DNA from: Candidatus Aminicenantes bacterium UBA1061
GTDB lineage: Bacteria; Acidobacteriota; Aminicenantia; Aminicenantales; Saccharicenantaceae
Assembly: GCA_002316315.1 (NCBI GenBank)
Contig: DCDG01000018.1
Coordinates: 56,074 to 120,073 of the forward strand
Direction of reading: 5' to 3'
DNA length: 64,000 bases
How positions within the stretch are numbered: the first letter of the stretch is position 1; each line of letters begins with the position of its first letter. Below are positions 1-64,000 of the stretch, piece by piece. The translations under genes and the position numbers were made by a program. The notes beneath the pieces were generated by a model. That model had not been told where the DNA came from and did no database searches. It saw only the letters and a program-made list of their open reading frames with translations.

Positions 1-58
1 TGATATTGAAAGCTCCTGAACTTTTCACTTCAAGGCCAGGGAAACCGGTCCCCTGCTT

Positions 59-2134
59 TTAAGAGTTTTCTGACGAAAAAACAATTTGAGAATAATCAGC
101 CAGCTTGTCAATTAATGACTGAACCTGAGCCAGCAGAGCCAGGCGGTTATTTCTGATTTTTTTATCCTCGGCCATAACCAGAACCCGGTCAAAAAAGTTA
201 TTCAGTGGCGACTGAAGGCGGAATATTATTTTCTGGGCACCCGCAAAATCGCCCCTGGCCATCATTTCTTCAGCGTTCTTCTTGACAATATTTAAAGCTG
301 AATATAATTCCTTTTCTTCTTTTTCAGTCAGCCTGGTCGGGTCCAGCTTGGCTTTAGGCACATCCTTTAAAATATTTTTGACCCTCTTGACCATTAAAAT
401 AAACTGTTCAAAATTCCTGCTGGCTTTAAGGCTGCTCAGGGCTTTTATCCTGGCTTCAGTAAAATCAAGATAATCAAGGCCAGGAGCCAGAGCGGCATTG
501 ATCAGATCATAGCTATAACCTTTTTTTTCAAAAATAAACCGCACCCTGCCTTCAATTAGCCCAAGGCAGGCAGCTTTCACCTGTTCTTCAGTCAGAGTCA
601 ATTTTTTTTTGAAAAGAGAAACAGACTTGTCAATAAGCCGGCGGAGTGACAGATGAAATTTTTTATCCAGAATTATCCTGACTACACCCAGGGCGCTCCT
701 TCTTAATCCATATGGGTCTGATGAGCCACTGATATTATAACCGGTGCCACTTATACCAACCATGGTATCTATCCTGTCAGCCATGGATAAAATAGCTCCA
801 CCGGTTGAATCCGGTACGGGATCTTCCCAGCTTTCTGGCTGATAGTGTTCATAAATTGCCCGGCTAACTGTCTCTGGCCAGCCCTGCCGCTCGGCATATA
901 TTCCACCAATCTTACCCTGAAGTTCCGGGAATTCGCGGACCATCTCGGTCAGGAGGTCAGCTTTAGATAATCTTGCCGCCTCTATCAGGTCTTTTTTAAG
1001 ATTTCTCCAGCCGAGCCGCTCAGAAATATAGCTGACCAGTTCTTGTAATCTTGTCACTTTGTCGCCATAGCTGCCAAGTTTTTCCTGAAAAACGACCTCC
1101 GATAGCTGGTTTACCCGCTCTGACAGACTTATTTTCAGATCATTCTCCCAGAAAAATCTGGCGTCTTCCAGCCTGGCTTTCAGGACCCTCTCATTCCCCG
1201 AAACGATGTAATTTTTAGGATCAGAAGGAGCATCAGCAATACCGAGAAAATAAGGCAGTTGTTTTTTGCCTTTGACGACAGAAAAAAGCTGTTGCCCTTC
1301 CCTCATGGCTGTCGACAGGACTTCCAGCGGTAAACTTAAATAAGAGTCAGGAAAACTGCCCATGACAACCAGCGGATATTCAACATTCCATAGTAATCTT
1401 TCAAGGAGGCGATCATCGGGATAAACATGTGCTTTCAAACCGGTTAATTTTTCATAAAACTGGTCTAATATTCTCTGTTTTCTCTCCGCCGGGTCAACCA
1501 GCACAAAATTATCTTTTAATGCTTGGTAATACTCCTGGTAATTGCTAACAGCCAGTTTCAGGGGCGAATGTATAAAATGACCGGAAGTTTTATTTGAGGA
1601 CATCAACCCCTCTAAAGAAATCCTGACCACCTGCTGGTCAAAAAGGCAAAGCAGTCCCTTAATCGGCCGGGAAAACCGGAACGATTTATCTGCCCAGCGC
1701 ATCGTTTTCGGAAAGCTGAGCGAAGCTACCAGAGCAGGCAATTTATTCATTAAAATCTCCGGCGTAGACTTCCCTTTTTTTAATCTTTTAAGCCCGAGAT
1801 ATTCCCCCCGGGCAGTTTTAACAACCTGCAGTTCTTCTACAGAAACACCATGGGATCTGGCAAAACCGAAGGCTGCCTGGGTGAAGCTTCCATCAGAAGC
1901 TATGCCGGCTGACCGGGGCGGGCCAGTTACTATTTCTTCTTGATCTGGCTGGCCGGCACCAAGGTCAGCTACCAGAACCAGACGCCGACAGGTGCCAAGT
2001 ACTCTCAGTCCGGAGGCCTCAAGCCCTGAAGTCTTCATCTCCTGAGAGAACCTCTCTCCAAGTTGAGCCAGAGCCGCCATCACATGGGCAGAAGGTAATT
2101 CTTCCGTCATTATTTCCAGCAGGAATTCCATCAA
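59..2134 (-). CDS. glyS: Glycyl-tRNA synthetase beta subunit
   Basis: 691 aa ORF whose N-terminus ([14 protein letters not shown]...) and length match GlyS beta subunits. It overlaps the glyQ stop by 4 bp (ATGA), which indicates translational coupling. Confidence 0.85.
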
Positions 2135-2979
2135 TTTTCTCCTTCCTGATCAGCATAGAGACGGGCTATCTGGTTGACCAGAGTCCTGATCTGCCCAATC
2201 ATTTTAACTCTTTCGGTCACACTGATGGCTTTCCTGGCATCGAGCAGATTGAACAGGTGCGAACATTTCAGGCAATAATCATAGGCAGGTAGTAACAGCT
2301 GCTGGCCGATCAGTCGTCGGGCTTCTTTTTCAGCTGCATAAAAAGAAGCTTGTAGCATGTTGACGTCGGCTTGCTCAAAATTATAGATGGAAAATTCTCT
2401 TTCTTCTCGGAAGCGGAGCGCATGATAATTAACATCATCCGACCATTTCAGGTCATAAATGTTGTCCTTTTGTTCCAAAAACATTTCCAGCCTTTCCAGC
2501 CCATAGGTAATCTCCACCGAAACCGGGAAAAGCTCCAGTCCGCCAGCCTGCTGAAAATAAGTAAACTGGGTAATTTCCAGCCCATCCAGCATAACCTGCC
2601 AGCCAACTCCCCAGGCTCCAATAGTCGGGGATTCCCAGTCATCCTCATCAAATCTCAGGTCATGCTCAGATAAATTAATCCCCAGCGAGACCAGGCTATC
2701 CAGATAAATTCTCTGAATATTAAGGGGCGACGGTTTCATAATCACCTGGAATTGAAAATGCTTCTGAACGCGGTGGGGATTTTCACCGTAACGTCCATCA
2801 GTCGGACGCCGCGAGGGCTGAACATAAGCTACACGCCAGGGCTTCTGGCCAAGGACACGGAAAAAAGTATCAGGAGTCATCGTCCCGGCACCAACTTCCA
2901 GATCATAGCTGGATGCCAGATAACAACCCTGCCCTGCCCAAAAATCATACAATCTTAGGAATAGTCTTTGCATACTCAC
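2131..2979 (-). CDS. glyQ: Glycyl-tRNA synthetase alpha subunit
   Basis: 282 aa ORF. Its N-terminal region ([15 protein letters not shown]..., [11 protein letters not shown]) is typical of GlyQ. Confidence 0.85.
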
Positions 2980-3057
2980 CGTTTTATTTCCTTCAACTGT
3001 CAGTAATATGTCTAGTCTGTATTTTTAATCAGTCATCAAAGCAAATAAACTTGTATT

Positions 3058-4512
3058 TTATTTCTCCCATCTTAAAATCGGATTACGGGCAGCCTGAACT
3101 TCATCCAGCCGGCGGACATAGGTGACATGAGGCGCCGTCTTCAGCAGTTCGGGATTTTCCTTAGCCTCCCGAGCAATGGCTTTCATAGCTTCGATAAAGA
3201 GGTCAAGGTCTCGCCTGCTTTCTGTTTCCGTCGGCTCAATCATCAGGGCTCCATGGACAATCAGTGGAAAGGACATGGTCGGCGGATGCAGACCATAATC
3301 AAGAAGGCGCTTGGAGATATCGAGGTTGGTCACCCCATACTCTCTTTGATGCTTATCAGAAAAAACACATTCGTGGAGAGTGGGCGCATCATATTTTAAA
3401 TCATACAGCCCTTCCAGATTTTTTCTGATGTAATTGGAGTTAAGCACGGCTATCTCGGCCATCTCCTTTATTCCCTCCGGGCCGAGGGTCAAAATATAAG
3501 CCAGAGCTTTGAGAGCTACCAGGAACTGACCATAAAAGCTTCTAACCCGGCCAATGCTCCGGGGCCGCTGGTAATTTAAATGATAGAAACTATCCTTTTC
3601 TTCTATGACCGGAACCGGTAAAAATGGCTCCAGAATTTTTGTTACAGCAACCGGTCCCGAGCCCGGGCCACCTCCACCATGAGGAGTGGAGAAGGTCTTG
3701 TGAAGATTAAGATGCATTACATCAACTTTCATATCGCCAGGCCTGGTGATACCCGCCAGGGCATTCATATTAGCCCCATCCATATAAAGGAAACCACCCT
3801 TAGAATGAACAATATCCGCAATCTGGCAGATATCTGACTCAAAAACTCCCAGAGTATTCGGATTGGTCAGCATCAGAGCAGCCACTTCTTCATCCATTAA
3901 CCTGGCCAGATCCTCCAACGAAATCGTGCCATGGTCGTTGGATTTAATTTCTTTGACTGTATAGCCACAGATATGAGCTGAGGAAGGATTTGTTCCGTGT
4001 GCCGAGTCTGGAATGAGGACATATTTTCTCGGGTGGCCCTGAGCTTCGTGACAGGCTCTAATCATCATCATACCGGTCAGCTCTCCATGGGCCCCGGCAG
4101 CTGGCTGAAGAGTGATGGCCTCCATACCGGTGATTTCCAGCAGAAGGTTTTCAAGCAATTTCATCAGTTCGAGATTTCCCTGGACAAGTCCCTCTGGAGC
4201 TAAAGGATGGGTTTGAGTAAAGCCCGGAAGTGAAGCTATTTTTTCATTGATCTTAGGATTGTATTTCATCGTGCAAGACCCTAAAGGATAAATGCCAAAA
4301 TCCACGCAGTAATTCGTCTGGGAAAGCCGGGTAAAATGGCGGCTGATTTCAGTTTCTGAAACCTCAGGGAAACCATCAATATCTTCTCTGAGCGCAACTC
4401 CGGCCAGAACATCCTTTTGACCGGGGACATCCGGCTCTGGAACCTTAAAGGCGGTCTTGCCGGGTGAACTTATTTCAAAAATGAGCGGTTCGCGAATGAC
4501 ATTAATCATCAT
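3058..4512 (-). CDS. gcvPB: Glycine dehydrogenase (decarboxylating) subunit 2
   Basis: 484 aa. Carries the PLP-site region NLHKTFSTPHGGGGPGSGP characteristic of GcvPB. Overlaps gcvPA by 4 bp. Confidence 0.85.
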   Translation of the reverse strand: MMINVIREPLIFEISSPGKTAFKVPEPDVPGQKDVLAGVALREDIDGFPEVSETEISRHFTRLSQTNYCVDFGIYPLGSCTMKYNPKINEKIASLPGFTQTHPLAPEGLVQGNLELMKLLENLLLEITGMEAITLQPAAGAHGELTGMMMIRACHEAQGHPRKYVLIPDSAHGTNPSSAHICGYTVKEIKSNDHGTISLEDLARLMDEEVAALMLTNPNTLGVFESDICQIADIVHSKGGFLYMDGANMNALAGITRPGDMKVDVMHLNLHKTFSTPHGGGGPGSGPVAVTKILEPFLPVPVIEEKDSFYHLNYQRPRSIGRVRSFYGQFLVALKALAYILTLGPEGIKEMAEIAVLNSNYIRKNLEGLYDLKYDAPTLHECVFSDKHQREYGVTNLDISKRLLDYGLHPPTMSFPLIVHGALMIEPTETESRRDLDLFIEAMKAIAREAKENPELLKTAPHVTYVRRLDEVQAARNPILRWEK

Positions 4513-5849
4513 AATACCTCCTTGAGGGCCTGGACGTAGAGATCAATTTTTTCCCGGCTGTGTTTTTCGGTGACAGTAATCAAGGCGCAATTCTCAAGGC
4601 CAGGAAACTCCTTCAGGCTCAGCCCGCCCAGAATCCCTCTGGCTTCAAGCTTCTGACCGACGATCTCAAAGCTATCAGGGAATTCCAGAACAAATTCATT
4701 AAAAACTTCCCCGCTAAATTTTGATTTAATGCCGGGGATCAAGGTTAGCTGCTCGCGGGCATAGGCAGCTTTCTGCACATTGAGCCAGGCCAGGTCCCTG
4801 AGGCCTGTCCGGCCAAGGGTTTCGAGATAGATGGTTGCCCGGAGAGCACAGTGTCCTTCATTAGTACATATATTAGAGGTAGCCTTTTCCCTTCTGATAT
4901 GCTGTTCACGAGTGGAGAGAGTGAGAACAAATCCGCGGCGGCCTTCGGCGTCAACTGTCTGGCCGACAATCCTGCCCGGCAGCTGCCGGACAAATTCCTT
5001 TTTACAGGCCATAAAACCTAAATAGGGGCCTCCATAACTTAGAGGCAGGCCAAAAGACTGGCCCTCCCCGGTAACAATATCTGCTCCTAATTTTCCCGGT
5101 GCTTCCAGCAAACCCAATGATAAGGGCTCAGAAATAGCCACCGCCAGCATGGCCCCCTGATGGTGGACAGCCTTAGATAGAGATTCAATATCCTCTATCA
5201 CCCCAAAATAATTCGGCGACTGGCAGAGCAGGACAGCTGTCCCATCATTTAGAGCTGCCTCCAGCCCCCTGGCTTCAATCCGGCCCCGCTGGTCATAAGG
5301 CAGCTCAACGATTTCCAGCCCCAGGTTCTTACCATAAGTATAAATTACCTGCCGGTACTGAGGATTAACCGTTGAGGCCACTAGTAATCTTTTTCTGTCT
5401 TTTACCCGGTGAGCCATCAAAACGGCCTCGGCCGCACCAGTCGCCCCGTCATAGAGCGAGGCATTGGCAATTTCCAGGCCGGTCAACTGGCAAATAAGCG
5501 TCTGATATTCAAATATAACCTGAAGAGTTCCCTGACTGACTTCAGGCTGGTAAGGCGTATAAGGTGAAATAAATTCGCTCCTCGAACTTAAATAATCAAC
5601 AACGGCCGGTATAAAATGATCGTAGGCACCTCCTCCCAGGAAAGAGATATATTGATCATATAAATTTTTTCGACTTCTCTCTTCGAAATAGTCAAGAAGT
5701 TCTGGCTCTGATTTAGCTGCCGGTAAATTCAGGAGGTTCTTTAGCCGGTTTTCTTCCGGGATCGAGTTAAAGAGTTTTTCAGCCGAATCGAGGCCCAGGC
5801 GGGCCAGCATTTCCTGCCGGTCGTCGTTACTAATAGGAATATAACTCAT
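4509..5849 (-). CDS. gcvPA: Glycine dehydrogenase (decarboxylating) subunit 1
   Basis: 446 aa. The N-terminal P-protein half resembles GcvPA, and the gene sits directly upstream of gcvPB. Confidence 0.8.
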   Translation of the reverse strand: MSYIPISNDDRQEMLARLGLDSAEKLFNSIPEENRLKNLLNLPAAKSEPELLDYFEERSRKNLYDQYISFLGGGAYDHFIPAVVDYLSSRSEFISPYTPYQPEVSQGTLQVIFEYQTLICQLTGLEIANASLYDGATGAAEAVLMAHRVKDRKRLLVASTVNPQYRQVIYTYGKNLGLEIVELPYDQRGRIEARGLEAALNDGTAVLLCQSPNYFGVIEDIESLSKAVHHQGAMLAVAISEPLSLGLLEAPGKLGADIVTGEGQSFGLPLSYGGPYLGFMACKKEFVRQLPGRIVGQTVDAEGRRGFVLTLSTREQHIRREKATSNICTNEGHCALRATIYLETLGRTGLRDLAWLNVQKAAYAREQLTLIPGIKSKFSGEVFNEFVLEFPDSFEIVGQKLEARGILGGLSLKEFPGLENCALITVTEKHSREKIDLYVQALKEVL

Positions 5850-5893
5850 TGTTACCCCCGTAAAAAAATAATCCAGCCCGCAGACTGGTAATT

Positions 5894-6304
5894 TTATTTC
5901 TCCAGACCCTCCAGATACTTTTCGTAATCGGCGGCCTTCATCAGATTATTAAGTTCTGATTTATCCTTTAGTTTTAATCTTAAAATCCAGCCCTGGCCAT
6001 GCGGGTCGCTATTAATCAGCTCAGGCGTTTGAGCCAGATCCTGGTTAACCTGAACAACTTCTCCTGTTACCGGTGAATAAATATCAGAAACAGATTTAAC
6101 CGACTCAACCGTAGCCAACGTCTGATGAGCCTCAACGGCTTTACCACTATCAGGCAGATCAACATAAATTATATCGCCCAGCTGCTTTTGAGCAAAATCG
6201 GTGATACCAAGGATGGCTTCCTCGCCCTCAACTTTTAACCATTCATGGTCTTGACTGTAATAAAGATTCTCAGGGTACATCATATCCTCCTTTTTTATTT
6301 TCAC
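5894..6304 (-). CDS. gcvH: Glycine cleavage system H protein
   Basis: 136 aa. Lipoyl-lysine motif VESVKSVSD. Located between gcvT and gcvPA. Confidence 0.85.
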   Translation of the reverse strand: MKIKKEDMMYPENLYYSQDHEWLKVEGEEAILGITDFAQKQLGDIIYVDLPDSGKAVEAHQTLATVESVKSVSDIYSPVTGEVVQVNQDLAQTPELINSDPHGQGWILRLKLKDKSELNNLMKAADYEKYLEGLEK

Positions 6305-6318
6305 TGTTTTTATTAAAT

Positions 6319-7428
6319 TTATTTCTTTTCCCTTTTATAAAACGGGGTGGGCACAATTCTGGCTTTAGCCATTTTATCCCGGATGCCAATTTCAAATTCT
6401 GTTCCAATTGCCGTAAACTCTATAGGCAGATAAACCAGCCCGATAGCTTTCTTAACAAAGGGGCCATAACTGCCAGAGCAGACTTCAGATACTTTTTGCC
6501 CGCCAATATAGACCGGATAATGGGGACGAGCAATGCCCTTATCGACCACTTCAAAGCCAACCAGCTTTCTCTTTAAACCCTCTGCCTGCTGTTTTTCAAG
6601 AGCTGCTTTGCCCAGAAAATCACCTTTTTGAAATTTAACAATCCATTTCAGATCAGCTTCCAGGACAGTCGTTTTATCACTGATATCATTCCCATAAAGC
6701 ATCAGTTTAGCCTCAAGTCTTAATGTGTCTCTGGCTCCCAACCCCACCGGCTGCAAGCCCAGAGATTCACCTCTGGCCACAATCGCTTTCCAGATAACAT
6801 CCGGGGTTTCTGATAAGGTATAGATTTCAAAGCCATCTTCGCCCGTATAACCCGTCCGTGACACCAGGGAATCATTTCCAGCCACCTGGCCATAGGCATA
6901 GTGGAAGGTTTTTATCTGACTCAAGTCGAGCTCAGTCAAAGGCTGCAGAATGTCCTGAGCCAGCGGTCCCTGGAGAGCCAGCTGAGAATAGCGATTGCTC
7001 TCATTGATTACCTGGGCCTTAAAGCCGGCGCCCTTTTCTTTGACCCAAGCAAAATCCTTATCGGTGTTAGCGGCATTGACTACCAGTAGATATTTATCAG
7101 GGACTGACAGGCAATAAACCAGCAAATCATCAACAAAGGTTCCCTCCGGCGTGGTCAGAGCAGAATACTGAATCTGACCGGGAAGAAGCTTGCTGGCATC
7201 ATTCGGGGTAAGATATTGAACCAGAGCTAAAGCCTCCGGGCCATCAACAATTATTTCACCCATATGGCTAACATCAAATAAGCCAGCTTTCGTTCTGACC
7301 GCTAAATGCTCATCAATTAAGCCGCGATATTCCACCGGCATTTCCCAGCCAGCGAATTCAATTAGCCGGGCCCCAGCTTCTCTATGAACCTGATTTAACC
7401 TGGTTTTTTTCATGCTGATTCCTTTCAA
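6319..7428 (-). CDS. gcvT: Aminomethyltransferase (glycine cleavage T protein)
   Basis: 369 aa. GcvT-like sequence. It is the first gene of the gcv-glyQS operon and is preceded by a leader of roughly 370 nt. Confidence 0.8.
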   Translation of the reverse strand: MKGISMKKTRLNQVHREAGARLIEFAGWEMPVEYRGLIDEHLAVRTKAGLFDVSHMGEIIVDGPEALALVQYLTPNDASKLLPGQIQYSALTTPEGTFVDDLLVYCLSVPDKYLLVVNAANTDKDFAWVKEKGAGFKAQVINESNRYSQLALQGPLAQDILQPLTELDLSQIKTFHYAYGQVAGNDSLVSRTGYTGEDGFEIYTLSETPDVIWKAIVARGESLGLQPVGLGARDTLRLEAKLMLYGNDISDKTTVLEADLKWIVKFQKGDFLGKAALEKQQAEGLKRKLVGFEVVDKGIARPHYPVYIGGQKVSEVCSGSYGPFVKKAIGLVYLPIEFTAIGTEFEIGIRDKMAKARIVPTPFYKREKK

Positions 7429-7796
7429 AATTAAAACATTTGATGAGCTTATTTAGTATCATAAATTGATACTCTGTTTCAAGTATTACTCTTGTCTACC
7501 GTTTCATTAGATCGCTGCTTGCCCTAAGCACCCTATTCTATCGGCTCTGCTAGTACCTCGAGCCTGCCTTGACTCTAATCGAGGATTGGACCTACCTAAG
7601 CTAATGCATTCATACTCACCTGCTCATTGCCCTCAGCATCCAAGGAGGAATAAGAGCGAACAGTCCCGGGTTTTTTTAAACATTACAGATGAATAACCAG
7701 GCTTTTATAAATCAGAAAGTATAACTTTTTCCTCTTTTTCCCCTTTATATCAAGCTAATGGAGTTATCAAAAATGCCTAAGATCATCGCTGATTAA

Positions 7797-8640
7797 AGAA
7801 ACTTAACCTTCCAGATGGTCTTATACCTCTCGACAATTTGAAACCCCTCTTTGTTCTCTTCTATCATATACGTTCTGCCGCTCTTACATACCTGCAGAGA
7901 CCAGCTGAGCGGGATTTTCGCCATGTACCTGCCTTCGGGATCGAAGACATCATAGTAAAAAGCGTTGGCAGCTTTTGCTCTGTTCCATGTTTTAACATAT
8001 ATCAGGCCTTGATCATCAACTACAAATCCAGAAAAGGCAGGATGGAACCTGGAAAGCTCAACGTTCTTAGAGTAAGGAAACTTTTTCAGAGCTTCCTTTT
8101 TCTCCCCGCCACTTATTTCTATGGGAACATAATCTTTGAGTATCCTTTTTGTCAGTTGCCACTCTGAATTAAATATTGCTATTTCGTAATTCTTGTTATA
8201 ACCAAGATACAGATTGCCATTTTCAGCCAGCCGCCAGTCAGCGTAAGGAAGAAAAGTATTAAAAATATTAGCTGGCTCTGAAGTATCAAGTACCTAGAGA
8301 AAATTCTGATTATGGCCAAAAATTTTGATTTCAGTAATTGCTTCCAGGTTTTCAAGGCGGTAAGTGCTGGCGATAATATTTCCCTTGGCGTCAAGTAGTA
8401 ACCCGGTGGCAGGAATTTTGTCAGTTAATAAGACTCGTAAGAACTTTCCTTCCGAACCTGGCCAGAAAAATGCAGGAATAACCTTGCCAAAAAACTCAGT
8501 ATATAATTGGCAATCTTATTTAGGAGGTTCCTCTTGGGCAAAGTCCATTTTGCTCTTAAGATCCGCTATTTCCCAAGCCAAAAGACAAACAATAATCAAG
8601 AACACGCCCTGGATGATTGAATCAAAACGCTTCATAGATC
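7797..8640 (-). pseudogene. Disrupted paralog of the NHL-repeat/6-bladed propeller secreted protein family
   Basis: Minus-strand translation gives a signal-peptide start (MKRFDSIIQGVFLIIVCLLAWE...) followed by a stop. Downstream frames encode a C-terminal segment (...FYYDVFDPEGRYMAKIPLSW...GRTYMIEENKEGFQ) resembling the C-termini of the intact paralogs at 37-61 kb. No long intact ORF exists in the track here, only fragments. Confidence 0.55.
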
Positions 8641-8867
8641 TAACTTGCCGGATATATGACACCAGCAATCTCAGTAGTTTGATTTGATCTGAAATTGGCC
8701 TTTAGACTAAGGCCGGTTATTTTTGCCGATCCATATTCCGATTCCGGTGCATTGTCAATCTAGTAGAATTTATCTGAAAGACAGGTTATTTCTCCTGGGA
8801 TTTTTATGCCATAAAATAAAAGACTGCCTTTTAGATCAAAAATATCCAAGCAAAACCCTGGCGACTT

Positions 8868-10862
8868 TTGCGGGTCAAAGTGCAACTTGTTAGCCAAATA
8901 AATTTTGTTATAATTAGAATCACTATGTACCAGACCAAAAAGATACTGCGTGAAAAAATTGAAGACAGACTTAAGCTCGAATGGCCAGTTACAGCTGAGG
9001 ATATAGAGCTAACCAGCACGCCTGATGAAAAGCTGGGAGACCTGGCGCTATCTTTAGCTTTTCCCTTAGCCAGGAAACTCAGAACCAATCCCCGGACGAT
9101 AGCCGCCCGGGCAGTAGAATTATTGTCCGGGCTGGAAGGAGTTGAACGGATCGAAGTGGCCGGAGGCGGCTATATTAATCTTTTTCTTGACCGTCAATCA
9201 TTTTTCGATCAAAAATTCAAAAATTTAGATAGAAGCGGGCTGGAACCAGAAGAGAAAAAAATCATTGTTGAGCATACTAATATTAATCCTAACAAGGCAG
9301 CTCATGTCGGTCATTTGCGCAATGCCTGCCTGGGCGATACCTTAGCCAGATGCCTCCGTTATAAAGGTGAACAGGTTGAGGTTCAGAATTATATTGATGA
9401 CACCGGTGTGCAGGTGGTCGATGTCGTTTTCGGCTTGATTGAACTCGAGAAAAAAACCTTAGCTGAACTGGAAAAAATGACGGATAAATTTGATTATTAC
9501 TGCTGGGATCTTTATACCCGGGTTTCCCGCTATTTAGCCGACCATGAGTCAGCCAGAAACCGAAAGGCAGAAATACTTAAAAAAATTGAGCACGGCCAGT
9601 CACCAGAAGCTGATTATGCCTACTTTGTTTCGAGGCGAATTTTACGGGCACATCTAGCCACGATGAGCCGGTTAGATATTACCTATGATGTCCTCCCCTG
9701 TGAAAGCAGTATCCTAAGGCTGAAATTCTGGGAAAAAGCTTTTGCCAGGCTGAAAGAAGCTGGAGCCATCTATTATTCGACCGAAGGCGAAACAGCTGGC
9801 TGTTGGGTGATGAAACTTGAAGATAATGAAGAGCGGGAAAAGATTATCGTTCGGTCGGACGGCACACTGACCTATGTCGGCAAGGATATAGCCTATCAGC
9901 TCTGGAAATTTGGCCTGCTGGGCCAGGATTTTTATTATGAACCGTTCGCAACCACTGGAGACCGGACTATCTGGATTTCATCAGGTGAGCCGACTGACTA
10001 CGATGTTCATTTTGGCGGCGGAAGTCAGGTTTACAACGTGATTGACGTCCGTCAGTCTTATCTTCAGAAAGTCGTTGTCCAGGGACTAAGAGCGCTCGGT
10101 TATAAGCAGGAAGCTGCCAAGAGCATCCATTTTTCCTATGAGATGGTCGCCCTCTCCCCCCGCAGCCTGTCAGAAATAAAAGTAGAGCTGTCTGACGAAG
10201 ACAAAGAACGCACTTTTGTCGAGGTTTCGGGAAGAAAAGGTCTCGGGGTGAAAGCTGACGATTTAATAGACAGGCTGGAGGAAAAGGCACTGGCTGAGGT
10301 AGATAAAAGGAACCCTGACCTCAAGGAAGCCGCCAAAAAATTAATAGCCAGTCAAATTGCCGGGTCAGCAGTCAGGTATTTTATGCTGAAATATGCCAGA
10401 AATTCGCTGATCGTCTTTGATTTCGATGAAGCTCTGAATTTTGAGGGAGAAACCGGGCCTTATTTGCAGTATACCGCGGTCAGGCTAAAAAGCATTTTCC
10501 GAAAATTCGAAGAAAAAAAAGGAATGACGGGCCAGGAATTATTCACCAAAGTAGCTGACAGCCAATTCGATCTGAGTCAATTGAAGCCTGAAGAAGCCCG
10601 CGACTTCTGGGAACTGGTTGTCTACGGGTCTTTACTTGATGAAGAAGTTTTGAGAGCCATCGCTACACTGGAATTTGCCGGCCTGGCCAAGTTCACTTTT
10701 AACCTCTGCCAGAAAATAAATGGCTATTATCACCGTTACTCGGTCCTGGCTGAGCAAAATGAAAAGCTAAAAACCTTTAGATTGAAAACCATCTATTTCG
10801 CTCATCAAAGGCTCAACCAGGCTCTTGACCTACTTGGAATTCAGGTGCCGGATAAAATGTAA
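8868..10862 (+). CDS. argS: Arginyl-tRNA synthetase (class I; true start probably the internal Met at about 8925)
   Basis: HVGHLRNACLGDT matches the HIGH motif and YIDDTGVQ is typical of ArgS. The ORF is 664 aa. Confidence 0.7.
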   Translation: MRVKVQLVSQINFVIIRITMYQTKKILREKIEDRLKLEWPVTAEDIELTSTPDEKLGDLALSLAFPLARKLRTNPRTIAARAVELLSGLEGVERIEVAGGGYINLFLDRQSFFDQKFKNLDRSGLEPEEKKIIVEHTNINPNKAAHVGHLRNACLGDTLARCLRYKGEQVEVQNYIDDTGVQVVDVVFGLIELEKKTLAELEKMTDKFDYYCWDLYTRVSRYLADHESARNRKAEILKKIEHGQSPEADYAYFVSRRILRAHLATMSRLDITYDVLPCESSILRLKFWEKAFARLKEAGAIYYSTEGETAGCWVMKLEDNEEREKIIVRSDGTLTYVGKDIAYQLWKFGLLGQDFYYEPFATTGDRTIWISSGEPTDYDVHFGGGSQVYNVIDVRQSYLQKVVVQGLRALGYKQEAAKSIHFSYEMVALSPRSLSEIKVELSDEDKERTFVEVSGRKGLGVKADDLIDRLEEKALAEVDKRNPDLKEAAKKLIASQIAGSAVRYFMLKYARNSLIVFDFDEALNFEGETGPYLQYTAVRLKSIFRKFEEKKGMTGQELFTKVADSQFDLSQLKPEEARDFWELVVYGSLLDEEVLRAIATLEFAGLAKFTFNLCQKINGYYHRYSVLAEQNEKLKTFRLKTIYFAHQRLNQALDLLGIQVPDKM

Positions 10863-10921
10863 CTTTTTACCTCTATTAAAATTTTTTGATATGATTATCG
10901 AGATTATGGAGGAGGTGGCAG

Positions 10922-11848
10922 ATGATAGAAACTGAACACCTGCAAAAGAAATATGGAGATCTGGTAGCTGTTGAGGATCTCAGCTTTAAGGTTGATTCCG
11001 GCCAGATCTGGGGCTTGCTCGGACCCAATGCGGCTGGCAAAACCACCACCATGAGAATTCTGACTGGCTTCCTGCCAGCCACCAGCGGGCGGGCAATCGT
11101 GGCTGGCTATGACGTTTTTGAACAGGCTGAGAAGGTGAAAAAAGAAATTGGCTATCTACCAGAAACAGTTCCTCTTTATCCGGAAATGACAGTAGAAGCT
11201 TATCTTGGCTTTGTAGCCGAAATTAAGCAGGTACCAAAAACCAGTAAAAAGGCAGCTATCGACCGAGCCGTAGAAATTACTGGCCTACCAGCTGTCAGGA
11301 AAAGGCTTGTCAAGAATATTTCCCGAGGTTACCGGCAGAGACTGGGCCTGGCTCAGGCCTTAATTCACAATCCCAAAGTCATCATCATGGATGAACCAAC
11401 CATCGGCCTTGACCCGGCTCAAATTGTCGAAATCCGGCAGTTAATCAAATCTCTCAGAGGCGAACACACCATCATGCTCTCGACTCATATTCTGGCCGAG
11501 GTTACTCAGATTTGTGATGGCGTGGTCATAATCAATGAAGGTAAATTGATGGCTTCTGGCCGCCTGGATGAATTAACCTCAGCTTATCGGGAGAAAGACG
11601 GCGTTTATCTCAGGCTTAAAAAAGCTGATGACGAAGTTTTAAATTTTTTAGGCGGGCTGCCAGGGATAGAAAATGTCACCAGAGAAGGAGAAGAAATCCG
11701 ACTGGAATGGGACAGGAATAACGATCGGCGGGAAGAAGTGGTTAAATTTTGTCTTGATAAACAGCTTGGCCTTCTCGAGATGCGTTCCTTGGCCCTAACT
11801 ATTGAAGAGCTGTATTTGAGAATTGTGTCAGGAGGGATAGAACAATGA
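10922..11848 (+). CDS. ABC transporter ATP-binding protein (GldA-like)
   Basis: Walker A GPNAAGKTT, the ABC signature and Walker B are present. It is the first gene of an ATPase-permease-GldG-like-DUF4340 cluster. Confidence 0.8.
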   Translation: MIETEHLQKKYGDLVAVEDLSFKVDSGQIWGLLGPNAAGKTTTMRILTGFLPATSGRAIVAGYDVFEQAEKVKKEIGYLPETVPLYPEMTVEAYLGFVAEIKQVPKTSKKAAIDRAVEITGLPAVRKRLVKNISRGYRQRLGLAQALIHNPKVIIMDEPTIGLDPAQIVEIRQLIKSLRGEHTIMLSTHILAEVTQICDGVVIINEGKLMASGRLDELTSAYREKDGVYLRLKKADDEVLNFLGGLPGIENVTREGEEIRLEWDRNNDRREEVVKFCLDKQLGLLEMRSLALTIEELYLRIVSGGIEQ

Positions 11849-12612
11849 AAGCTATCTGGTCAATTATTAAGAAAGAGCTTCTCTCCTATTTCACTTCGCC
11901 TATTGCTTATATAATTATCTTTACCTTTCTCCTTCTTTCTGGTTTCTTCTTCTACAGCCTGGTTTCCTGGTTTAATTCAGTAGCCATGCAGCTTGCCCAG
12001 AATCCATACTATTACCAGCAGATAAATATCAACCAGATGGTGTTTTCGCCTTTTTTCCACAATCTAAGTATTGTCCTGTTGCTGATGTTGCCTCTTCTTT
12101 CCATGAGGCTTTTTTCTGAAGAGAAAAAGATGGGCACCGAGGAATTGCTGTTTACCTCCCCTATTTCTGTTACTCAGATTATTACCGGCAAATACCTGGC
12201 TTCGCTTCTGATTCTCCTCATTATGCTAGTCTTAAGCGCCATTCCAGCTGTTTTTACTTTTATTTACGGCAACCCTGAGGTCATGCCTTTTCTTCTCGGC
12301 TACCTGGGTTTATTTCTGATGGGTGCGGCTTTCTTAGGATTGGGTATTTTCTGGTCAGCAATTACCGAGAATCAGATTGTCTCAGCTGTTTTGACGTTTG
12401 GTACTCTGCTTCTTTTCTGGGTTCTCAGCTGGGTTGGTTATTCAGCCCACGGGCTGTGGCAGAGTGTTCTTAATTATCTATCGTTCTTCGAACATTTTGA
12501 CAGTATGACTAAAGGCATTTTTGATACAACTGACCTTGTTTATTACCTTAGCTTTGCCTTTTTTGGCCTTTTCCTAACCCATTCCGTCATTCAATCAAGA
12601 AGATGGAGGTGA
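11845..12612 (+). CDS. ABC-2 type transporter permease (GldF-like)
   Basis: 255 aa polytopic membrane protein. Overlaps the upstream ATPase gene by 4 bp. Confidence 0.7.
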   Translation: MKAIWSIIKKELLSYFTSPIAYIIIFTFLLLSGFFFYSLVSWFNSVAMQLAQNPYYYQQININQMVFSPFFHNLSIVLLLMLPLLSMRLFSEEKKMGTEELLFTSPISVTQIITGKYLASLLILLIMLVLSAIPAVFTFIYGNPEVMPFLLGYLGLFLMGAAFLGLGIFWSAITENQIVSAVLTFGTLLLFWVLSWVGYSAHGLWQSVLNYLSFFEHFDSMTKGIFDTTDLVYYLSFAFFGLFLTHSVIQSRRWR

Positions 12613-12616
12613 GCCC

Positions 12617-14188
12617 ATGTCCTGGTTAAAAAAATATATAAATTATGCTGGCCTGACCCTCATAGTTCTGTCCTTTATTCTACTCATTATCTGGCCCCAA
12701 TATCAGAAGATTGCCCTGATTCTCGTTCTGGCTGGCCTGGCACTTCTTATTCTTTACCTTTTCCTTAATTTGTCGAGCTTTAAAGAAAGTCTCCAGCGCC
12801 GTTCTTTCCTTTATTCCAGCAATATGTTGTTAATAATTATCCTGGTGCTCGGCCTGCTGGTCGTGGTTAACTTTTTTTTCGCCCGGCATCATTACCGGGT
12901 TGATTTTACGGCGGCCAAAATTCATAGCCTGTCTGATCAGTCAATCAAGGTGGTCAAAAACCTCAACCAGGATATTTCCATCAAGGCTTTCTTTCGAGAA
13001 GGTAATGTCGGGCGGACCACCATGGAAAACCTGCTGAAAATCTACGCCTATCATTCACCCAAAATTAAATATGAATTTATCGACCCGGATAAAAACCCGG
13101 GCCTTGTCAAAAAATATGGCATCACCGAGGATGGCACCACCGTCTTTGAATTAGGAGATAAGGACATCCGGATTGCCACCACTTCGGAAGAAGATATCAC
13201 CAATGCCATTATTAAACTCACCAGAGAAAAAAAGAAGACTATTTATTTTCTGGAAGGACATGGTGAGAGTTCCATAGAAGATACCGGTGACAGCGGTTTC
13301 AGCACAGCCAGGAGTGAACTAGAAAAGATCGGCTACGAAGTAAAGAAACTCCCCCTGGCCTTATCTTCGAATTTTCCAGCTGATTGCAGCCTGCTGATCA
13401 TTCCCGGGCCGAAAGCAGCCTTGCTGCCCAACGAGCTTGACACAATGAAGCAATATCTTGATCAGGGCGGCCGCCTATTATTTATGATTGATCCTGAAAC
13501 AACTACCGGACTGGAAGCCTGGTTGGCTAACTATGGAATAAGAATCGAAAATGACATTGTCGTCGACCGCGTTTCTCGCCTCCTCGGCGGCGATTATTTT
13601 ATGCCAGCCGTGACTGAATATGAAATGCATGAGATTACTAAAAATTTCCGTTATGCCACTTTTTATCCTTTGTCCAGATCAATTGAGCTGACCGACAGCA
13701 AGCCGGAGGGCTTGACCCTGACTCCCATAGCCAAAACGAGTGCCAATTCCTGGTCAGAAAGGCAGCTCGACCAGTCAGAAGTTTCTTTTGATCCGGATAA
13801 AGATAAAGCCGGGCCTGTTTCCTTAGTGGTGGTTGGCAGTAAAAAGGTTACGATTAATAATCCGAACGAACCTGATAAAACGGCTGAAGACCAGGAAATA
13901 AATTCCTTCTCCGACCGGGAATTAAGGCTGGCTGTTTTTGGCGATTCCGATTTTATTACCAACAAGTACTACAATTTCTCTGGCAACGGCAATTTCTTTC
14001 TTAATACAATCAACTGGCTGACTGAAGAGGAAGACTTAATTTCTATTCAGCCCAGGACTCAAGTTCCACGGATGATTCAACTGAGCCCCAGCCAGGGCCG
14101 ACTCCTGATGTTTGTCTCAATTATTCTGCTGCCAGCTCTGATCCTGTTTATCGGGCTTGGTGTCTGGCTCAGAAGGAGATCGCTATGA
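12617..14188 (+). CDS. GldG-like ABC transporter auxiliary component
   Basis: 523 aa with N- and C-terminal transmembrane segments around a large periplasmic domain. Its position after the ABC ATPase and permease matches the gldA-gldF-gldG order. Confidence 0.65.
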   Translation: MSWLKKYINYAGLTLIVLSFILLIIWPQYQKIALILVLAGLALLILYLFLNLSSFKESLQRRSFLYSSNMLLIIILVLGLLVVVNFFFARHHYRVDFTAAKIHSLSDQSIKVVKNLNQDISIKAFFREGNVGRTTMENLLKIYAYHSPKIKYEFIDPDKNPGLVKKYGITEDGTTVFELGDKDIRIATTSEEDITNAIIKLTREKKKTIYFLEGHGESSIEDTGDSGFSTARSELEKIGYEVKKLPLALSSNFPADCSLLIIPGPKAALLPNELDTMKQYLDQGGRLLFMIDPETTTGLEAWLANYGIRIENDIVVDRVSRLLGGDYFMPAVTEYEMHEITKNFRYATFYPLSRSIELTDSKPEGLTLTPIAKTSANSWSERQLDQSEVSFDPDKDKAGPVSLVVVGSKKVTINNPNEPDKTAEDQEINSFSDRELRLAVFGDSDFITNKYYNFSGNGNFFLNTINWLTEEEDLISIQPRTQVPRMIQLSPSQGRLLMFVSIILLPALILFIGLGVWLRRRSL

Positions 14189-15576
14189 AATTCAAAACCA
14201 CCATTATTCTGTTGATCGTGTTTATTCTGGTTTTGGGTGGGGTCCTTCTGGTTGAACATAAATCCAAACAAGCAAAGGGAAAAAAAGAAAAGGAAGAGAT
14301 GCTGACCGATTTTCAGGTCAGCGACGTGGAGAAACTTCAGCTGACTGGACCCGGTCAGACGTCCATTACTATTAAGAAAGATGAACAGGACAACTGGCAG
14401 ATTATTGAGCCACTGGTAGCTCAAGCTGACAGTTATGAAGTTAACAGCCTGCTAGAAACTCTGGCCAGCTTGAGAATTGAACATGTGGTTGATAGTCAGC
14501 CGGCCGATCTGAAAGAGTATGGTTTCACTCAAAAGGAAATTAAAATCTGGTTAAAAGAGCAAAACGAACCGGTAGTGATTTTAACCGGCATGGACAGTCC
14601 TCTGGATGGCACACTTTATGCCAGAAGAGGGGATGAAAGCAAGGTAGTGCTTCTTCCCGGCTACGTGAAAAGCAGCCTTGATAAAAATCTTTTTGATTTG
14701 AGAAACAAACAGATTATCGAATTTGATCCGAACGAAGTACAATCAATTGAATTCAGATCAAAAGAGATTGCCTGGAAATTGGCCAAAAAGGAAGACGGCT
14801 GGTATTTAGTCAGTCCGGTAGAAGCCCTGGCCTCGAGTTCAAGGGTTGATTCTATGCTGTATAGCATATCAACCATCAAAGCTAAAGACTATCTGGCAGA
14901 AGAGAAAAGTCCGGAAGACTTAAAGAGCTATGGACTGGATCAACCAGAATATAGCCTTAGACTGGTACTGGCTGACGGCCGGGAAATAATCCTGAGTCTC
15001 AATAAAAAAGATGAAAAAGTCATGGCTACGAGTACTCATCTGGCCAAAATTGTAGAAGTTGACAGTCAGATAATAAGCGATATCTCCCTGAAGGCCAACG
15101 AGTTGAGAGAAAAAAAGATAGCTCTGTTTAACAGCTGGGAGGCATTCGAGCTAACCGTCAAAAAGAGTGACCGATCCTTTTCAGTCATAAAAGAAAAATC
15201 CGCGGAAAAAGGTCCGGAAGAAGAAAACTGGTATTTAATCGGGGAGAATGGACAAAAAGAGCTGGCCGATAGCTCAAAGGTGGAATCATTTTTGAGGAAA
15301 TTAGAATACCTGGAAGCGATAGATTTCGTTGACCAGCCAGAAGCTTCAAAAAATTACGGGCTGGATAAGCCCGAATACGAAATTACAATTAAAGTTCAGA
15401 ACGAGGATAATAAGGGAAAATCAATCCACCTGCTCTTTGGCCAGAAACTTGAAGGTAAAAACCAGATAGTAATCAGAAACAGCAATTTTAACTACCTCTT
15501 TTTGATTGAGGCCAATTCTATTGCCGATTGGCCAGCCGGAACTGAGGGTTTCAAACCATTTGAAATCACGAACTAA
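14185..15576 (+). CDS. DUF4340-like protein (accessory to the GldG-like component)
   Basis: 463 aa with an N-terminal transmembrane anchor. Overlaps the gldG-like gene by 4 bp, and DUF4340 genes typically follow gldG homologs. Confidence 0.55.
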   Translation: MKFKTTIILLIVFILVLGGVLLVEHKSKQAKGKKEKEEMLTDFQVSDVEKLQLTGPGQTSITIKKDEQDNWQIIEPLVAQADSYEVNSLLETLASLRIEHVVDSQPADLKEYGFTQKEIKIWLKEQNEPVVILTGMDSPLDGTLYARRGDESKVVLLPGYVKSSLDKNLFDLRNKQIIEFDPNEVQSIEFRSKEIAWKLAKKEDGWYLVSPVEALASSSRVDSMLYSISTIKAKDYLAEEKSPEDLKSYGLDQPEYSLRLVLADGREIILSLNKKDEKVMATSTHLAKIVEVDSQIISDISLKANELREKKIALFNSWEAFELTVKKSDRSFSVIKEKSAEKGPEEENWYLIGENGQKELADSSKVESFLRKLEYLEAIDFVDQPEASKNYGLDKPEYEITIKVQNEDNKGKSIHLLFGQKLEGKNQIVIRNSNFNYLFLIEANSIADWPAGTEGFKPFEITN

Positions 15577-15592
15577 TTCTGATAATAATTAA

Positions 15593-16696
15593 TTGATGGA
15601 CGAGACAAAAGGCGGGCCGCTGGGTAATCAGCAGGAAAGCCTTAATATGACGAAAGTCTGCGAGTCTATCAGAGAGCTTGTCCTGGTCAGAAATACAGAT
15701 GAGTTACTCCTCCGGCTGCTGCAGAAAGCATCTTCTCTTGGCCAGGCTGAGCTGGCTAGCTTTTTGATTAAAGATCAGGCCACAGGGGATCTCAGATATG
15801 CTCTAAGCCTGGGGGAAAAAGCGGATACTCTAAAGGACAGGCTGGTTAGAAAGGGTGAAGGTGTTTGCGGTCTGGCAGCTGAAACCAGCCAAAACATTAT
15901 TATCACTGATACCAGGGAGGATCCAAGATTTAACTCTGAAATTGATAAGTTACCCGAGACCGAAATAAAGAGCCTGATGGTTGTCCCCTTCCGGGTGGAA
16001 AGGTCAGTTTTTGGAGTTATCTACCTGATTAACGGACCCGGCAAAAAAGCTTTCTCTCTCGAAGAATTCAAACTTGTCCAGACGCTGGTGAACTTTGCTG
16101 AACTGTCCCTCGAACGGCTTATTCTGGTTAAAGAGCTGAATCAGCTGGAAGATTATGATAGCCTGACCCAGACTTATAATCCTAAAACTTTTTTTACCTA
16201 CTTCCAGAGAGAAATTGACCGCTGCCAGAGGTACGGCTACGATCTGTCGCTATTACAAATTGATGTTGATTATTTCGAGAAAATAATTCAGACTTTTGGC
16301 CAGGAAGCTGGTGACCGGGTCTTAACCAATCTCAGTTTTATTTTGAAAAAAACCACTCGGCGTGTAGATCTGGTAGCAAGAATTGAACTTAATAAATTTC
16401 TAGTACTTCTCCCCGACACCGGCCGGGCCGGAGCGCTCAAATTAAGAGAAAGGCTTCTCAAGATTCTGGACACCCAGAACCTGAGATCAACAGGTATTCC
16501 TTATACTGTAACCATCGATGTTTATTCGGAATCAGGAACAGAAGCAGCTAAATTTTACCGGCTGCCTCAGATCAATGCCTGGATTAATCAGATTAAAAAC
16601 AGGAATCATAAAAGGAAATATCCTACTCCAGGTGAGGAACTGGCTGAACTCGTTCTGAGCACGCTGCTTGCCACCAAAAAACAAATTGTTTCCTGA
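15593..16696 (+). CDS. GAF domain protein with a degenerate GGDEF-like domain
   Basis: A GAF-like N-terminal half is followed by a diguanylate-cyclase-like fold. The GG(D/E)EF position reads RIELNKF, so the protein is probably catalytically inactive. Confidence 0.55.
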   Translation: MMDETKGGPLGNQQESLNMTKVCESIRELVLVRNTDELLLRLLQKASSLGQAELASFLIKDQATGDLRYALSLGEKADTLKDRLVRKGEGVCGLAAETSQNIIITDTREDPRFNSEIDKLPETEIKSLMVVPFRVERSVFGVIYLINGPGKKAFSLEEFKLVQTLVNFAELSLERLILVKELNQLEDYDSLTQTYNPKTFFTYFQREIDRCQRYGYDLSLLQIDVDYFEKIIQTFGQEAGDRVLTNLSFILKKTTRRVDLVARIELNKFLVLLPDTGRAGALKLRERLLKILDTQNLRSTGIPYTVTIDVYSESGTEAAKFYRLPQINAWINQIKNRNHKRKYPTPGEELAELVLSTLLATKKQIVS

Positions 16697-16722
16697 AATC
16701 AACTGCATCCGGACAGTCTGAT

Positions 16723-17901
16723 TCAAAAAAGACCAGCAGTCTGATGCTTTTGATATATCTCATCAACCAGTTTAGAAAGAAGTGTCAGGTCTTCCGGCCG
16801 CGGATCACCCTTAATTTGAACCGGGTTTAAAAGCTCGAACCTGACACTATCAAGCATTGACTTAAGCTGGTCAAGCGCTCTTGATTTCCAGCCATAAGAG
16901 CCGATAAAACCGGCAAACAGAGCTTTCGGTCTTAAAGCATTAACCAGAAAAACAGCTTCTGCCACCAGCGGATGGAGGCCGGTCAAAATGGTAGGCGAAG
17001 CTACAATAATAGTGGCTGCCTCGACCAGTGACATAGCCAGATGACCGAGATCAGTCACCGCCAGGTTAAAGGGCATAACCTTAATACCTCTGCCTGCCAG
17101 TTCACAGATAAGGTGGTCAACCATCCTGGCCGTCGAGCCATGCATACTGGCCCAGGCAATAAGAACTGAGTTTTCAGGCTGGTCGTCCACCCATTTTTTA
17201 TAGGCATCGATAATAAAGGCTGACCTGGCATAAATTGGACCATGACTGGGGGCAACAACCTTCACTTCCAGCCCTTCTACCACCGGTAGATTCTTCTGGA
17301 TGATCTTTCTAAAAGGCATCATGATCTCGGCAAAATAACGTTTGGCTGGTTCATAAATCCGTTCTTCGTCTTTAACCATCAGATCAGAAGAAGCCAGATG
17401 AGAGCCGAACAGATCGCAGCTAAAAAGGATTTTATCTTCCTCAAGATAGCTGAGCATCGTCTCCGGCCAGTGAACCCAGGGAAAATGAACAAAGCGAATG
17501 GTGCGGCCGCCAAGATCAAGCCGCTCTCCATCAGTCACAGTTTTTATTCTGTCTTCAGCTATATGAAGATGAGTAATAATTAAATCTCTGGCGGCGGGTG
17601 TAGCCAGCAACCTGGCCTGTGGATAACGGTTGAGCACATAGGGAATCAAGCCAGAGTGATCCTGCTCAAGATGATTGGCAATGACCAGATCTATTTTAGG
17701 GAATTCGTTTAAATGGCTCTCCAGAACATCTTTTTTGGTCGGATCAACGGCATCAATCAGGACGGTCAGATTCTTCCCCTGAACAATATAAGCATTGTAA
17801 CTGGTCCCCTCAGGAAGAGGAATAAGCGAGTCAAACAACCGCCGGTCCCAGTCTTCCGCTCCTACCCAGAATATTCCGTCGAAAAGTTTTTTAGCCACCA
17901 T
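16723..17901 (-). CDS. Flavodiiron protein (FprA family; metallo-beta-lactamase plus flavodoxin domains)
   Basis: The di-iron ligand motif HLEQDHSG (H-x-E-x-D-H) is present. The length of about 390 aa fits a class A flavodiiron protein. Confidence 0.75.
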   Translation of the reverse strand: MVAKKLFDGIFWVGAEDWDRRLFDSLIPLPEGTSYNAYIVQGKNLTVLIDAVDPTKKDVLESHLNEFPKIDLVIANHLEQDHSGLIPYVLNRYPQARLLATPAARDLIITHLHIAEDRIKTVTDGERLDLGGRTIRFVHFPWVHWPETMLSYLEEDKILFSCDLFGSHLASSDLMVKDEERIYEPAKRYFAEIMMPFRKIIQKNLPVVEGLEVKVVAPSHGPIYARSAFIIDAYKKWVDDQPENSVLIAWASMHGSTARMVDHLICELAGRGIKVMPFNLAVTDLGHLAMSLVEAATIIVASPTILTGLHPLVAEAVFLVNALRPKALFAGFIGSYGWKSRALDQLKSMLDSVRFELLNPVQIKGDPRPEDLTLLSKLVDEIYQKHQTAGLF

Positions 17902-18034
17902 TCATTCCTCCACCATTAGTTTTTATCTGAATTATTTTTTTATCTTAATTATTTCTTTTATTCTATACTAATTTACTAAGATTTCAAAAAGATTTATAAT
18001 AATCGTCAGGGGTAATCGGCTGCTGAAAATTATT

Positions 18035-18469
18035 TCAAGCCTCTGGAAAATTTTTTTTGGTAAAATATTTAATTTCAGGATGTGGTTCGTAACCTAGCTG
18101 GATAAAAAGATTAATAGAAGCTGAATTATGTTCCTCAATCAAGGCAGCAACTAGCAGCAGACCTTTTTTCCGCAGTTCTTCTTCTGCTCTTTTTATCAAT
18201 AGAGTACCCAGACCCTGCCGCCGTAAATCAGGATGTACAGCTAAACGGTTAATCCAGCCTTTACGTCCATCATGAGTTGCCAGAACCGTACCAATTATTC
18301 TGTTGCCTTTTTCAGCTACTAAAAAAATGACCTGGTCAAGCTTTATCTGCTGCTCAAGCTGTGCCCGGTTATCCCGTCCCTTAAGCTTGAGCGGCAAATT
18401 GTCCAGTTGCCAGAGGTTTATGACTTCTTCATAATCGCTTATTTCAAAATTTCTGATCAAAACCTCCAC
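18035..18469 (-). CDS. GNAT family N-acetyltransferase
   Basis: 144 aa. Contains the acetyl-CoA binding motif RRQGLGTLL. Confidence 0.7.
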   Translation of the reverse strand: MEVLIRNFEISDYEEVINLWQLDNLPLKLKGRDNRAQLEQQIKLDQVIFLVAEKGNRIIGTVLATHDGRKGWINRLAVHPDLRRQGLGTLLIKRAEEELRKKGLLLVAALIEEHNSASINLFIQLGYEPHPEIKYFTKKNFPEA

Positions 18470-18484
18470 CCAAGCCTCCTCGTC

Positions 18485-19120
18485 TCAGCGAAGCAGAATA
18501 AAAATAATCAAAACCCAGGCCAGATAGCTCAAACTGCCGGTTATCAAACTGTATCCTCTTTTTGTCCAGCGACGGGCAGTTACGGTCAGACAGCTAGCCA
18601 GCCAGCCAGAAAGAAGGGCTATAACTATCAAACTGATATAAACCGATTGAAACCAGCCGGGATTAGAAAGCAAGTCAACCCATTCTTTTTGAGACATACC
18701 CAGAAGATATAAAACAGAGGTAAAAAAATGCGGCAGCCATAGCCAGAATAAAAAAGGGTAAAAACTCAGGGCCAGGCCAGCCGACAGCTGTCTCCAGCTT
18801 AACTTTTTCGCTCCGGCTATCTTGAAATTCATTCTGGCCAGCCAGCTCACCAGGAGCCAGCTCACCATTAACCAGGGTATAAATAAAACCGCCTGCCAGA
18901 CAAAATAGTTTTCAAGCCCCAAAGGCAAAATCAAGGGTACGGCCGGAACGTTGCCACTAAAGGCCTGAATAATTGAAGTCAAGGAAAACATCAAGCCAAA
19001 AAGAATCAGGCCTGAACAGGTTCTCGTCCACAGCCCTGAGGACAACTGACGCTCTAATAACTCGCCATTTTTATCTGGCCTTAATATTGCTCTTAAAACA
19101 GTCTTGATTACCCTCTCCAT
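18485..19120 (-). CDS. Polytopic membrane protein (Yip1-like?)
   Basis: 211 aa with about 5 predicted transmembrane helices. No diagnostic motif was found. Confidence 0.35.
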   Translation of the reverse strand: MERVIKTVLRAILRPDKNGELLERQLSSGLWTRTCSGLILFGLMFSLTSIIQAFSGNVPAVPLILPLGLENYFVWQAVLFIPWLMVSWLLVSWLARMNFKIAGAKKLSWRQLSAGLALSFYPFLFWLWLPHFFTSVLYLLGMSQKEWVDLLSNPGWFQSVYISLIVIALLSGWLASCLTVTARRWTKRGYSLITGSLSYLAWVLIIFILLR

Positions 19121-19143
19121 GACTGGAAACCCTTAAAACAATC

Positions 19144-20661
19144 TCAATATATAAATAGATTCTTGGAGGCAAAAAACGGGTCGCTGGTCAAATTAAGATT
19201 AAGCCGCCTTAATCCTGTTTCATCACCAGGAGTCGGCACATGGGTCAGGTGCATTTCGCAGCCCTTTAACTCTTTAAGCTGGTCGAGGGCTAACTGGGTG
19301 GCCGGACTGGCCGAGGAAGTAATCGCCAGGCAGGTCAGCACCTCGGTTAAATCAAGACTCAAGGCTTTGCCTCCAAAAATATCCTGTTTGAGATAAGAGG
19401 CCCTCTCCAGTGCTGCCGGGGGTAAAAGATGGATATGATCAGGAATGCCGGCCAGGATTTTCAAGGCATTCAAAGTGGCACTGGAAGCGGCATGCATTAA
19501 AGGGGAATTACTCCCCTTAACGATCCGCCCGTCCTTTAGCTCAATAGCTGCTCCGACATAAATTCCATTATGACCTTTGTTCTTAAGCCTGGCTTCGGCA
19601 GCCGCCTCCCGGGCTGGAACAACGACTTGCCGGTCCTCAGGCTTAAGATTCATTTCCTTCATCAGGAGTTCCGCTCTTTCCACTGCCGACTGCTCACAAA
19701 AGCCCAGAAGAAATTCACATTGATAGCGAAAATAACGCCTGATAATTTCCTGACGGGCGGCTTCCTGCACCACTTCATCATCAATTATTCCACGGCTAAC
19801 TACGTTGAGACCCATATCGGTTGGCGACTTGTAAATAAACCCGTCTCCAGAGATTCTACTTAGTATCCGCCTTAAAAGGGGGAAAGCCTCGACATCCCGG
19901 TTATAATTGATGGCTCGCTGGTTGTAGGCTTCAAGATGAAAAGGATCAACCAGGTTAAAATCCCCCAGATCGGCTGTAGCGGCTTCATATGCAACATTAA
20001 CCGGATGCTTCAGCGGTAGGTCCCAGATGGGGAAAGTTTCAAACTTAGCATAGCCAGCCCGTCGGCCCCGGCGGTATTCATGATAGAGTTGAGAAAGGCA
20101 GGTGGCCAGTTTTCCGCTGCCCGGCCCTGGACCGGTAACGACGACCAGTGGTCTGGTGACTTCGATGAACTGATTGGCTCCATAGCCCTGATCGCTTACC
20201 ACGGTATCAATATCAGTCGGATAACCACGGGTGAAACGGTGGGTATAAACCTTTATTCCCTGCCGTTGCAGCCGGTTAGCAAAGACTCTGACTGAAGCCT
20301 GTTCCTCATAACGGGTGATGACCACAGCCAAAATTTCAAGCCCCCACTCAGCCAGATCATCAATTAGCTTTAAAGCATCGGCATCATAAGTAATGCCAAA
20401 ATCTGCCCTGAGCTTTCTTCTTTCAATGTCACCGGCATAAATGCAGAGAATGATATCAAGCTGGTCTTTCAGAGCTTCGAACAATTTTACCTTGACGTTG
20501 GGATCATAACCCGGTAAAACCCTGGCTGCATGAAAATCATTTAAAATCTTTCCGCCAAATTCAAGATAAAGGCGATCAGGGAAAAGGGCCAGCCGGCGTG
20601 AAATGGCCGCAGCCTGTTCCTTTAAATAGACTTCACTGTCAAAACCTTTTTTACGGATCAT
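19144..20661 (-). CDS. UPF0371/DUF1846 family protein
   Basis: 505 aa. The N-terminus (...YLEFGGKILNDFHAARVLPGYDPNVKVKL) matches the conserved start of DUF1846 proteins. Confidence 0.65.
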   Translation of the reverse strand: MIRKKGFDSEVYLKEQAAAISRRLALFPDRLYLEFGGKILNDFHAARVLPGYDPNVKVKLFEALKDQLDIILCIYAGDIERRKLRADFGITYDADALKLIDDLAEWGLEILAVVITRYEEQASVRVFANRLQRQGIKVYTHRFTRGYPTDIDTVVSDQGYGANQFIEVTRPLVVVTGPGPGSGKLATCLSQLYHEYRRGRRAGYAKFETFPIWDLPLKHPVNVAYEAATADLGDFNLVDPFHLEAYNQRAINYNRDVEAFPLLRRILSRISGDGFIYKSPTDMGLNVVSRGIIDDEVVQEAARQEIIRRYFRYQCEFLLGFCEQSAVERAELLMKEMNLKPEDRQVVVPAREAAAEARLKNKGHNGIYVGAAIELKDGRIVKGSNSPLMHAASSATLNALKILAGIPDHIHLLPPAALERASYLKQDIFGGKALSLDLTEVLTCLAITSSASPATQLALDQLKELKGCEMHLTHVPTPGDETGLRRLNLNLTSDPFFASKNLFIY

Positions 20662-20692
20662 TTATATCTACTACCCATTTAGTTATAACTCT

Positions 20693-23600
20693 TTATTTTT
20701 TATTTTTTCTTGAGCTGAGAATAATCTCGCCAGAAAGTCCATAATCCCGAACATTATACTCTGATCCGGTTGGTTGTCCACCCTCAGGTGCCCGTTGAAA
20801 AGATCCAGGCCAGGCCTGGCCGGCAGGCGGATTCAGGTGATGTGGACCCAGAGTATTCTTTAGTGTTCCATAGATGATAACTGAAATCTGATTAAGACCA
20901 GTTTTAAGTTTAGAGCCTAGTAGTAAACAATCATATTGACCAATAATAAAGCCTGCACTCTCACCATTGATCAGAACTTCAGCCAGAGCTCCCTGCCAGT
21001 CTGGCAAACTGAGCGAAAAACCAGAAGCTGCCAGCTCTGTATCTGATAGTTTAAAATTGGTCTGGTATTCGACCCGGTGGCCGTAAAGTGGCAATCCCTG
21101 CTTTTTCCAGGAACCCGGCTCAAGTTTTTTAGCCGGAGAAAGAATAAAGCCTCGGGTGGCTTCCTCTAATGAAAAATCGCCCAGAATATAGATCGGCTCA
21201 AGTTCAGCCAGCAAATCAAATGGTTTGACTATCAGCGTCACTGTATTCAAACCAATTCTGGCCAGCTGGCTTAAGGGGAAAACGGCCATTGATTTATCAA
21301 GCCACCAGCTTCCTTCCTCTGATTTTAGAAGCTGGCCATTAACCTGAACTTTAAAGATCAAAGGACGCTCTACCACCAGTTTTAAAGAGCTTAAATCAAC
21401 TCCAGGCAAAACAGAAAAATGGAATTCAGCCCTGAAGCCAGAGTCGGGCGGAAAATGATTTCGGACAATCAGGCTATCCTGAAACTGAACAGCTGAATCC
21501 CAGGGATTACGGTCAAATCCATGGAAATTAAAGACCCTCTTCTGAGCTTCATAAAAATAAAGACTTTTCTCCATTCGGCCAGGCAGAATTAAATCACAAT
21601 AATCAATGGTTAAAACATTGGGATCAAGCCTCCTGATTAATTCGGGCTTGAGCTTTATATTATTTTGAGTTTTTTCTTCGTCCTTATTGTTAGCCTGAAT
21701 TGCCGCTACACCCGGTACTTTTCTATTATAAACAGCTAAAAGCAGACTTTCCCCGGGCTTAAGGTTAAACTTAAATCTCATCTGACTCCCCTTTCTTTCT
21801 CCCGGGAAATAACCGGTTTGTCCGCTCATTAAGTCCCACTTTTCGAGGCTCCGGCCTTTAAGCTTGATTTCACCCGAAGCAGATTTTTCAGGGCTTATAT
21901 TGGCCAGAAACAAAATCTGTCCGTCTTTATATTGACGTCGCTGGTGAAAAAGCATATCTTCGTCTCTCAATTGACTGAATTCAATCCCGGGATTAACCCT
22001 GCTTGAAAAGATGGCCGCCAGATTGTCGCTGGAAAGTGAGTGCGACTCAAGTTGTTCAAAATCACCCAGATCTCTAAATTCATCTCCAAGAGAAGAGGGT
22101 TTTCCTCCCTCCAACAGCTCATTTTTTCCCCAGGAGATAACTCTCCCGCCGCCTTTGAGGAAGTCTTGAAGCAATTTAGCGGTGGCAGGTTCGAGATTCT
22201 CTATCCCGGGTGGAAGCACCACCAGGTCATAAGCTCTTTGACCAACCCTGAGTTTCTTTCCTTCAAACTGTCCGTAGCCTTTTAAAACAAATTCGCTCCC
22301 GAGGTCATACTCAATCTGTTTTCTTTCCAGGCAGTGGACGAAGTTCTGAAAATCAGCGGCAATTTTTTCAAATGTTTCATTTTTTTCAGCCGGCGAATAA
22401 TACATCCAGGCCGAGGTGGTTGGCTCTATGACCAGAATCCGGTTCACCTGTTGACCACGGCTCAGGACCAGTGATAGACGGCCGAAATAATCATTCATCA
22501 GCCGATAGGCTGGCCACCACGGCTCGTGATACGAAAAAGATAGCGGATGATCTCTTTTCCTGGCCCCGGCGATAGTCACGTAAGATAGATGCTGGTTAAG
22601 AAAATTAACGCCAAGAGCATATTCCCAGTCGCCTATTCTTTTCTGGTCAAAAAAAGTCAGGTCCCAGCCGCTGGCGCCATAAGTCTCGGACAGTGTCCGC
22701 TGCCGCCCGAGCTGATTGGCTAAGCTTCCAAGTTCTTTAACTGCTCGCGAGTTGCCGAATTGAGCCTGCGGAGAGGTTGACCAATTATTCATCAGGATAT
22801 CTATACCTGGCTGATGAGCATAAGCATTGAGAGCCAGGCTATCAGGATTATTTCTTGGCACGGGCCAGTCATGTTCCCAGTAATGGCCGGTCAGTTGAAG
22901 ATTATGCTGGGAACAATACTCATAATATGGCCTGGCCCAGTTTTCTATAAAAAGCTCAAGACAGGTGAGATAAAAATCACGCCTTACCCGGCGAAAATCG
23001 CCTTTTTCTACCAGGAGCAGGGGCAATTCTGTTTTTAGATCATAGCCACGACGCTCAAGAAATGCGGTCATGATGGCTGGAGTATAATTAACTGCCCAGG
23101 AGCCACCAGCCGGACCAATTTCGGCTTCATCCTCAAATGAGCCGGGAATTGTCTGGCCAAACTCCTCCCCGCACACTCTCTTATAGGCGTCATGAGTTAA
23201 ATGAAGAAAAGCCTCAGTTACCCCGGGTTGCATTAAATCAACATAAGTAAAACCCCCATACCAGGGTGAGGGCTTATCTTTGACCACCTCAAATAGCCAG
23301 TAATGCCCTTCTGGCCAGCCCGTCTCGCCTGCCCTGACTCTATCTGTTATATCAAGAAAACCCTGACCATCTTCCTGGAGCAGGCAGATCGGTTCAGCCG
23401 CCTGTTTTAAATCAGGCAGGCTCTGTCTGGTGGCTCTAAGTCCAGAACGAACAACCTCTGGCAATGCCGCCGGGACCAGGCCTCCGGCAAAGCCAGAAGG
23501 ATAAGAATTTTCATCATAAATCCAGATCTTAAGTCCAAGTTCGCGACCAGTTTTGACCGCCTCTTTAAAAAGCAATAACCATTCTTCCGAAAGATAAGGA

Positions 23601-23911
23601 GTAATCAAACCCGGACGGGGGTGAACAAAGGCCCCGCCAAAACCCCTGTCTTTAAAATCAATCAGCTGTTCCTTGATAACTTCCACTGTCATCATGTCGT
23701 TCCAGACCCAGAGAGGAGCTGGCCTGTAATCGACCGGGGGACTGATCAGTTCATCTCTGGTTGAAAATATAGTATCATTGATGGATTTTTGCCATTCACA
23801 GGAAGCAAAGATAAGTGGGAAGGCCAGCACGAATAAAAAGGCAAACCATTTTATTGAACTATGCTTAGGATGACTCCTCAGGTAATTTTTTGTCATTGGT
23901 CTTCTCCTCAA
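20693..23911 (-). CDS. Large secreted lipoprotein, glycoside-hydrolase-like (possibly the GH106-type rhamnosidase family)
   Basis: 1072 aa. Has a lipobox (FASC). The N-terminal region (PLWVWNDMM...GFGGAFVHPRPGL) resembles a TIM-barrel glycoside hydrolase. The family assignment is tentative. Confidence 0.4.
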   Translation of the reverse strand: MRRRPMTKNYLRSHPKHSSIKWFAFLFVLAFPLIFASCEWQKSINDTIFSTRDELISPPVDYRPAPLWVWNDMMTVEVIKEQLIDFKDRGFGGAFVHPRPGLITPYLSEEWLLLFKEAVKTGRELGLKIWIYDENSYPSGFAGGLVPAALPEVVRSGLRATRQSLPDLKQAAEPICLLQEDGQGFLDITDRVRAGETGWPEGHYWLFEVVKDKPSPWYGGFTYVDLMQPGVTEAFLHLTHDAYKRVCGEEFGQTIPGSFEDEAEIGPAGGSWAVNYTPAIMTAFLERRGYDLKTELPLLLVEKGDFRRVRRDFYLTCLELFIENWARPYYEYCSQHNLQLTGHYWEHDWPVPRNNPDSLALNAYAHQPGIDILMNNWSTSPQAQFGNSRAVKELGSLANQLGRQRTLSETYGASGWDLTFFDQKRIGDWEYALGVNFLNQHLSYVTIAGARKRDHPLSFSYHEPWWPAYRLMNDYFGRLSLVLSRGQQVNRILVIEPTTSAWMYYSPAEKNETFEKIAADFQNFVHCLERKQIEYDLGSEFVLKGYGQFEGKKLRVGQRAYDLVVLPPGIENLEPATAKLLQDFLKGGGRVISWGKNELLEGGKPSSLGDEFRDLGDFEQLESHSLSSDNLAAIFSSRVNPGIEFSQLRDEDMLFHQRRQYKDGQILFLANISPEKSASGEIKLKGRSLEKWDLMSGQTGYFPGERKGSQMRFKFNLKPGESLLLAVYNRKVPGVAAIQANNKDEEKTQNNIKLKPELIRRLDPNVLTIDYCDLILPGRMEKSLYFYEAQKRVFNFHGFDRNPWDSAVQFQDSLIVRNHFPPDSGFRAEFHFSVLPGVDLSSLKLVVERPLIFKVQVNGQLLKSEEGSWWLDKSMAVFPLSQLARIGLNTVTLIVKPFDLLAELEPIYILGDFSLEEATRGFILSPAKKLEPGSWKKQGLPLYGHRVEYQTNFKLSDTELAASGFSLSLPDWQGALAEVLINGESAGFIIGQYDCLLLGSKLKTGLNQISVIIYGTLKNTLGPHHLNPPAGQAWPGSFQRAPEGGQPTGSEYNVRDYGLSGEIILSSRKNKK

Positions 23912-24105
23912 AGACTCATTAAGCTCAATTTATAAAACCGCCTTCGACCTTGTCAATCGGGTTTTATCTGGTGAGTATCAGGTTAGCTCTGCCTGGCCAT
24001 CACAGTAAACAGGCTTTAATCATTAGAAAAAGGCAGTTCGTCCTTGACTTTTTTGTTCGGTTAGAATTTATAATTTTTATAATGATATAAAAAAGGAGAT
24101 AAACC

Positions 24106-26241
24106 ATGCCGGTAAAAAAAACTATTACAAAAACAAGCGCCTGGTCAGTCAGTCTGGCCTGGTTGTGGCTTGCTCTTATTTTAATCCTGCCTGGCTTCTT
24201 AGCTGCACAGGAAGAATCCAATCCGCTTCTTTCTGAATTCAAGACACCATTTGGCACACCTCCTTTTGACCTGATTAAGAACGAGCATTTCCTTCCAGCG
24301 ATAAAGAAAGGCATAGAAGCCCAGCAGACTGAAATCGAAGCTATTGTTAATAATCCTCAGCCACCAACCTTTGAAAATACTATTCTGGCCTTCGACCGGA
24401 CAGGCAAACTGCTCAGCCAGGTGATGTCCATCTTTGGGACTCTTCAGGGAGCCAATACTTCACCTGAGCTTCAGAAAATAGCCCTCGAGGCTACTCCATT
24501 GACCACCCAGCATCGTTCAAGTATTTATCTCAACGATCGCCTTTTTGCACGCATTAAAAGCGTTTATGACCGCCGAAACCAATTAAAACTCGGACAAGAA
24601 GAGAAATTTCTATTGGAAAAAATCTATCAGGATTTTGTCCGGGCTGGAGCACTTCTCCAGCCAGAAGCCAAGAATAGGCTGCGTGATATTGATCGCGAGC
24701 TTTCTCTCCTGTCCTTAAGATTTGGCAATAACCTTCTTCAGGAAACCAATAGCTTTAAGCTGGTTATTGAGAATCCAAAGCATTTAGCCGGGCTGCCGCC
24801 GGAGGTTATAGCCAGTGCAGCCGAAACAGCTAAAAAAGCTGGTTTAGATGGCAAATGGGTATTTACCACACATGTTCCCAGTATGACGCCATTTCTTCAG
24901 TATGCCCAGAACCGAGAGTTGCGGAAGAGATTGTATGAAGCTTATCTCAGCCGTGGAGACAGATACAATGAATATGACAATAAAGAAATTATCAAGAAAA
25001 TAATTGACTTCAGGACGGAAAGAGCCAATTTACTCAGCTTCCCAACCTACTCTCACTATGGAATTGATGTCAACATGGCTAAAACGCCGGAAAGAGTGGA
25101 ATCCTATCTTATGGATCTCTGGAAGTATGCCATCGAGCGAGCTAAAGCCGAGCAGGCCGAAATGCAGCAGATAGCCGATGAAGAAGGTGCCGGCATAAAA
25201 ATTGCGGGCTGGGACTGGTGGTATTATGCCGAGAAACTGCGCAAGAAAAAATATAATCTGGAAGACAATGAAATCCGGCCTTATTTCTCAATCGATAACG
25301 TCGTGAATGGAATTTTCACCCTGGCCGGCAAACTCTATGGTCTGAAATTTGAGAGAAGAAGCGATATCTCTGCCTATCATCCAGAAGCGATGGTCTTTGA
25401 AGTCAAAGAAAAAAATGGCCAGCATCTGGGAATTCTTTATTTTGATTTCTTCCCGCGGACATCTAAGAGAAGCGGTGCCTGGACAGGCGGGCTGCGCCGT
25501 CAAAGCTATGAAAATGGCAAGCGGGTGGCGCCTCTGGTCACCATTACCTGCAATTTCACCAGGCCGACAGGAGATGTGCCTGCACTTCTCTCACTGGATG
25601 AGGTCGAGACCTGCTTTCATGAATTTGGACACGCCCTGGCTTCGCTTCTTTCCATGGGTAAATACAATAATCGCTTTGTCCCCAGAGATGGAGTTGAGCT
25701 TCCCTCTCAGATAATGGAAAATTGGGCTTTTGAATCCGAGTTGCTTAAGCTTTATGCTAAACATTATGCTACCGGCGAAATTATCCCTGATGAGTTAATC
25801 AGGAAAATCAACAACAGCTCACTCTTTAACCAGGGTTTTGCTTCAACTGAGCTATTAGCCGCTTCTCTCCTCGATCTCTACTGGCATAAAACAATTTTTA
25901 AAGAAGATTATGAAGTCAATGATTTTGAACGCCAGGTGCTGAATAAAATCGGGCTAATTGAGGCCATTGCTCCCCGTTATCGGAGCACCTATTTTCAGCA
26001 TATTTTTTCTGGTGGCTATGCTGCCGGCTATTATGTCTATATCTGGGCAGAAATGCTGGACAGCGATGCTTTTGAAGCCTTCAAAGAACGCGGCCTGGTC
26101 GACCAGAAAACAGCTCTTAAATTCAGGCAGGAAATTCTGGAAAAGTACGGGACGGCTGATTTTCTGCAGCAGTATATCAAATTCCGCGGTCGGGAAGCCA
26201 GAATTGAGCCATTACTGAGAAAACGCGGTTTTATTCAATAA
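24106..26241 (+). CDS. M3 family metallopeptidase (peptidyl-dipeptidase Dcp / oligopeptidase A-like), secreted
   Basis: 711 aa with a signal peptide. Contains the HEFGHALASLLS HExxH zinc motif. Confidence 0.8.
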   Translation: MPVKKTITKTSAWSVSLAWLWLALILILPGFLAAQEESNPLLSEFKTPFGTPPFDLIKNEHFLPAIKKGIEAQQTEIEAIVNNPQPPTFENTILAFDRTGKLLSQVMSIFGTLQGANTSPELQKIALEATPLTTQHRSSIYLNDRLFARIKSVYDRRNQLKLGQEEKFLLEKIYQDFVRAGALLQPEAKNRLRDIDRELSLLSLRFGNNLLQETNSFKLVIENPKHLAGLPPEVIASAAETAKKAGLDGKWVFTTHVPSMTPFLQYAQNRELRKRLYEAYLSRGDRYNEYDNKEIIKKIIDFRTERANLLSFPTYSHYGIDVNMAKTPERVESYLMDLWKYAIERAKAEQAEMQQIADEEGAGIKIAGWDWWYYAEKLRKKKYNLEDNEIRPYFSIDNVVNGIFTLAGKLYGLKFERRSDISAYHPEAMVFEVKEKNGQHLGILYFDFFPRTSKRSGAWTGGLRRQSYENGKRVAPLVTITCNFTRPTGDVPALLSLDEVETCFHEFGHALASLLSMGKYNNRFVPRDGVELPSQIMENWAFESELLKLYAKHYATGEIIPDELIRKINNSSLFNQGFASTELLAASLLDLYWHKTIFKEDYEVNDFERQVLNKIGLIEAIAPRYRSTYFQHIFSGGYAAGYYVYIWAEMLDSDAFEAFKERGLVDQKTALKFRQEILEKYGTADFLQQYIKFRGREARIEPLLRKRGFIQ

Positions 26242-26266
26242 GCGTAGCATAAGGACTTAATAATGA

Positions 26267-26362
<96 letters not shown>

Positions 26363-26684
26363 AAAATGAGGCAGCGATATTTTAGCATTTTTTCGCTTTA
26401 AAAAAAACTGAATAAATATGGTTTCAGCTAAAGATGCTGGTTAATTCAGGCGGTCCTGTCTATTTCATAATAACCTAATTTACCATTATTCGTTGCTGCT
26501 GCCGATGGTCACGACAAAATGGTTATAATCACGGCGATTATCTCCCCTGTGGAGTTGGATATGTTAAGATTCCAATCACTTAAACAAGTTGACCATTGAA
26601 CTGACTGTTAAGTAAAATATTAATCTTGCTATCTAAGGTTTTGCTCTTAATAGATTTCCATATTTTAATTTGTGGGAGAAATAA

Positions 26685-27146
26685 ATGTCAGAAAAAAAAG
26701 ACCGAGCCAGAGAGCTTTTTGATGAAGGATTCAGTTGCTCACAAGCCGTCTTTACACCCTATGCTGTTGAGCAGGGAATCCTGGAAGAAAAAGCACTCAA
26801 GATGTCTCAAGTTCTGGGCGGAGGAATGTCGCATCAGGGCCTGACCTGCGGTGCGGTGACGGGCGCCTTGCTGGTCATTAGCCTACATTTTGGCCGTAGC
26901 CAGGCTGAAGATACCGCCGCCAAGAATCTGACCTATTCCCTCGCTCAGGAATTCTGCCAGCGGTTCTTCGAACTTTATGAGTCAATTAATTGTTCTGATC
27001 TTATTGGCTGTAGCCTGAAAACACCTCAAGGCCGGGAGCTGGCTTCTGAACATGACCTGTTTGATAAATACTGCACCGGTTTTATAGAAGATGCTTGCCG
27101 CCTGCTCGAAGAAATAATAGAAGAAGGATATAAAAAGAGATCATAG
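26685..27146 (+). CDS. C_GCAxxG_C_C family protein
   Basis: 153 aa. Contains the diagnostic motif LTCGAVTGA plus conserved flanking Cys residues. Confidence 0.75.
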   Translation: MSEKKDRARELFDEGFSCSQAVFTPYAVEQGILEEKALKMSQVLGGGMSHQGLTCGAVTGALLVISLHFGRSQAEDTAAKNLTYSLAQEFCQRFFELYESINCSDLIGCSLKTPQGRELASEHDLFDKYCTGFIEDACRLLEEIIEEGYKKRS

Positions 27147-27272
27147 GCCAATCTTTCCGGTTGAAATCAGATAACGTTTGACTTCTGCTGAGGTATGATC
27201 TTCTTTTAAAATATTTTTATAATATTCCATGATTGAATCTTTTGAAAAATATGAATCAAAGAGGAGGAAAGA

Positions 27273-28211
27273 ATGATTAAAAAGCTGAGACTAATTACGA
27301 GGATTGGTTTTTTAAGCTTTCTCTTAGTTCTATGTCTGGTAACTTCAGTTCAGGCTCAAGGGAAAACTACCTCTTCAGCCAAAAAACCGCTAAAAGTCTT
27401 TATCTCAGTCGACATGGAAGGTATCTGGGGTGTGGTCCATGGTAATCAGTGTTCGGCTGACTCTCCCGAATACCAGCTGGCCAGAAAATGGATGGTAGAA
27501 GATACCAATGCCATCATTTCTGGACTATTTGAAGGCGGAGCTACTGAGGTTGTGGTCAATGATTCCCATGGGAGCATGAGGAATATTATCGCCAGCGAGC
27601 TTGATCGCAGGGCCGAGCTTATTTCCGGCTCGCCCAAGCCCCTCTCTATGATGGAAGGAATTGATTCCAGTTTCCAGGCCTGTATCTTTGCCGGCTATCA
27701 TGCCCGGGCAGGCTCGGCTCCGGCTATTCTGGATCACACTATCTCCGGAGCAGTTATTTATTCGATTAAAATCAATGGAATAGAAATGCCCGAGCTTGGG
27801 ATCAATGGGGCCATCGCTGGTCACTATGGTGTGCCGGTGGTCATGCTGACTGGAGATATCGAAACTTGCCGCCAGGCGAGGGAAATTCTTGGTAATGATC
27901 TGGTGACCGTGTCAGTCAAAGAAGCCACCGGACGTTTCGCCGCCAGAAACTTTCCCAGGGAAAAAGTACTATCCGACCTCAAAGAAGGCGCCAGAAAAAC
28001 CATCTCTTCTACCGACAAATTCAAGCTTTATGAGCTCAAGCCTCCTTACCAGTTTGAAGTCAATTTTCACAACAGCAACCAGGCCGAGGCTGGCCTATTA
28101 GTTCCCGGAGTAAAAAGAATAGCACCCAGAACGTTATCTTTCACAACACAGGATTACCTGGAAGGCTTCAAGCTCCTGCGGGCTTTGATTTCTTTAGCTT
28201 CAGGCAGTTAA
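27273..28211 (+). CDS. M55 family D-aminopeptidase (DppA-like), secreted
   Basis: 312 aa with a signal peptide. The motif KVFISVDMEGIWGV is typical of DppA/M55 peptidases. Confidence 0.7.
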   Translation: MIKKLRLITRIGFLSFLLVLCLVTSVQAQGKTTSSAKKPLKVFISVDMEGIWGVVHGNQCSADSPEYQLARKWMVEDTNAIISGLFEGGATEVVVNDSHGSMRNIIASELDRRAELISGSPKPLSMMEGIDSSFQACIFAGYHARAGSAPAILDHTISGAVIYSIKINGIEMPELGINGAIAGHYGVPVVMLTGDIETCRQAREILGNDLVTVSVKEATGRFAARNFPREKVLSDLKEGARKTISSTDKFKLYELKPPYQFEVNFHNSNQAEAGLLVPGVKRIAPRTLSFTTQDYLEGFKLLRALISLASGS

Positions 28212-28296
28212 GACTGCTTTGAAATTAAAAGAGTTTTTCTAAAGGAAAACAGCCGGCTCTTTTATTTAATCTGGATTATGGCCGGAATCATAATCT

Positions 28297-28384
28297 GGCG
28301 GAGGGAGAGGGATTCGAACCCCCGTTCCGGAAACCGGAAAGCGGTTTTCAAGACCGCCGCCTTAAACCACTCGGCCATCCCTCC
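28297..28384 (-). tRNA. tRNA-Ser (anticodon UGA)
   Basis: The reverse complement gives GGAGGGATGGCCGAGTGG..., an anticodon loop CT-TGA-AA, a long variable arm and the T-loop GGTTCGAATCC. Confidence 0.85.
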
Positions 28385-28682
28385 GGGAAGAAACATTTTA
28401 ACCCGAGTTATCAGCCATGACAAGTGCCAGGGCGGGTTCTTCTCCTTCGCTGCATCCAGTTACAGTGATAAAAAAGTCTTGGCTGATCAAGACATTGAGG
28501 CTCACTTCAGGCTATATTAATTTACCAGAGCTGGCTTTAATCTCAAAAAAATCACAACCCTCGGGAGAAAATCAGAGTAACCCTTATCAGGGGTGAACAG
28601 AGAACTTGGCCAGATTCATTTACTTTAGAGACATCAGGACTGCCCTGATCTTCAATAAGAATTCAGGTTTGCCCCCAGCCTT

Positions 28683-29966
28683 TCAGCCAGTAATAGCCTC
28701 AAGTCCATCAAGATAGGGACGCAGAGCTTCCGGTATCACCACCGAGCCATCTTTTTGCTGATAATTTTCAAGGATGGCGCTGACTGTCCGGCCGACCGCC
28801 AGCCCGGAGCCATTTAGAGTATGAACAAATTCAGGCCGGACTTTTTGGTCTCTTTTAAACTTAATCTGCGCCCGGCGCGCCTGGAAATCAAAGCAATCGG
28901 AACAGGAGGAAATTTCCATATAACCGTTTCTGGTTGGCATCCAGACTTCCAGGTCATAGGTTTTTCCACTGGCAAAACCCATATCCCCGGTGCAAAGAGC
29001 TACTACCCGATAGGCCAGACCAAGACGTTCTAAAACTTCTCCGGCACAGGAGGTCATGTACTCCAGCTCTTCAAGTGATTTTTCTGGCAAGGAGAAAATC
29101 ATCATTTCCACTTTATTGAACTGATGCTGTCTGACCAGGCCTCTGATATCTTTCCCATAGGACCCGGCTTCACTCCGGAAACATGGCGTATAAGCCACCA
29201 GGCGTTCTGGAAGCTTTCCACCTTCAAGAATTTCTCCCCGGTAAATGTTGGTCAGCGGCACCTCGGCCGTCGGAATGAGGTACCAGTCAAAGCCCTCGAG
29301 CTTGAAAAGGTCTTCAGCAAATTTTGGCAGATTACCTGTGCCCATTAAACTGGCCTCGTTGGCGATAAAAGGAGGTAAAACCTCTTTAAAGCCCTTCTCT
29401 TTGGTATGAAGGTCAAGCATAAAATTGATCAGGGCTCTTTCCAGCCTAGCTCCCGGTCCAAAATAAAGAGCAAAGCGGGAACCGGTGATTTTAGCCGCCC
29501 GCTCAAAGTCGAGTATCCCGAGATTCGTACCGATATCCCAATGAGGCAGAGGCTCAAAGTCAAAAACCGGTGGCTGGCCAACCACTCTAACCACCACGTT
29601 ATCTTCGGTGGTTTTCCCCACTGGAACAGAGTCATGAGGAATATTAGGCAGGCGGAGCAGTATATATTTGAGTCTTTCCTCAAGTTCTTTTGACTTTTTT
29701 TCGATGGCTGCAATTGTTTCGCCGACCTGCCGCGATTCTTCAATCAGAGCCGACACATCTCCTCCGGCCATCTTCAGTTTTTTGACCTCTTCTGAGATTC
29801 TGTTTCTTTTTTCACGGCCGGCCTGAGCCTCTCTGATCAGGCCTTTAATCTCAGCTGATAGATAATAGGCTTCCTCAACATCAGCTACCGCCTGAGGTTG
29901 CCCCCGGCTGGCCAGTTTCTTTTTAACTTCCTCAAAATTTTCCTGAATCAATTTTAAATCGAGCAT
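28683..29966 (-). CDS. serS: Seryl-tRNA synthetase
   Basis: 427 aa. Has the N-terminal coiled coil ([18 protein letters not shown]) and a class II catalytic core. Confidence 0.85.
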
Positions 29967-30070
29967 GTTTCGATTATAACATAATCACCATGGAGATATT
30001 TAATGGGTAAAATGGACTTCTCAATTCGTCCAGTTGAAGCGGTTAAGAAAACGGATTAAAATTTAACAAC

Positions 30071-31030
30071 ATGAAAAAGTATTTTGTTGGCACAGCTGGC
30101 TGGAGTTATCAAGACTGGGAAGGAATTGTCTATCCAGCAGTTAAGGGACGTGGTTTCCACCCGCTGAGCTATCTGGCCAGCTTGATTGATCTGGTTGAAA
30201 TAAACTCAACTTTTTACCGTCCAGCCTCGGTCTCCTTGGTCTATTCCTGGCTGAGACGAGTTCAGACTTATCCTGATTTTTTATTTACAGTGAAACTCCT
30301 TCAGGTTTTTACCCATCAAAGAGAAAACATCTCAACGAAAGAGGCTGATGACTTTAAGAGAGGCCTTGCTCCGCTGGCCGCCAGTCAGAGACTGGCTGCT
30401 ATTTTGATTCAGTTTCCCTGGTCTTTTATTAATTCTCCGGAAAATCGGGAATATCTGGAGAAGCTGTTTAGGCTTTTTTCAGAATTTCCCTTAGCCCTGG
30501 AAGTGAGGCATTCTTCCTGGGATCGGCCTGAGTTTTATAATTTTCTTAAAGAAAAAAGAGTTGCTTTTTGCAATATTGATCAACCTATCTTCCATCATTC
30601 TATCAAGCCTTCAGCTATCGTGACTGACCCGGATTTCTCGTATGTACGACTTCATGGCCGAAACTATAAAGATTGGTTCAGGGAAGATGCCGGGCGCGAT
30701 GACCGCTATAATTATCTCTATTCAAAAGATGAACTGGAAGACTGGGTCGGTCGGATAAAAAAACTGGCCGAAGGCAGTAATCGCGTCTTTATCATTACCA
30801 ATAATCACTACCGGGGCCAGGCCCTGGCCAACGCTCTCCAGCTAAAAAATATGCTGACCGGCGAAAAATTCAATATACCAGCCGCTATGCTGGAGAAATA
30901 TCCTGTGCTAAGAGAGCTAGCCGAAAACCTGGGAAAAGGCCAGAAGAGTATCTTTGATGACTGGCCGGAAAACCAGACTGAAGGAGGTGATAGACACCAA
31001 GGCAAAATTGGTCCCGGAAATAAAAATTAA
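30071..31030 (+). CDS. DUF72 (UPF0759) family protein
   Basis: The N-terminus YFVGTAGWSYQDWEGIVYP is characteristic of DUF72 proteins. Confidence 0.7.
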   Translation: MKKYFVGTAGWSYQDWEGIVYPAVKGRGFHPLSYLASLIDLVEINSTFYRPASVSLVYSWLRRVQTYPDFLFTVKLLQVFTHQRENISTKEADDFKRGLAPLAASQRLAAILIQFPWSFINSPENREYLEKLFRLFSEFPLALEVRHSSWDRPEFYNFLKEKRVAFCNIDQPIFHHSIKPSAIVTDPDFSYVRLHGRNYKDWFREDAGRDDRYNYLYSKDELEDWVGRIKKLAEGSNRVFIITNNHYRGQALANALQLKNMLTGEKFNIPAAMLEKYPVLRELAENLGKGQKSIFDDWPENQTEGGDRHQGKIGPGNKN

Positions 31031-31119
31031 TATCAAAAATGATAAAAACCGGGATAAAATAAGAGCTTAATTTTAATTCTAATTTTTTAAATTTAATTTT
31101 TTAAAAAAGGAATAATAAA

Positions 31120-32376
31120 ATGAGCTGGTGGGAAGATGAATTCTTACAGGTCAAACAAAACAAACTTTATCTAGGAAATCTTCTGGCTGAACAACTGGCA
31201 AAAAGATACGGCACTCCTCTTTATGTTTACAGCCTGAAAAAGGTTTCCGCCAATTTTAAAAAACTGAGACAGGTTTTTGAGCCGCCTCCACCGGGAATCG
31301 AAGTCAAAATCGCTTACGCCCTGAAAGCTAATTCACATCCAGCCTTTCTAAAGACTCTTTTTAAAGAAGGCGCTTCGATTGATGCCGTTTCTCCAGCGGA
31401 AGTAGAAAAGGCTATCAAGGCCGGTTTCCCTCAAGACAGGATCATATTTACCGGCACTTCTCTCAGTCAGGAAGATTTCGAGCTTATCCTGGCCTATCCA
31501 GCAGTGACGGTAAATATTGATGCTTTTGAGCAGATAGATCTCCTGGAGGCGGCCAGAAAACGTCGGCGGATTAAAAGCCCGGTTAGAGTCTCGGTACGTT
31601 GGAATCCAGGGCTCGGTCGGGGCTTCTCCAGCAAGACCATCACTGCTGGAGAAAGGAGTTCCGATGGAACTCCGATTAAATTCGGGGTTGAAGATTCAAG
31701 GATCCTTGAAACCTTTGAAAAACTCCGTGCTCTAAACCTTCTGCCAGTCGGTCTTCACCAGCACCTTGGCTCTGGCTGGGCTGAAGAAGACTTTCCAATA
31801 GCGGTTAAAGCCGTTGACCGGATGATAAAAAAAGCCAGGGAACTAAAGAGGGCCGATTTTAATTTAGAATTTCTGGATTTTGGTGGTGGCTTCGGGCCTA
31901 AATACCATCCAGACCAAAGGCTTTTTCCGCTGGCAGAATATGCCGCTTATATTATTGATAAGGTGGAAAATTCCAGGCTGGGCTTAAAAGCCATCATCGT
32001 TGAGCCGGGGAAATATCTGGTGGCAGAAGCCGGGGTCTTACTGGTCAGGGTTGAATACCTGAAAAAAAACTATGGCCATCTTTTTGCCTGCGTCAATGCC
32101 GGCACCTATAACACCGTGCCGCGGGCAGTGATCTATGAAGAAGCCTATCATGAAATCGTTAATGCCAGTCAGGTTGATAGCCCCAGGAAAAACAAAATAA
32201 CTGTGGCCGGTCATCTGTGCGAAACAGGCGACGTTTTTGGCGTGGAACGGCTCCTGCCCTGTCCGGAAAGGGGACAAATTCTGGCCGTCTTAATGGCCGG
32301 TGCCTATTGCCGTAGTATGGCTTCCAATTTTAACCTGCGTGATATTCCACAAGAAATTCTGCTGGGCAGCTTGTAA
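31120..32376 (+). CDS. PLP-dependent decarboxylase, fold-type III (diaminopimelate decarboxylase LysA-like)
   Basis: AYALKANS contains the PLP lysine. GGGFG, EPGKYLVAEAG and CETGD motifs are present. 418 aa. Confidence 0.65.
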   Translation: MSWWEDEFLQVKQNKLYLGNLLAEQLAKRYGTPLYVYSLKKVSANFKKLRQVFEPPPPGIEVKIAYALKANSHPAFLKTLFKEGASIDAVSPAEVEKAIKAGFPQDRIIFTGTSLSQEDFELILAYPAVTVNIDAFEQIDLLEAARKRRRIKSPVRVSVRWNPGLGRGFSSKTITAGERSSDGTPIKFGVEDSRILETFEKLRALNLLPVGLHQHLGSGWAEEDFPIAVKAVDRMIKKARELKRADFNLEFLDFGGGFGPKYHPDQRLFPLAEYAAYIIDKVENSRLGLKAIIVEPGKYLVAEAGVLLVRVEYLKKNYGHLFACVNAGTYNTVPRAVIYEEAYHEIVNASQVDSPRKNKITVAGHLCETGDVFGVERLLPCPERGQILAVLMAGAYCRSMASNFNLRDIPQEILLGSL

Positions 32377-33111
32377 ATAAAAAGTTTCCAGAAAAACACT
32401 ATTTATAAGGCTGGAAGGGCTTCTATTCTGAGATCGGGCTCCCGGGGAAAGTAAACCAGAGTTAGGTCAGAAGCCGGATTTTTTCTCTGGCTATTGCTTC
32501 AATTTACCGGTTTTCATCCTCAGAAAAAGAAGGCAACCCTCAAACAGTTCTGATTTCACCAGTATCTATTACCTGAACTCCCAGGTCGGCCATCCTGGCA
32601 GATAAACCGGGCAGTTTTGACCCGGTGGTCTTTGCTATCTCAACTTATTATCCTTTACCTCTCTACTCTTACCAATTTTCAATTCTCCAAAAGGGCCAGA
32701 ACAAAACTCAGGCAGGGTGGCAGGACTGAAATCCAGAAGTTGAAAGGGCTACTCCATGTAGCAGATACTAAAACAAGGTGTCTAACAAAGATAAAATAAG
32801 ATAGAGTTCACCTTTGATAGCCAATCGTTATGAACTTAATCTGACTCAAGAATGACAGGTTGATTATAAATATACTATTTTGTCCAGATCCTGTGTTTAG
32901 CCTGGGAAATCAATCAAAGCCCGAAAATATCCGATAATTCAGCATCACCTTATCTGTGCTATAAAAGACACAAACCGTCCTGAAAAGTAGACAAATTTTC
33001 GGTCATTTAAGAGCTTTTATCCTTAAAATTCCTGGCACGTTTTTCGCATTATATAATGGATGTAGGGTTGTGAGATTAGATTGATGGTTTTTTTTCTTCT
33101 GTTAAGAAAGC

Positions 33112-33672
33112 TTGGGGAGGAGAGAAATGAGACCAATCATCGCCGTGCTGACGATCATTTCTTTAATCCTGTTCTTTCAAACAGGCTGCCTGCTGAGCAT
33201 TAACTCGAAGATAGATCTACAGCCAGCTGCCTCTTCCCAGACATCTCACTCTAACCTTTCAGCGAGCTTCAGTAATTCTGGAGACGGATCCTCTTTTAAT
33301 ACCGCACCCCTAATAATAGGATTCTCTGTTATTCTGGCTGCTGCATTGACCTATCTTTATTACTCAAACAAGCACTATAAAGCCCAATATGCTTTGACTT
33401 CAGCCGGTGAGAAGGTGAGCCTTATCTTTCATGCTGAAGCCCCTCCAGATGCGATTTTGATTGGCGAAATACATACACGTTCTCACACTGATTTAAATTT
33501 CTTGAAAAATGACCTGCGCAATCAAGCGGCCCGGATGGGAGGAGATATGGTAATAGTTGATGATATTCAACCACAAATCCCAAATATTTATAACAAACAA
33601 GTTTCAAGTCATTATGTTGGGATGGGCCGGGTATATAAGACCAGAGTTTCTCAACAAAATGAAAAAAATTAA
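33112..33672 (+). CDS. Hypothetical small lipoprotein
   Basis: 186 aa. Signal sequence plus lipobox (FFQTGC). Function unknown. Confidence 0.4.
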   Translation: MGRREMRPIIAVLTIISLILFFQTGCLLSINSKIDLQPAASSQTSHSNLSASFSNSGDGSSFNTAPLIIGFSVILAAALTYLYYSNKHYKAQYALTSAGEKVSLIFHAEAPPDAILIGEIHTRSHTDLNFLKNDLRNQAARMGGDMVIVDDIQPQIPNIYNKQVSSHYVGMGRVYKTRVSQQNEKN

Positions 33673-34127
33673 AAAAGCCGAATTTTAGATACTACCGGAT
33701 GACACTTCTGGCTACAGTACGCATCATGAAAAGAACTGGCCGCCAGCAGTAATCGCTGGATGCAACCGGCAGCAGAGGAAGGTGTAGCTGTATCAAAGGT
33801 TCGGACAGCACTGAATGTGACACAGGCTAAACCTGCAGGTCAGATTCGATAAGGTATTTAACCGGATATATACCGCGGTCGCCTCATCTCATGATCTTCC
33901 GGCAACAGTCATTGACGCTCGCTGGCTGCAGGAGGCAAACCAGAATGAGGCCAGGCTATTCAATGCCATCCACCAGGCAAACAAGTGAGGGAGATAGCAA
34001 TACTTTGAAGGCCCGGTAGTCGCAGTTATTAACAAATTCACCTCAGACACTGCAGCTGAGACCGGGATGATTTGCGGCGTCAGGCTCTAAGTCTGAGCGG
34101 CAAAAGCTACTATAACAGATTTGAAAA

Positions 34128-36641
34128 CTATAGCCCGGTAGCCTGACCTTTCCTGGCTCCATTTACGCTATTAGGCGCCCCAAAGTCGGTCACACCCGGA
34201 ATATTGTCGAGGCACACCAGGTCACCCGTAATTACATTACCAACCAGAGCAACGCCATATTGATGCAACTTGCCGCTCAAAAATTTCACCACCTGACATC
34301 TGTTGCCAGAGACAGTCAGTGTCCGCTTGAATTTTGAGCCGGCGATGATTACGTCGTCATTAGTTCCGGAGATCGTAGCCTTCCCATCGACAGTAGCGCC
34401 AAAGAGGTGAATAACTGCGGCTCTGTCAGCCTGCAAATCACCCTTGATGGTTGAACCATCAGACACAACCAGAGAGGCGCCCGGTTTAACCACCACGTCC
34501 CCATTGATAGTTGCCCCATCAATGAGAGTTACACCTTTTTCAACTACCAGCTTTCCTTTATGCTGGCCAGTCACAATGTTTGTGGGTTCAGGCGATTTTC
34601 CAGGCAAAACTGTGGCTTTGAACATGTCAGGTAGACCGATATTGCCTGCCGGGTCAATAGCCCGATGTTCGACGGTATGAGTACCAAAGCCGGGCCAGAA
34701 GGTACCAAAAATCTCATGGTCAAGATAGAGCTGCTCCCAGGGAACCTTGGCGTGTCCGCCAGTACCAAGATTGCCATAGGTCAATCCCCTGACGTCCAGG
34801 CCGGAGTGGGTAAACTTAAACGGTGTGCCCATGGGTTTATCAGGAAAGCCAAAATAATTATACCAGCCACCTCTATTCAGCTGGAATTCTGCGGCGACAT
34901 AAAGAGGCTGGTCATAACCGCTCTGATCATCTTGAGGCTCAAGAAGCATTTCAAATTCATTGAAGTAAACATTATGTTCCACCTGGTCGGCAATGGTGGT
35001 CAGGGGTTTGGAAAGCTTTCGTGGAGCTGTCGGAAGAACGTTGTCAACTGACCAGGTAAGGCTGTCTGTCTGGCCGTTGGGCTCAGCAGGATCAGCCAGA
35101 GTGGCAGTCAGTTGGAAAGTGCCTTCGGGCAGATGGAGCTGGCTGAGGTTAAGGCAGCGACTGTTATTGGTATTTGGGATGACCTGGCCATCAAGACTCC
35201 AGGTTACCGTCAGCACCCGGTCTGAGGGATGAGTCGTCTCCACGAAGACGACCTCCTGGCCGCTTACCGGTCTGATGATCGGTGTTGATCTGGTAAACTT
35301 GGCTGATACTTCCTTCGCAGGCAGAGATTTACCCACTGTAAACCGGCGGGTCTGAGTCAACCTGGGTCCATTGATCCATTTCGGATCACGGACAAAATCA
35401 GTCGGATCTGAAACGGTAACTTCAATGATGTCGCCATTTTTAAGACTGAGTTTAGAAAGCTCCAGATTAGAGCTGTTGTGATTTTCTATTACCTGTCCAT
35501 TTACCCGCCAGGTAATATTCAGTTCATGATACCTGGGGTGCATGGTCTCGACCCAGATAATGTCTTTCGGGCCAACCTCACCTTCTGGAGTATGGTCGAG
35601 CGGCATACGGTTAGCATCGCGCCTACCAGTTATCCTGATGGTCATCTGCTCACGTTGAACAACATCAAAGTGGTAGCCCGTCCAGCGCATCATGCTGTAT
35701 TCACTGGCTCGCCGTATACCGCAGGGCCAGGTGTTACCACCCTCATAAAGGCCAATGGAACTGCCGGACGAAGCGCTATCCTCACCAATCCAGCGCCACC
35801 ATTTATGCTGGTCAGCAATCATCTTTTCTGTGCTGGTGTATATAGTGTGGGTGAAGGAGTCAGGTTCACCGCCAGTCCAGCATCCCCTCCAGACGTTTCT
35901 TTCGATATAAGGATAGTCATCAGCGATAAGACCAAGCGAGTGGCCCAGCTCATGGATAGAAACTAGCGGGCCTTGCGGTGAGCCGCCGGTAGTAGTCGCA
36001 TGAAAACCGCCAATACCACCATAGGTGAAGGTGTTGGCAATAGCCAGAGTCTGAATATTCTGGGATTCAACCGGTATGCCCAGTTCTGGCTCAACATAAT
36101 TTTTGAGGTACCAGGTACGCTGTTGGGCACCAGTCCGAGTTCCGGGAGGAGAGTTAAGGGGAGCAGGGCCATAGGTTACACCTCGGGCCAGAGGATTGGT
36201 AAGTCCATCCTGGTACCAGAGTCGAAGGGCGGTATTTTTGGCATCCCTGACTTCTGGTGGGGCATCTTCTCCCGGATCACGACGAATGCCTGAATCCTTA
36301 GAGACGATCTCCAGAAGATAGACGTTGATGTAATAACGATAAGTGCGGAAAGGCTCCATAGTCCACATGACTGCCAGATTCCTGTCCACATCCCGCAGAA
36401 ATTTATCTACTTCGTTAGCCTGATATCCATCGGCCATGAGGATAAAGTTGAGCCGTTCGCTGGCCGGCCCGGTGACCTGGTAGGCTATGAGCCGGGCACT
36501 TTCTACTTCTGGCCATTTAGGAAGTTCCTGAGCTGGAGCAGATAATGGCCATAAAATTAAAAGGCCCAAAAACACCGTACAAATTAGAGCTACCTTTTTA
36601 AATTCAGACAAAAGTCTTACACCTGCTGAATAAGTTCTCAA
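34128..36641 (-). CDS. Secreted M64-like (IgA-peptidase family) zinc metalloprotease with Ig-like/PKD repeats and a C-terminal beta-helix
   Basis: 837 aa with a signal peptide. HELGHSLGLIADDY matches the M64 pattern HExxH...L.DEY. Ig-like segments are repeated, and the C-terminus is a Gly/Asp/Val-rich beta-helical repeat. Confidence 0.55.
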   Translation of the reverse strand: MRTYSAGVRLLSEFKKVALICTVFLGLLILWPLSAPAQELPKWPEVESARLIAYQVTGPASERLNFILMADGYQANEVDKFLRDVDRNLAVMWTMEPFRTYRYYINVYLLEIVSKDSGIRRDPGEDAPPEVRDAKNTALRLWYQDGLTNPLARGVTYGPAPLNSPPGTRTGAQQRTWYLKNYVEPELGIPVESQNIQTLAIANTFTYGGIGGFHATTTGGSPQGPLVSIHELGHSLGLIADDYPYIERNVWRGCWTGGEPDSFTHTIYTSTEKMIADQHKWWRWIGEDSASSGSSIGLYEGGNTWPCGIRRASEYSMMRWTGYHFDVVQREQMTIRITGRRDANRMPLDHTPEGEVGPKDIIWVETMHPRYHELNITWRVNGQVIENHNSSNLELSKLSLKNGDIIEVTVSDPTDFVRDPKWINGPRLTQTRRFTVGKSLPAKEVSAKFTRSTPIIRPVSGQEVVFVETTHPSDRVLTVTWSLDGQVIPNTNNSRCLNLSQLHLPEGTFQLTATLADPAEPNGQTDSLTWSVDNVLPTAPRKLSKPLTTIADQVEHNVYFNEFEMLLEPQDDQSGYDQPLYVAAEFQLNRGGWYNYFGFPDKPMGTPFKFTHSGLDVRGLTYGNLGTGGHAKVPWEQLYLDHEIFGTFWPGFGTHTVEHRAIDPAGNIGLPDMFKATVLPGKSPEPTNIVTGQHKGKLVVEKGVTLIDGATINGDVVVKPGASLVVSDGSTIKGDLQADRAAVIHLFGATVDGKATISGTNDDVIIAGSKFKRTLTVSGNRCQVVKFLSGKLHQYGVALVGNVITGDLVCLDNIPGVTDFGAPNSVNGARKGQATGL

Positions 36642-36791
36642 TAACTTTCTCCTTTCTGATGGTTATTTTCTTGACGAGGTCTGAATATGGTTCGTCTTTT
36701 ATTATTACTATAATAATAATGAAACGACTTATTTTCATCGCTGTCAAATATTTTGTGCCACAAGATTAATACACTATATTTTCTCTTTCGG

Positions 36792-37045
36792 TTTAAAAAA
36801 TCCAGAAAAGGCGCAGTTTATAAGACGGGGACAGCCATCAGACTGAAGCCGCACTTCAGCCCGAAGAAAGCACACCGGCGGCGAACCAAAAGCAAGAGCC
36901 TTCCTCTGGCCAACACCTTTGAGCTACCTGATCTCGCCTTCAAAAAGATAAAAATAAGTCAGCCCTTTGGCTGTCCTGATTTCCCGGGCATCTACTACCC
37001 GCACAGCCAGCTCGACCACTTGTCCGGCAATTCCCTGAGGTGAGC
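36792..37045 (-). repeat. Copy B of the dnaE2 3' terminus (about 250 bp; reading frame kept except for one stop)
   Basis: About 88-90% nucleotide identity to 52653-52920. Minus-strand translation gives ...GQVVELAVRVVDAREIRTAKGLTYFY..., matching the DnaE2 C-terminus. Confidence 0.8.
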
Positions 37046-37124
37046 GATTGGGAGAAGCGGCCTTCAGCTTAGAGCTAATGGTAAGCTATCTCCTGGGCCG
37101 TTCAGCATCTTTTTAGCCTCTAAC

Positions 37125-38339
37125 TTATTGATTATGAATGATATCCGCTGGCCCGACCCCATTTATCGAATAAACATTCAACTTGTCAGCTGTATTGGAA
37201 AGACAGATCCGGCTAAGCTGCTTCATGACCTCAAGATCATAATTTTCAATATAAGCTATATATAGCCTGCCATCCATTATCTGAGCCAGATTGTATCTGA
37301 TAAAATTGAAATAACAGGCCTGGCCGAGCTGGCTAAAATTCAGATCGTAGACATCTACAATGTATCTCTTTTTATCATCACGCTGGCCAGTCCAGACATA
37401 TATTTTCCCATCATCAATGTTCAGGCCAAAAATTGCCGGAAAATAGCGTGAGGGCCCTTTTAGTTCCTGTAAGATACGTTCAGAATTTGGGAAACGGATG
37501 ATCTTCATGTCATTGTCAAAGACATTAAAATCCTGCTCCGTAATGAGTTCCTTCTTTATTTTCTTCCCTTTAAAGGTTTTAACCAGCTTTCCATCTTTAG
37601 AATACTTATAAACCAGATAGTCAAAACTATCAGTTATATAAATATTCCCGGCTTCATCCAGAGCAAAATCTGGGATAAAGGTGGCAATGGAGCTCCCATG
37701 GCCTTCTTTTTGTTCGTAAATTAATTGGCTATGATTTCTCTGGCTATCGTATTTATAGATTAATATCTTCTTCTCCTCATTCCCGCCTAAAAGATAAAGA
37801 TTCCCTTCGCGGTCAAAACTAATTTTGTCAATGAATAAACCAGATAGGTTTGCTGGAAGACGTAGTTCATTTTTAAAATGGCCATCCGCTGTAAATATTT
37901 CCAGAGGCCGCCCAAAACTTGAGCTTACCCAGATATCGCCCTGGGGATCAACTGCCAGACAGCCGATGGCTTGAAATTCACCCGGGCCCTGACCCTTTCT
38001 ACCAAAGGAGAATAAGAAATTCCCATTTTTATCATAGGCATCTATTTGCTCACCTCTCACTTTATCCCAGGCGAAAATAAGACCGTTTTCAACGGCGAAA
38101 TAACCAATCCAGGTATAATAATGACCGGATCCCTCATCGCCGATGGTAAAAAGGGGCTGGCTCGAGGCAGCTAATGACCTTATCTCTGCTTTCTGACTGG
38201 AACAACCAGCAGCCAAAAGTAAAGCCATAAAGAAAATGATTATCTCAGGTATAATGGCTAAACTTTTTTCCCGACACCAGGCGCACAAATCAAGCAGTCT
38301 ATGACCAGGTCTGAAAGTATCGGAAATTAGTTCAATCAT
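37125..38339 (-). CDS. NHL-repeat / 6-bladed beta-propeller lipoprotein, paralog 1 (start probably the internal Met at about 38228, giving MALLLAAGCSS)
   Basis: Carries the GRKGQGPGEF signature followed by ...D..G.IWV..., which is NHL-like. Has a lipobox. It is one of 7 paralogs in this window. Confidence 0.7.
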   Translation of the reverse strand: MIELISDTFRPGHRLLDLCAWCREKSLAIIPEIIIFFMALLLAAGCSSQKAEIRSLAASSQPLFTIGDEGSGHYYTWIGYFAVENGLIFAWDKVRGEQIDAYDKNGNFLFSFGRKGQGPGEFQAIGCLAVDPQGDIWVSSSFGRPLEIFTADGHFKNELRLPANLSGLFIDKISFDREGNLYLLGGNEEKKILIYKYDSQRNHSQLIYEQKEGHGSSIATFIPDFALDEAGNIYITDSFDYLVYKYSKDGKLVKTFKGKKIKKELITEQDFNVFDNDMKIIRFPNSERILQELKGPSRYFPAIFGLNIDDGKIYVWTGQRDDKKRYIVDVYDLNFSQLGQACYFNFIRYNLAQIMDGRLYIAYIENYDLEVMKQLSRICLSNTADKLNVYSINGVGPADIIHNQ

Positions 38340-38517
38340 CAGCTGCTCTCCTATTTAGCTTCAGTTTAAAGAAATGAAACCTTTCCTTTTTAGCCTTGAA
38401 AAGATTATAACAATTTCTCTAGCAATAATTAAAGAGTTTCTGACGGTTTCATTGAAAATTGAAAAGTGAATTGATTATAAACGACATGTGCTGGTCTGAC
38501 CCCATTTAGAGGGACTT

Positions 38518-39645
38518 TTAATCAGGGATCTTCCAGCGGGCAGCCAGGCATTTAGCGCTCTGCGGGGCATTTTTCGGGTCATCAACCTGGTAATAAAGGG
38601 TGACAATCTGCCCCCTATCCACTTCAACCGAGCTTGGATACCCGCAGTCAGTATTTGGTGCTGAGGCGGAAATTATAATCTTTTTATCCCACTCCCAGGT
38701 TTTCCCGCCGTCCCGGCTGAAGATAGCCCGAACTCCCATCGGCGCATTACGCTCCCCATAGCTCAAGAGAGTCTGTCCATTTTTGAGCTGTATAAGATCT
38801 GCCGGATGCTCCATGTCCTGGGTTATCTGGAAGGGCGGCGACCAGTGCTTACCCCCATCTTCAGAACGGCTCACAGCTAAATGCCCGCCTTTCTCCGAGC
38901 GCATAGCCGCCAGTAAACTGCCATCGGGGAGGGCCAGCACAGCTGTTTCATTAAAATGCTCACCAACAAGAGAAGGCTCTCCCCAGGTTTTCCCGCCGTC
39001 TTTTGAACGAAAGACGTAGCTTTGATTTCCGCGGTCGTCAAAAAAATCAAAATAGACTGCCATGATAACTGTGCCATCCTCGAGCTGGATAATCTTTCCA
39101 TAAGGCGAGACGGCCCCGCGGCCAGCATAAAATGAATGAATCTCCAGGCTCAGTTCAGGTTTCGTCCAGGTTTTTCCCTTGTCTTTTGAACGGATGACAT
39201 AAACGCCATCGAAAACCCATTTCGAGACGTCTTCAGGAAGTCTTTGCCCGTCAGCCTCATATCCGCTGAGGACAGCATAGGCCAGAAGAATTGTGCCATC
39301 AGCCAGTTGACCAAGTGCCGGGTTACGGTCGTCTTCTGGACCGTCAACAACCGTCCAGGGTTTGGACCAGGTTCGGCCGCCATCATCAGATATGACCAGA
39401 TCAAGGCGCCCGGCCCGGCTAAGGTGAGCGCCGCCACCCCTGATAACAGCCAGAATTTCGCCAGTTGATAGCTTGACCGCCACTGGAAAATAGCCTCCTC
39501 CTTCGACTGCCGTCACCTGATCCATTGAAGTGAAGGCCGCCATGCTGATACAACACATCAGTCCGGTGAGACTCAGAACCGCCAGCCACCGCCGGCCCCA
39601 CCTGTTATTCTTCTTGCTCTTCATTTCCTTTATTTCTTTTATCAT
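38518..39645 (-). CDS. BNR/Asp-box repeat protein (sialidase-superfamily beta-propeller), secreted
   Basis: Five S-x-D-x-G-x-T-W Asp-box motifs (SDDGGRTW, SKDKGKTW, SKDGGKTW, SEDGGKHW, SRDGGKTW). The N-terminus has RR followed by a hydrophobic stretch, which may be a Tat signal. Confidence 0.7.
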   Translation of the reverse strand: MIKEIKEMKSKKNNRWGRRWLAVLSLTGLMCCISMAAFTSMDQVTAVEGGGYFPVAVKLSTGEILAVIRGGGAHLSRAGRLDLVISDDGGRTWSKPWTVVDGPEDDRNPALGQLADGTILLAYAVLSGYEADGQRLPEDVSKWVFDGVYVIRSKDKGKTWTKPELSLEIHSFYAGRGAVSPYGKIIQLEDGTVIMAVYFDFFDDRGNQSYVFRSKDGGKTWGEPSLVGEHFNETAVLALPDGSLLAAMRSEKGGHLAVSRSEDGGKHWSPPFQITQDMEHPADLIQLKNGQTLLSYGERNAPMGVRAIFSRDGGKTWEWDKKIIISASAPNTDCGYPSSVEVDRGQIVTLYYQVDDPKNAPQSAKCLAARWKIPD

Positions 39646-39901
39646 ATGTCTTTTATCATATGGCCACCTTGTCTAAGGATTTCCCTTTATGCTTCGGGAC
39701 CTTGCAGCTCGCTTTTCTTTTTCATGCTCAAAAAAATCTGGCTATTTTTTACTGGCTAGACAGCATTGGCCCGATTCGGATCTACCAGCCTCATGGTTAG
39801 AAAAATGATACAAGTCAAGCTTGTCATCAGTTAACCATTTAATCCCAAATATATTGGGATTTTCAAGATTTTCATGTTTATGCTTCATCATGGTTTTAAA
39901 C

Positions 39902-40200
39902 TTCAAAAATGAACTTATTAGGGTGATAAAAAAGTGTGAAGGAAGGCGCAGTTTATAAGGCGGGGGCAGCTGTCAGACTGAAGCCGCACTTCAGCCCGAA
40001 GAAAGCACACCGGAGGTGAGCTAAAAGCCAGGGCCTTCTTCTGACCTACGCCCTCAACCTGCCCGCTCTCATCTTCGAAAAGACAAAAATAAGTCAAGCC
40101 GCGCGATGTTCTGATTTCCCGGGTATCCATTACCGGGATAGCTAGCTCGGTCATCTGACGGCACAATTCCTTGAGATGTTCGATCCGCAGCGGCGGACAC
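39902..40200 (-). repeat. Copy C of the dnaE2 3' terminus (about 300 bp; ORF 39918-40217 intact)
   Basis: Encodes ...REIRTSRGLTYFCLFEDESGQVEGVGQKKALAFSSPPVCFLRAEVRLQSDSCPRLINCAFL, which is 85-90% identical to the DnaE2 C-terminus. Confidence 0.8.
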
Positions 40201-40353
40201 CAGCGAGCCCTAAGCAAACTGCTAGCTATCCTACGCCGACTTATTTTTCTTTAAGCCATTATCTTATTGATTATTAACAAATTGTGTTAGCCCAACCCGC
40301 ATTTAAATATATAAGCTCCTCCCCTACAGCACAGGGGCCGGCACCAGCAATTG

Positions 40354-41526
40354 TTATTTCTTCCAGGTAGCCTGATAACAGCAAATATACTGATAACCTT
40401 CTTCGTCCTTCTCAATAGTGTATATTTTGCCGTTTTTTGCAAGAAAGGCTTGGCCTGTCATCTCACAGCGCGCGATAAGCTTCCCTTCAGCACTGAAGAT
40501 ATCCACCAAATAAGAATCCTTAGCCTTACCTTTCTCATAAGTCCTGACATAGAGCCGGTTCTCCTCATCAACAAAGAAACCAGAGAAAGCAGGATAGTTA
40601 GCCGGAAAAACTACCATCTCTTTCAAATTCATTCCCGGTGTCTCCGGTATCTGCTTGAGCATTTCTTCTTTATCTTTCTGACTTATAGACTGCGGTCGAT
40701 ATTCTTTTCGCACTATTTTGACCAGCTGGCCTTCCGGATTGAAATATTTAATTTCATAAGAGGAACTACGGCCATAAATAATATTTCCACTTCCATCCAG
40801 GCAATAATCATAAGTGATCGTAAAGGGATTAATCTTGCCGCCACCCAGGGGCGAAGCCATTAGCAGCGTATCAATTTTAAAAAGCTGGTTAAAATCAGCA
40901 TCATATTTAGCAATAGTATAGGCTATCGAATTCCCTTCCATCCCCATTTCGCAACCTACATATTGACCGCCGCTGTCAATTACTTCCAACATAGCCAGTT
41001 TCTTAGCGTAAGAAACTTCTCTCGTCATCTTACCTTCAAGGTCGGAATAAATCAGTTTTCGGTTACCACTATCATTTATCATCAGTTCGCGGTCAGATAA
41101 GAGCTGGAGTCCAGACGGAGCGTTCCACTCGCCCGGGCCCTGGCCTTCTTGGCCAAATTCTTTTAGCTTTTTGCCATTTGGATCGAAGACATTGACCTTT
41201 TTTGCCTTAAAATCCAGAACAAAAATCCGGCCGTCAGCCGCAACATCGGCTCCAGCTACAACCCCGAAGGCGCTTCCTCCTTGTTCCAGCTTTCCGATGG
41301 TAATTTCTTTGGTTAAAATCAATCTCTGAGAGCCAGAAGGTTTAGCTTTATTCTCGATTATCTGGACATCAGCTTTATCAGCCAGCCTGATAACGGCCTT
41401 ATCTGCTACGGAAAAAGCCGATACAGAAAAAACTGAAATCATGGCTACAAGGAAAACTGGCACATACATAAACGATCTGTGTGTAAATTCTTTTTTTCTC
41501 ATCTTCCTCCCCTTGCTTATCAACAT
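40354..41526 (-). CDS. NHL-repeat / 6-bladed beta-propeller secreted protein, paralog 2
   Basis: Signature GQEGQGPGEW, signal peptide, 390 aa. Confidence 0.7.
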   Translation of the reverse strand: MLISKGRKMRKKEFTHRSFMYVPVFLVAMISVFSVSAFSVADKAVIRLADKADVQIIENKAKPSGSQRLILTKEITIGKLEQGGSAFGVVAGADVAADGRIFVLDFKAKKVNVFDPNGKKLKEFGQEGQGPGEWNAPSGLQLLSDRELMINDSGNRKLIYSDLEGKMTREVSYAKKLAMLEVIDSGGQYVGCEMGMEGNSIAYTIAKYDADFNQLFKIDTLLMASPLGGGKINPFTITYDYCLDGSGNIIYGRSSSYEIKYFNPEGQLVKIVRKEYRPQSISQKDKEEMLKQIPETPGMNLKEMVVFPANYPAFSGFFVDEENRLYVRTYEKGKAKDSYLVDIFSAEGKLIARCEMTGQAFLAKNGKIYTIEKDEEGYQYICCYQATWKK

Positions 41527-41541
41527 TTTAAAATGGCTGCC

Positions 41542-42531
41542 TTATTTAGAGCGACCTGCGATAAAAGGCATCATAAATAAGCCCGGGTCCATTCCTTCTT
41601 CTTCCTTTTTCTTCTTTATAGCTCTTATGTCACTTTTAGTGAGTGCTCCTCCGCTGGATTCAGTATCTTCAACTGGATTAAGTTCTGTAACCTTTTTGTT
41701 TTCTATCTTGCCCATAACATAAAGACAATAGGGGTTGTTTGGTGCTTTTTCCAAAGCTAACTTAGCATAGTTCTCAGCCTCATCAATTTTCCCGGCTTTA
41801 AGAAGGGTAAAAGCTAAGGAATAAAGATATCTGGTGTTTTCTGATTTTGAAAGAGCTTCTTTCCAATAATACTCTGACTCCTGATATTTTCCCCTCCTGA
41901 AGAAGGCAGTCGCCAGGTCGCGGAAATACACTTCATTATCCTTATACTTGCTTTCCAGACCAGAGTCATCTTTTAAGGCAATCATTGACCAATTCTCTTC
42001 CTCCCCTGAGGTCCATAACTCTAAAAAATCTTTCTCTTTGACAAAAATATTTTTCCCTAAAAGAGGATCAGCTAAGACAATCGAGTCCTTTTGGTATCCA
42101 ACCACCAGTCGGTAATGTCCTTTATCGATTTCTTTTGAAGCTTTCTGAAAAACCACCACCGGAACTCCCTTTGAGATTAGCTCCTTTAAATCATTCAAAT
42201 TACCCTTAAAAGAATATGACTTCAGCCCTTTTGATTGAGGATAAAAAACCATCTCAGAGAGCTTCATCACTTTTTCCTTTTCGTCAAAAACTCTGGCAGC
42301 AACCATTTCCTGTTTTTCATCTAAGCCATAAAAATGAAGCATCATCTGCAAAACCGCTGGCCCGCACCACCCGTTTTTCTCCTGCTTATAAAATTTCATG
42401 TTTTTTATAACATTGGCTTTTTTAGGAATGGATTCAGCCTGATAGAAATAGGTATGAGAGGCACATGAAGAAAAAACGCTTATCACAAAGATTAGTAGCA
42501 AATTTTTTAGCCTTTTGTTTTTACCTTTCAT
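41542..42531 (-). CDS. Lipoprotein with a C39-like papain-fold peptidase domain (Peptidase_C39_2 type) and C-terminal TPR repeats
   Basis: Lipobox VFSSC. Candidate catalytic Cys in NGWCGPA and candidate His in KGHYRLVVGY. TPR-like repeats follow (YWKEALSKSEN..., AENYAKLALEKAPNNPY). It lies directly upstream of NHL paralog 2 on the same strand, separated by 15 bp. Confidence 0.55.
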   Translation of the reverse strand: MKGKNKRLKNLLLIFVISVFSSCASHTYFYQAESIPKKANVIKNMKFYKQEKNGWCGPAVLQMMLHFYGLDEKQEMVAARVFDEKEKVMKLSEMVFYPQSKGLKSYSFKGNLNDLKELISKGVPVVVFQKASKEIDKGHYRLVVGYQKDSIVLADPLLGKNIFVKEKDFLELWTSGEEENWSMIALKDDSGLESKYKDNEVYFRDLATAFFRRGKYQESEYYWKEALSKSENTRYLYSLAFTLLKAGKIDEAENYAKLALEKAPNNPYCLYVMGKIENKKVTELNPVEDTESSGGALTKSDIRAIKKKKEEEGMDPGLFMMPFIAGRSK

Positions 42532-42905
42532 TTATGTCCCTCAAAAATTTATTTTCCTCTCTATTTATCCAGAGGCAATTCTCCATCCCGATTGATAAGG
42601 CTTTTTTTAATTGCTCTTCGGGAGCACTCAGAGATACCCTGGTTCCAGTTTCAGAAGGGCTATACCAGATTCTCGCCCTTAGTTGCTGGAATGCTCGTTC
42701 GAATGCCAATTTTTCCCCTCGCCGTCTTTAAATATCAGTCAAAAAAAGATGCATGTCAAATACAGACCTTATTCAGGCTAGCACATAATATCCAGGGCAG
42801 ACCGAGAAGTAGAGAGGGTTGTCCACAAGGTGTTTGGCGGCTTGCAACCCTGGACGGCGGAGCAGAGGCGCAGAGATCAAAAGTTCTATAGTTTAAAAGC
42901 AAGAC

Positions 42906-42968
42906 TTCCCCTCTTAAAAGTGTTATTGAAGCTTTTAAAGGAAGGGAAGTGAGCCCCTGGGTGTCATA
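42906..42968 (+). mobile_element. Solo fragment matching the 5' end/RBS region of the IS481-like element at 50406-50468 (inverted orientation)
   Basis: About 60 bp (CCCTCTTAAAAGTGTTATTGAAGCTTTTAAAGGAAGGGAAGTGAGCCCC) are about 85% identical to the reverse complement of 50406-50468. Confidence 0.45.
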
Positions 42969-43064
42969 GTATAAGTTTACAAATAACTCAGTATATACAT
43001 ATATACCATAATTACGATGAGCTTTTAAATGAGTCGGCAGGGTTAGCTAGAAGAGCAGTAAGGT

Positions 43065-43318
43065 TTAAAAGCTATGGAGAAAGGCACAGTTTATAAGGCG
43101 GGGGTAGCCGTCAGACTGAAGCCGCACTTCCCCTCTAAGAAAGCACACCGGAGGCGAGCCAAAAGCCAGAGCCTTCCTCTGCCCCACGCCCTCAACCTGC
43201 CCGCTTTCATCTTCAAAAAGATAAAAATAAGTCAGGCCGCGCGACGTTCTGATTTCCCGGGCATCTACTACCCGGACAGCCAGCTCAACCACCTGTCCGG
43301 CAATTCCCTGAGGTGAGC
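43065..43318 (-). repeat. Copy D of the dnaE2 3' terminus (ORF 43065-43292 intact)
   Basis: Encodes MVELAVRVVDAREIRTSRGLTYFYLFEDESGQVEGVGQRKALAFGSPPVCFLRGEVRLQSDGYPRLINCAFL. About 90% nucleotide identity to the dnaE2 3' end. Confidence 0.8.
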
Positions 43319-43438
43319 GATTGGGAGAAGCGGCCTTCAGCTTAGAGCTAATGGTAAGCTATCTCCTGGGCCGTTCAGCATCTTTTTAGCCTCTAACTTA
43401 TTGATTATGAATGATATCCGCTGGCCCGACCCCATTTA

Positions 43439-43716
43439 GATGGCAGGTTGAAAGATAACCCGGCAGCCAGATCTTTTGACCTTCACCTTGATTTCATGAT
43501 ACTTGCCGTCCCAGCTTTCCGGAACAGGATAACCAAGAACGTAATAGGCACCGGTCAGAGTCTCAATTTTCTCAATATGGTCGGGAGCAGCATAGATTGT
43601 CCCGGTGTACTGACCTCCAGTCTTCCAGGCTATCTCTCGAAGAGAAACGGTTCCCCTTGGATGAATAGATTCCTGAATTATTAGATATGTATTATCTTCC
43701 GTATCAACCGGAAAGC
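43439..43716 (-). pseudogene. Fragment (about 280 bp) of a VWA-like gene paralog, homologous to 47237-47516
   Basis: About 88% nucleotide identity to the C-terminal coding part of the 46807-48468 gene. No start codon, and it is fused directly to other repeat fragments. Confidence 0.65.
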
Positions 43717-44039
43717 CCTTTCAGGTTAAGAGATGGCATCCGAAACTAAGGAGAAGTGACGAGCTTCTGTATCAATGATCTATCAAGAATTAGTATCGAT
43801 GGCTTGACGAGAGTTAAGGCTAATAGAAATAATGAATGGCGAGTTGCAACAAAATTTTTGTGGTGAGCAACACTAAAATAACAGCCGGCGTCTAAACATT
43901 TAAACCTTGAAGCCTAAATCAAAAAAAGACCTCCTCTCCAATCACTATTTTCCCCCTCCTTATCTACCACACCCTTGGCTGAAGAGCCTACAAAGACTTG
44001 ACTTTCTTTTTTTTTGCGTTAACATATTAAAAAGAAAGC

Positions 44040-45023
44040 ATGATGAAAGCTACTAGCCTTACCCACAAGGACAAATTGTGTTTTCTTCAGGGTTCTGTTA
44101 AGAAGCGCAAAACATGTGCGATTGGACTGATAGCCGTGCTGTATATTCTTACTCTTATGTCATGTGTATCACCAAAACCGTCCGACAAGACAAATATTCT
44201 GCCTGAATTTGTGGCAGCCGCTTATGGAGATAAAAATCTAGTTTCTAAGGAGTTGCGCGGCTGCACGTTCGTAATTTTTATCAATTCTACAGAGACCTAT
44301 CACATCGATCTCCTCGAGAAAGTATACAGAGATTATTCAGACGACGTCAATATTATCGCTTTTGTTGGCCAAATTTCCCTTCTCCCACTCTTGCACGACA
44401 GATTCCCGAGAGCCTGGATCATAGATGATAGCCAACAACTTTTCGTTGAAAAGTTTGATGCTAGATCTTGTTGCGGCCGATTTTTCATCTATGATTCGAG
44501 CAAACAATTAATCGCAGCTGGGAACAATACAGTATTCTATGAAGAAGGAACTAGATCAATTTTACAAAGAACCGTGGACCATATCAGTTTCGATATTTCA
44601 GTTCTGATACCCGAACAGAGCGTATCAGATAGTCCCGTGTTTCGAGAATTATGGGATCGATTACGTGTCCAAGAAAAGAGTACATATGTAATATTTATGC
44701 TGTCTGATATTTGTGGCTCCTGCCCCGTTGCCAAGACAATTTCGGAATTGTCAGCAGCATTAATCAGGCAACTAGATACCATTGGAGTAGCATTTCTCTT
44801 CTCGTCAGATTTTTCAGATATCGATATCCGGAACTTCAAAGTAAAATGGTCAGTTCCCTGGCCGTGTATACGTGCCGATGGCGATCTGGCTCTTAAATGG
44901 AATGATTTAATTCATGATTTTAGTCGAGAAGAACTGAATCAGATCCTTCTGCTTGTGGATTCGAGAGGAAAGTTGCTGGCCATAAACCAGGCCGCTTTTA
45001 AGAAACTGGTAGAGGTGAAATAA
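44040..45023 (+). CDS. Tandem thioredoxin-fold (TlpA/redoxin-like) lipoprotein
   Basis: Lipobox LTLMSC. The second domain carries CxxC (DICGSCP). The first domain is redoxin-like with a single Cys (RGCTF). It is separated by 1 bp from the downstream NHL paralog 3. Confidence 0.55.
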   Translation: MMKATSLTHKDKLCFLQGSVKKRKTCAIGLIAVLYILTLMSCVSPKPSDKTNILPEFVAAAYGDKNLVSKELRGCTFVIFINSTETYHIDLLEKVYRDYSDDVNIIAFVGQISLLPLLHDRFPRAWIIDDSQQLFVEKFDARSCCGRFFIYDSSKQLIAAGNNTVFYEEGTRSILQRTVDHISFDISVLIPEQSVSDSPVFRELWDRLRVQEKSTYVIFMLSDICGSCPVAKTISELSAALIRQLDTIGVAFLFSSDFSDIDIRNFKVKWSVPWPCIRADGDLALKWNDLIHDFSREELNQILLLVDSRGKLLAINQAAFKKLVEVK

Positions 45024-45024
45024 G

Positions 45025-46110
45025 ATGCCAGACCTAAAAACCAGAGTAGCATGGGCAATACTTGTGTTGATGATGCTTGCTTCTGGGCAGGCTCCGGCCT
45101 TGTTGTCCCAGAGCAAATACAGAACCGATTCAGATATTAAGAAGACGCTTCTTGAGAAATATCGAATCCAACCAGAGTGGCAAGAGATGGAAATTGTTCG
45201 CATCTTTCCCGGCGAGGAGGACCTAAAATCATCTCACTATTTAAACTATCCATCAGATCTAGTTCGAATCGGGGATAACTTGTTCGTTGGGGACTATGGC
45301 CTGGGGCAAGTCTTAATCTTCGACAAGGATGGGACATATCGTGGTACCTTCGGACGTCGCGGACAAGGTCCTGGTGAGTTTTCCCGTCTGGGAGAGATAG
45401 CCGGCAACGAAGCCAGCGGAATCTATGTCACCGACTCCGGAAGAATCCAGCATTTTTCCTTGGATGGTAGTTTTTTGGAGTCATTTAAATTTTTTGATAT
45501 TGTTAATGATATGGTCATTAATGGCCCTCATTTGTTGATTAATGCGATCTATGGACAGTCCAAAAATAAACAGAATCCTCTGATCATCCGCTGTGATCTC
45601 GCCGGAAATATCATATCGACCTTCGGCAACCGAATTGATCAAGACAACCATTATTCTACTGATAGCCGTGCTTATTTGGCTGCACGGGGCAGCGAAACTG
45701 TAGCCGTCTTCAGGCATTACCCCCAAATTCAAATCTATGATCATCTGGGAGTTCTGAAGAAACAATCGCAAATCAGTATTCCAATTCTTACCCATCTTGA
45801 AAAATTCAACTATGATAGCTCATTCACCAACCCGATGCCTGGCGTTATTAATTTGACCAGGCTGGTTGCCGGCGTTCAGATAGCAAGGGATAAAATCTTT
45901 ATTCTTTTGCATCTGCCCAGGATTGAGATTCATGAAATTGATGAATCCGGAAAGGTTCAAAAAGTGTATTATAGTCAGCGTTTAAACAATATCGTTGATT
46001 ATAGGGGATTTGCCTTAAGGCCTGACGGACCGGATTATTTCGCCTATATCGTCACCGTTTCTGAGGAAGAGATTTCATTATATACTTTTAAAATCAAACA
46101 AACCAGATGA
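45025..46110 (+). CDS. NHL-repeat / 6-bladed beta-propeller secreted protein, paralog 3
   Basis: Signature GRRGQGPGEF, signal peptide, 361 aa. Confidence 0.7.
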   Translation: MPDLKTRVAWAILVLMMLASGQAPALLSQSKYRTDSDIKKTLLEKYRIQPEWQEMEIVRIFPGEEDLKSSHYLNYPSDLVRIGDNLFVGDYGLGQVLIFDKDGTYRGTFGRRGQGPGEFSRLGEIAGNEASGIYVTDSGRIQHFSLDGSFLESFKFFDIVNDMVINGPHLLINAIYGQSKNKQNPLIIRCDLAGNIISTFGNRIDQDNHYSTDSRAYLAARGSETVAVFRHYPQIQIYDHLGVLKKQSQISIPILTHLEKFNYDSSFTNPMPGVINLTRLVAGVQIARDKIFILLHLPRIEIHEIDESGKVQKVYYSQRLNNIVDYRGFALRPDGPDYFAYIVTVSEEEISLYTFKIKQTR

Positions 46111-46237
46111 TAATAAAGCCTATATAGCTAAGATAAAAGTTAGGATAAAGGAATATGGCAACACTTGGAGGAAAAGAAGAGAAACTATTTGGCGCTATGT
46201 TAGAATGCGACCCCAAAATTATTGATAGGAAGATAAA

Positions 46238-46450
46238 ATGAAAAGAGTCATCTGGGTGATCGGAGTAATAGGCTTTTTATCTGTGAGTCTGATCATCCCA
46301 ACGCATGCCGTGGTGAATACTCCGCTGAAATGCTCATCTTTGGTAGAATGCGGCGATTGGTTAGAGTGCCCGGAGCGAGGACGCGAAATTCAGCGCTGCG
46401 TACTCGATTGCGAAAATGGCCCAATCGTTTTTTGCCCTGGTCCAATGTGA
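46238..46450 (+). CDS. Small secreted cysteine-rich peptide (70 aa, 8 Cys in the mature part)
   Basis: Signal peptide, then a Cys-rich region of about 45 aa (KCSSLVECGDWLECPERGREIQRCVLDCENGPIVFCPGPM). Lies immediately downstream of NHL paralog 3. Confidence 0.4.
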   Translation: MKRVIWVIGVIGFLSVSLIIPTHAVVNTPLKCSSLVECGDWLECPERGREIQRCVLDCENGPIVFCPGPM

Positions 46451-46806
46451 TAATGAAGAACCTCAACGAGGCCCTGGTAATTCCTTCAGGATGTACTTAT
46501 AACTGTAAGCGCGCGGGCTGAAAAGATAATCGCTGATCTTTTCGGCCAAGCATTGAGGCCACAGCTTGATTGAGTGAAAACATAGGCATAGCCAAAGAAG
46601 GTCTTCTTATAAAAACAGGGTGTTAATATTTTCATTTGACCCGAGCATGGATGTGTATACATAAACCAGTCAAATACCCACAGGTTTTTGAGCTCCTCTA
46701 AATACAGGATTAAGATCGGTGCAGCGATCAACAATCCGATGATCTTTTTAATACTTCTTGTGAAGGCTAGACAAGAGCCATCGCCTTTGTGGCAATTACA
46801 TCTTTT

Positions 46807-48468
46807 TCAATTTTTATCAGGCCCGGGGATGATGACAGAAGCTGCCGCCACAGCTGACTTGCCTGTCTCCATATTCCTTATGACCAGCCGGCACTTGTAA
46901 GTTCCTGGTTTAGCTGAAAGTTCACTCTGAATGGAGAGAGGTTTCTGGCGATACTCAGGTTTCGTTAGATCAAGCTCAATACGCCGGCTGTCAACTATCT
47001 GATCAAGCTGGTCAAAGAGAAGACTGACTGCTTCCACTCTCGGACCGACAACTTCCCCCAGCTCCTCCAACCGAAGCCTCGCTATGATCTGAATATTATT
47101 GGGTGGCGCAGGCGATTTAACCTGAGCCTCCATATCAAACCGTAACGGTTCGCCAGAGAGTGGCCTGGGTGAAAGAGCCACATCGACCAGGTGAATTTTT
47201 TTCTCCAGCTCTGAAAAGGAAGAAAATGGCTTCTGATTGAAATAGCCAGGTTGAAAGATAACCCGACAGCCAGGTCTTTTAACCTTCACCTTGATTTCAT
47301 GATACTTGCCGTCCCAGCTTTCCGGAACAGGATAACCAAGAACGTAATAGGCAGCGGTTAGAGTCTCAATTTTCTCAATGTGGTCGGGAGCAGCATAGAT
47401 TGTCCCGGTGTACTGACCTCCAGTCTTCGAAGCCATCTCTCTCAAGGAAGGTATTCCCTTTGCGGTCTCAGGGTACTCCAAATAGAAATTATCTTCAGTA
47501 TCAACGGGAAAGACTGAGGCATTAGCATCAGCTAACTGACGGCAGAGCTGTTCATATTCCCGGCCGAGATGAGCATTGCCATTATCAACATAGGCACCGC
47601 GACCTATATAGGCCGGGTGGATGCCGTTAGAATAAAGAAGAATGATTTTCTTCCCCTGAATATAACGCAGGGCCTGGGCGAGAGACTGCATTGACCAGAT
47701 AAAGTTAGAAGATACGATCTTGCCCGCCATTACATCATTGGACATCCGCCCAGGGCCCGAGCGTGAATATGAATCATAAGCAGCTCCGGAAGTTGCGATC
47801 TGGAATTGCGAATCAAAGAAGCGGCTCGGAGCCAGTGGCATAATATCTTTAGCCTGAATAGACTCAATCGCCCGTCGTGCTCCTTCCCGGTCACGGTCAG
47901 GCTGATGCAGAACATTGAGAACGCGGCCACCAGAAAAAGTTAAAACCCCAACCAGCATGTCCGGCTCAAGCTCTTTCTCAAGAGAGCGAAGCGCTGCCTC
48001 CCGGGCTAATTTAAATCCTCCCTGATCAGTAAACACTAAATCAAATAAATAGAGGAAGATGCGGTTTAGAAGAGGTTGCGGGGCCGGTACCTTCTCTTCT
48101 GGCTTATTTTCGACGACAGGCTCGGGTCCTTTCTTTTCAGCCGGGAGAGACATGGTGTGATTCTCAAACTCGGTCAGCAGCTTCTCCTTACCATTATCAT
48201 AAAGAATAAAGTCTTCTTTGCTCAGGTCAGTCACCGGCTGGCCTTTATCATCAGTCACCATGACATAGATGAGCTTTCTGATGACACTGACCTGGTATTG
48301 CTGGTTATCCCTGACCTTTTCCTGCCCTTGCCCCATGTTTGGCAGCAAGGAAACGAAAACGCCAACAACCAGGAAGGCCACAAGAATAATTACGATCAGC
48401 GAGCTTGAACGCCTATTCCCGGCCGAAGCTTTCCCTCTTGATAAAGCCCTGAAGACCTCAAGCTTCAT
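46807..48468 (-). CDS. Membrane-anchored VWA-like protein (resembles the VWFA-related Acidobacterial-type domain family)
   Basis: N-terminal transmembrane segment. A beta-sandwich N-domain (VMVTDDKGQPVTDLSKEDFILYDNGKEK) is followed by a VWA-like region (LVGVLTFSGG...). 553 aa. Confidence 0.45.
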   Translation of the reverse strand: MKLEVFRALSRGKASAGNRRSSSLIVIILVAFLVVGVFVSLLPNMGQGQEKVRDNQQYQVSVIRKLIYVMVTDDKGQPVTDLSKEDFILYDNGKEKLLTEFENHTMSLPAEKKGPEPVVENKPEEKVPAPQPLLNRIFLYLFDLVFTDQGGFKLAREAALRSLEKELEPDMLVGVLTFSGGRVLNVLHQPDRDREGARRAIESIQAKDIMPLAPSRFFDSQFQIATSGAAYDSYSRSGPGRMSNDVMAGKIVSSNFIWSMQSLAQALRYIQGKKIILLYSNGIHPAYIGRGAYVDNGNAHLGREYEQLCRQLADANASVFPVDTEDNFYLEYPETAKGIPSLREMASKTGGQYTGTIYAAPDHIEKIETLTAAYYVLGYPVPESWDGKYHEIKVKVKRPGCRVIFQPGYFNQKPFSSFSELEKKIHLVDVALSPRPLSGEPLRFDMEAQVKSPAPPNNIQIIARLRLEELGEVVGPRVEAVSLLFDQLDQIVDSRRIELDLTKPEYRQKPLSIQSELSAKPGTYKCRLVIRNMETGKSAVAAASVIIPGPDKN

Positions 48469-48666
48469 TTTTACCCCTCCAGGAATCTATAAATTTATCT
48501 TAAGCTTTCCGCCCTGAAATTAGCAACTTTTGTGCCAGAGCCATTTCCCCAACCTTTCCTGATATATACCGCTTTATACTGTCTGTCCTGTTCGACTTCA
48601 TGAACACCTGTCCACTAAAAATGACATCATGCTTCAGGGCGCAGGCCGTGCCCTACCTAAATTTCG

Positions 48667-49797
48667 TCACTTCAGCCCTGGCTTAATCAAATCCCAGTTT
48701 TTAATAGCATAGCGCTTGATCATGACCAGCCCCTTTTCTTCATCTACATGTCTGGCCCAGAGATGTCCTTTCCGGATGACAAGGCAGCGGCTGTAAGGCA
48801 GGGTTGTGCGGTAAAGGTAATAGCCGTCACGGCTGTAAATATCATATTCATGCCCGGCTGAAGCTTCAGCTTTTGGGTTAGTCCGAAGAACCCAGATCCT
48901 GCCGACATCATCCGTATAAAACCTATAAAAGAAGGGCTGCTCTTTAATCGGTAGATATTTAGCTACATCTTCAGCCTCTTCGGGAGGAATCGGCCTGGCC
49001 GGCTGCTGATTTTTGATAATGCAAAGCTTCCGTCCTTCTGTATTCATCAGGGTCAATTCATACTGCCTGGAAAAACCATAGACAAAAATCTCAGGGTTAA
49101 CAGCTGCTGCCTGTAAATCATATTCATATCCGGTGACGACAGAGAGAGTCCTTCCTCCCTCAACTTTCGTATAATTTTCGTACGGTACCTTAATTACCTG
49201 AAGGAGACTCCTTCCATCTGGCCCAATTTTTTCGAGAGATTTAGCTCTGCCTTTCTCATCAGCCAGTGACATAATACCCCAGATGTATCCTTGCCCATCG
49301 ACAAAGAAATCAGTGCAATAACTGCCCAGAGTAATGGATTTGAGATAGGTTCCATCCAGCTGGTAAAGAATCAGGCTGAATATGCTATCTCTTACATACA
49401 AAGTCTTTTTATCAGGTCCGATGAAGAGATTACGTGGCGATTGATACTCACCTGGCCCCTGACCGAAACCACCAATGGTCTTAAGATAATTTCCATTAGA
49501 GTCAAAAACCTTTAGAGCTGGCGGCTTCATTTCTGTAAAATAAATCCTTCCTTCCTCATCAACCACCAGGTCAAAAATATTGCCCAGCATGGTTTCTGGT
49601 TTATCCTCGCTGCCAATGCTCAGCTCCTCTTCCAGTTGAAGAGAAAGAGTGCCAAAAGCAGGCTCAGCTGGATTATTAACCACCGTCAGGCCGCCTTCCT
49701 TTTCTATTTTCCCCTTCCAGGCCTGATTTTCCTGCTTCCCTCCACAGCAGATAAGAAGCAAGGGCAAGAACCAGAGAATCAATTTAAGTCTTTTCAT
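48667..49797 (-). CDS. NHL-repeat / 6-bladed beta-propeller lipoprotein, paralog 4
   Basis: Lipobox LLLICC. Signature GGFGQGPGEY. Confidence 0.7.
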   Translation of the reverse strand: MKRLKLILWFLPLLLICCGGKQENQAWKGKIEKEGGLTVVNNPAEPAFGTLSLQLEEELSIGSEDKPETMLGNIFDLVVDEEGRIYFTEMKPPALKVFDSNGNYLKTIGGFGQGPGEYQSPRNLFIGPDKKTLYVRDSIFSLILYQLDGTYLKSITLGSYCTDFFVDGQGYIWGIMSLADEKGRAKSLEKIGPDGRSLLQVIKVPYENYTKVEGGRTLSVVTGYEYDLQAAAVNPEIFVYGFSRQYELTLMNTEGRKLCIIKNQQPARPIPPEEAEDVAKYLPIKEQPFFYRFYTDDVGRIWVLRTNPKAEASAGHEYDIYSRDGYYLYRTTLPYSRCLVIRKGHLWARHVDEEKGLVMIKRYAIKNWDLIKPGLK

Positions 49798-49911
49798 CTT
49801 TCCTTCCTACTCACTGTTTTTGTTGTTTTCATAAGTGATATATCAGTCTGATTAATAAGCACTACTCTCAGACCAGTTCGATTTGTTTAAAACAGCGAGT
49901 TTGATTATCTT

Positions 49912-50030
49912 ACCATCTTCTCTTCTGAACTCCATTGTCTAAGCTTCATCCTGACACCTCCTTACTCAGTATAATCTCTATCTCTTTGAGGTGTCCACCT
50001 CCTCAGGGGGTCAGTATAACCTCTTATACT
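49912..50030 (-). mobile_element. Solo left-end remnant of the IS3-family element (inverted repeat, 5' UTR and first ~12 codons of orfA)
   Basis: About 90% identical to 59950-60070. The reverse complement begins ATGAAGCTTAGACAATGGAGTTCAGAAG, encoding MKLRQWSSE as in orfA at 59993. Confidence 0.7.
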
Positions 50031-50409
50031 TAGCACTGAGCTTGTAACGTTTAAGCACATAGCGGACAGTAGAAGGCTTAACCTCAACTCCCCGTTCGCG
50101 AAGTATCCTGGCCACCCGGTCTCGGCCAAAGCCAGTCTTCTTCCTCTCGGCTATGATCAGAGCTTCCACCGCCGCTGACGTTCTCCGAGGCGAGCGTTTT
50201 GGCCTTCGAGACAGCGGCTTCAGCCCAGCCTCTCCTCTCTCCTCCCACCGCCTTACTACCTTCCTCACTGTCTTGCGAGTCGTTCTAAACACCCTGGCTA
50301 CTTCTGAGATATTCCCACTCTCCTCATAGGCCTTAATCACTGCCTTCCTGGCGAATTCCACTGACCCCTTGAAAAGCTCACAGTAACTGAGGTATAAAGA
50401 TTCTGTCAC
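50011..50409 (-). CDS. IS481-family transposase N-terminal (HTH) fragment; the DDE integrase domain is missing
   Basis: The pattern ...GLKPLSRRPKRSPRRTS...STVRYVLKRYKL is typical of IS481-type transposase N-termini. The ORF stops after 132 aa, and its last codons run into the IS3 end remnant. Confidence 0.5.
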   Translation of the reverse strand: MTESLYLSYCELFKGSVEFARKAVIKAYEESGNISEVARVFRTTRKTVRKVVRRWEERGEAGLKPLSRRPKRSPRRTSAAVEALIIAERKKTGFGRDRVARILRERGVEVKPSTVRYVLKRYKLSAKYKRLY

Positions 50410-50575
50410 TCGGGGCTCACCTCCTTTCTTTTAAGAGTTTCAATAACACTTTTAATGGAGGGAGCCCTGCTTTTTCAAGTACCAAGCTCATAAATCTCCG
50501 GCCTTCTTCTATCCCTGTCCCTACTGCCGGCTCTCCAGCACGTCGCGACCAAAGCTCCTTACTCCTCCATCCTCC

Positions 50576-50617
50576 CTGGATACTATGTCTTAACCTGAAT
50601 GAGAAAAAGACTTGACA
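50576..50617 (+). promoter_or_regulatory. Second copy of the conserved promoter-like motif, upstream of the small peptide/NHL paralog 5
   Basis: TGGATACTATGTCTTAACCTGAATGAGAAAAAGACTTGACAG versus TGGATATGATTTACTGATCTGAATGAGAAAAACCATTGACAA. Confidence 0.4.
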
Positions 50618-50690
50618 GACCGTTTTTTTTATTCATTTTTAAAGCAGAAGGAGATGATGGAAATAAAAATCTGAAAAAGGGGAATATACC

Positions 50691-50918
50691 ATGAAAAAAG
50701 TTGTGTCTGTTCTTCTCTTGATTCTCATTTTTATGCGGATCACCATGAGTATTTTAAATTTCACAACAAAAGTCTACGCTTCAGCACCGTCTATTTTCGG
50801 CACGACAACCAGGGGCGGGAGCTATTATGATCAGCTTAGATGGTACCTTCAGGGCCGGTGGATGTACGGAGATTACTATTGCATTGGTGAAGCATCTAAT
50901 TGTTCCATAGTCAACTAA
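50691..50918 (+). CDS. Small secreted peptide (75 aa; Tyr/Gly/Cys-rich C-terminal part)
   Basis: Signal peptide, then ...GGSYYDQLRWYLQGRWMYGDYYCIGEASNCSIVN. Lies 40 bp upstream of NHL paralog 5. A TTGACA-containing conserved motif sits upstream. Confidence 0.35.
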   Translation: MKKVVSVLLLILIFMRITMSILNFTTKVYASAPSIFGTTTRGGSYYDQLRWYLQGRWMYGDYYCIGEASNCSIVN

Positions 50919-50960
50919 ATTCCTATATCATCTCCTCCTATCCATGAAAAAGGACATAAG

Positions 50961-52055
50961 ATGAGGAAAATAGGATTAAAAGGTTTACTAACATTTGTCA
51001 TTTATCTTCAGATGGTGAGTATCTGCTTCTCGCAACTAGTAAAATTAGATAAAAAAATACCGATAGAAGAAAACGCACTTATTGTCTCTGGCTCTTTTGC
51101 CCTGTTACCGAATGGAACTTTCATTTTTACCGATATTAGAGATGAGAATAACCAGATTAAAATTATCAATGACAAGGGGAAGATAATAAAAGCCTGGGGT
51201 AAAATGGGACCAGGACCAGATGAGTTCAGTGGTCTGGCAGAAATCGATTATCAGAATCCTTACTTAGCCATTATGGATGCAGGCAAAAGATGCATTCATA
51301 TTTTTGAGACAGACCTCGATAAATTCAGAAAAATAGGAGACATCCTCGCCTGGGAGGCAACAGATTTTATTAAATTATATGATAAAAGCGTTTTAATGGG
51401 CGGGTATATCACTTCGCCGAAAGGAAAGGGCTACATAGTATTCGCGAGAGATTTTAATGGAGGTAATACGCAATATATTCTTCCCTTTGAATATAAATAT
51501 GGAGAGCGTTCCTTAAGTGAACATCAAAAGACCAGAGAAGAAGTTTCAGGTATATCATCTAGAGATTATGCTGACATTTATGAAGATGACCTCTTTTATA
51601 TAAGCGATGTGAGAGTCAGGGTGATTAAGACCAATCTCAAGACCAAAAAGATAGAAATCCTCGGGAAAGATCCAAAGAATTTCAGAGCGCTGGTGATGGA
51701 TAAGAAAACCAGGAACGAATTACTGCAACCGCAAACTGGCAAGGGGAAAATGCAAGAGATTTTAAATAAATTTTCTTTTGTAACTCGTATTTTTGTTGAC
51801 AAAGACTATTTTGGCCTGATCTTTTTGAACCGGGAAAAAAAGGTCGGCAATGAACTCTATTTTGTGGCCTATGTTCAAATTTATGATCACTCTGGAAAGG
51901 TGTTGTATGAAGGTCAGCTGGAAGACTTTTATACTGAAGAGAAGATTTCTCCACTTGTTTATCAAAAAGGGACAGGCTGCTTGTATTTGCTTGGTATGAC
52001 CAGCAGTGAACTCGGCGTAAAATATGTGATTTATAAATATCAGATTAAATTATGA
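50961..52055 (+). CDS. NHL-repeat / 6-bladed beta-propeller secreted protein, paralog 5
   Basis: Signature GKMGPGPDEF, signal peptide, 364 aa. Confidence 0.65.
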   Translation: MRKIGLKGLLTFVIYLQMVSICFSQLVKLDKKIPIEENALIVSGSFALLPNGTFIFTDIRDENNQIKIINDKGKIIKAWGKMGPGPDEFSGLAEIDYQNPYLAIMDAGKRCIHIFETDLDKFRKIGDILAWEATDFIKLYDKSVLMGGYITSPKGKGYIVFARDFNGGNTQYILPFEYKYGERSLSEHQKTREEVSGISSRDYADIYEDDLFYISDVRVRVIKTNLKTKKIEILGKDPKNFRALVMDKKTRNELLQPQTGKGKMQEILNKFSFVTRIFVDKDYFGLIFLNREKKVGNELYFVAYVQIYDHSGKVLYEGQLEDFYTEEKISPLVYQKGTGCLYLLGMTSSELGVKYVIYKYQIKL

Positions 52056-52550
52056 AGAGGCTTATTTATTTTTTAGCGGCAGTAATCGTCCTTTATCTGA
52101 TCAGCGTAATTTATAAATATCAGGTAACACCAATATTGATTAATTTCCCGGTCGATGAACTGGGAATAATCCCTAAAAAGAAGTCAGGTTGAATCTTGTG
52201 CTGTTCTTTTCAAAAAAAATTGCACACCGTGTGTTCAACATATAGTAAATTATTTAAACGAGGCACCAGAAAGTATTCAGGTTGTGGGAATAGTCAAGGA
52301 GGAAGAACTAAAGTTTTTAGATGAGATTAGAGAAACAACTGGGGCGAAATTTCCAATTAAAAGCATAAAAAAATGGAAGAAATACAGACCAAATTATGCT
52401 CCCACTTTATATGGGGTTGGCTCTGATGGTAAAATATATTTTGTCATCGCTTGTACTGCCCTCGAAGAGAATTATTGGCGGGCATATGTTGATGAATTTA
52501 TGAGAAAAGCTGAATATTTGCTACTAAAACCAAGTTTAAAATCAAATTGA
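52052..52550 (+). pseudogene. Frameshifted membrane-anchored thioredoxin-like (CxxC) gene
   Basis: An ATG overlapping the NHL5 stop opens a 46-aa transmembrane-anchor ORF ending at about 52190. A different frame then continues as ...SCAVLFKKNCTPCVQH... through ORF 52284-52550, resembling the second domain of the 44040 redoxin. The frame change lies in or near A5-A8 homopolymers. Confidence 0.45.
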
Positions 52551-52652
52551 GATGTTAGATAATAAAGATGGTCTTATGATAAGAATCATGATTGTGTGGT
52601 ACTGATTCAATTTCCATTGGATATATAAGATACTTATATTTATTTGACTGAT

Positions 52653-55508
52653 TCAAAAAGTTGATAAGAAGGCACAGTTTATAAGGCGGGGGTAGCTGTC
52701 AGACTGAAGCCGCACTTCAGCCCGAAGAAAGCACACCGGAGGTGAGCCAAAAGCCAGAGCCTTCCTCTGGCCCACACCCTCAACCTGCCCGCTCTCGTCT
52801 TCAAAGAGATAAAAATAAGTCAAGCCCTTGGCTGTTCTGATTTCCCGGGCATCTACTACCCGCACAGCCAGTTCGACCACCTGACCGGATAATTCCCTGA
52901 GGTGAGCAACTCGCAGCGGCGGCCGCCGGCCATTCAGTAGCTCCAGCGGGTCGCCAGCCGGCAGGAAGCCCAGTTTTTCCAGCTGAAGTTTTTTCTTCTC
53001 CTCATCATTGATGTCTGCTACCTCGACTTCGGAGACACCATGAAAATAGTGCAGAACCTGCTGGCTGCGGTTTGGTTCAAGCGAATCAAGAGCTCCAGCC
53101 TGGATTAGAGCCAGCAGGTCGCTCTGGCCTGGTTTTACCCGTCCGAGGAAGTCTTCCACCGACAAATAGACGCCATCTCTCTCCCGCTCGTTGATGATTT
53201 TTTCTAGGCTCCTGGCGGTTAGATTTTTAATGGAACCAAGGCCAACTCTAATCGCCTTCCCTTCGACCTCAAAGCGATAACCGCTGCGGTTGACATCCGG
53301 GCCAAGGATCGTTAAGCCCAGCCTCTTAGCTTCCTCAATGTATTCCGGAAGCTGGTAGTAACCACCGGCCGCATTAAGCACAGCCACCATATAGACCAGA
53401 GGATAATGAGCTTTAAGATAAACGGCTTCATAAGCCATGAGGGCATAAGAGGCGCTATGAGCCCGGTTAAAAGAATAGGCCGAAAATTTTTCCATCTTCT
53501 GCCACAGCTCCTGAATCTCAGCCTGAGCATAGCCGCGGCTTTCGGCCCGGTCAAAGAATTTCCGGCGCAAAGCCTCATCCACCCGGCGCTTTTTTAGCTG
53601 ACGGCGCAAAAGTTCTCCTTCTTCCGGCGGGAAACCAGCCACCCTTTCTGCCACCTGCATCACCTGCTCTTCATAAAACATCAGGCCGCCGGTTTCGGGG
53701 AGAATCTTAGCCAGCAGCGGGTCTGAAGGAGAAGCCCTCCCCTCGCGTCGCCTCAGAAAGGCTTCTTTCATCCCGCTTTCAGTCGGACCAGGTCTGATTA
53801 AAGCCAGAGCATGGATTAAATCGTCCAGGTTTTCCGGCTTCATCCGGCGGAGGAGATTCATCATGGCCGGGCTTTCCACCTGAAAGCAGCCAATTGTTTT
53901 CGCTTCGCGGAGAAGAGTAAAAGTCTGGCGGTCAGCAGGCGGAAGATACTCAAGATGAAGAGTTTTTCTGGTCTCGGCTATAGCTGTCAGCCCGCGGGTA
54001 GAAAGGAGGTCAAGCTTAATAAGCTGGAGTTCTTCCACCGTGTCCCGGTCATAATGGCACATGAGGAGTCCTTTGGCTGATTTTTCAAGCGGCAGGTAGC
54101 GGTCAACTGGCGCCGGGGTCAAAATTACACCCCCAACATGGAGGGAAATCTCGGCGAAAACACCGTCCAGCTCAGAAGCCAGTTTCCAGATGTCCAGGCA
54201 GCCGGCCTGAGGCGGCATCTGCCGCAAATAATCAGGCTCGGCGAACATCGGCACCCGCTTGCTCATCGTCCTGGCTTCTTCCGGCGAGATGCCAAAAGCC
54301 CGGGCAGTTTCATAAAGGGCCGAGCGCGCCCGGTAATTCTTCAGGCTGCAGACATAAGCTGCACCGGTTTCTCCTGTCCCGTAACGTTTGAGTACATACT
54401 CCAGGACTTCATCCCGGCGGCTCGAGTCAAAGTCAAGGTCAAAGTCAGGTGGATCAGGCCGGCCGCGGTTTAAAAAGCGTTCAAAATAAAGGCCATACTC
54501 CACCGGATTAAGACGGGAAATGCCCAGAAGATAGGCCAGATAGGAAGAAGCTCCCGAGCCACGGAGATTGTGGTAGATGCCCTGGCGGCGGGCAAATTCC
54601 ACCACGTCACAAACAACAAGAAAATAAGGGGCAAAACCGCTCTCTTCAACCACCTGAAGCTCACGCACCGCCCGGGCCCTTTCTTCCCAGCTGAGATTTT
54701 TCAGCCTGGATAACCGGTCATTAATCACCTGACGCAGGGAAACAGGGAAAAGATCAGGCGGAAGAGGCGGAACAATATTTTTAAAAGAGAAATCTATTTT
54801 TTCGATAAGCTCCTGGTGGCGGCGAAAAATTGGTTTGACCCGGTCGCCATATTTTTTTAAAGCAATTTTTTCCTGCTCCGGGCCAAAATTTCTGAGGACC
54901 GGCGAAAGCCTTTTAAGTTCGGGCGGATAAGGAATTTTTTTCTCTATCGTCCGAAGGAGGACCAGGCGCGGCGCACTGGTCAGAAATTTCAGCGGCTCAG
55001 TCCAGAGAAGAGGAAACCCTGTTTTCGCTGAGAGCCACTCGCCGCCAGGCAGGTTGTTAAGACCGCAGCCAAGATAAAGATCATCCGGTGCCCGCTCCCC
55101 AATCTGGCGAATAAAACTCACCCACTCTTCGAGTTCCACTTCGGACACAGGCAGCTTTTCCGGCAGGATAAAAATGGTAGCGAGTCCATCCGGTTCCAGA
55201 AACTCCCGGCGATTAAAAATCTCAAGCAACCGGTGATAGCCCTTTTTCTCTTTGATGAGAAAAACATAGCGGCTGCCCCTTATGGGAAAATCCAGTTCAA
55301 GCTCGCAGCCAAAGACTGGCTTAAAGCCGCGCCCCTCGCTCAGGGCCTGCCACTTACCCCAGCCATAAAAAGCAGCCACATCGGTCAGGGCAGCTGCCGG
55401 GAGGCGATTTCTCTCTGCAAATTGCACGAGTTCTTCCAGGGTCAGGCTGCCTTCTCCCCGGCTAAAGGTTGAATGAACTCTTAAAGGGATAAACATTTTT
55501 GGACTCAC
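52653..55508 (-). CDS. dnaE2: Error-prone DNA polymerase III alpha-like (DnaE2/ImuC-type)
   Basis: 951 aa with a PHP N-terminal domain, a Pol III alpha core and a C-terminal OB region. It is the last gene of a lexA-dinB-dnaE operon and overlaps dinB by 4 bp. Confidence 0.65.
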   Translation of the reverse strand: MSPKMFIPLRVHSTFSRGEGSLTLEELVQFAERNRLPAAALTDVAAFYGWGKWQALSEGRGFKPVFGCELELDFPIRGSRYVFLIKEKKGYHRLLEIFNRREFLEPDGLATIFILPEKLPVSEVELEEWVSFIRQIGERAPDDLYLGCGLNNLPGGEWLSAKTGFPLLWTEPLKFLTSAPRLVLLRTIEKKIPYPPELKRLSPVLRNFGPEQEKIALKKYGDRVKPIFRRHQELIEKIDFSFKNIVPPLPPDLFPVSLRQVINDRLSRLKNLSWEERARAVRELQVVEESGFAPYFLVVCDVVEFARRQGIYHNLRGSGASSYLAYLLGISRLNPVEYGLYFERFLNRGRPDPPDFDLDFDSSRRDEVLEYVLKRYGTGETGAAYVCSLKNYRARSALYETARAFGISPEEARTMSKRVPMFAEPDYLRQMPPQAGCLDIWKLASELDGVFAEISLHVGGVILTPAPVDRYLPLEKSAKGLLMCHYDRDTVEELQLIKLDLLSTRGLTAIAETRKTLHLEYLPPADRQTFTLLREAKTIGCFQVESPAMMNLLRRMKPENLDDLIHALALIRPGPTESGMKEAFLRRREGRASPSDPLLAKILPETGGLMFYEEQVMQVAERVAGFPPEEGELLRRQLKKRRVDEALRRKFFDRAESRGYAQAEIQELWQKMEKFSAYSFNRAHSASYALMAYEAVYLKAHYPLVYMVAVLNAAGGYYQLPEYIEEAKRLGLTILGPDVNRSGYRFEVEGKAIRVGLGSIKNLTARSLEKIINERERDGVYLSVEDFLGRVKPGQSDLLALIQAGALDSLEPNRSQQVLHYFHGVSEVEVADINDEEKKKLQLEKLGFLPAGDPLELLNGRRPPLRVAHLRELSGQVVELAVRVVDAREIRTAKGLTYFYLFEDESGQVEGVGQRKALAFGSPPVCFLRAEVRLQSDSYPRLINCAFLSTF

Positions 55509-56764
55509 CTGGTAAGAGAAGCAGTTTTCAGGATAAAGCCGCGGCCTTTATCTTCCTGATAAACCTCACCCAGCATTTTTTCCCGGCCGGTTAGAACCGC
55601 AGTAAAGCCGTATCTCTCACGCACCCGGTCAAGAGCCTGAGAGAGGCGTTCATCTTTTTCCTGGTAAAACTCAAAAAGAGAAAGATGGCGCTCCTCGACC
55701 AGCCGGCTGCCTTTAACCCCGACTAGACGAAGAGCCAGGCGCGATTTATCCCACAGGTCCAAAAACAATTCCTCCGCCGCGCGGTAAATCCGGTTCATCT
55801 CCTGGACCGGCATGGACAGAAACCGGCGTTTGCTGACTGTCTTAAAATCCGAGTAGCGGGCTTTAACCTCAATCACCTGGGCATAAAATTTTTCCTGCCG
55901 TAAGGCGAGGGCCAGCCGGTCAGAAAGATAAGCTAAATGAGCCAGCAGGAGATCCCGGTCCCAGACATCCTGAAGAAAGGTAGTCTCCCGGGAGAAAGAT
56001 TCGGACTTCCCCCGGGTTTGAAGCGGACGGTAATCTATGCCCCGGGAGAGAAGATAAAGTTCATCGCCCATCACGCCGAACAAAGAACGCAGGGTGGCCA
56101 GCGGCAGCCGCCAGAGATCAGCTATTTTATGGACATTGAGCAGCCGGAGCATCACCTGGGCTTTAGGGCCAATACCTGGAATGGCGGAAATATCCAGCTC
56201 GCGCAAAAATTCTTCTTCCTCACCCGGCTGAAGCTCAAAGAAACCGCCCGGCTTGGCTCGCCTGGTGGCCAATTTGGCTAAGATTTTGTTGGAAGCCGCC
56301 CCAACCGAAACGCTCAGACCAACTTCCCTCTCTACCCGGCGTTTTATGTCCTTGGCCACCTCTGTAAAAGAAGAATATAGCTGACCGCAGCGGGTAAACT
56401 CTAAGTAGGCCTCATCCAGCGAAGCTTCTTCCACATCAGGTGTATAGTCATGGAGAATCTGGAAGAATTTCTCAGAAAAAGACTGATAGAGATGATAATT
56501 ACCCCGGACAAAAATCGCCTGAGGGCATAGTTTATAACACTCGCGAAGAGGCATACCGGAATGAACGCCATATTTGCGGGCCTCATAGGAGCAAGTAGCG
56601 GCTACCCCTCTTTCGTGCGGCAGGCCACCGACCACCAGCGGTTTACCCTTGAGGGAAGGATTGAGCAGCGCCTCCACCGAGGCAAAAAAAGCGTCGAGGT
56701 CAATATGGACGATATAACGCCTTTTTTGACAGTTGGAAAACTGAGCACCTGGTAACCGCATCAT
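55505..56764 (-). CDS. dinB: Y-family DNA polymerase (DinB/Pol IV-like; sits in the ImuB position of the cassette)
   Basis: HIDLDAFFASVE and SLDEAYLE retain the catalytic Asp/Glu residues of Pol IV. SVGAASNKILAKLA is also present. Confidence 0.7.
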   Translation of the reverse strand: MMRLPGAQFSNCQKRRYIVHIDLDAFFASVEALLNPSLKGKPLVVGGLPHERGVAATCSYEARKYGVHSGMPLRECYKLCPQAIFVRGNYHLYQSFSEKFFQILHDYTPDVEEASLDEAYLEFTRCGQLYSSFTEVAKDIKRRVEREVGLSVSVGAASNKILAKLATRRAKPGGFFELQPGEEEEFLRELDISAIPGIGPKAQVMLRLLNVHKIADLWRLPLATLRSLFGVMGDELYLLSRGIDYRPLQTRGKSESFSRETTFLQDVWDRDLLLAHLAYLSDRLALALRQEKFYAQVIEVKARYSDFKTVSKRRFLSMPVQEMNRIYRAAEELFLDLWDKSRLALRLVGVKGSRLVEERHLSLFEFYQEKDERLSQALDRVRERYGFTAVLTGREKMLGEVYQEDKGRGFILKTASLTR

Positions 56765-56784
56765 TTTCCCCTGATTTTAAAGAC

Positions 56785-57411
56785 TTAATATTTTCGAATC
56801 ACACCGGCTACCCGGCCGATGATCCGGACTTCCTTAACTTCGATCGGCTTAAAGGCCGGATTTTCTGGAACCAGCAGCACCCGGTCTTTTTCCCGGCGAA
56901 GGCGTTTTAGAGTTACTGTGCCATCTTCAAGAAGAGCTACGACCATCTCGCCCGAATTAGCTGTTTCTGCCCTTTCTATGACCACTAAATCACCGTCATC
57001 AATGTAGGCATCAATCATGCTTTTACCGGTCACTTTCAGGCAGAAAAGATTGCCACTTTTCCGCCCGGCGAACCAGGCCGGAACCTCAACGCTCTCGCCC
57101 AGGGTATCAAACATCTCACGCGGGCTACCGGCTGGAACAAGGCCAACTAAGGGAAGGCGCAACTGCTGGACAGCATCCGGCAGATAAGTGAGCCGCAACT
57201 CGCCGCCTTCTCTCCTTAAGTAACCTTTCTTTTCCAGGCTGAGGAGGTGTTTAAAAACAGCCGAGGGGTTGGCGAGGCCGGTCATCTGCCCTATTTCCCT
57301 CACCGTTGGGGCATAGCCATGGTCAAGGATAAAATCCTGGATTTTATCCAGAATTTCCTTCTGCCTTCGAGTCAGTGTCCTTTTAATTCTGTTAACCAAT
57401 TTGTTCACCAT
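56785..57411 (-). CDS. lexA: LexA repressor (S24 peptidase)
   Basis: Winged-helix N-terminus. The C-terminal S24 domain has the Ser-Lys dyad (GKSM ... K). 208 aa, placed directly upstream of dinB and dnaE2. Confidence 0.8.
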   Translation of the reverse strand: MVNKLVNRIKRTLTRRQKEILDKIQDFILDHGYAPTVREIGQMTGLANPSAVFKHLLSLEKKGYLRREGGELRLTYLPDAVQQLRLPLVGLVPAGSPREMFDTLGESVEVPAWFAGRKSGNLFCLKVTGKSMIDAYIDDGDLVVIERAETANSGEMVVALLEDGTVTLKRLRREKDRVLLVPENPAFKPIEVKEVRIIGRVAGVIRKY

Positions 57412-57507
57412 TTATAAAATAATCCCAGCCAGTGCCTTTGTCAAGAGAAAATTTTGCCGTGAGAAAATCTGGAACATCTATCTATTAAGGAGCCAGCGCC
57501 CGAGTTA

Positions 57508-57551
57508 CATGGATATGATTTACTGATCTGAATGAGAAAAACCATTGACAA
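57508..57551 (+). promoter_or_regulatory. Conserved promoter-like motif (TGGATA..CTGAATGAGAAAAA..TTGACA) in the divergent lexA/NHL6 intergenic region
   Basis: About 45 bp that are also present at 50576-50617, upstream of the peptide/NHL5 locus. The motif contains a -35-like TTGACA. Confidence 0.4.
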
Positions 57552-57607
57552 AGTGCAGGTCGGGATTTATATCAATCTGAGGTACAATAAATAAAAGGGG
57601 TTCAGGA

Positions 57608-58681
57608 ATGAAGAAGAAGAGAGTCTTTAAATTTCTGGTCATATTATTTCTCGTGGTATTTATTTACAGTGCCATATCAATACAGAAAGGAGAAGGCCAA
57701 CCTGTAGAAGTACAACAGGTAAGTGTAATCAAAAACATAGGTGAAGGAATTTATGGTCAGAAAATCAAAGACAAGATTAAATTTATAAAAGTTCTTAGCT
57801 TAGGCGCTGAAGCTGATAACGCTCCTGATTATCTTATGTTCGGGAGAAACATCAACGTTGAAATTGATCAGGGGCAAAACCTGTTTGTTCTTGATGAGCA
57901 AAATAGCAGGCTGATGAAATTTGATCAGAATGGTCGATTCCTCTGGAAAGCAAGTAGAAAAGGACAGGGACCTGGAGAAATAGAAGCTCCATTTGGGATG
58001 AAGTTAACAGAGGATGGTGGGATAGCCATAATAGATCAAGGAGGCAAGATCAACTATTTTGATGGAAATGGGAATTTTTTAAAACTGGTTAGAATGGCCA
58101 AAGAAATAAAATCTATAATCTCATTTTCGAAAGGAAAAATATTTGCCAACTTGTTTATACACGGTCAACCAGGTATAACGGCAGCCTGGTTTTCTGAAAA
58201 TGGAGAGCTTATTGATTATTTTCCTGTTGAATATTATTACGGTCCGAAACTATCCGGACGGCTAGCATATGACCTGGGTGCTAAATTCATACTCGGAGGA
58301 GATCAACTTTATTTGAGCCTTCCAGATAAGTATGAAATACAAATCTATTCCTTGAAAGGGCAGTTATTGAGGAGAGTTATCAGAGATGTAAAAATAAGGC
58401 CTCCATTTCTGGAAGAGGGCTACCGATTCGTAGTGAAAGATATATCGGGTCCGGCCCAATTAATTTCCAATGGATTCCTGATTAACGAACTGTCTCTGGA
58501 TGCGTGGACAGAGGCTGGAAAAAAATATATTGATTTTTTTAATAAGGATTTCCAGTTTCTCGGTTCTTATCCTGTTCCCAAAAATGCTTATTTAGCCAGA
58601 GTTGATAAAGACGATAATTTTTATTTTGTCGAGATTGATTCCTGGGTTAAAATAATCAAGTACAAATTAAAAATCGACTGA
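57608..58681 (+). CDS. NHL-repeat / 6-bladed beta-propeller secreted protein, paralog 6
   Basis: Signature SRKGQGPGEI, N-terminal signal or anchor, 357 aa. Confidence 0.7.
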   Translation: MKKKRVFKFLVILFLVVFIYSAISIQKGEGQPVEVQQVSVIKNIGEGIYGQKIKDKIKFIKVLSLGAEADNAPDYLMFGRNINVEIDQGQNLFVLDEQNSRLMKFDQNGRFLWKASRKGQGPGEIEAPFGMKLTEDGGIAIIDQGGKINYFDGNGNFLKLVRMAKEIKSIISFSKGKIFANLFIHGQPGITAAWFSENGELIDYFPVEYYYGPKLSGRLAYDLGAKFILGGDQLYLSLPDKYEIQIYSLKGQLLRRVIRDVKIRPPFLEEGYRFVVKDISGPAQLISNGFLINELSLDAWTEAGKKYIDFFNKDFQFLGSYPVPKNAYLARVDKDDNFYFVEIDSWVKIIKYKLKID

Positions 58682-58843
58682 TTCAAATCCCTCCTAAACT
58701 TTTCAGCTGGGTTATCCACTGTCGAGAGGAATTATGTAGTGAACCCCGAAAGGCAAGACACTTTTTCTCGCATTGAGAGATAGAGTTCTTTTCACAAAAA
58801 TAATCAATATCATTTGGATTACAGGCTGTGGCTTTAACCCGGT

Positions 58844-59692
58844 TCATATTTGAGCTCCTGCCGATGTAGCTTCCTGTGTTTGAGCCCATTGCTGAGTAAA
58901 CTCTTCCGGGCTTAAATACCCCAGAACTGAGTGGACATAGAGCCGATTATAGTCTTCCTCTATCCAGGCACCGATTCTGGCCTCAGCTTCCTCAAAGGAG
59001 CCAAACTCATTTAACCACAGCAGTTCTTCTTTGATGGTCCGTATAACCCTTTCGGTCTCAGCATTACCCCGTGGATTGTCATATGAACAGAAAATCTGAT
59101 TAATATCCAGCCCGGCTGTCTCGGTCATAAAGGCCACCGAGGTTGGCTGCGACCCATTGTCTGAGATAAGATTTAGCCCCTGACCTCTTACTCCACAGGG
59201 AAACTTCCGACACAGTGCCCGGTCCAGTGCTTCTTTCCATTCAGAGGTCTTAGCTCGCAGTGATAGCTCCCAGCCTACTATCTCCTTGGTATACCAGTCC
59301 AGCACCACAACGAGATAACACCAGCCTGAAGAGCCTAAGATAAACTTCGTCATGTCTATTCCCCAGTACTGGTTAGGCCTGGTTGCCTTCGGTTTCCCCC
59401 TCTGGAAACTACGCACTGCTTTATGCCTCACTTGTTCTACCACCAGGCCATTTTCCCTCATCAACCTGTAAACACGCTTCTGATTAACTACAAGACCCTC
59501 CCGATGATTCAGCCAGGCTGTCATCCGTCTGTATCCCCAGAAGGGATGCAATAGCCGAAGCTCCTTGAGCTTCTTCACCACACCCCCATCCTTATCCAAG
59601 CTCCGTCTTTGCCTCTCCTTCCGATACTGCCCGCTCCGGCTTATCCCGAGAGCCTCACAGGCCGATTTCAAGCTCATCCCTCGCTCCCTCAT
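58844..59692 (-). CDS. IS3-family transposase OrfB (DDE integrase core)
   Basis: 282 aa rve-like catalytic domain (..WGIDMTKF..., ..ISDNGSQ..). It lies in the -1 frame relative to orfA. Confidence 0.75.
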   Translation of the reverse strand: MRERGMSLKSACEALGISRSGQYRKERQRRSLDKDGGVVKKLKELRLLHPFWGYRRMTAWLNHREGLVVNQKRVYRLMRENGLVVEQVRHKAVRSFQRGKPKATRPNQYWGIDMTKFILGSSGWCYLVVVLDWYTKEIVGWELSLRAKTSEWKEALDRALCRKFPCGVRGQGLNLISDNGSQPTSVAFMTETAGLDINQIFCSYDNPRGNAETERVIRTIKEELLWLNEFGSFEEAEARIGAWIEEDYNRLYVHSVLGYLSPEEFTQQWAQTQEATSAGAQI

Positions 59693-59714
59693 CAGCTCGA
59701 CTACTTCCCCGAGA

Positions 59715-59993
59715 TTAACTCTTGAGTTTTTTTAAAGCCTCAATCGCCATCGTCTGCCGCCCTATGATCTTCTCCAGTTTCTCTATCTGAGCTTGAAGCA
59801 CCTTCGTTTCATCCTCACTGCCCCCGTTGCTTAATCCCTTCTGACCAGCCTCCAAAAACCTGTCCCGCCACCGATAATACAATGCCTGGCTTATCTGATG
59901 TTCCCGACATATCTCAGCTACCGATTTTTCCCCCTTTAACCCCTCCAGCACTATGGCCATCTTCTCCTCCGAACTCCATTGCCTTAGCTTCAT
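59715..59993 (-). CDS. IS3-family transposase OrfA (HTH)
   Basis: 92 aa. The IS3 OrfA-like sequence ends ...ALKKLKS at the A7 slippery site. Confidence 0.75.
   Translation of the reverse strand: MKLRQWSSEEKMAIVLEGLKGEKSVAEICREHQISQALYYRWRDRFLEAGQKGLSNGGSEDETKVLQAQIEKLEKIIGRQTMAIEALKKLKS
59727..59733 (-). promoter_or_regulatory. A7 slippery heptamer for programmed -1 ribosomal frameshifting (OrfAB fusion)
   Basis: Seven consecutive A on the coding strand at the end of orfA, overlapping the upstream extension of the orfB frame. Confidence 0.6.
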
Positions 59994-60413
59994 CCTGACA
60001 CCTCCTTATTCAGTATAAACTCTATCTCTCAGAGGTGTCCACCTCCTCAGGGGGTCAGTATAAACTCTTGACGGCCCCCCTAAGTTGTCGGCCGAATATT
60101 TTTCATGATTTTCTTCTTGCCCGGAAGGAGATGTCCGGCTGAATTCTGGCGCTTTTGACCTTATCCGGGTATTCTGTGCCCATCTCCGGCCTTTTTTTGC
60201 TCAATTTGACGCCCACGCTTAGTATTTTCTATCATTCCTGCACTGGGGATGGGGCAAAATTGGCGCAGGAGCAACTGTCCGGCCAGCACAGCAGAAAACC
60301 AAATTCTTATCTGTTAATCCATGGCCTTTGGCACTCCTGGAAGTTTCAGCCCGCCAACCTGTCTTAATGATGTTATTCTATCTGTTAGCCCAAGATGCCA
60401 AAAAATTGCCAGC

Positions 60414-61520
60414 TCAAAGATTTAATTTATAGGAGATAATGACAGGATTGGGAAAAGGCTCACCGGACTGAGGCTCTTCCCATTTTTCGACATAAAAAGA
60501 ATTTCCATCAGAGTAGATAATGTTCAAAGATAAGGGAATTCCGCCAGCAAGAAAATTGCCCTCAGTATCAAATATATCAAGATGGTTCTGGAGCTGGACA
60601 AGCAACAGGCTCTTTTCTAAGTAATAGGGGCCATTCAGAACACCTTGCCTCCCTTCCCTTGGTTCGAGCTGCTGAAAATGGGGATTGACGAATGATTTAA
60701 CCAGCTGCCCACCTGAGGTATATTTCCGAATCCGGTAAAATAATGGATTCATTTCATAAATGAAATCGTCCTTATCTATAGCTATTCCATCAGTACCGCA
60801 GGAAAAGAAAAACTTAAAAACTTCTTCAGGAATCGGCGCAAAACTTAAGATTGTCTCCCCATTATTATTGAGCTTTTTAATGGTGTCAAAAATCCAGGGT
60901 TTCTGGAGTCCCATGACAACCGAAGCAGGGACCATTCCTTCATACATAAATATTTCATTTTTATGGTTGACATGTACAAAGTGATACCACTTGCCTTTAG
61001 ATATTATTTGCTTTTTATACTGGTAATTGTGGTCATAAAAGATAAGCCGACTTCCTAGATAGTCGTCTACAAGAATATCCCCTTCCGGGCTTACTTCCAA
61101 ACTCACTGGCGTGGAATATTCCCCTGGTCCCTGACCTTGCCGGCCTAAGTTTTGTATAAAATGCCCGTCTGAACTGAATATCCAGACATTGTTCATACGA
61201 AGCCCGTCGGCTACGATGAAATTTCCCTTTGAGTCCCGGACGAAATCACTGATGGTGCTAATGGCGCTGTTTTCAGTCAGTTCCAGCTGGGTTTCAGCAG
61301 TCTTCGAAAATATGTCTTCGATTTTCCTGGCTGAGGACAAAGCCTTGAGTTCTGATGAGGATAGAGGCGAGTTAGGAGCTTTAGGCTGGCGAGAGCAGCC
61401 CCAGGAGAATAATAAGACTAATGCTATCGATACCAGACAACCTCGATGCCTCATGACCTCCCTCCCTGATGCTCTATTACGATATTCTAATACCATAGTC
61501 AAGCCCCTGTATTGCTTCAC
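60414..61520 (-). CDS. NHL-repeat / 6-bladed beta-propeller lipoprotein, paralog 7 (start probably an internal Met before the lipobox FSWGC)
   Basis: Signature GRQGQGPGEY, lipobox, 368 aa. Confidence 0.7.
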   Translation of the reverse strand: MKQYRGLTMVLEYRNRASGREVMRHRGCLVSIALVLLFSWGCSRQPKAPNSPLSSSELKALSSARKIEDIFSKTAETQLELTENSAISTISDFVRDSKGNFIVADGLRMNNVWIFSSDGHFIQNLGRQGQGPGEYSTPVSLEVSPEGDILVDDYLGSRLIFYDHNYQYKKQIISKGKWYHFVHVNHKNEIFMYEGMVPASVVMGLQKPWIFDTIKKLNNNGETILSFAPIPEEVFKFFFSCGTDGIAIDKDDFIYEMNPLFYRIRKYTSGGQLVKSFVNPHFQQLEPREGRQGVLNGPYYLEKSLLLVQLQNHLDIFDTEGNFLAGGIPLSLNIIYSDGNSFYVEKWEEPQSGEPFPNPVIISYKLNL

Positions 61521-61924
61521 TTGAAATCTACAAGAAACTGATCCGTTGCGTCACGAGAAAATCTACACGAAAACGTTTTGCCTTCTGGCTAAGGATGAAG
61601 CTAAATTCGGTGGTGAGATTAGCCAGGAGGCGAAGCGATGGGTTTAGAGATGAAAGTTAAAAGAGCGGTCTTAAAGGAGATAGCCTGTAAGTATCAGCGG
61701 AGCTCTAAGAAGGGTAAGGGGCAGGTGCTGGAGGGGCTTCTAGGGCTTATAGCTATAACCGCTGTCATGGTAGCTGGTTATTGCGCAACTGTAGTCGGAA
61801 AGTGGTGATGAGGAGGCTCGACGGGGAGCAGGTAATAGTAATTGGGGAGATAAGGAAGATAAAGCGGAGGCGGAAGAAGGTATTGAGGTGGCTTGTAAAC
61901 ATCAAGTACTTTTTCTACTATTTG

Positions 61925-61996
61925 GGTAAGGACATTTCCCATGGTCACGGTAAGGATATTTCCCACCCTGATGGTAAGCAGATTTCCAATAGTCAG
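61925..61996. repeat. Tandem 24-bp repeat, 3 copies
   Basis: The three units are GGTAAGGACATTTCCCATGGTCAC, GGTAAGGATATTTCCCACCCTGAT and GGTAAGCAGATTTCCAATAGTCAG. Confidence 0.7.
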
Positions 61997-62263
61997 CTGG
62001 AATGATTTAGACCTCCTTTCTTGAGATTAACTTCTTTAAAAGGAGATTTGACGAGACTCACTCCTCTACTGCAATTTGAAAATTATCTTATACACCCGCA
62101 CTGGCGCTATCACCGGCTATAAGTTCAGAAACGCAAAATAAATAGTTGCTGGCATTCCGACCTGCCCTGAGTAATTCTGGACTGACGCAGGCGTCATAAG
62201 CCTGGCTTATTCCGACTCCAGCCGACCGCGACAAGACTCCTATTTGCAGACTGAAGAAGATTA

Positions 62264-63556
62264 TTATTTACTGGCTGAGGGGTCAACTACCCTGCCCATG
62301 AAAAGAATATTGCCGGTAGCTCTGTCCTGAATAATAAAGATAAACGGATGGTCAGCTCTGAAAACCAATTTTTTCACAACCATAGTTACCCCGACGACCA
62401 GGCCCGTAGCGGCTGCCGCTTCTGTTCCCTCCTCATTGACCTCAACAAAGGCCTGGTGGACGACCTCGCTCAGATAAAAATCCCGCCGCCCATTGATTCC
62501 GGAAAAATCTGCTTCGGCCGGGGAAAAGGCGGTGGGCATGCCCATTCTGCCCAGTATGCCCTTTTTACCGCCCATCATGTATTTGGTTTCAAATTTGAAT
62601 TTCGGCAGATAAATATCAATCTTTTCAGATCTCAACTGTTTTTTGTACTCGTTTAGCTTCTCGGCCGTTAGGCCCGGCTCAAGGCTTTTCAAATCTTTTT
62701 TAGGCAGGAGAACCAGCATGGATATTTCCTGGCCAGCGTAAGGAAGTTCTACCAGTTGCAGCTCATCATTTTCCAGATAGTTAAATCGCTTCTCCCTGAT
62801 AGACATCATCGGCACTTTAACTTTCTTCTCCGGGGTGACCATGAATTCTTCCTCTCTGGTGTTGCCCGGAGGGAACTGATTTTCCCAATTGCCCTTAAAA
62901 TAAATGGCGTTGGTCAGAACCAGGCGGGTTAGCTGGTTAAGAACGCCAGGCGGAATTAAATCCTTAATTCTGTTATTGGTCTGTTCTTCAACCCAGTGGT
63001 TTATTATTAGCCGCGAGTTCTCAGTTTCCCTGGCAAAATCCAGATCCGACACTTTCCCGCCGTAATATTTTTCGACCGGGCTGACATATTCAGTTAGAAG
63101 CGGATAGGCTTTCTGAGCCCAGAGGGCATTGGCCGTGCGGAGCTCATATTTTTTGTCCTTCTTATTGATCAGATTAATAATCTCCGCAAATTCCTCTCTC
63201 ATCACCTCGAGACTCTCAGGATAATGAAAAACCTGCTTGATTTCCTGGGCGGTTTGGCCTCTGGCTCCTTCATAGGTCATGGCCATGGCTGTCGACAGAC
63301 TAAAAGGTGAAAAGAAAATATTGCCTGCGTTGTCTTTAAGGTTCAAATAAAGCTCAAAGGCGAATTGATTGGTAGCCGAAGCTATAATGTTCTCTTCATT
63401 CCGGAAAAGCTCCTCTTCACCCTTCTGACTCTCCTCATTGACTAATTCGCTTTTAATTTTATGATTCACCGAACCTCCAGCTGAACAAAATATTGTCCCG
63501 GCAATCAGCAAAGGGGTAAGAGCCAGCACCCAGATCAGTTTAGACCAATTTTTCAC
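62264..63556 (-). CDS. Serpin (serine protease inhibitor), secreted
   Basis: 430 aa with a signal peptide. The serpin core (FSPFSLSTAMAMTYEGARG) and a reactive-centre-loop hinge (GTEAAAATG) are present. Confidence 0.75.
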   Translation of the reverse strand: MKNWSKLIWVLALTPLLIAGTIFCSAGGSVNHKIKSELVNEESQKGEEELFRNEENIIASATNQFAFELYLNLKDNAGNIFFSPFSLSTAMAMTYEGARGQTAQEIKQVFHYPESLEVMREEFAEIINLINKKDKKYELRTANALWAQKAYPLLTEYVSPVEKYYGGKVSDLDFARETENSRLIINHWVEEQTNNRIKDLIPPGVLNQLTRLVLTNAIYFKGNWENQFPPGNTREEEFMVTPEKKVKVPMMSIREKRFNYLENDELQLVELPYAGQEISMLVLLPKKDLKSLEPGLTAEKLNEYKKQLRSEKIDIYLPKFKFETKYMMGGKKGILGRMGMPTAFSPAEADFSGINGRRDFYLSEVVHQAFVEVNEEGTEAAAATGLVVGVTMVVKKLVFRADHPFIFIIQDRATGNILFMGRVVDPSASK

Positions 63557-63748
63557 CTCTTGCCTCCTCTTATCTCGCTTGTTAGTATATCAGGTTTCGT
63601 CGTTTTCCTGAAAATTTAGTTTTCTCCATCGTCTGTCCTGTCCTTTAATTGTTTCCTTTAGTTGTTATATAATTTTTGCAGTTGATAAATTTTTATTTTT
63701 TAAATCAAAAAATTTTTATTTAACTTTAAGACGGAGGTAAAAAGAGAA

Positions 63749-64000
63749 TTGCGATTAAGAAGTAGAAGCTGTGTTTTTTTGTTTGGTCTGCTTTTAGTCG
63801 GATATGCTTATTCTCAGTCCATAAGCCTTTCCTCCCATGTTTCCCAGGAAAAGACAAAAGCAGAAGAGCCAATTGTCACCGTCAGAGTCCTCCCGCCTGA
63901 GCGGCCGGTTCGCCCTGGCCAGGTTTTTGAACTCTCACTTGAGCTTCATATTCTACCTGGTTTTCATATAAATTCAGAAAAGCCAGGCGACGAGCTGCTC
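63749..64000 (+). CDS. Partial CDS (5' part) encoding a secreted protein whose N-terminus resembles the DsbD N-terminal domain
   Basis: A GGAGGT ribosome-binding site is followed by a TTG start and a signal peptide. The sequence ...VTVRVLPPERPVRPGQVFELSLELHILPGFHINSEKPGD resembles DsbD-alpha. The ORF runs off the end of the window. Confidence 0.35.
   Translation, partial: MRLRSRSCVFLFGLLLVGYAYSQSISLSSHVSQEKTKAEEPIVTVRVLPPERPVRPGQVFELSLELHILPGFHINSEKPGDELL

Follow-up and report, generated by a model that had tools for sequence, protein, structure and literature searches.

The locus described here is a three-gene DNA-damage (SOS) operon coding for a LexA repressor, a DinB-type polymerase predicted to be active, and a short DnaE-type polymerase. 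Most likely, it is an SOS operon which the Aminicenantes carry on the chromosome and inherit vertically, and which encodes its own repressor along with a two-polymerase translesion-synthesis module. Operons of this kind have already been described; the host is here an uncultured bacterium, Ca. Saccharicenans (Aminicenantes, Acidobacteriota). The genes are tightly packed on the minus strand of the 64-kb stretch of DNA analyzed (the window; Table 1). The lexA and polY ORFs are separated by 20 nt; polY and dnaE share 4 nt, or are 8 nt apart if dnaE starts from the ATG at 55496, from the equivalent of which the dnaE genes of relatives are annotated, yielding a 947-aa product. The first-pass annotation had described a lexA, Y-family and DnaE2-like SOS translesion cassette set between NHL paralogues 5 and 6. 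The ORFs are found exactly where it had placed them, their domains match, and DUF5128/NHL-type propeller genes reside on both flanks.

Table 1. Position of the operon, of its control sequences and of neighboring features in the window
Feature	Position	Strand	Description
relic F1	36808..37062	-	86%; pseudogene copy of the last ~80 dnaE codons; frameshift and in-frame stop
relic F2	39915..40204	-	83%; truncated dnaE 3'-end copy without start codon
relic F3	43081..43335	-	88%; truncated dnaE 3'-end copy; frameshift in common with F1
DUF5128/NHL propeller gene, paralogue 5	50961..52055	+	outside the operon; 16-21% identity to the other six
dnaE homologue	52653-55508	-	951 aa; PHP, DNA_pol3_alpha, finger and HHH_6 domains
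Y-family polymerase gene (polY)	55505-56764	-	419 aa; IMS, IMS_C and HHH domains
lexA	56785-57411	-	208 aa; LexA_DNA_bind and Peptidase_S24; canonical LexA repressor
candidate LexA operator	57391..57409	-	direct repeat GGTGAAC-AAATT-GGTTAAC; half-site GGTNAACA, 12-nt period
operon promoter, sigma-70-type	57416..57444	-	TTGACA (57439-57444), 17-nt spacer, TATTTT (57416-57421)
DUF5128/NHL propeller gene, paralogue 6	57608..58681	+	divergent from lexA; own promoter motif 57510-57550

The repressor scores 177.9 bits against the LexA model TIGR00498 (cut-off 110.95), and matches both the winged-HTH (PF01726, 5.4e-20) and the S24 peptidase (PF00717, 7.4e-29) domains. By comparison with the motifs of E. 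coli LexA, VPAGSP (residues 92-97) is taken to be the Ala-Gly cleavage site, GKSM (129-132) and TLKRL (167-171) to provide the Ser and the Lys, respectively, of the catalytic dyad. The TTG at 57399, matching the ATG of relatives, is probably the true start of the gene; the first lexA ATG is missing in one of the loci compared (L017).

The promoter of the operon is the best promoter-like site within the 52000-57700 interval, matching at 10 of 12 positions, and both hexamers and their spacing are kept in 16 Saccharicenans loci and in the distant Aminicenantes L022-L024. An invariant direct repeat, GGTGAACAAA(A/T)TGGTNAAC, is found directly past the promoter, between the -10 hexamer and the lexA start, which it overlaps. 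The repeat has a single match in the window, and is present at the lexA promoter in all the loci compared (at least 20); the sequence GTGAACAAAATGGT[T/A/G]AAC is invariant in all related lexA promoters, including those of genes whose products are ~60% identical. An analogous tandem repeat, made up by two copies of AGGCGAAAAT, resides at the same position in the L034 lineage. Position and conservation make the direct repeat a good candidate for the LexA operator, but some of the conservation may reflect coding, because the repeat partly overlaps the first lexA codons. Like the Alphaproteobacteria LexA box, GTTC-N7-GTTC (PMC4951493), the candidate operator consists of direct repeats in tandem, on a GAAC/GTTC core, and is not a palindrome. 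It differs in having a spacing one base longer (GAAC-N8-GAAC, 12-nt period) and a longer conserved half-site, GGTGAACA. The GTTC-N7-GTTC box is also reported for Acidobacterium capsulatum (Mazon et al. 2006). A terminator-like hairpin separates lexA from polY in L022, and co-transcription may thus be incomplete in certain lineages.

The Y-family protein is of the Pol IV/DinB type, and is predicted to be catalytically active. It scores 317.8 against the Pol IV equivalog model NF002677 (cut-off 256), its best PDB match is 7yll (DNA polymerase IV; 2.1e-75), and it shares 31% identity with E. coli DinB, and only 18-19% with three ImuB proteins. It has the catalytic motifs D22-L-D24 and S115-L-D117-E118; DxD and SLDEAY are kept in all homologues, and the active-site residues are missing, in the same alignment, from the three reference ImuB proteins. 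Profile score and motifs thus bear out the initial description of a DinB-like, catalytically intact protein in the position usually held by ImuB. The C-terminal tail carries a clamp motif, LSLFEF (361-366), followed by a motif resembling the RecA N-terminus, LSQALDRVRERYGF (374-387), assigned by eye upon comparing LSQALDRVRERYGF..VLTG with E. coli RecA, and ends with the peptide GFILKTASLTR (409-419), conserved as (F/Y)(I/V)LKTASLT(R/K). The ImuB-C domain is absent, the tail past the RecA-like motif being ~30 aa long, vs. ~150 aa in ImuB. The identification of the protein as ImuB was rejected on the grounds of the intact active site and the absence of ImuB-C. No ORF lies between lexA and polY, and no imuA is called in the L022-L024 and L034 operons.

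The DnaE homologue retains the catalytic motifs PDFDLD and KLDLL with their aspartates, but clears the superfamily model TIGR00594 only. It scores 536 bits against the DnaE1 model NF004226 (cut-off 1002) and 476.8 bits against the DnaE2 model NF004225 (cut-off 939), and the nearest representative clusters fall under both cut-offs as well. Identity is 25-28% to four DnaE2 references, and 27-29% to DnaE1 and DnaE3, hence sequence does not place the protein among DnaE2 enzymes: the DnaE2 score is below the cut-off, and the protein is no closer to DnaE2 than to DnaE1 or DnaE3. Its architecture fits the PHP-Pol3-(HhH)2-OB layout without C-terminal tau-binding domain known for DnaE2/ImuC (PMC3919608): the alignment stops around E. 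coli DnaE residue 1076, past the OB fold, the tau-binding domain being absent, and the region of the internal clamp motif (E. coli QADMF) is deleted. The protein is accordingly DnaE2/ImuC-like by architecture and context, not by sequence.

The slightly higher score of the DnaE1 profile, the intact DnaE active site, and the grouping of the Y-family protein with DinB would all suit a core replication locus, in which the 951-aa protein is the replicative DnaE and its partner a housekeeping DinB. This is highly improbable. A protein with neither a tau-binding domain nor an internal clamp motif, and with a short core besides, is very unlikely to be the replicase; the architecture including the C-terminal domain is found in ~91% of DnaE1 and in no DnaE2 proteins (PMC3919608), and lexA heads the operon in every lineage. 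The first-pass annotation had named DinB grouping, together with the DnaE homologue being the sole replicative DnaE of the genome, as the signs of a core replication locus: the former is observed, but the DnaE homologue has no replicase features, and the locus is therefore very unlikely to be one of core replication.

ImuA-less operons formed by an active PolY and DnaE2, and often including lexA, have been described (Timinskas and Venclovas 2019, PMC6511836), and dinB-dnaE operons belong to the SOS regulon of Bacteroidetes (Sanchez-Osuna 2021, PMC8565304). An active polymerase in place of ImuB, which had been singled out as atypical, is real, but already published for Bacteroidetes (PMC6511836, PMC8565304). 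Compared with its published description, the putative Bacteroidetes PolY2-group mutasome (e.g. Cellulophaga algicola, PMC6511836) similarly features an intact Y-family polymerase directly upstream of a short-core DnaE devoid of the C-terminal domain. The ImuA-less PolY and DnaE2 systems of Bacteroidetes share with the present operon the absence of both ImuA and ImuB-C, the RecA-like motif on PolY, and a repressor gene which is often linked; all traits of this variant are found here, namely the motif (as judged by eye), the adjoining DnaE homologue, the lack of ImuA and ImuB-C, and the linked lexA. The systems differ in the host, an Aminicenantes (Acidobacteriota) member here, in the repressor, canonical here and a CI-like non-canonical LexA in Bacteroidetes, and in the operator, a candidate direct repeat here and GGA-N5-TCC there. 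With the lexA-imuA-imuB-dnaE2 (ImuABC) cassette (Abella 2004, Erill 2006 and Warner 2010, as cited in PMC3919608 and PMC4951493) the operon shares the linkage to LexA, a Y-family homologue ahead of a non-replicative DnaE homologue, and a presumed role in damage-induced translesion synthesis. Unlike ImuABC, it has no imuA, its Y-family member is predicted to be active, is devoid of ImuB-C and is closer to DinB than to ImuB, and its DnaE homologue stays under the NCBIfam DnaE2 cut-off and is a distant relative of the four reference DnaE2 proteins. In the Geobacter sulfurreducens lexA-imuB-C-polY operon (Jara 2003, as reported in PMC6511836) lexA similarly heads an operon with an active Y-family polymerase and no ImuA, yet ImuB-C is there a standalone protein and DnaE2 is missing, the reverse of what is found here.

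The operon may work as follows. In undamaged cells LexA, bound to the direct-repeat operator GGTGAACA-N4-GGTNAACA, would shut off the lexA-polY-dnaE transcript. DNA damage would lead to the formation of RecA filaments, and these to the self-cleavage of LexA at the Ala-Gly bond by the Ser/Lys dyad, derepressing the operon. The DinB-type polymerase, presumably active, would dock on the beta-clamp via LSLFEF, and on RecA via the motif resembling the RecA N-terminus. The co-translated DnaE homologue, which has active-site residues, and neither a clamp motif nor a tau-binding domain, would be brought to the lesion by its Y-family partner, and extend from the bypassed lesion. In such a division of labor the Y-family protein would play the part that ImuB plays for DnaE2, and RecA would act in place of ImuA. 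The PolY-DnaE complex is a conjecture, the Y-family protein having all the features required to act alone. The two enzymes could indeed be co-regulated but independent, PolY serving as the SOS-inducible Pol IV of the cell, and the DnaE homologue acting separately or being a decaying paralogue. This is in line with PolY clearing the Pol IV equivalog model, having a clamp motif of its own, and lacking ImuB-C, the known DnaE2-binding region (PMC6511836), but is rather unlikely, since the tight or overlapping polY-dnaE spacing is kept down to 44% DnaE identity, the DnaE homologue retains all catalytic aspartates yet has no clamp motif of its own, and the C-terminal peptide of PolY is strongly conserved.

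The operon resides in at least 16 Saccharicenans genomes, in distant Aminicenantes (L022-L024), including the complete 4.4-Mb genome CP070825.1, and in the L034 lineage, whose DnaE is 44% identical; a polY-dnaE pair is found in L033. Across lineages the spacing between polY and dnaE is always 0-37 nt, unless the two genes overlap. Genes for an Orn/Arg decarboxylase and a DUF72 protein are located downstream of dnaE, at 30071-32376 of the window and likewise in L022-L024. That the operon keeps one chromosomal place throughout the class, and recurs at 44% DnaE identity, indicates that it is vertically inherited and not mobile. The operon is an old, fixed chromosomal locus.

The operon had also been viewed as a mobile or recombinogenic unit, possibly promoting damage-inducible local diversification of the adjacent propeller array. 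A mobile mutagenesis cassette would be in keeping with a GC content of 52% vs. 45% in the window, an IS3 element 1.4 kb upstream, dnaE relics scattered in the array, and an identity to the close relative L002 of 91-99% in the cassette, dropping to 78-81% in the more distant flank. Such a cassette, acting on neighboring genes after DNA damage, is extremely unlikely. Gene order, including the Orn/Arg decarboxylase-DUF72 pair, is conserved across the class, which speaks against mobility. Pairwise identity among the seven propeller paralogues is only 16-25%, and they are therefore not recent duplicates mutated in situ; in L002 and L022-L024 the same cassette occurs without the array next to it, and identity to L001 is no lower in array modules (~95%) than in the cassette (~96%). 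Low paralogue identity and absence of the array in close relatives leave local diversification unsupported. The nearest propeller gene, moreover, has a promoter of its own more than 100 nt away from the candidate operator. Translesion polymerases operate in trans, wherever a lesion occurs, and not near their own gene; to our knowledge, no mechanism targets them to neighboring genes.

What is recombinogenic is not the cassette, but a slot located directly downstream of dnaE. The 52640-52930 segment, corresponding to the dnaE 3' end, has three direct truncated copies, about 260-290 nt each, through the array (relics F1 to F3), which bears out the initial statement that the dnaE 3' end recurs upstream. 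Fragments of the NHL404 gene and of a 553-aa gene (43336-43438 and 43444-43638) flank relic F3. The dnaE 3' end marks a recurrent recombination and insertion slot, and the propeller array is a matter separate from the operon, a variable slot for insertion and amplification, with duplicates of the dnaE 3' end on its borders. A further, doubtful reading is that the 3'-terminal 250-600 nt of the SOS-controlled dnaE serve as a portable homology arm, a direct copy of which brackets, across Saccharicenans, a slot where genes for secreted and outer-membrane proteins are swapped in, swapped out or amplified, with no integrase, by RecA-dependent recombination between repeats. The copy would stay 92-99% identical to the dnaE resident in the respective genome, by gene conversion or repeated re-creation and, the slot being directly downstream of a LexA-repressed operon and mostly co-directional with it, DNA damage could lead to both transcription and reshuffling of the slot.

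The three minus-strand ORFs lie exactly where the first-pass annotation had placed them, and form a genuine, well-conserved, LexA-headed two-polymerase translesion operon (see the table of features). lexA and polY, the gene of the Y-family protein, are 20 nt apart; polY and the dnaE homologue overlap by 4 nt, or are separated by 8 nt when the ATG at 55496, the choice made in the annotation of relatives, is taken as dnaE start. Rfam and tRNA scans gave no match within or near the cassette. The DnaE homologue matches 21 loci in species-representative genomes, all of Candidatus Saccharicenans, Aminicenantes or Acidobacteriota MAGs, with 78-97% protein identity. The order lexA-polY-dnaE is retained at every Saccharicenans locus, in distant Aminicenantes (DnaE about 60% identical), including the closed 4.4-Mb genome CP070825.1 (source of L022), and in a further lineage (L034, GCA_053997435.1; DnaE 44% identical); the polY-dnaE pair is present at one more locus, L033. 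In L022, a closed Aminicenantes genome, a GC-rich hairpin followed by a T-run (AAAAAAGGGGACAGTCCCCTTTTTT) is found between lexA and polY (6600-6640) and may weaken transcriptional read-through to the two polymerases.

Coordinates of the operon, its surroundings and the dnaE relics in the window and in related loci (relic limits relative to the dnaE stop)
Feature	Locus	Coordinates	Strand	Remarks
lexA	window	56785-57411	-	LexA_DNA_bind + Peptidase_S24; TIGR00498 177.9 bits (cut-off 110.95)
operon promoter	window	57444-57416	-	TTGACA-17-TATTTT; top promoter-like site of the region
polY	window	55505-56764	-	passes Pol IV equivalog NF002677, 317.8 (cut-off 256)
dnaE homologue	window	52653-55508	-	C-family, DnaE-type; PHP, palm, fingers, HhH domains
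Orn/Arg decarboxylase-DUF72 pair	window	30071-32376
relic F1	window	36808-37062
relic F2	window	39915-40204
relic F3	window	43081-43335
relic	L004	12471-12833		98-99% identity to own dnaE; -302 to +60
relic	L010	14072-14385		97% identity to own dnaE; -311 to +2
relic	L015	12183-12827		94-95% identity to own dnaE; -608 to +36
relic	L001	15528-15840		91-92% identity to own dnaE; -254 to +59
OMP-beta-barrel-like gene	L004	11520-12344		directly upstream of relic
OMP-beta-barrel-like gene	L010	12977-13930		directly upstream of relic
OMP-beta-barrel-like gene	L015	11182-12174		directly upstream of relic

The first gene encodes what is, by sequence, a canonical LexA, whose Ala-Gly cleavage site is present, as are the motifs with Ser and Lys. 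The ATG that starts lexA in relatives is TTG in the window, at 57399, where an in-frame ATG is also found upstream, at 57411; the transcript may be leaderless, or carry a very short leader devoid of a Shine-Dalgarno sequence. Immediately downstream of the operon promoter resides GGTGAACAAATTGGTTAAC (57391-57409), the sole such site in the 64-kb window. The pattern can be written as GGTGAACA-N4-GGTNAACA, a direct repeat with a 12-nt period. The sequence reads GGTGAACAAAATGGTTAAC in all the other Saccharicenans loci and GGTGAACAAAATGGT(A/G)AAC in distant Aminicenantes, and is a perfect tandem in L024 (ATGGTGAACAAA x2). The invariance of the first half-site is not a coding effect, because in L017, L022 and L023, which miss the upstream ATG, this half-site is untranslated. 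GAAC-N4-GTTC, GTTC-N7-GTTC and CTGT-N8-ACAG boxes were sought by eye in the lexA promoter; none fits, the direct repeat with the 12-nt period alone being conserved. The alphaproteobacterial GTTC-N7-GTTC box (PMC4951493) is likewise a direct repeat, the spacing in the Aminicenantes candidate being one base longer. No second copy was detected in the window, in 25 loci (L001-L024), or in the lexA-polY gaps of L022-L024. The repeat is a strong candidate for the LexA box, and provides a concrete operator candidate for a clade whose SOS regulon is undescribed. At the L034 locus (2640-2690), TTGACA-17-TAAATT is followed, just 5' of the lexA ATG, by a different tandem repeat, AGGCGAAAAT x2. The architecture is that of the Aminicenantes site, the half-site is not, which hints at co-evolution of operator and repressor.

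PolY retains the catalytic residues (DLD...SLDE), and each of the closest solved structures is a Pol IV or Dpo4. Identity to E. coli DinB is 31%, against 18-19% for three ImuB proteins, in which the catalytic residues are absent in the same alignment. Neither an ImuB-C domain in PolY nor imuA in the operon was found. Past the little finger, residues 361-366 (LSLFEF) make up a putative clamp-binding-type motif, followed at 374-393 by LSQALDRVRERYGF..VLTG, which by eye matches the oligomerisation motif of the RecA N-terminus; most Y-family tails contain that motif (Timinskas & Venclovas, PMC6511836). The extreme C-terminus (409-419) is a short peptide, GF(I/V)LKTASLT(R/K) or, more broadly, (F/Y)(I/V)LKTASLT(R/K), present at the same position in L022-L024 and L034. 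Kept in all lineages carrying the operon, this peptide is a candidate docking site for the DnaE partner.

The DnaE homologue keeps the catalytic aspartates (PDFDLD, KLDLL). The protein terminates where the OB fold ends, near E. coli residue 1076, and therefore lacks the tau-binding C-terminal domain (CTD); the region corresponding to the internal clamp motif of E. coli DnaE is deleted. According to Timinskas et al. (PMC3919608), the CTD occurs in no DnaE2 but is typical of the DnaE1 architecture, and Bacteroidetes DnaE2 typically feature reduced PHP and thumb domains, hence a short core. Its sequence places it in neither DnaE1 nor DnaE2. Among NCBIfam models only the superfamily one is passed, scores being 536 for DnaE1 (cut-off 1002) and 476.8 for DnaE2 (cut-off 939). 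Pairwise identity is alike, 25-29%, to four reference DnaE2, E. coli DnaE1, Streptomyces plasmid DnaE and Bacillus DnaE3, the references coming from plasmids and from E. coli. When all 1.8 billion representatives were searched with HMMER, four sister clusters (903-951 aa, 44-46% identity) came up and, outside these, a broad cloud of proteins, mostly about 1,000-1,100 aa long. Eight of nine sampled proteins (three sister clusters and six from the cloud) likewise fall under both the DnaE1 and DnaE2 cut-offs. Architecture and context make the window's dnaE product DnaE2-like rather than a proven DnaE2. A DnaE clade lacking both CTD and clamp motif, and fitting neither model, means that current profiles cover non-replicative C-family polymerases poorly.

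Orn/Arg decarboxylase and DUF72 genes are found a few kb downstream of dnaE in L022-L024, and the corresponding pair in the window is adjoined by seryl-tRNA synthetase and two tRNA-Ser genes. The cassette had been proposed to behave as a mobile or recombinogenic unit. Gene order and chromosomal neighbourhood are both conserved, and the cassette is old, fixed and not mobile; it is recombinogenic at its 3' edge only. The variable part is the distance from dnaE to the decarboxylase gene: 2.7-6 kb in L022-L024, about 20 kb in the window, and about 4.7 kb in L002, a close relative in which the M64 peptidase gene directly follows dnaE. Identity between window and L002 (regions 29500-36700 and 52650-57500) changes along the sequence: it is 78-81% for 29.5-31.5 kb, 84-99% for 32-36.5 kb and 91-99% over the cassette. 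This mosaic suggests either a tract exchanged between lineages by homologous recombination or a chimeric contig in the MAG.

Within this variable slot, F1, F2 and F3 are truncated direct repeats of the dnaE 3' end, covering its last ~80 codons and lacking a start codon; F1 and F3 have a frameshift in common, and F1 contains a stop. The same features dismiss the notion that the relics are stand-alone OB-fold proteins. Relics in four related genomes are far closer to the dnaE of their own genome (see the table) than to each other (72-84% identity), which suggests repeated duplication or gene conversion. In relatives, the insert that separates dnaE from the relic encodes between one and three secreted or outer-membrane proteins, and no insert contains an integrase. 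An island with an integrase targeting the dnaE 3' end was rejected on this ground, and also because boundaries vary by species (-254, -302, -311, -608) and att sites are much shorter than these repeats. Tandem duplication of dnaE along with its neighbour was discarded as the first event, since in L004 and L015 the gene before the relic and the gene after it are different and oppositely oriented; unequal crossing-over between the repeats does account for the amplification that followed in the window. The OMP-like genes adjoining the relics of L004, L010 and L015 are homologous, yet just 25-29% identical between species; the slot looks hypervariable, or under allele swapping, because the DnaE of each of these loci is about 78-83% identical to that of the window. 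Next to F3 are a ~100-nt copy of the NHL404 gene end (43336-43438; compare 37063-37165) and, at 43444-43638, 195 nt that match (95%) an internal stretch of the 553-aa gene (47247-47441). Both scraps resemble what would be left by a collapsed duplicate of the module 557aa-BNR-NHL404-relic, intact in L001. In the simplest reading, a segment would at some time have been inserted together with a duplicated dnaE end; the direct repeats would then let [insert + repeat] units be lost, gained or amplified in tandem through ordinary homologous recombination and gene conversion, and the window would represent the most expanded version of the slot. The duplicated 3' ends are a minor but neat example of a gene end serving as recombination anchor at a variable surface-protein locus.

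The vicinity of an error-prone polymerase module to the propeller array had raised the possibility of damage-inducible local diversification, which the data do not support. The seven DUF5128/NHL propeller proteins, each with a signal-peptide-like N-terminus, are only 16-25% identical in pairwise comparisons; judged from their sequences, they are ancient relatives and did not arise through recent duplication and mutation. In a comparison with the same-species genome L001, identity is about 95% in the array modules and about 96% in the cassette; substitutions show no local excess in the array. The array is absent beside the same cassette in L002 and L022-L024. NHL5 and NHL6, the genes flanking the operon, share a 41-nt upstream element, CTGAATGAGAAAAA..TTGACA (50577-50617 and 57510-57550), probably a common promoter or regulatory site of the paralogue family, and the NHL6 copy is more than 100 nt away from the candidate operator.

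Other features were observed in the array. An IS3-family element (58844-60069; orfA 59715-59993, orfB 58844-59692) lies between the lexA-side propeller genes, and a partial, 113-nt copy of its end (49913-50025) adjoins a HTH transposase-like ORF (50011-50409). A 63-nt inverted repeat (83%; 42895-42957 and 50412-50474) spans 7.5 kb of the array. Secreted protease-related genes are abundant nearby: M64 (IgA-peptidase-like), BNR/sialidase-like, C39 peptidase-TPR and serpin (34128-36641, 38518-39645, 41542-42531 and 62264-63556).

LexA-linked imuA-imuB-dnaE2 cassettes are widespread (PMC4951493, PMC3919608), and variants devoid of ImuA have been explicitly described (Timinskas & Venclovas 2019, PMC6511836). 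One of them, in Bacteroidetes, combines 'two apparently active polymerases', DnaE2 and a PolY2-group enzyme that carries a RecA-NT-like motif, in operons which often include lexA (PMC6511836); dinB-dnaE operons belong to the core of one Bacteroidetes SOS network (Sanchez-Osuna et al. 2021, PMC8565304). The catalytically intact Y-family protein, singled out as atypical in the first-pass annotation, is thus a real feature, but one already published in both studies. The Aminicenantes form likewise has two apparently active polymerases, and differs by the canonical LexA at the operon head. The operon is a clade-level addition to the ImuA-less variant; new are the host clade, the canonical LexA, the operator candidate, and a DnaE clade outside both curated models. 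None of these findings changes the view of SOS mutagenesis. Aminicenantes are a widespread, uncultured lineage. The range of the ImuA-less module with two active polymerases is widened from Bacteroidetes to Aminicenantes and at least one further lineage, and of most value are the candidate operator, the DnaE clade left unclassified by both models and the variable slot bracketed by repeats.
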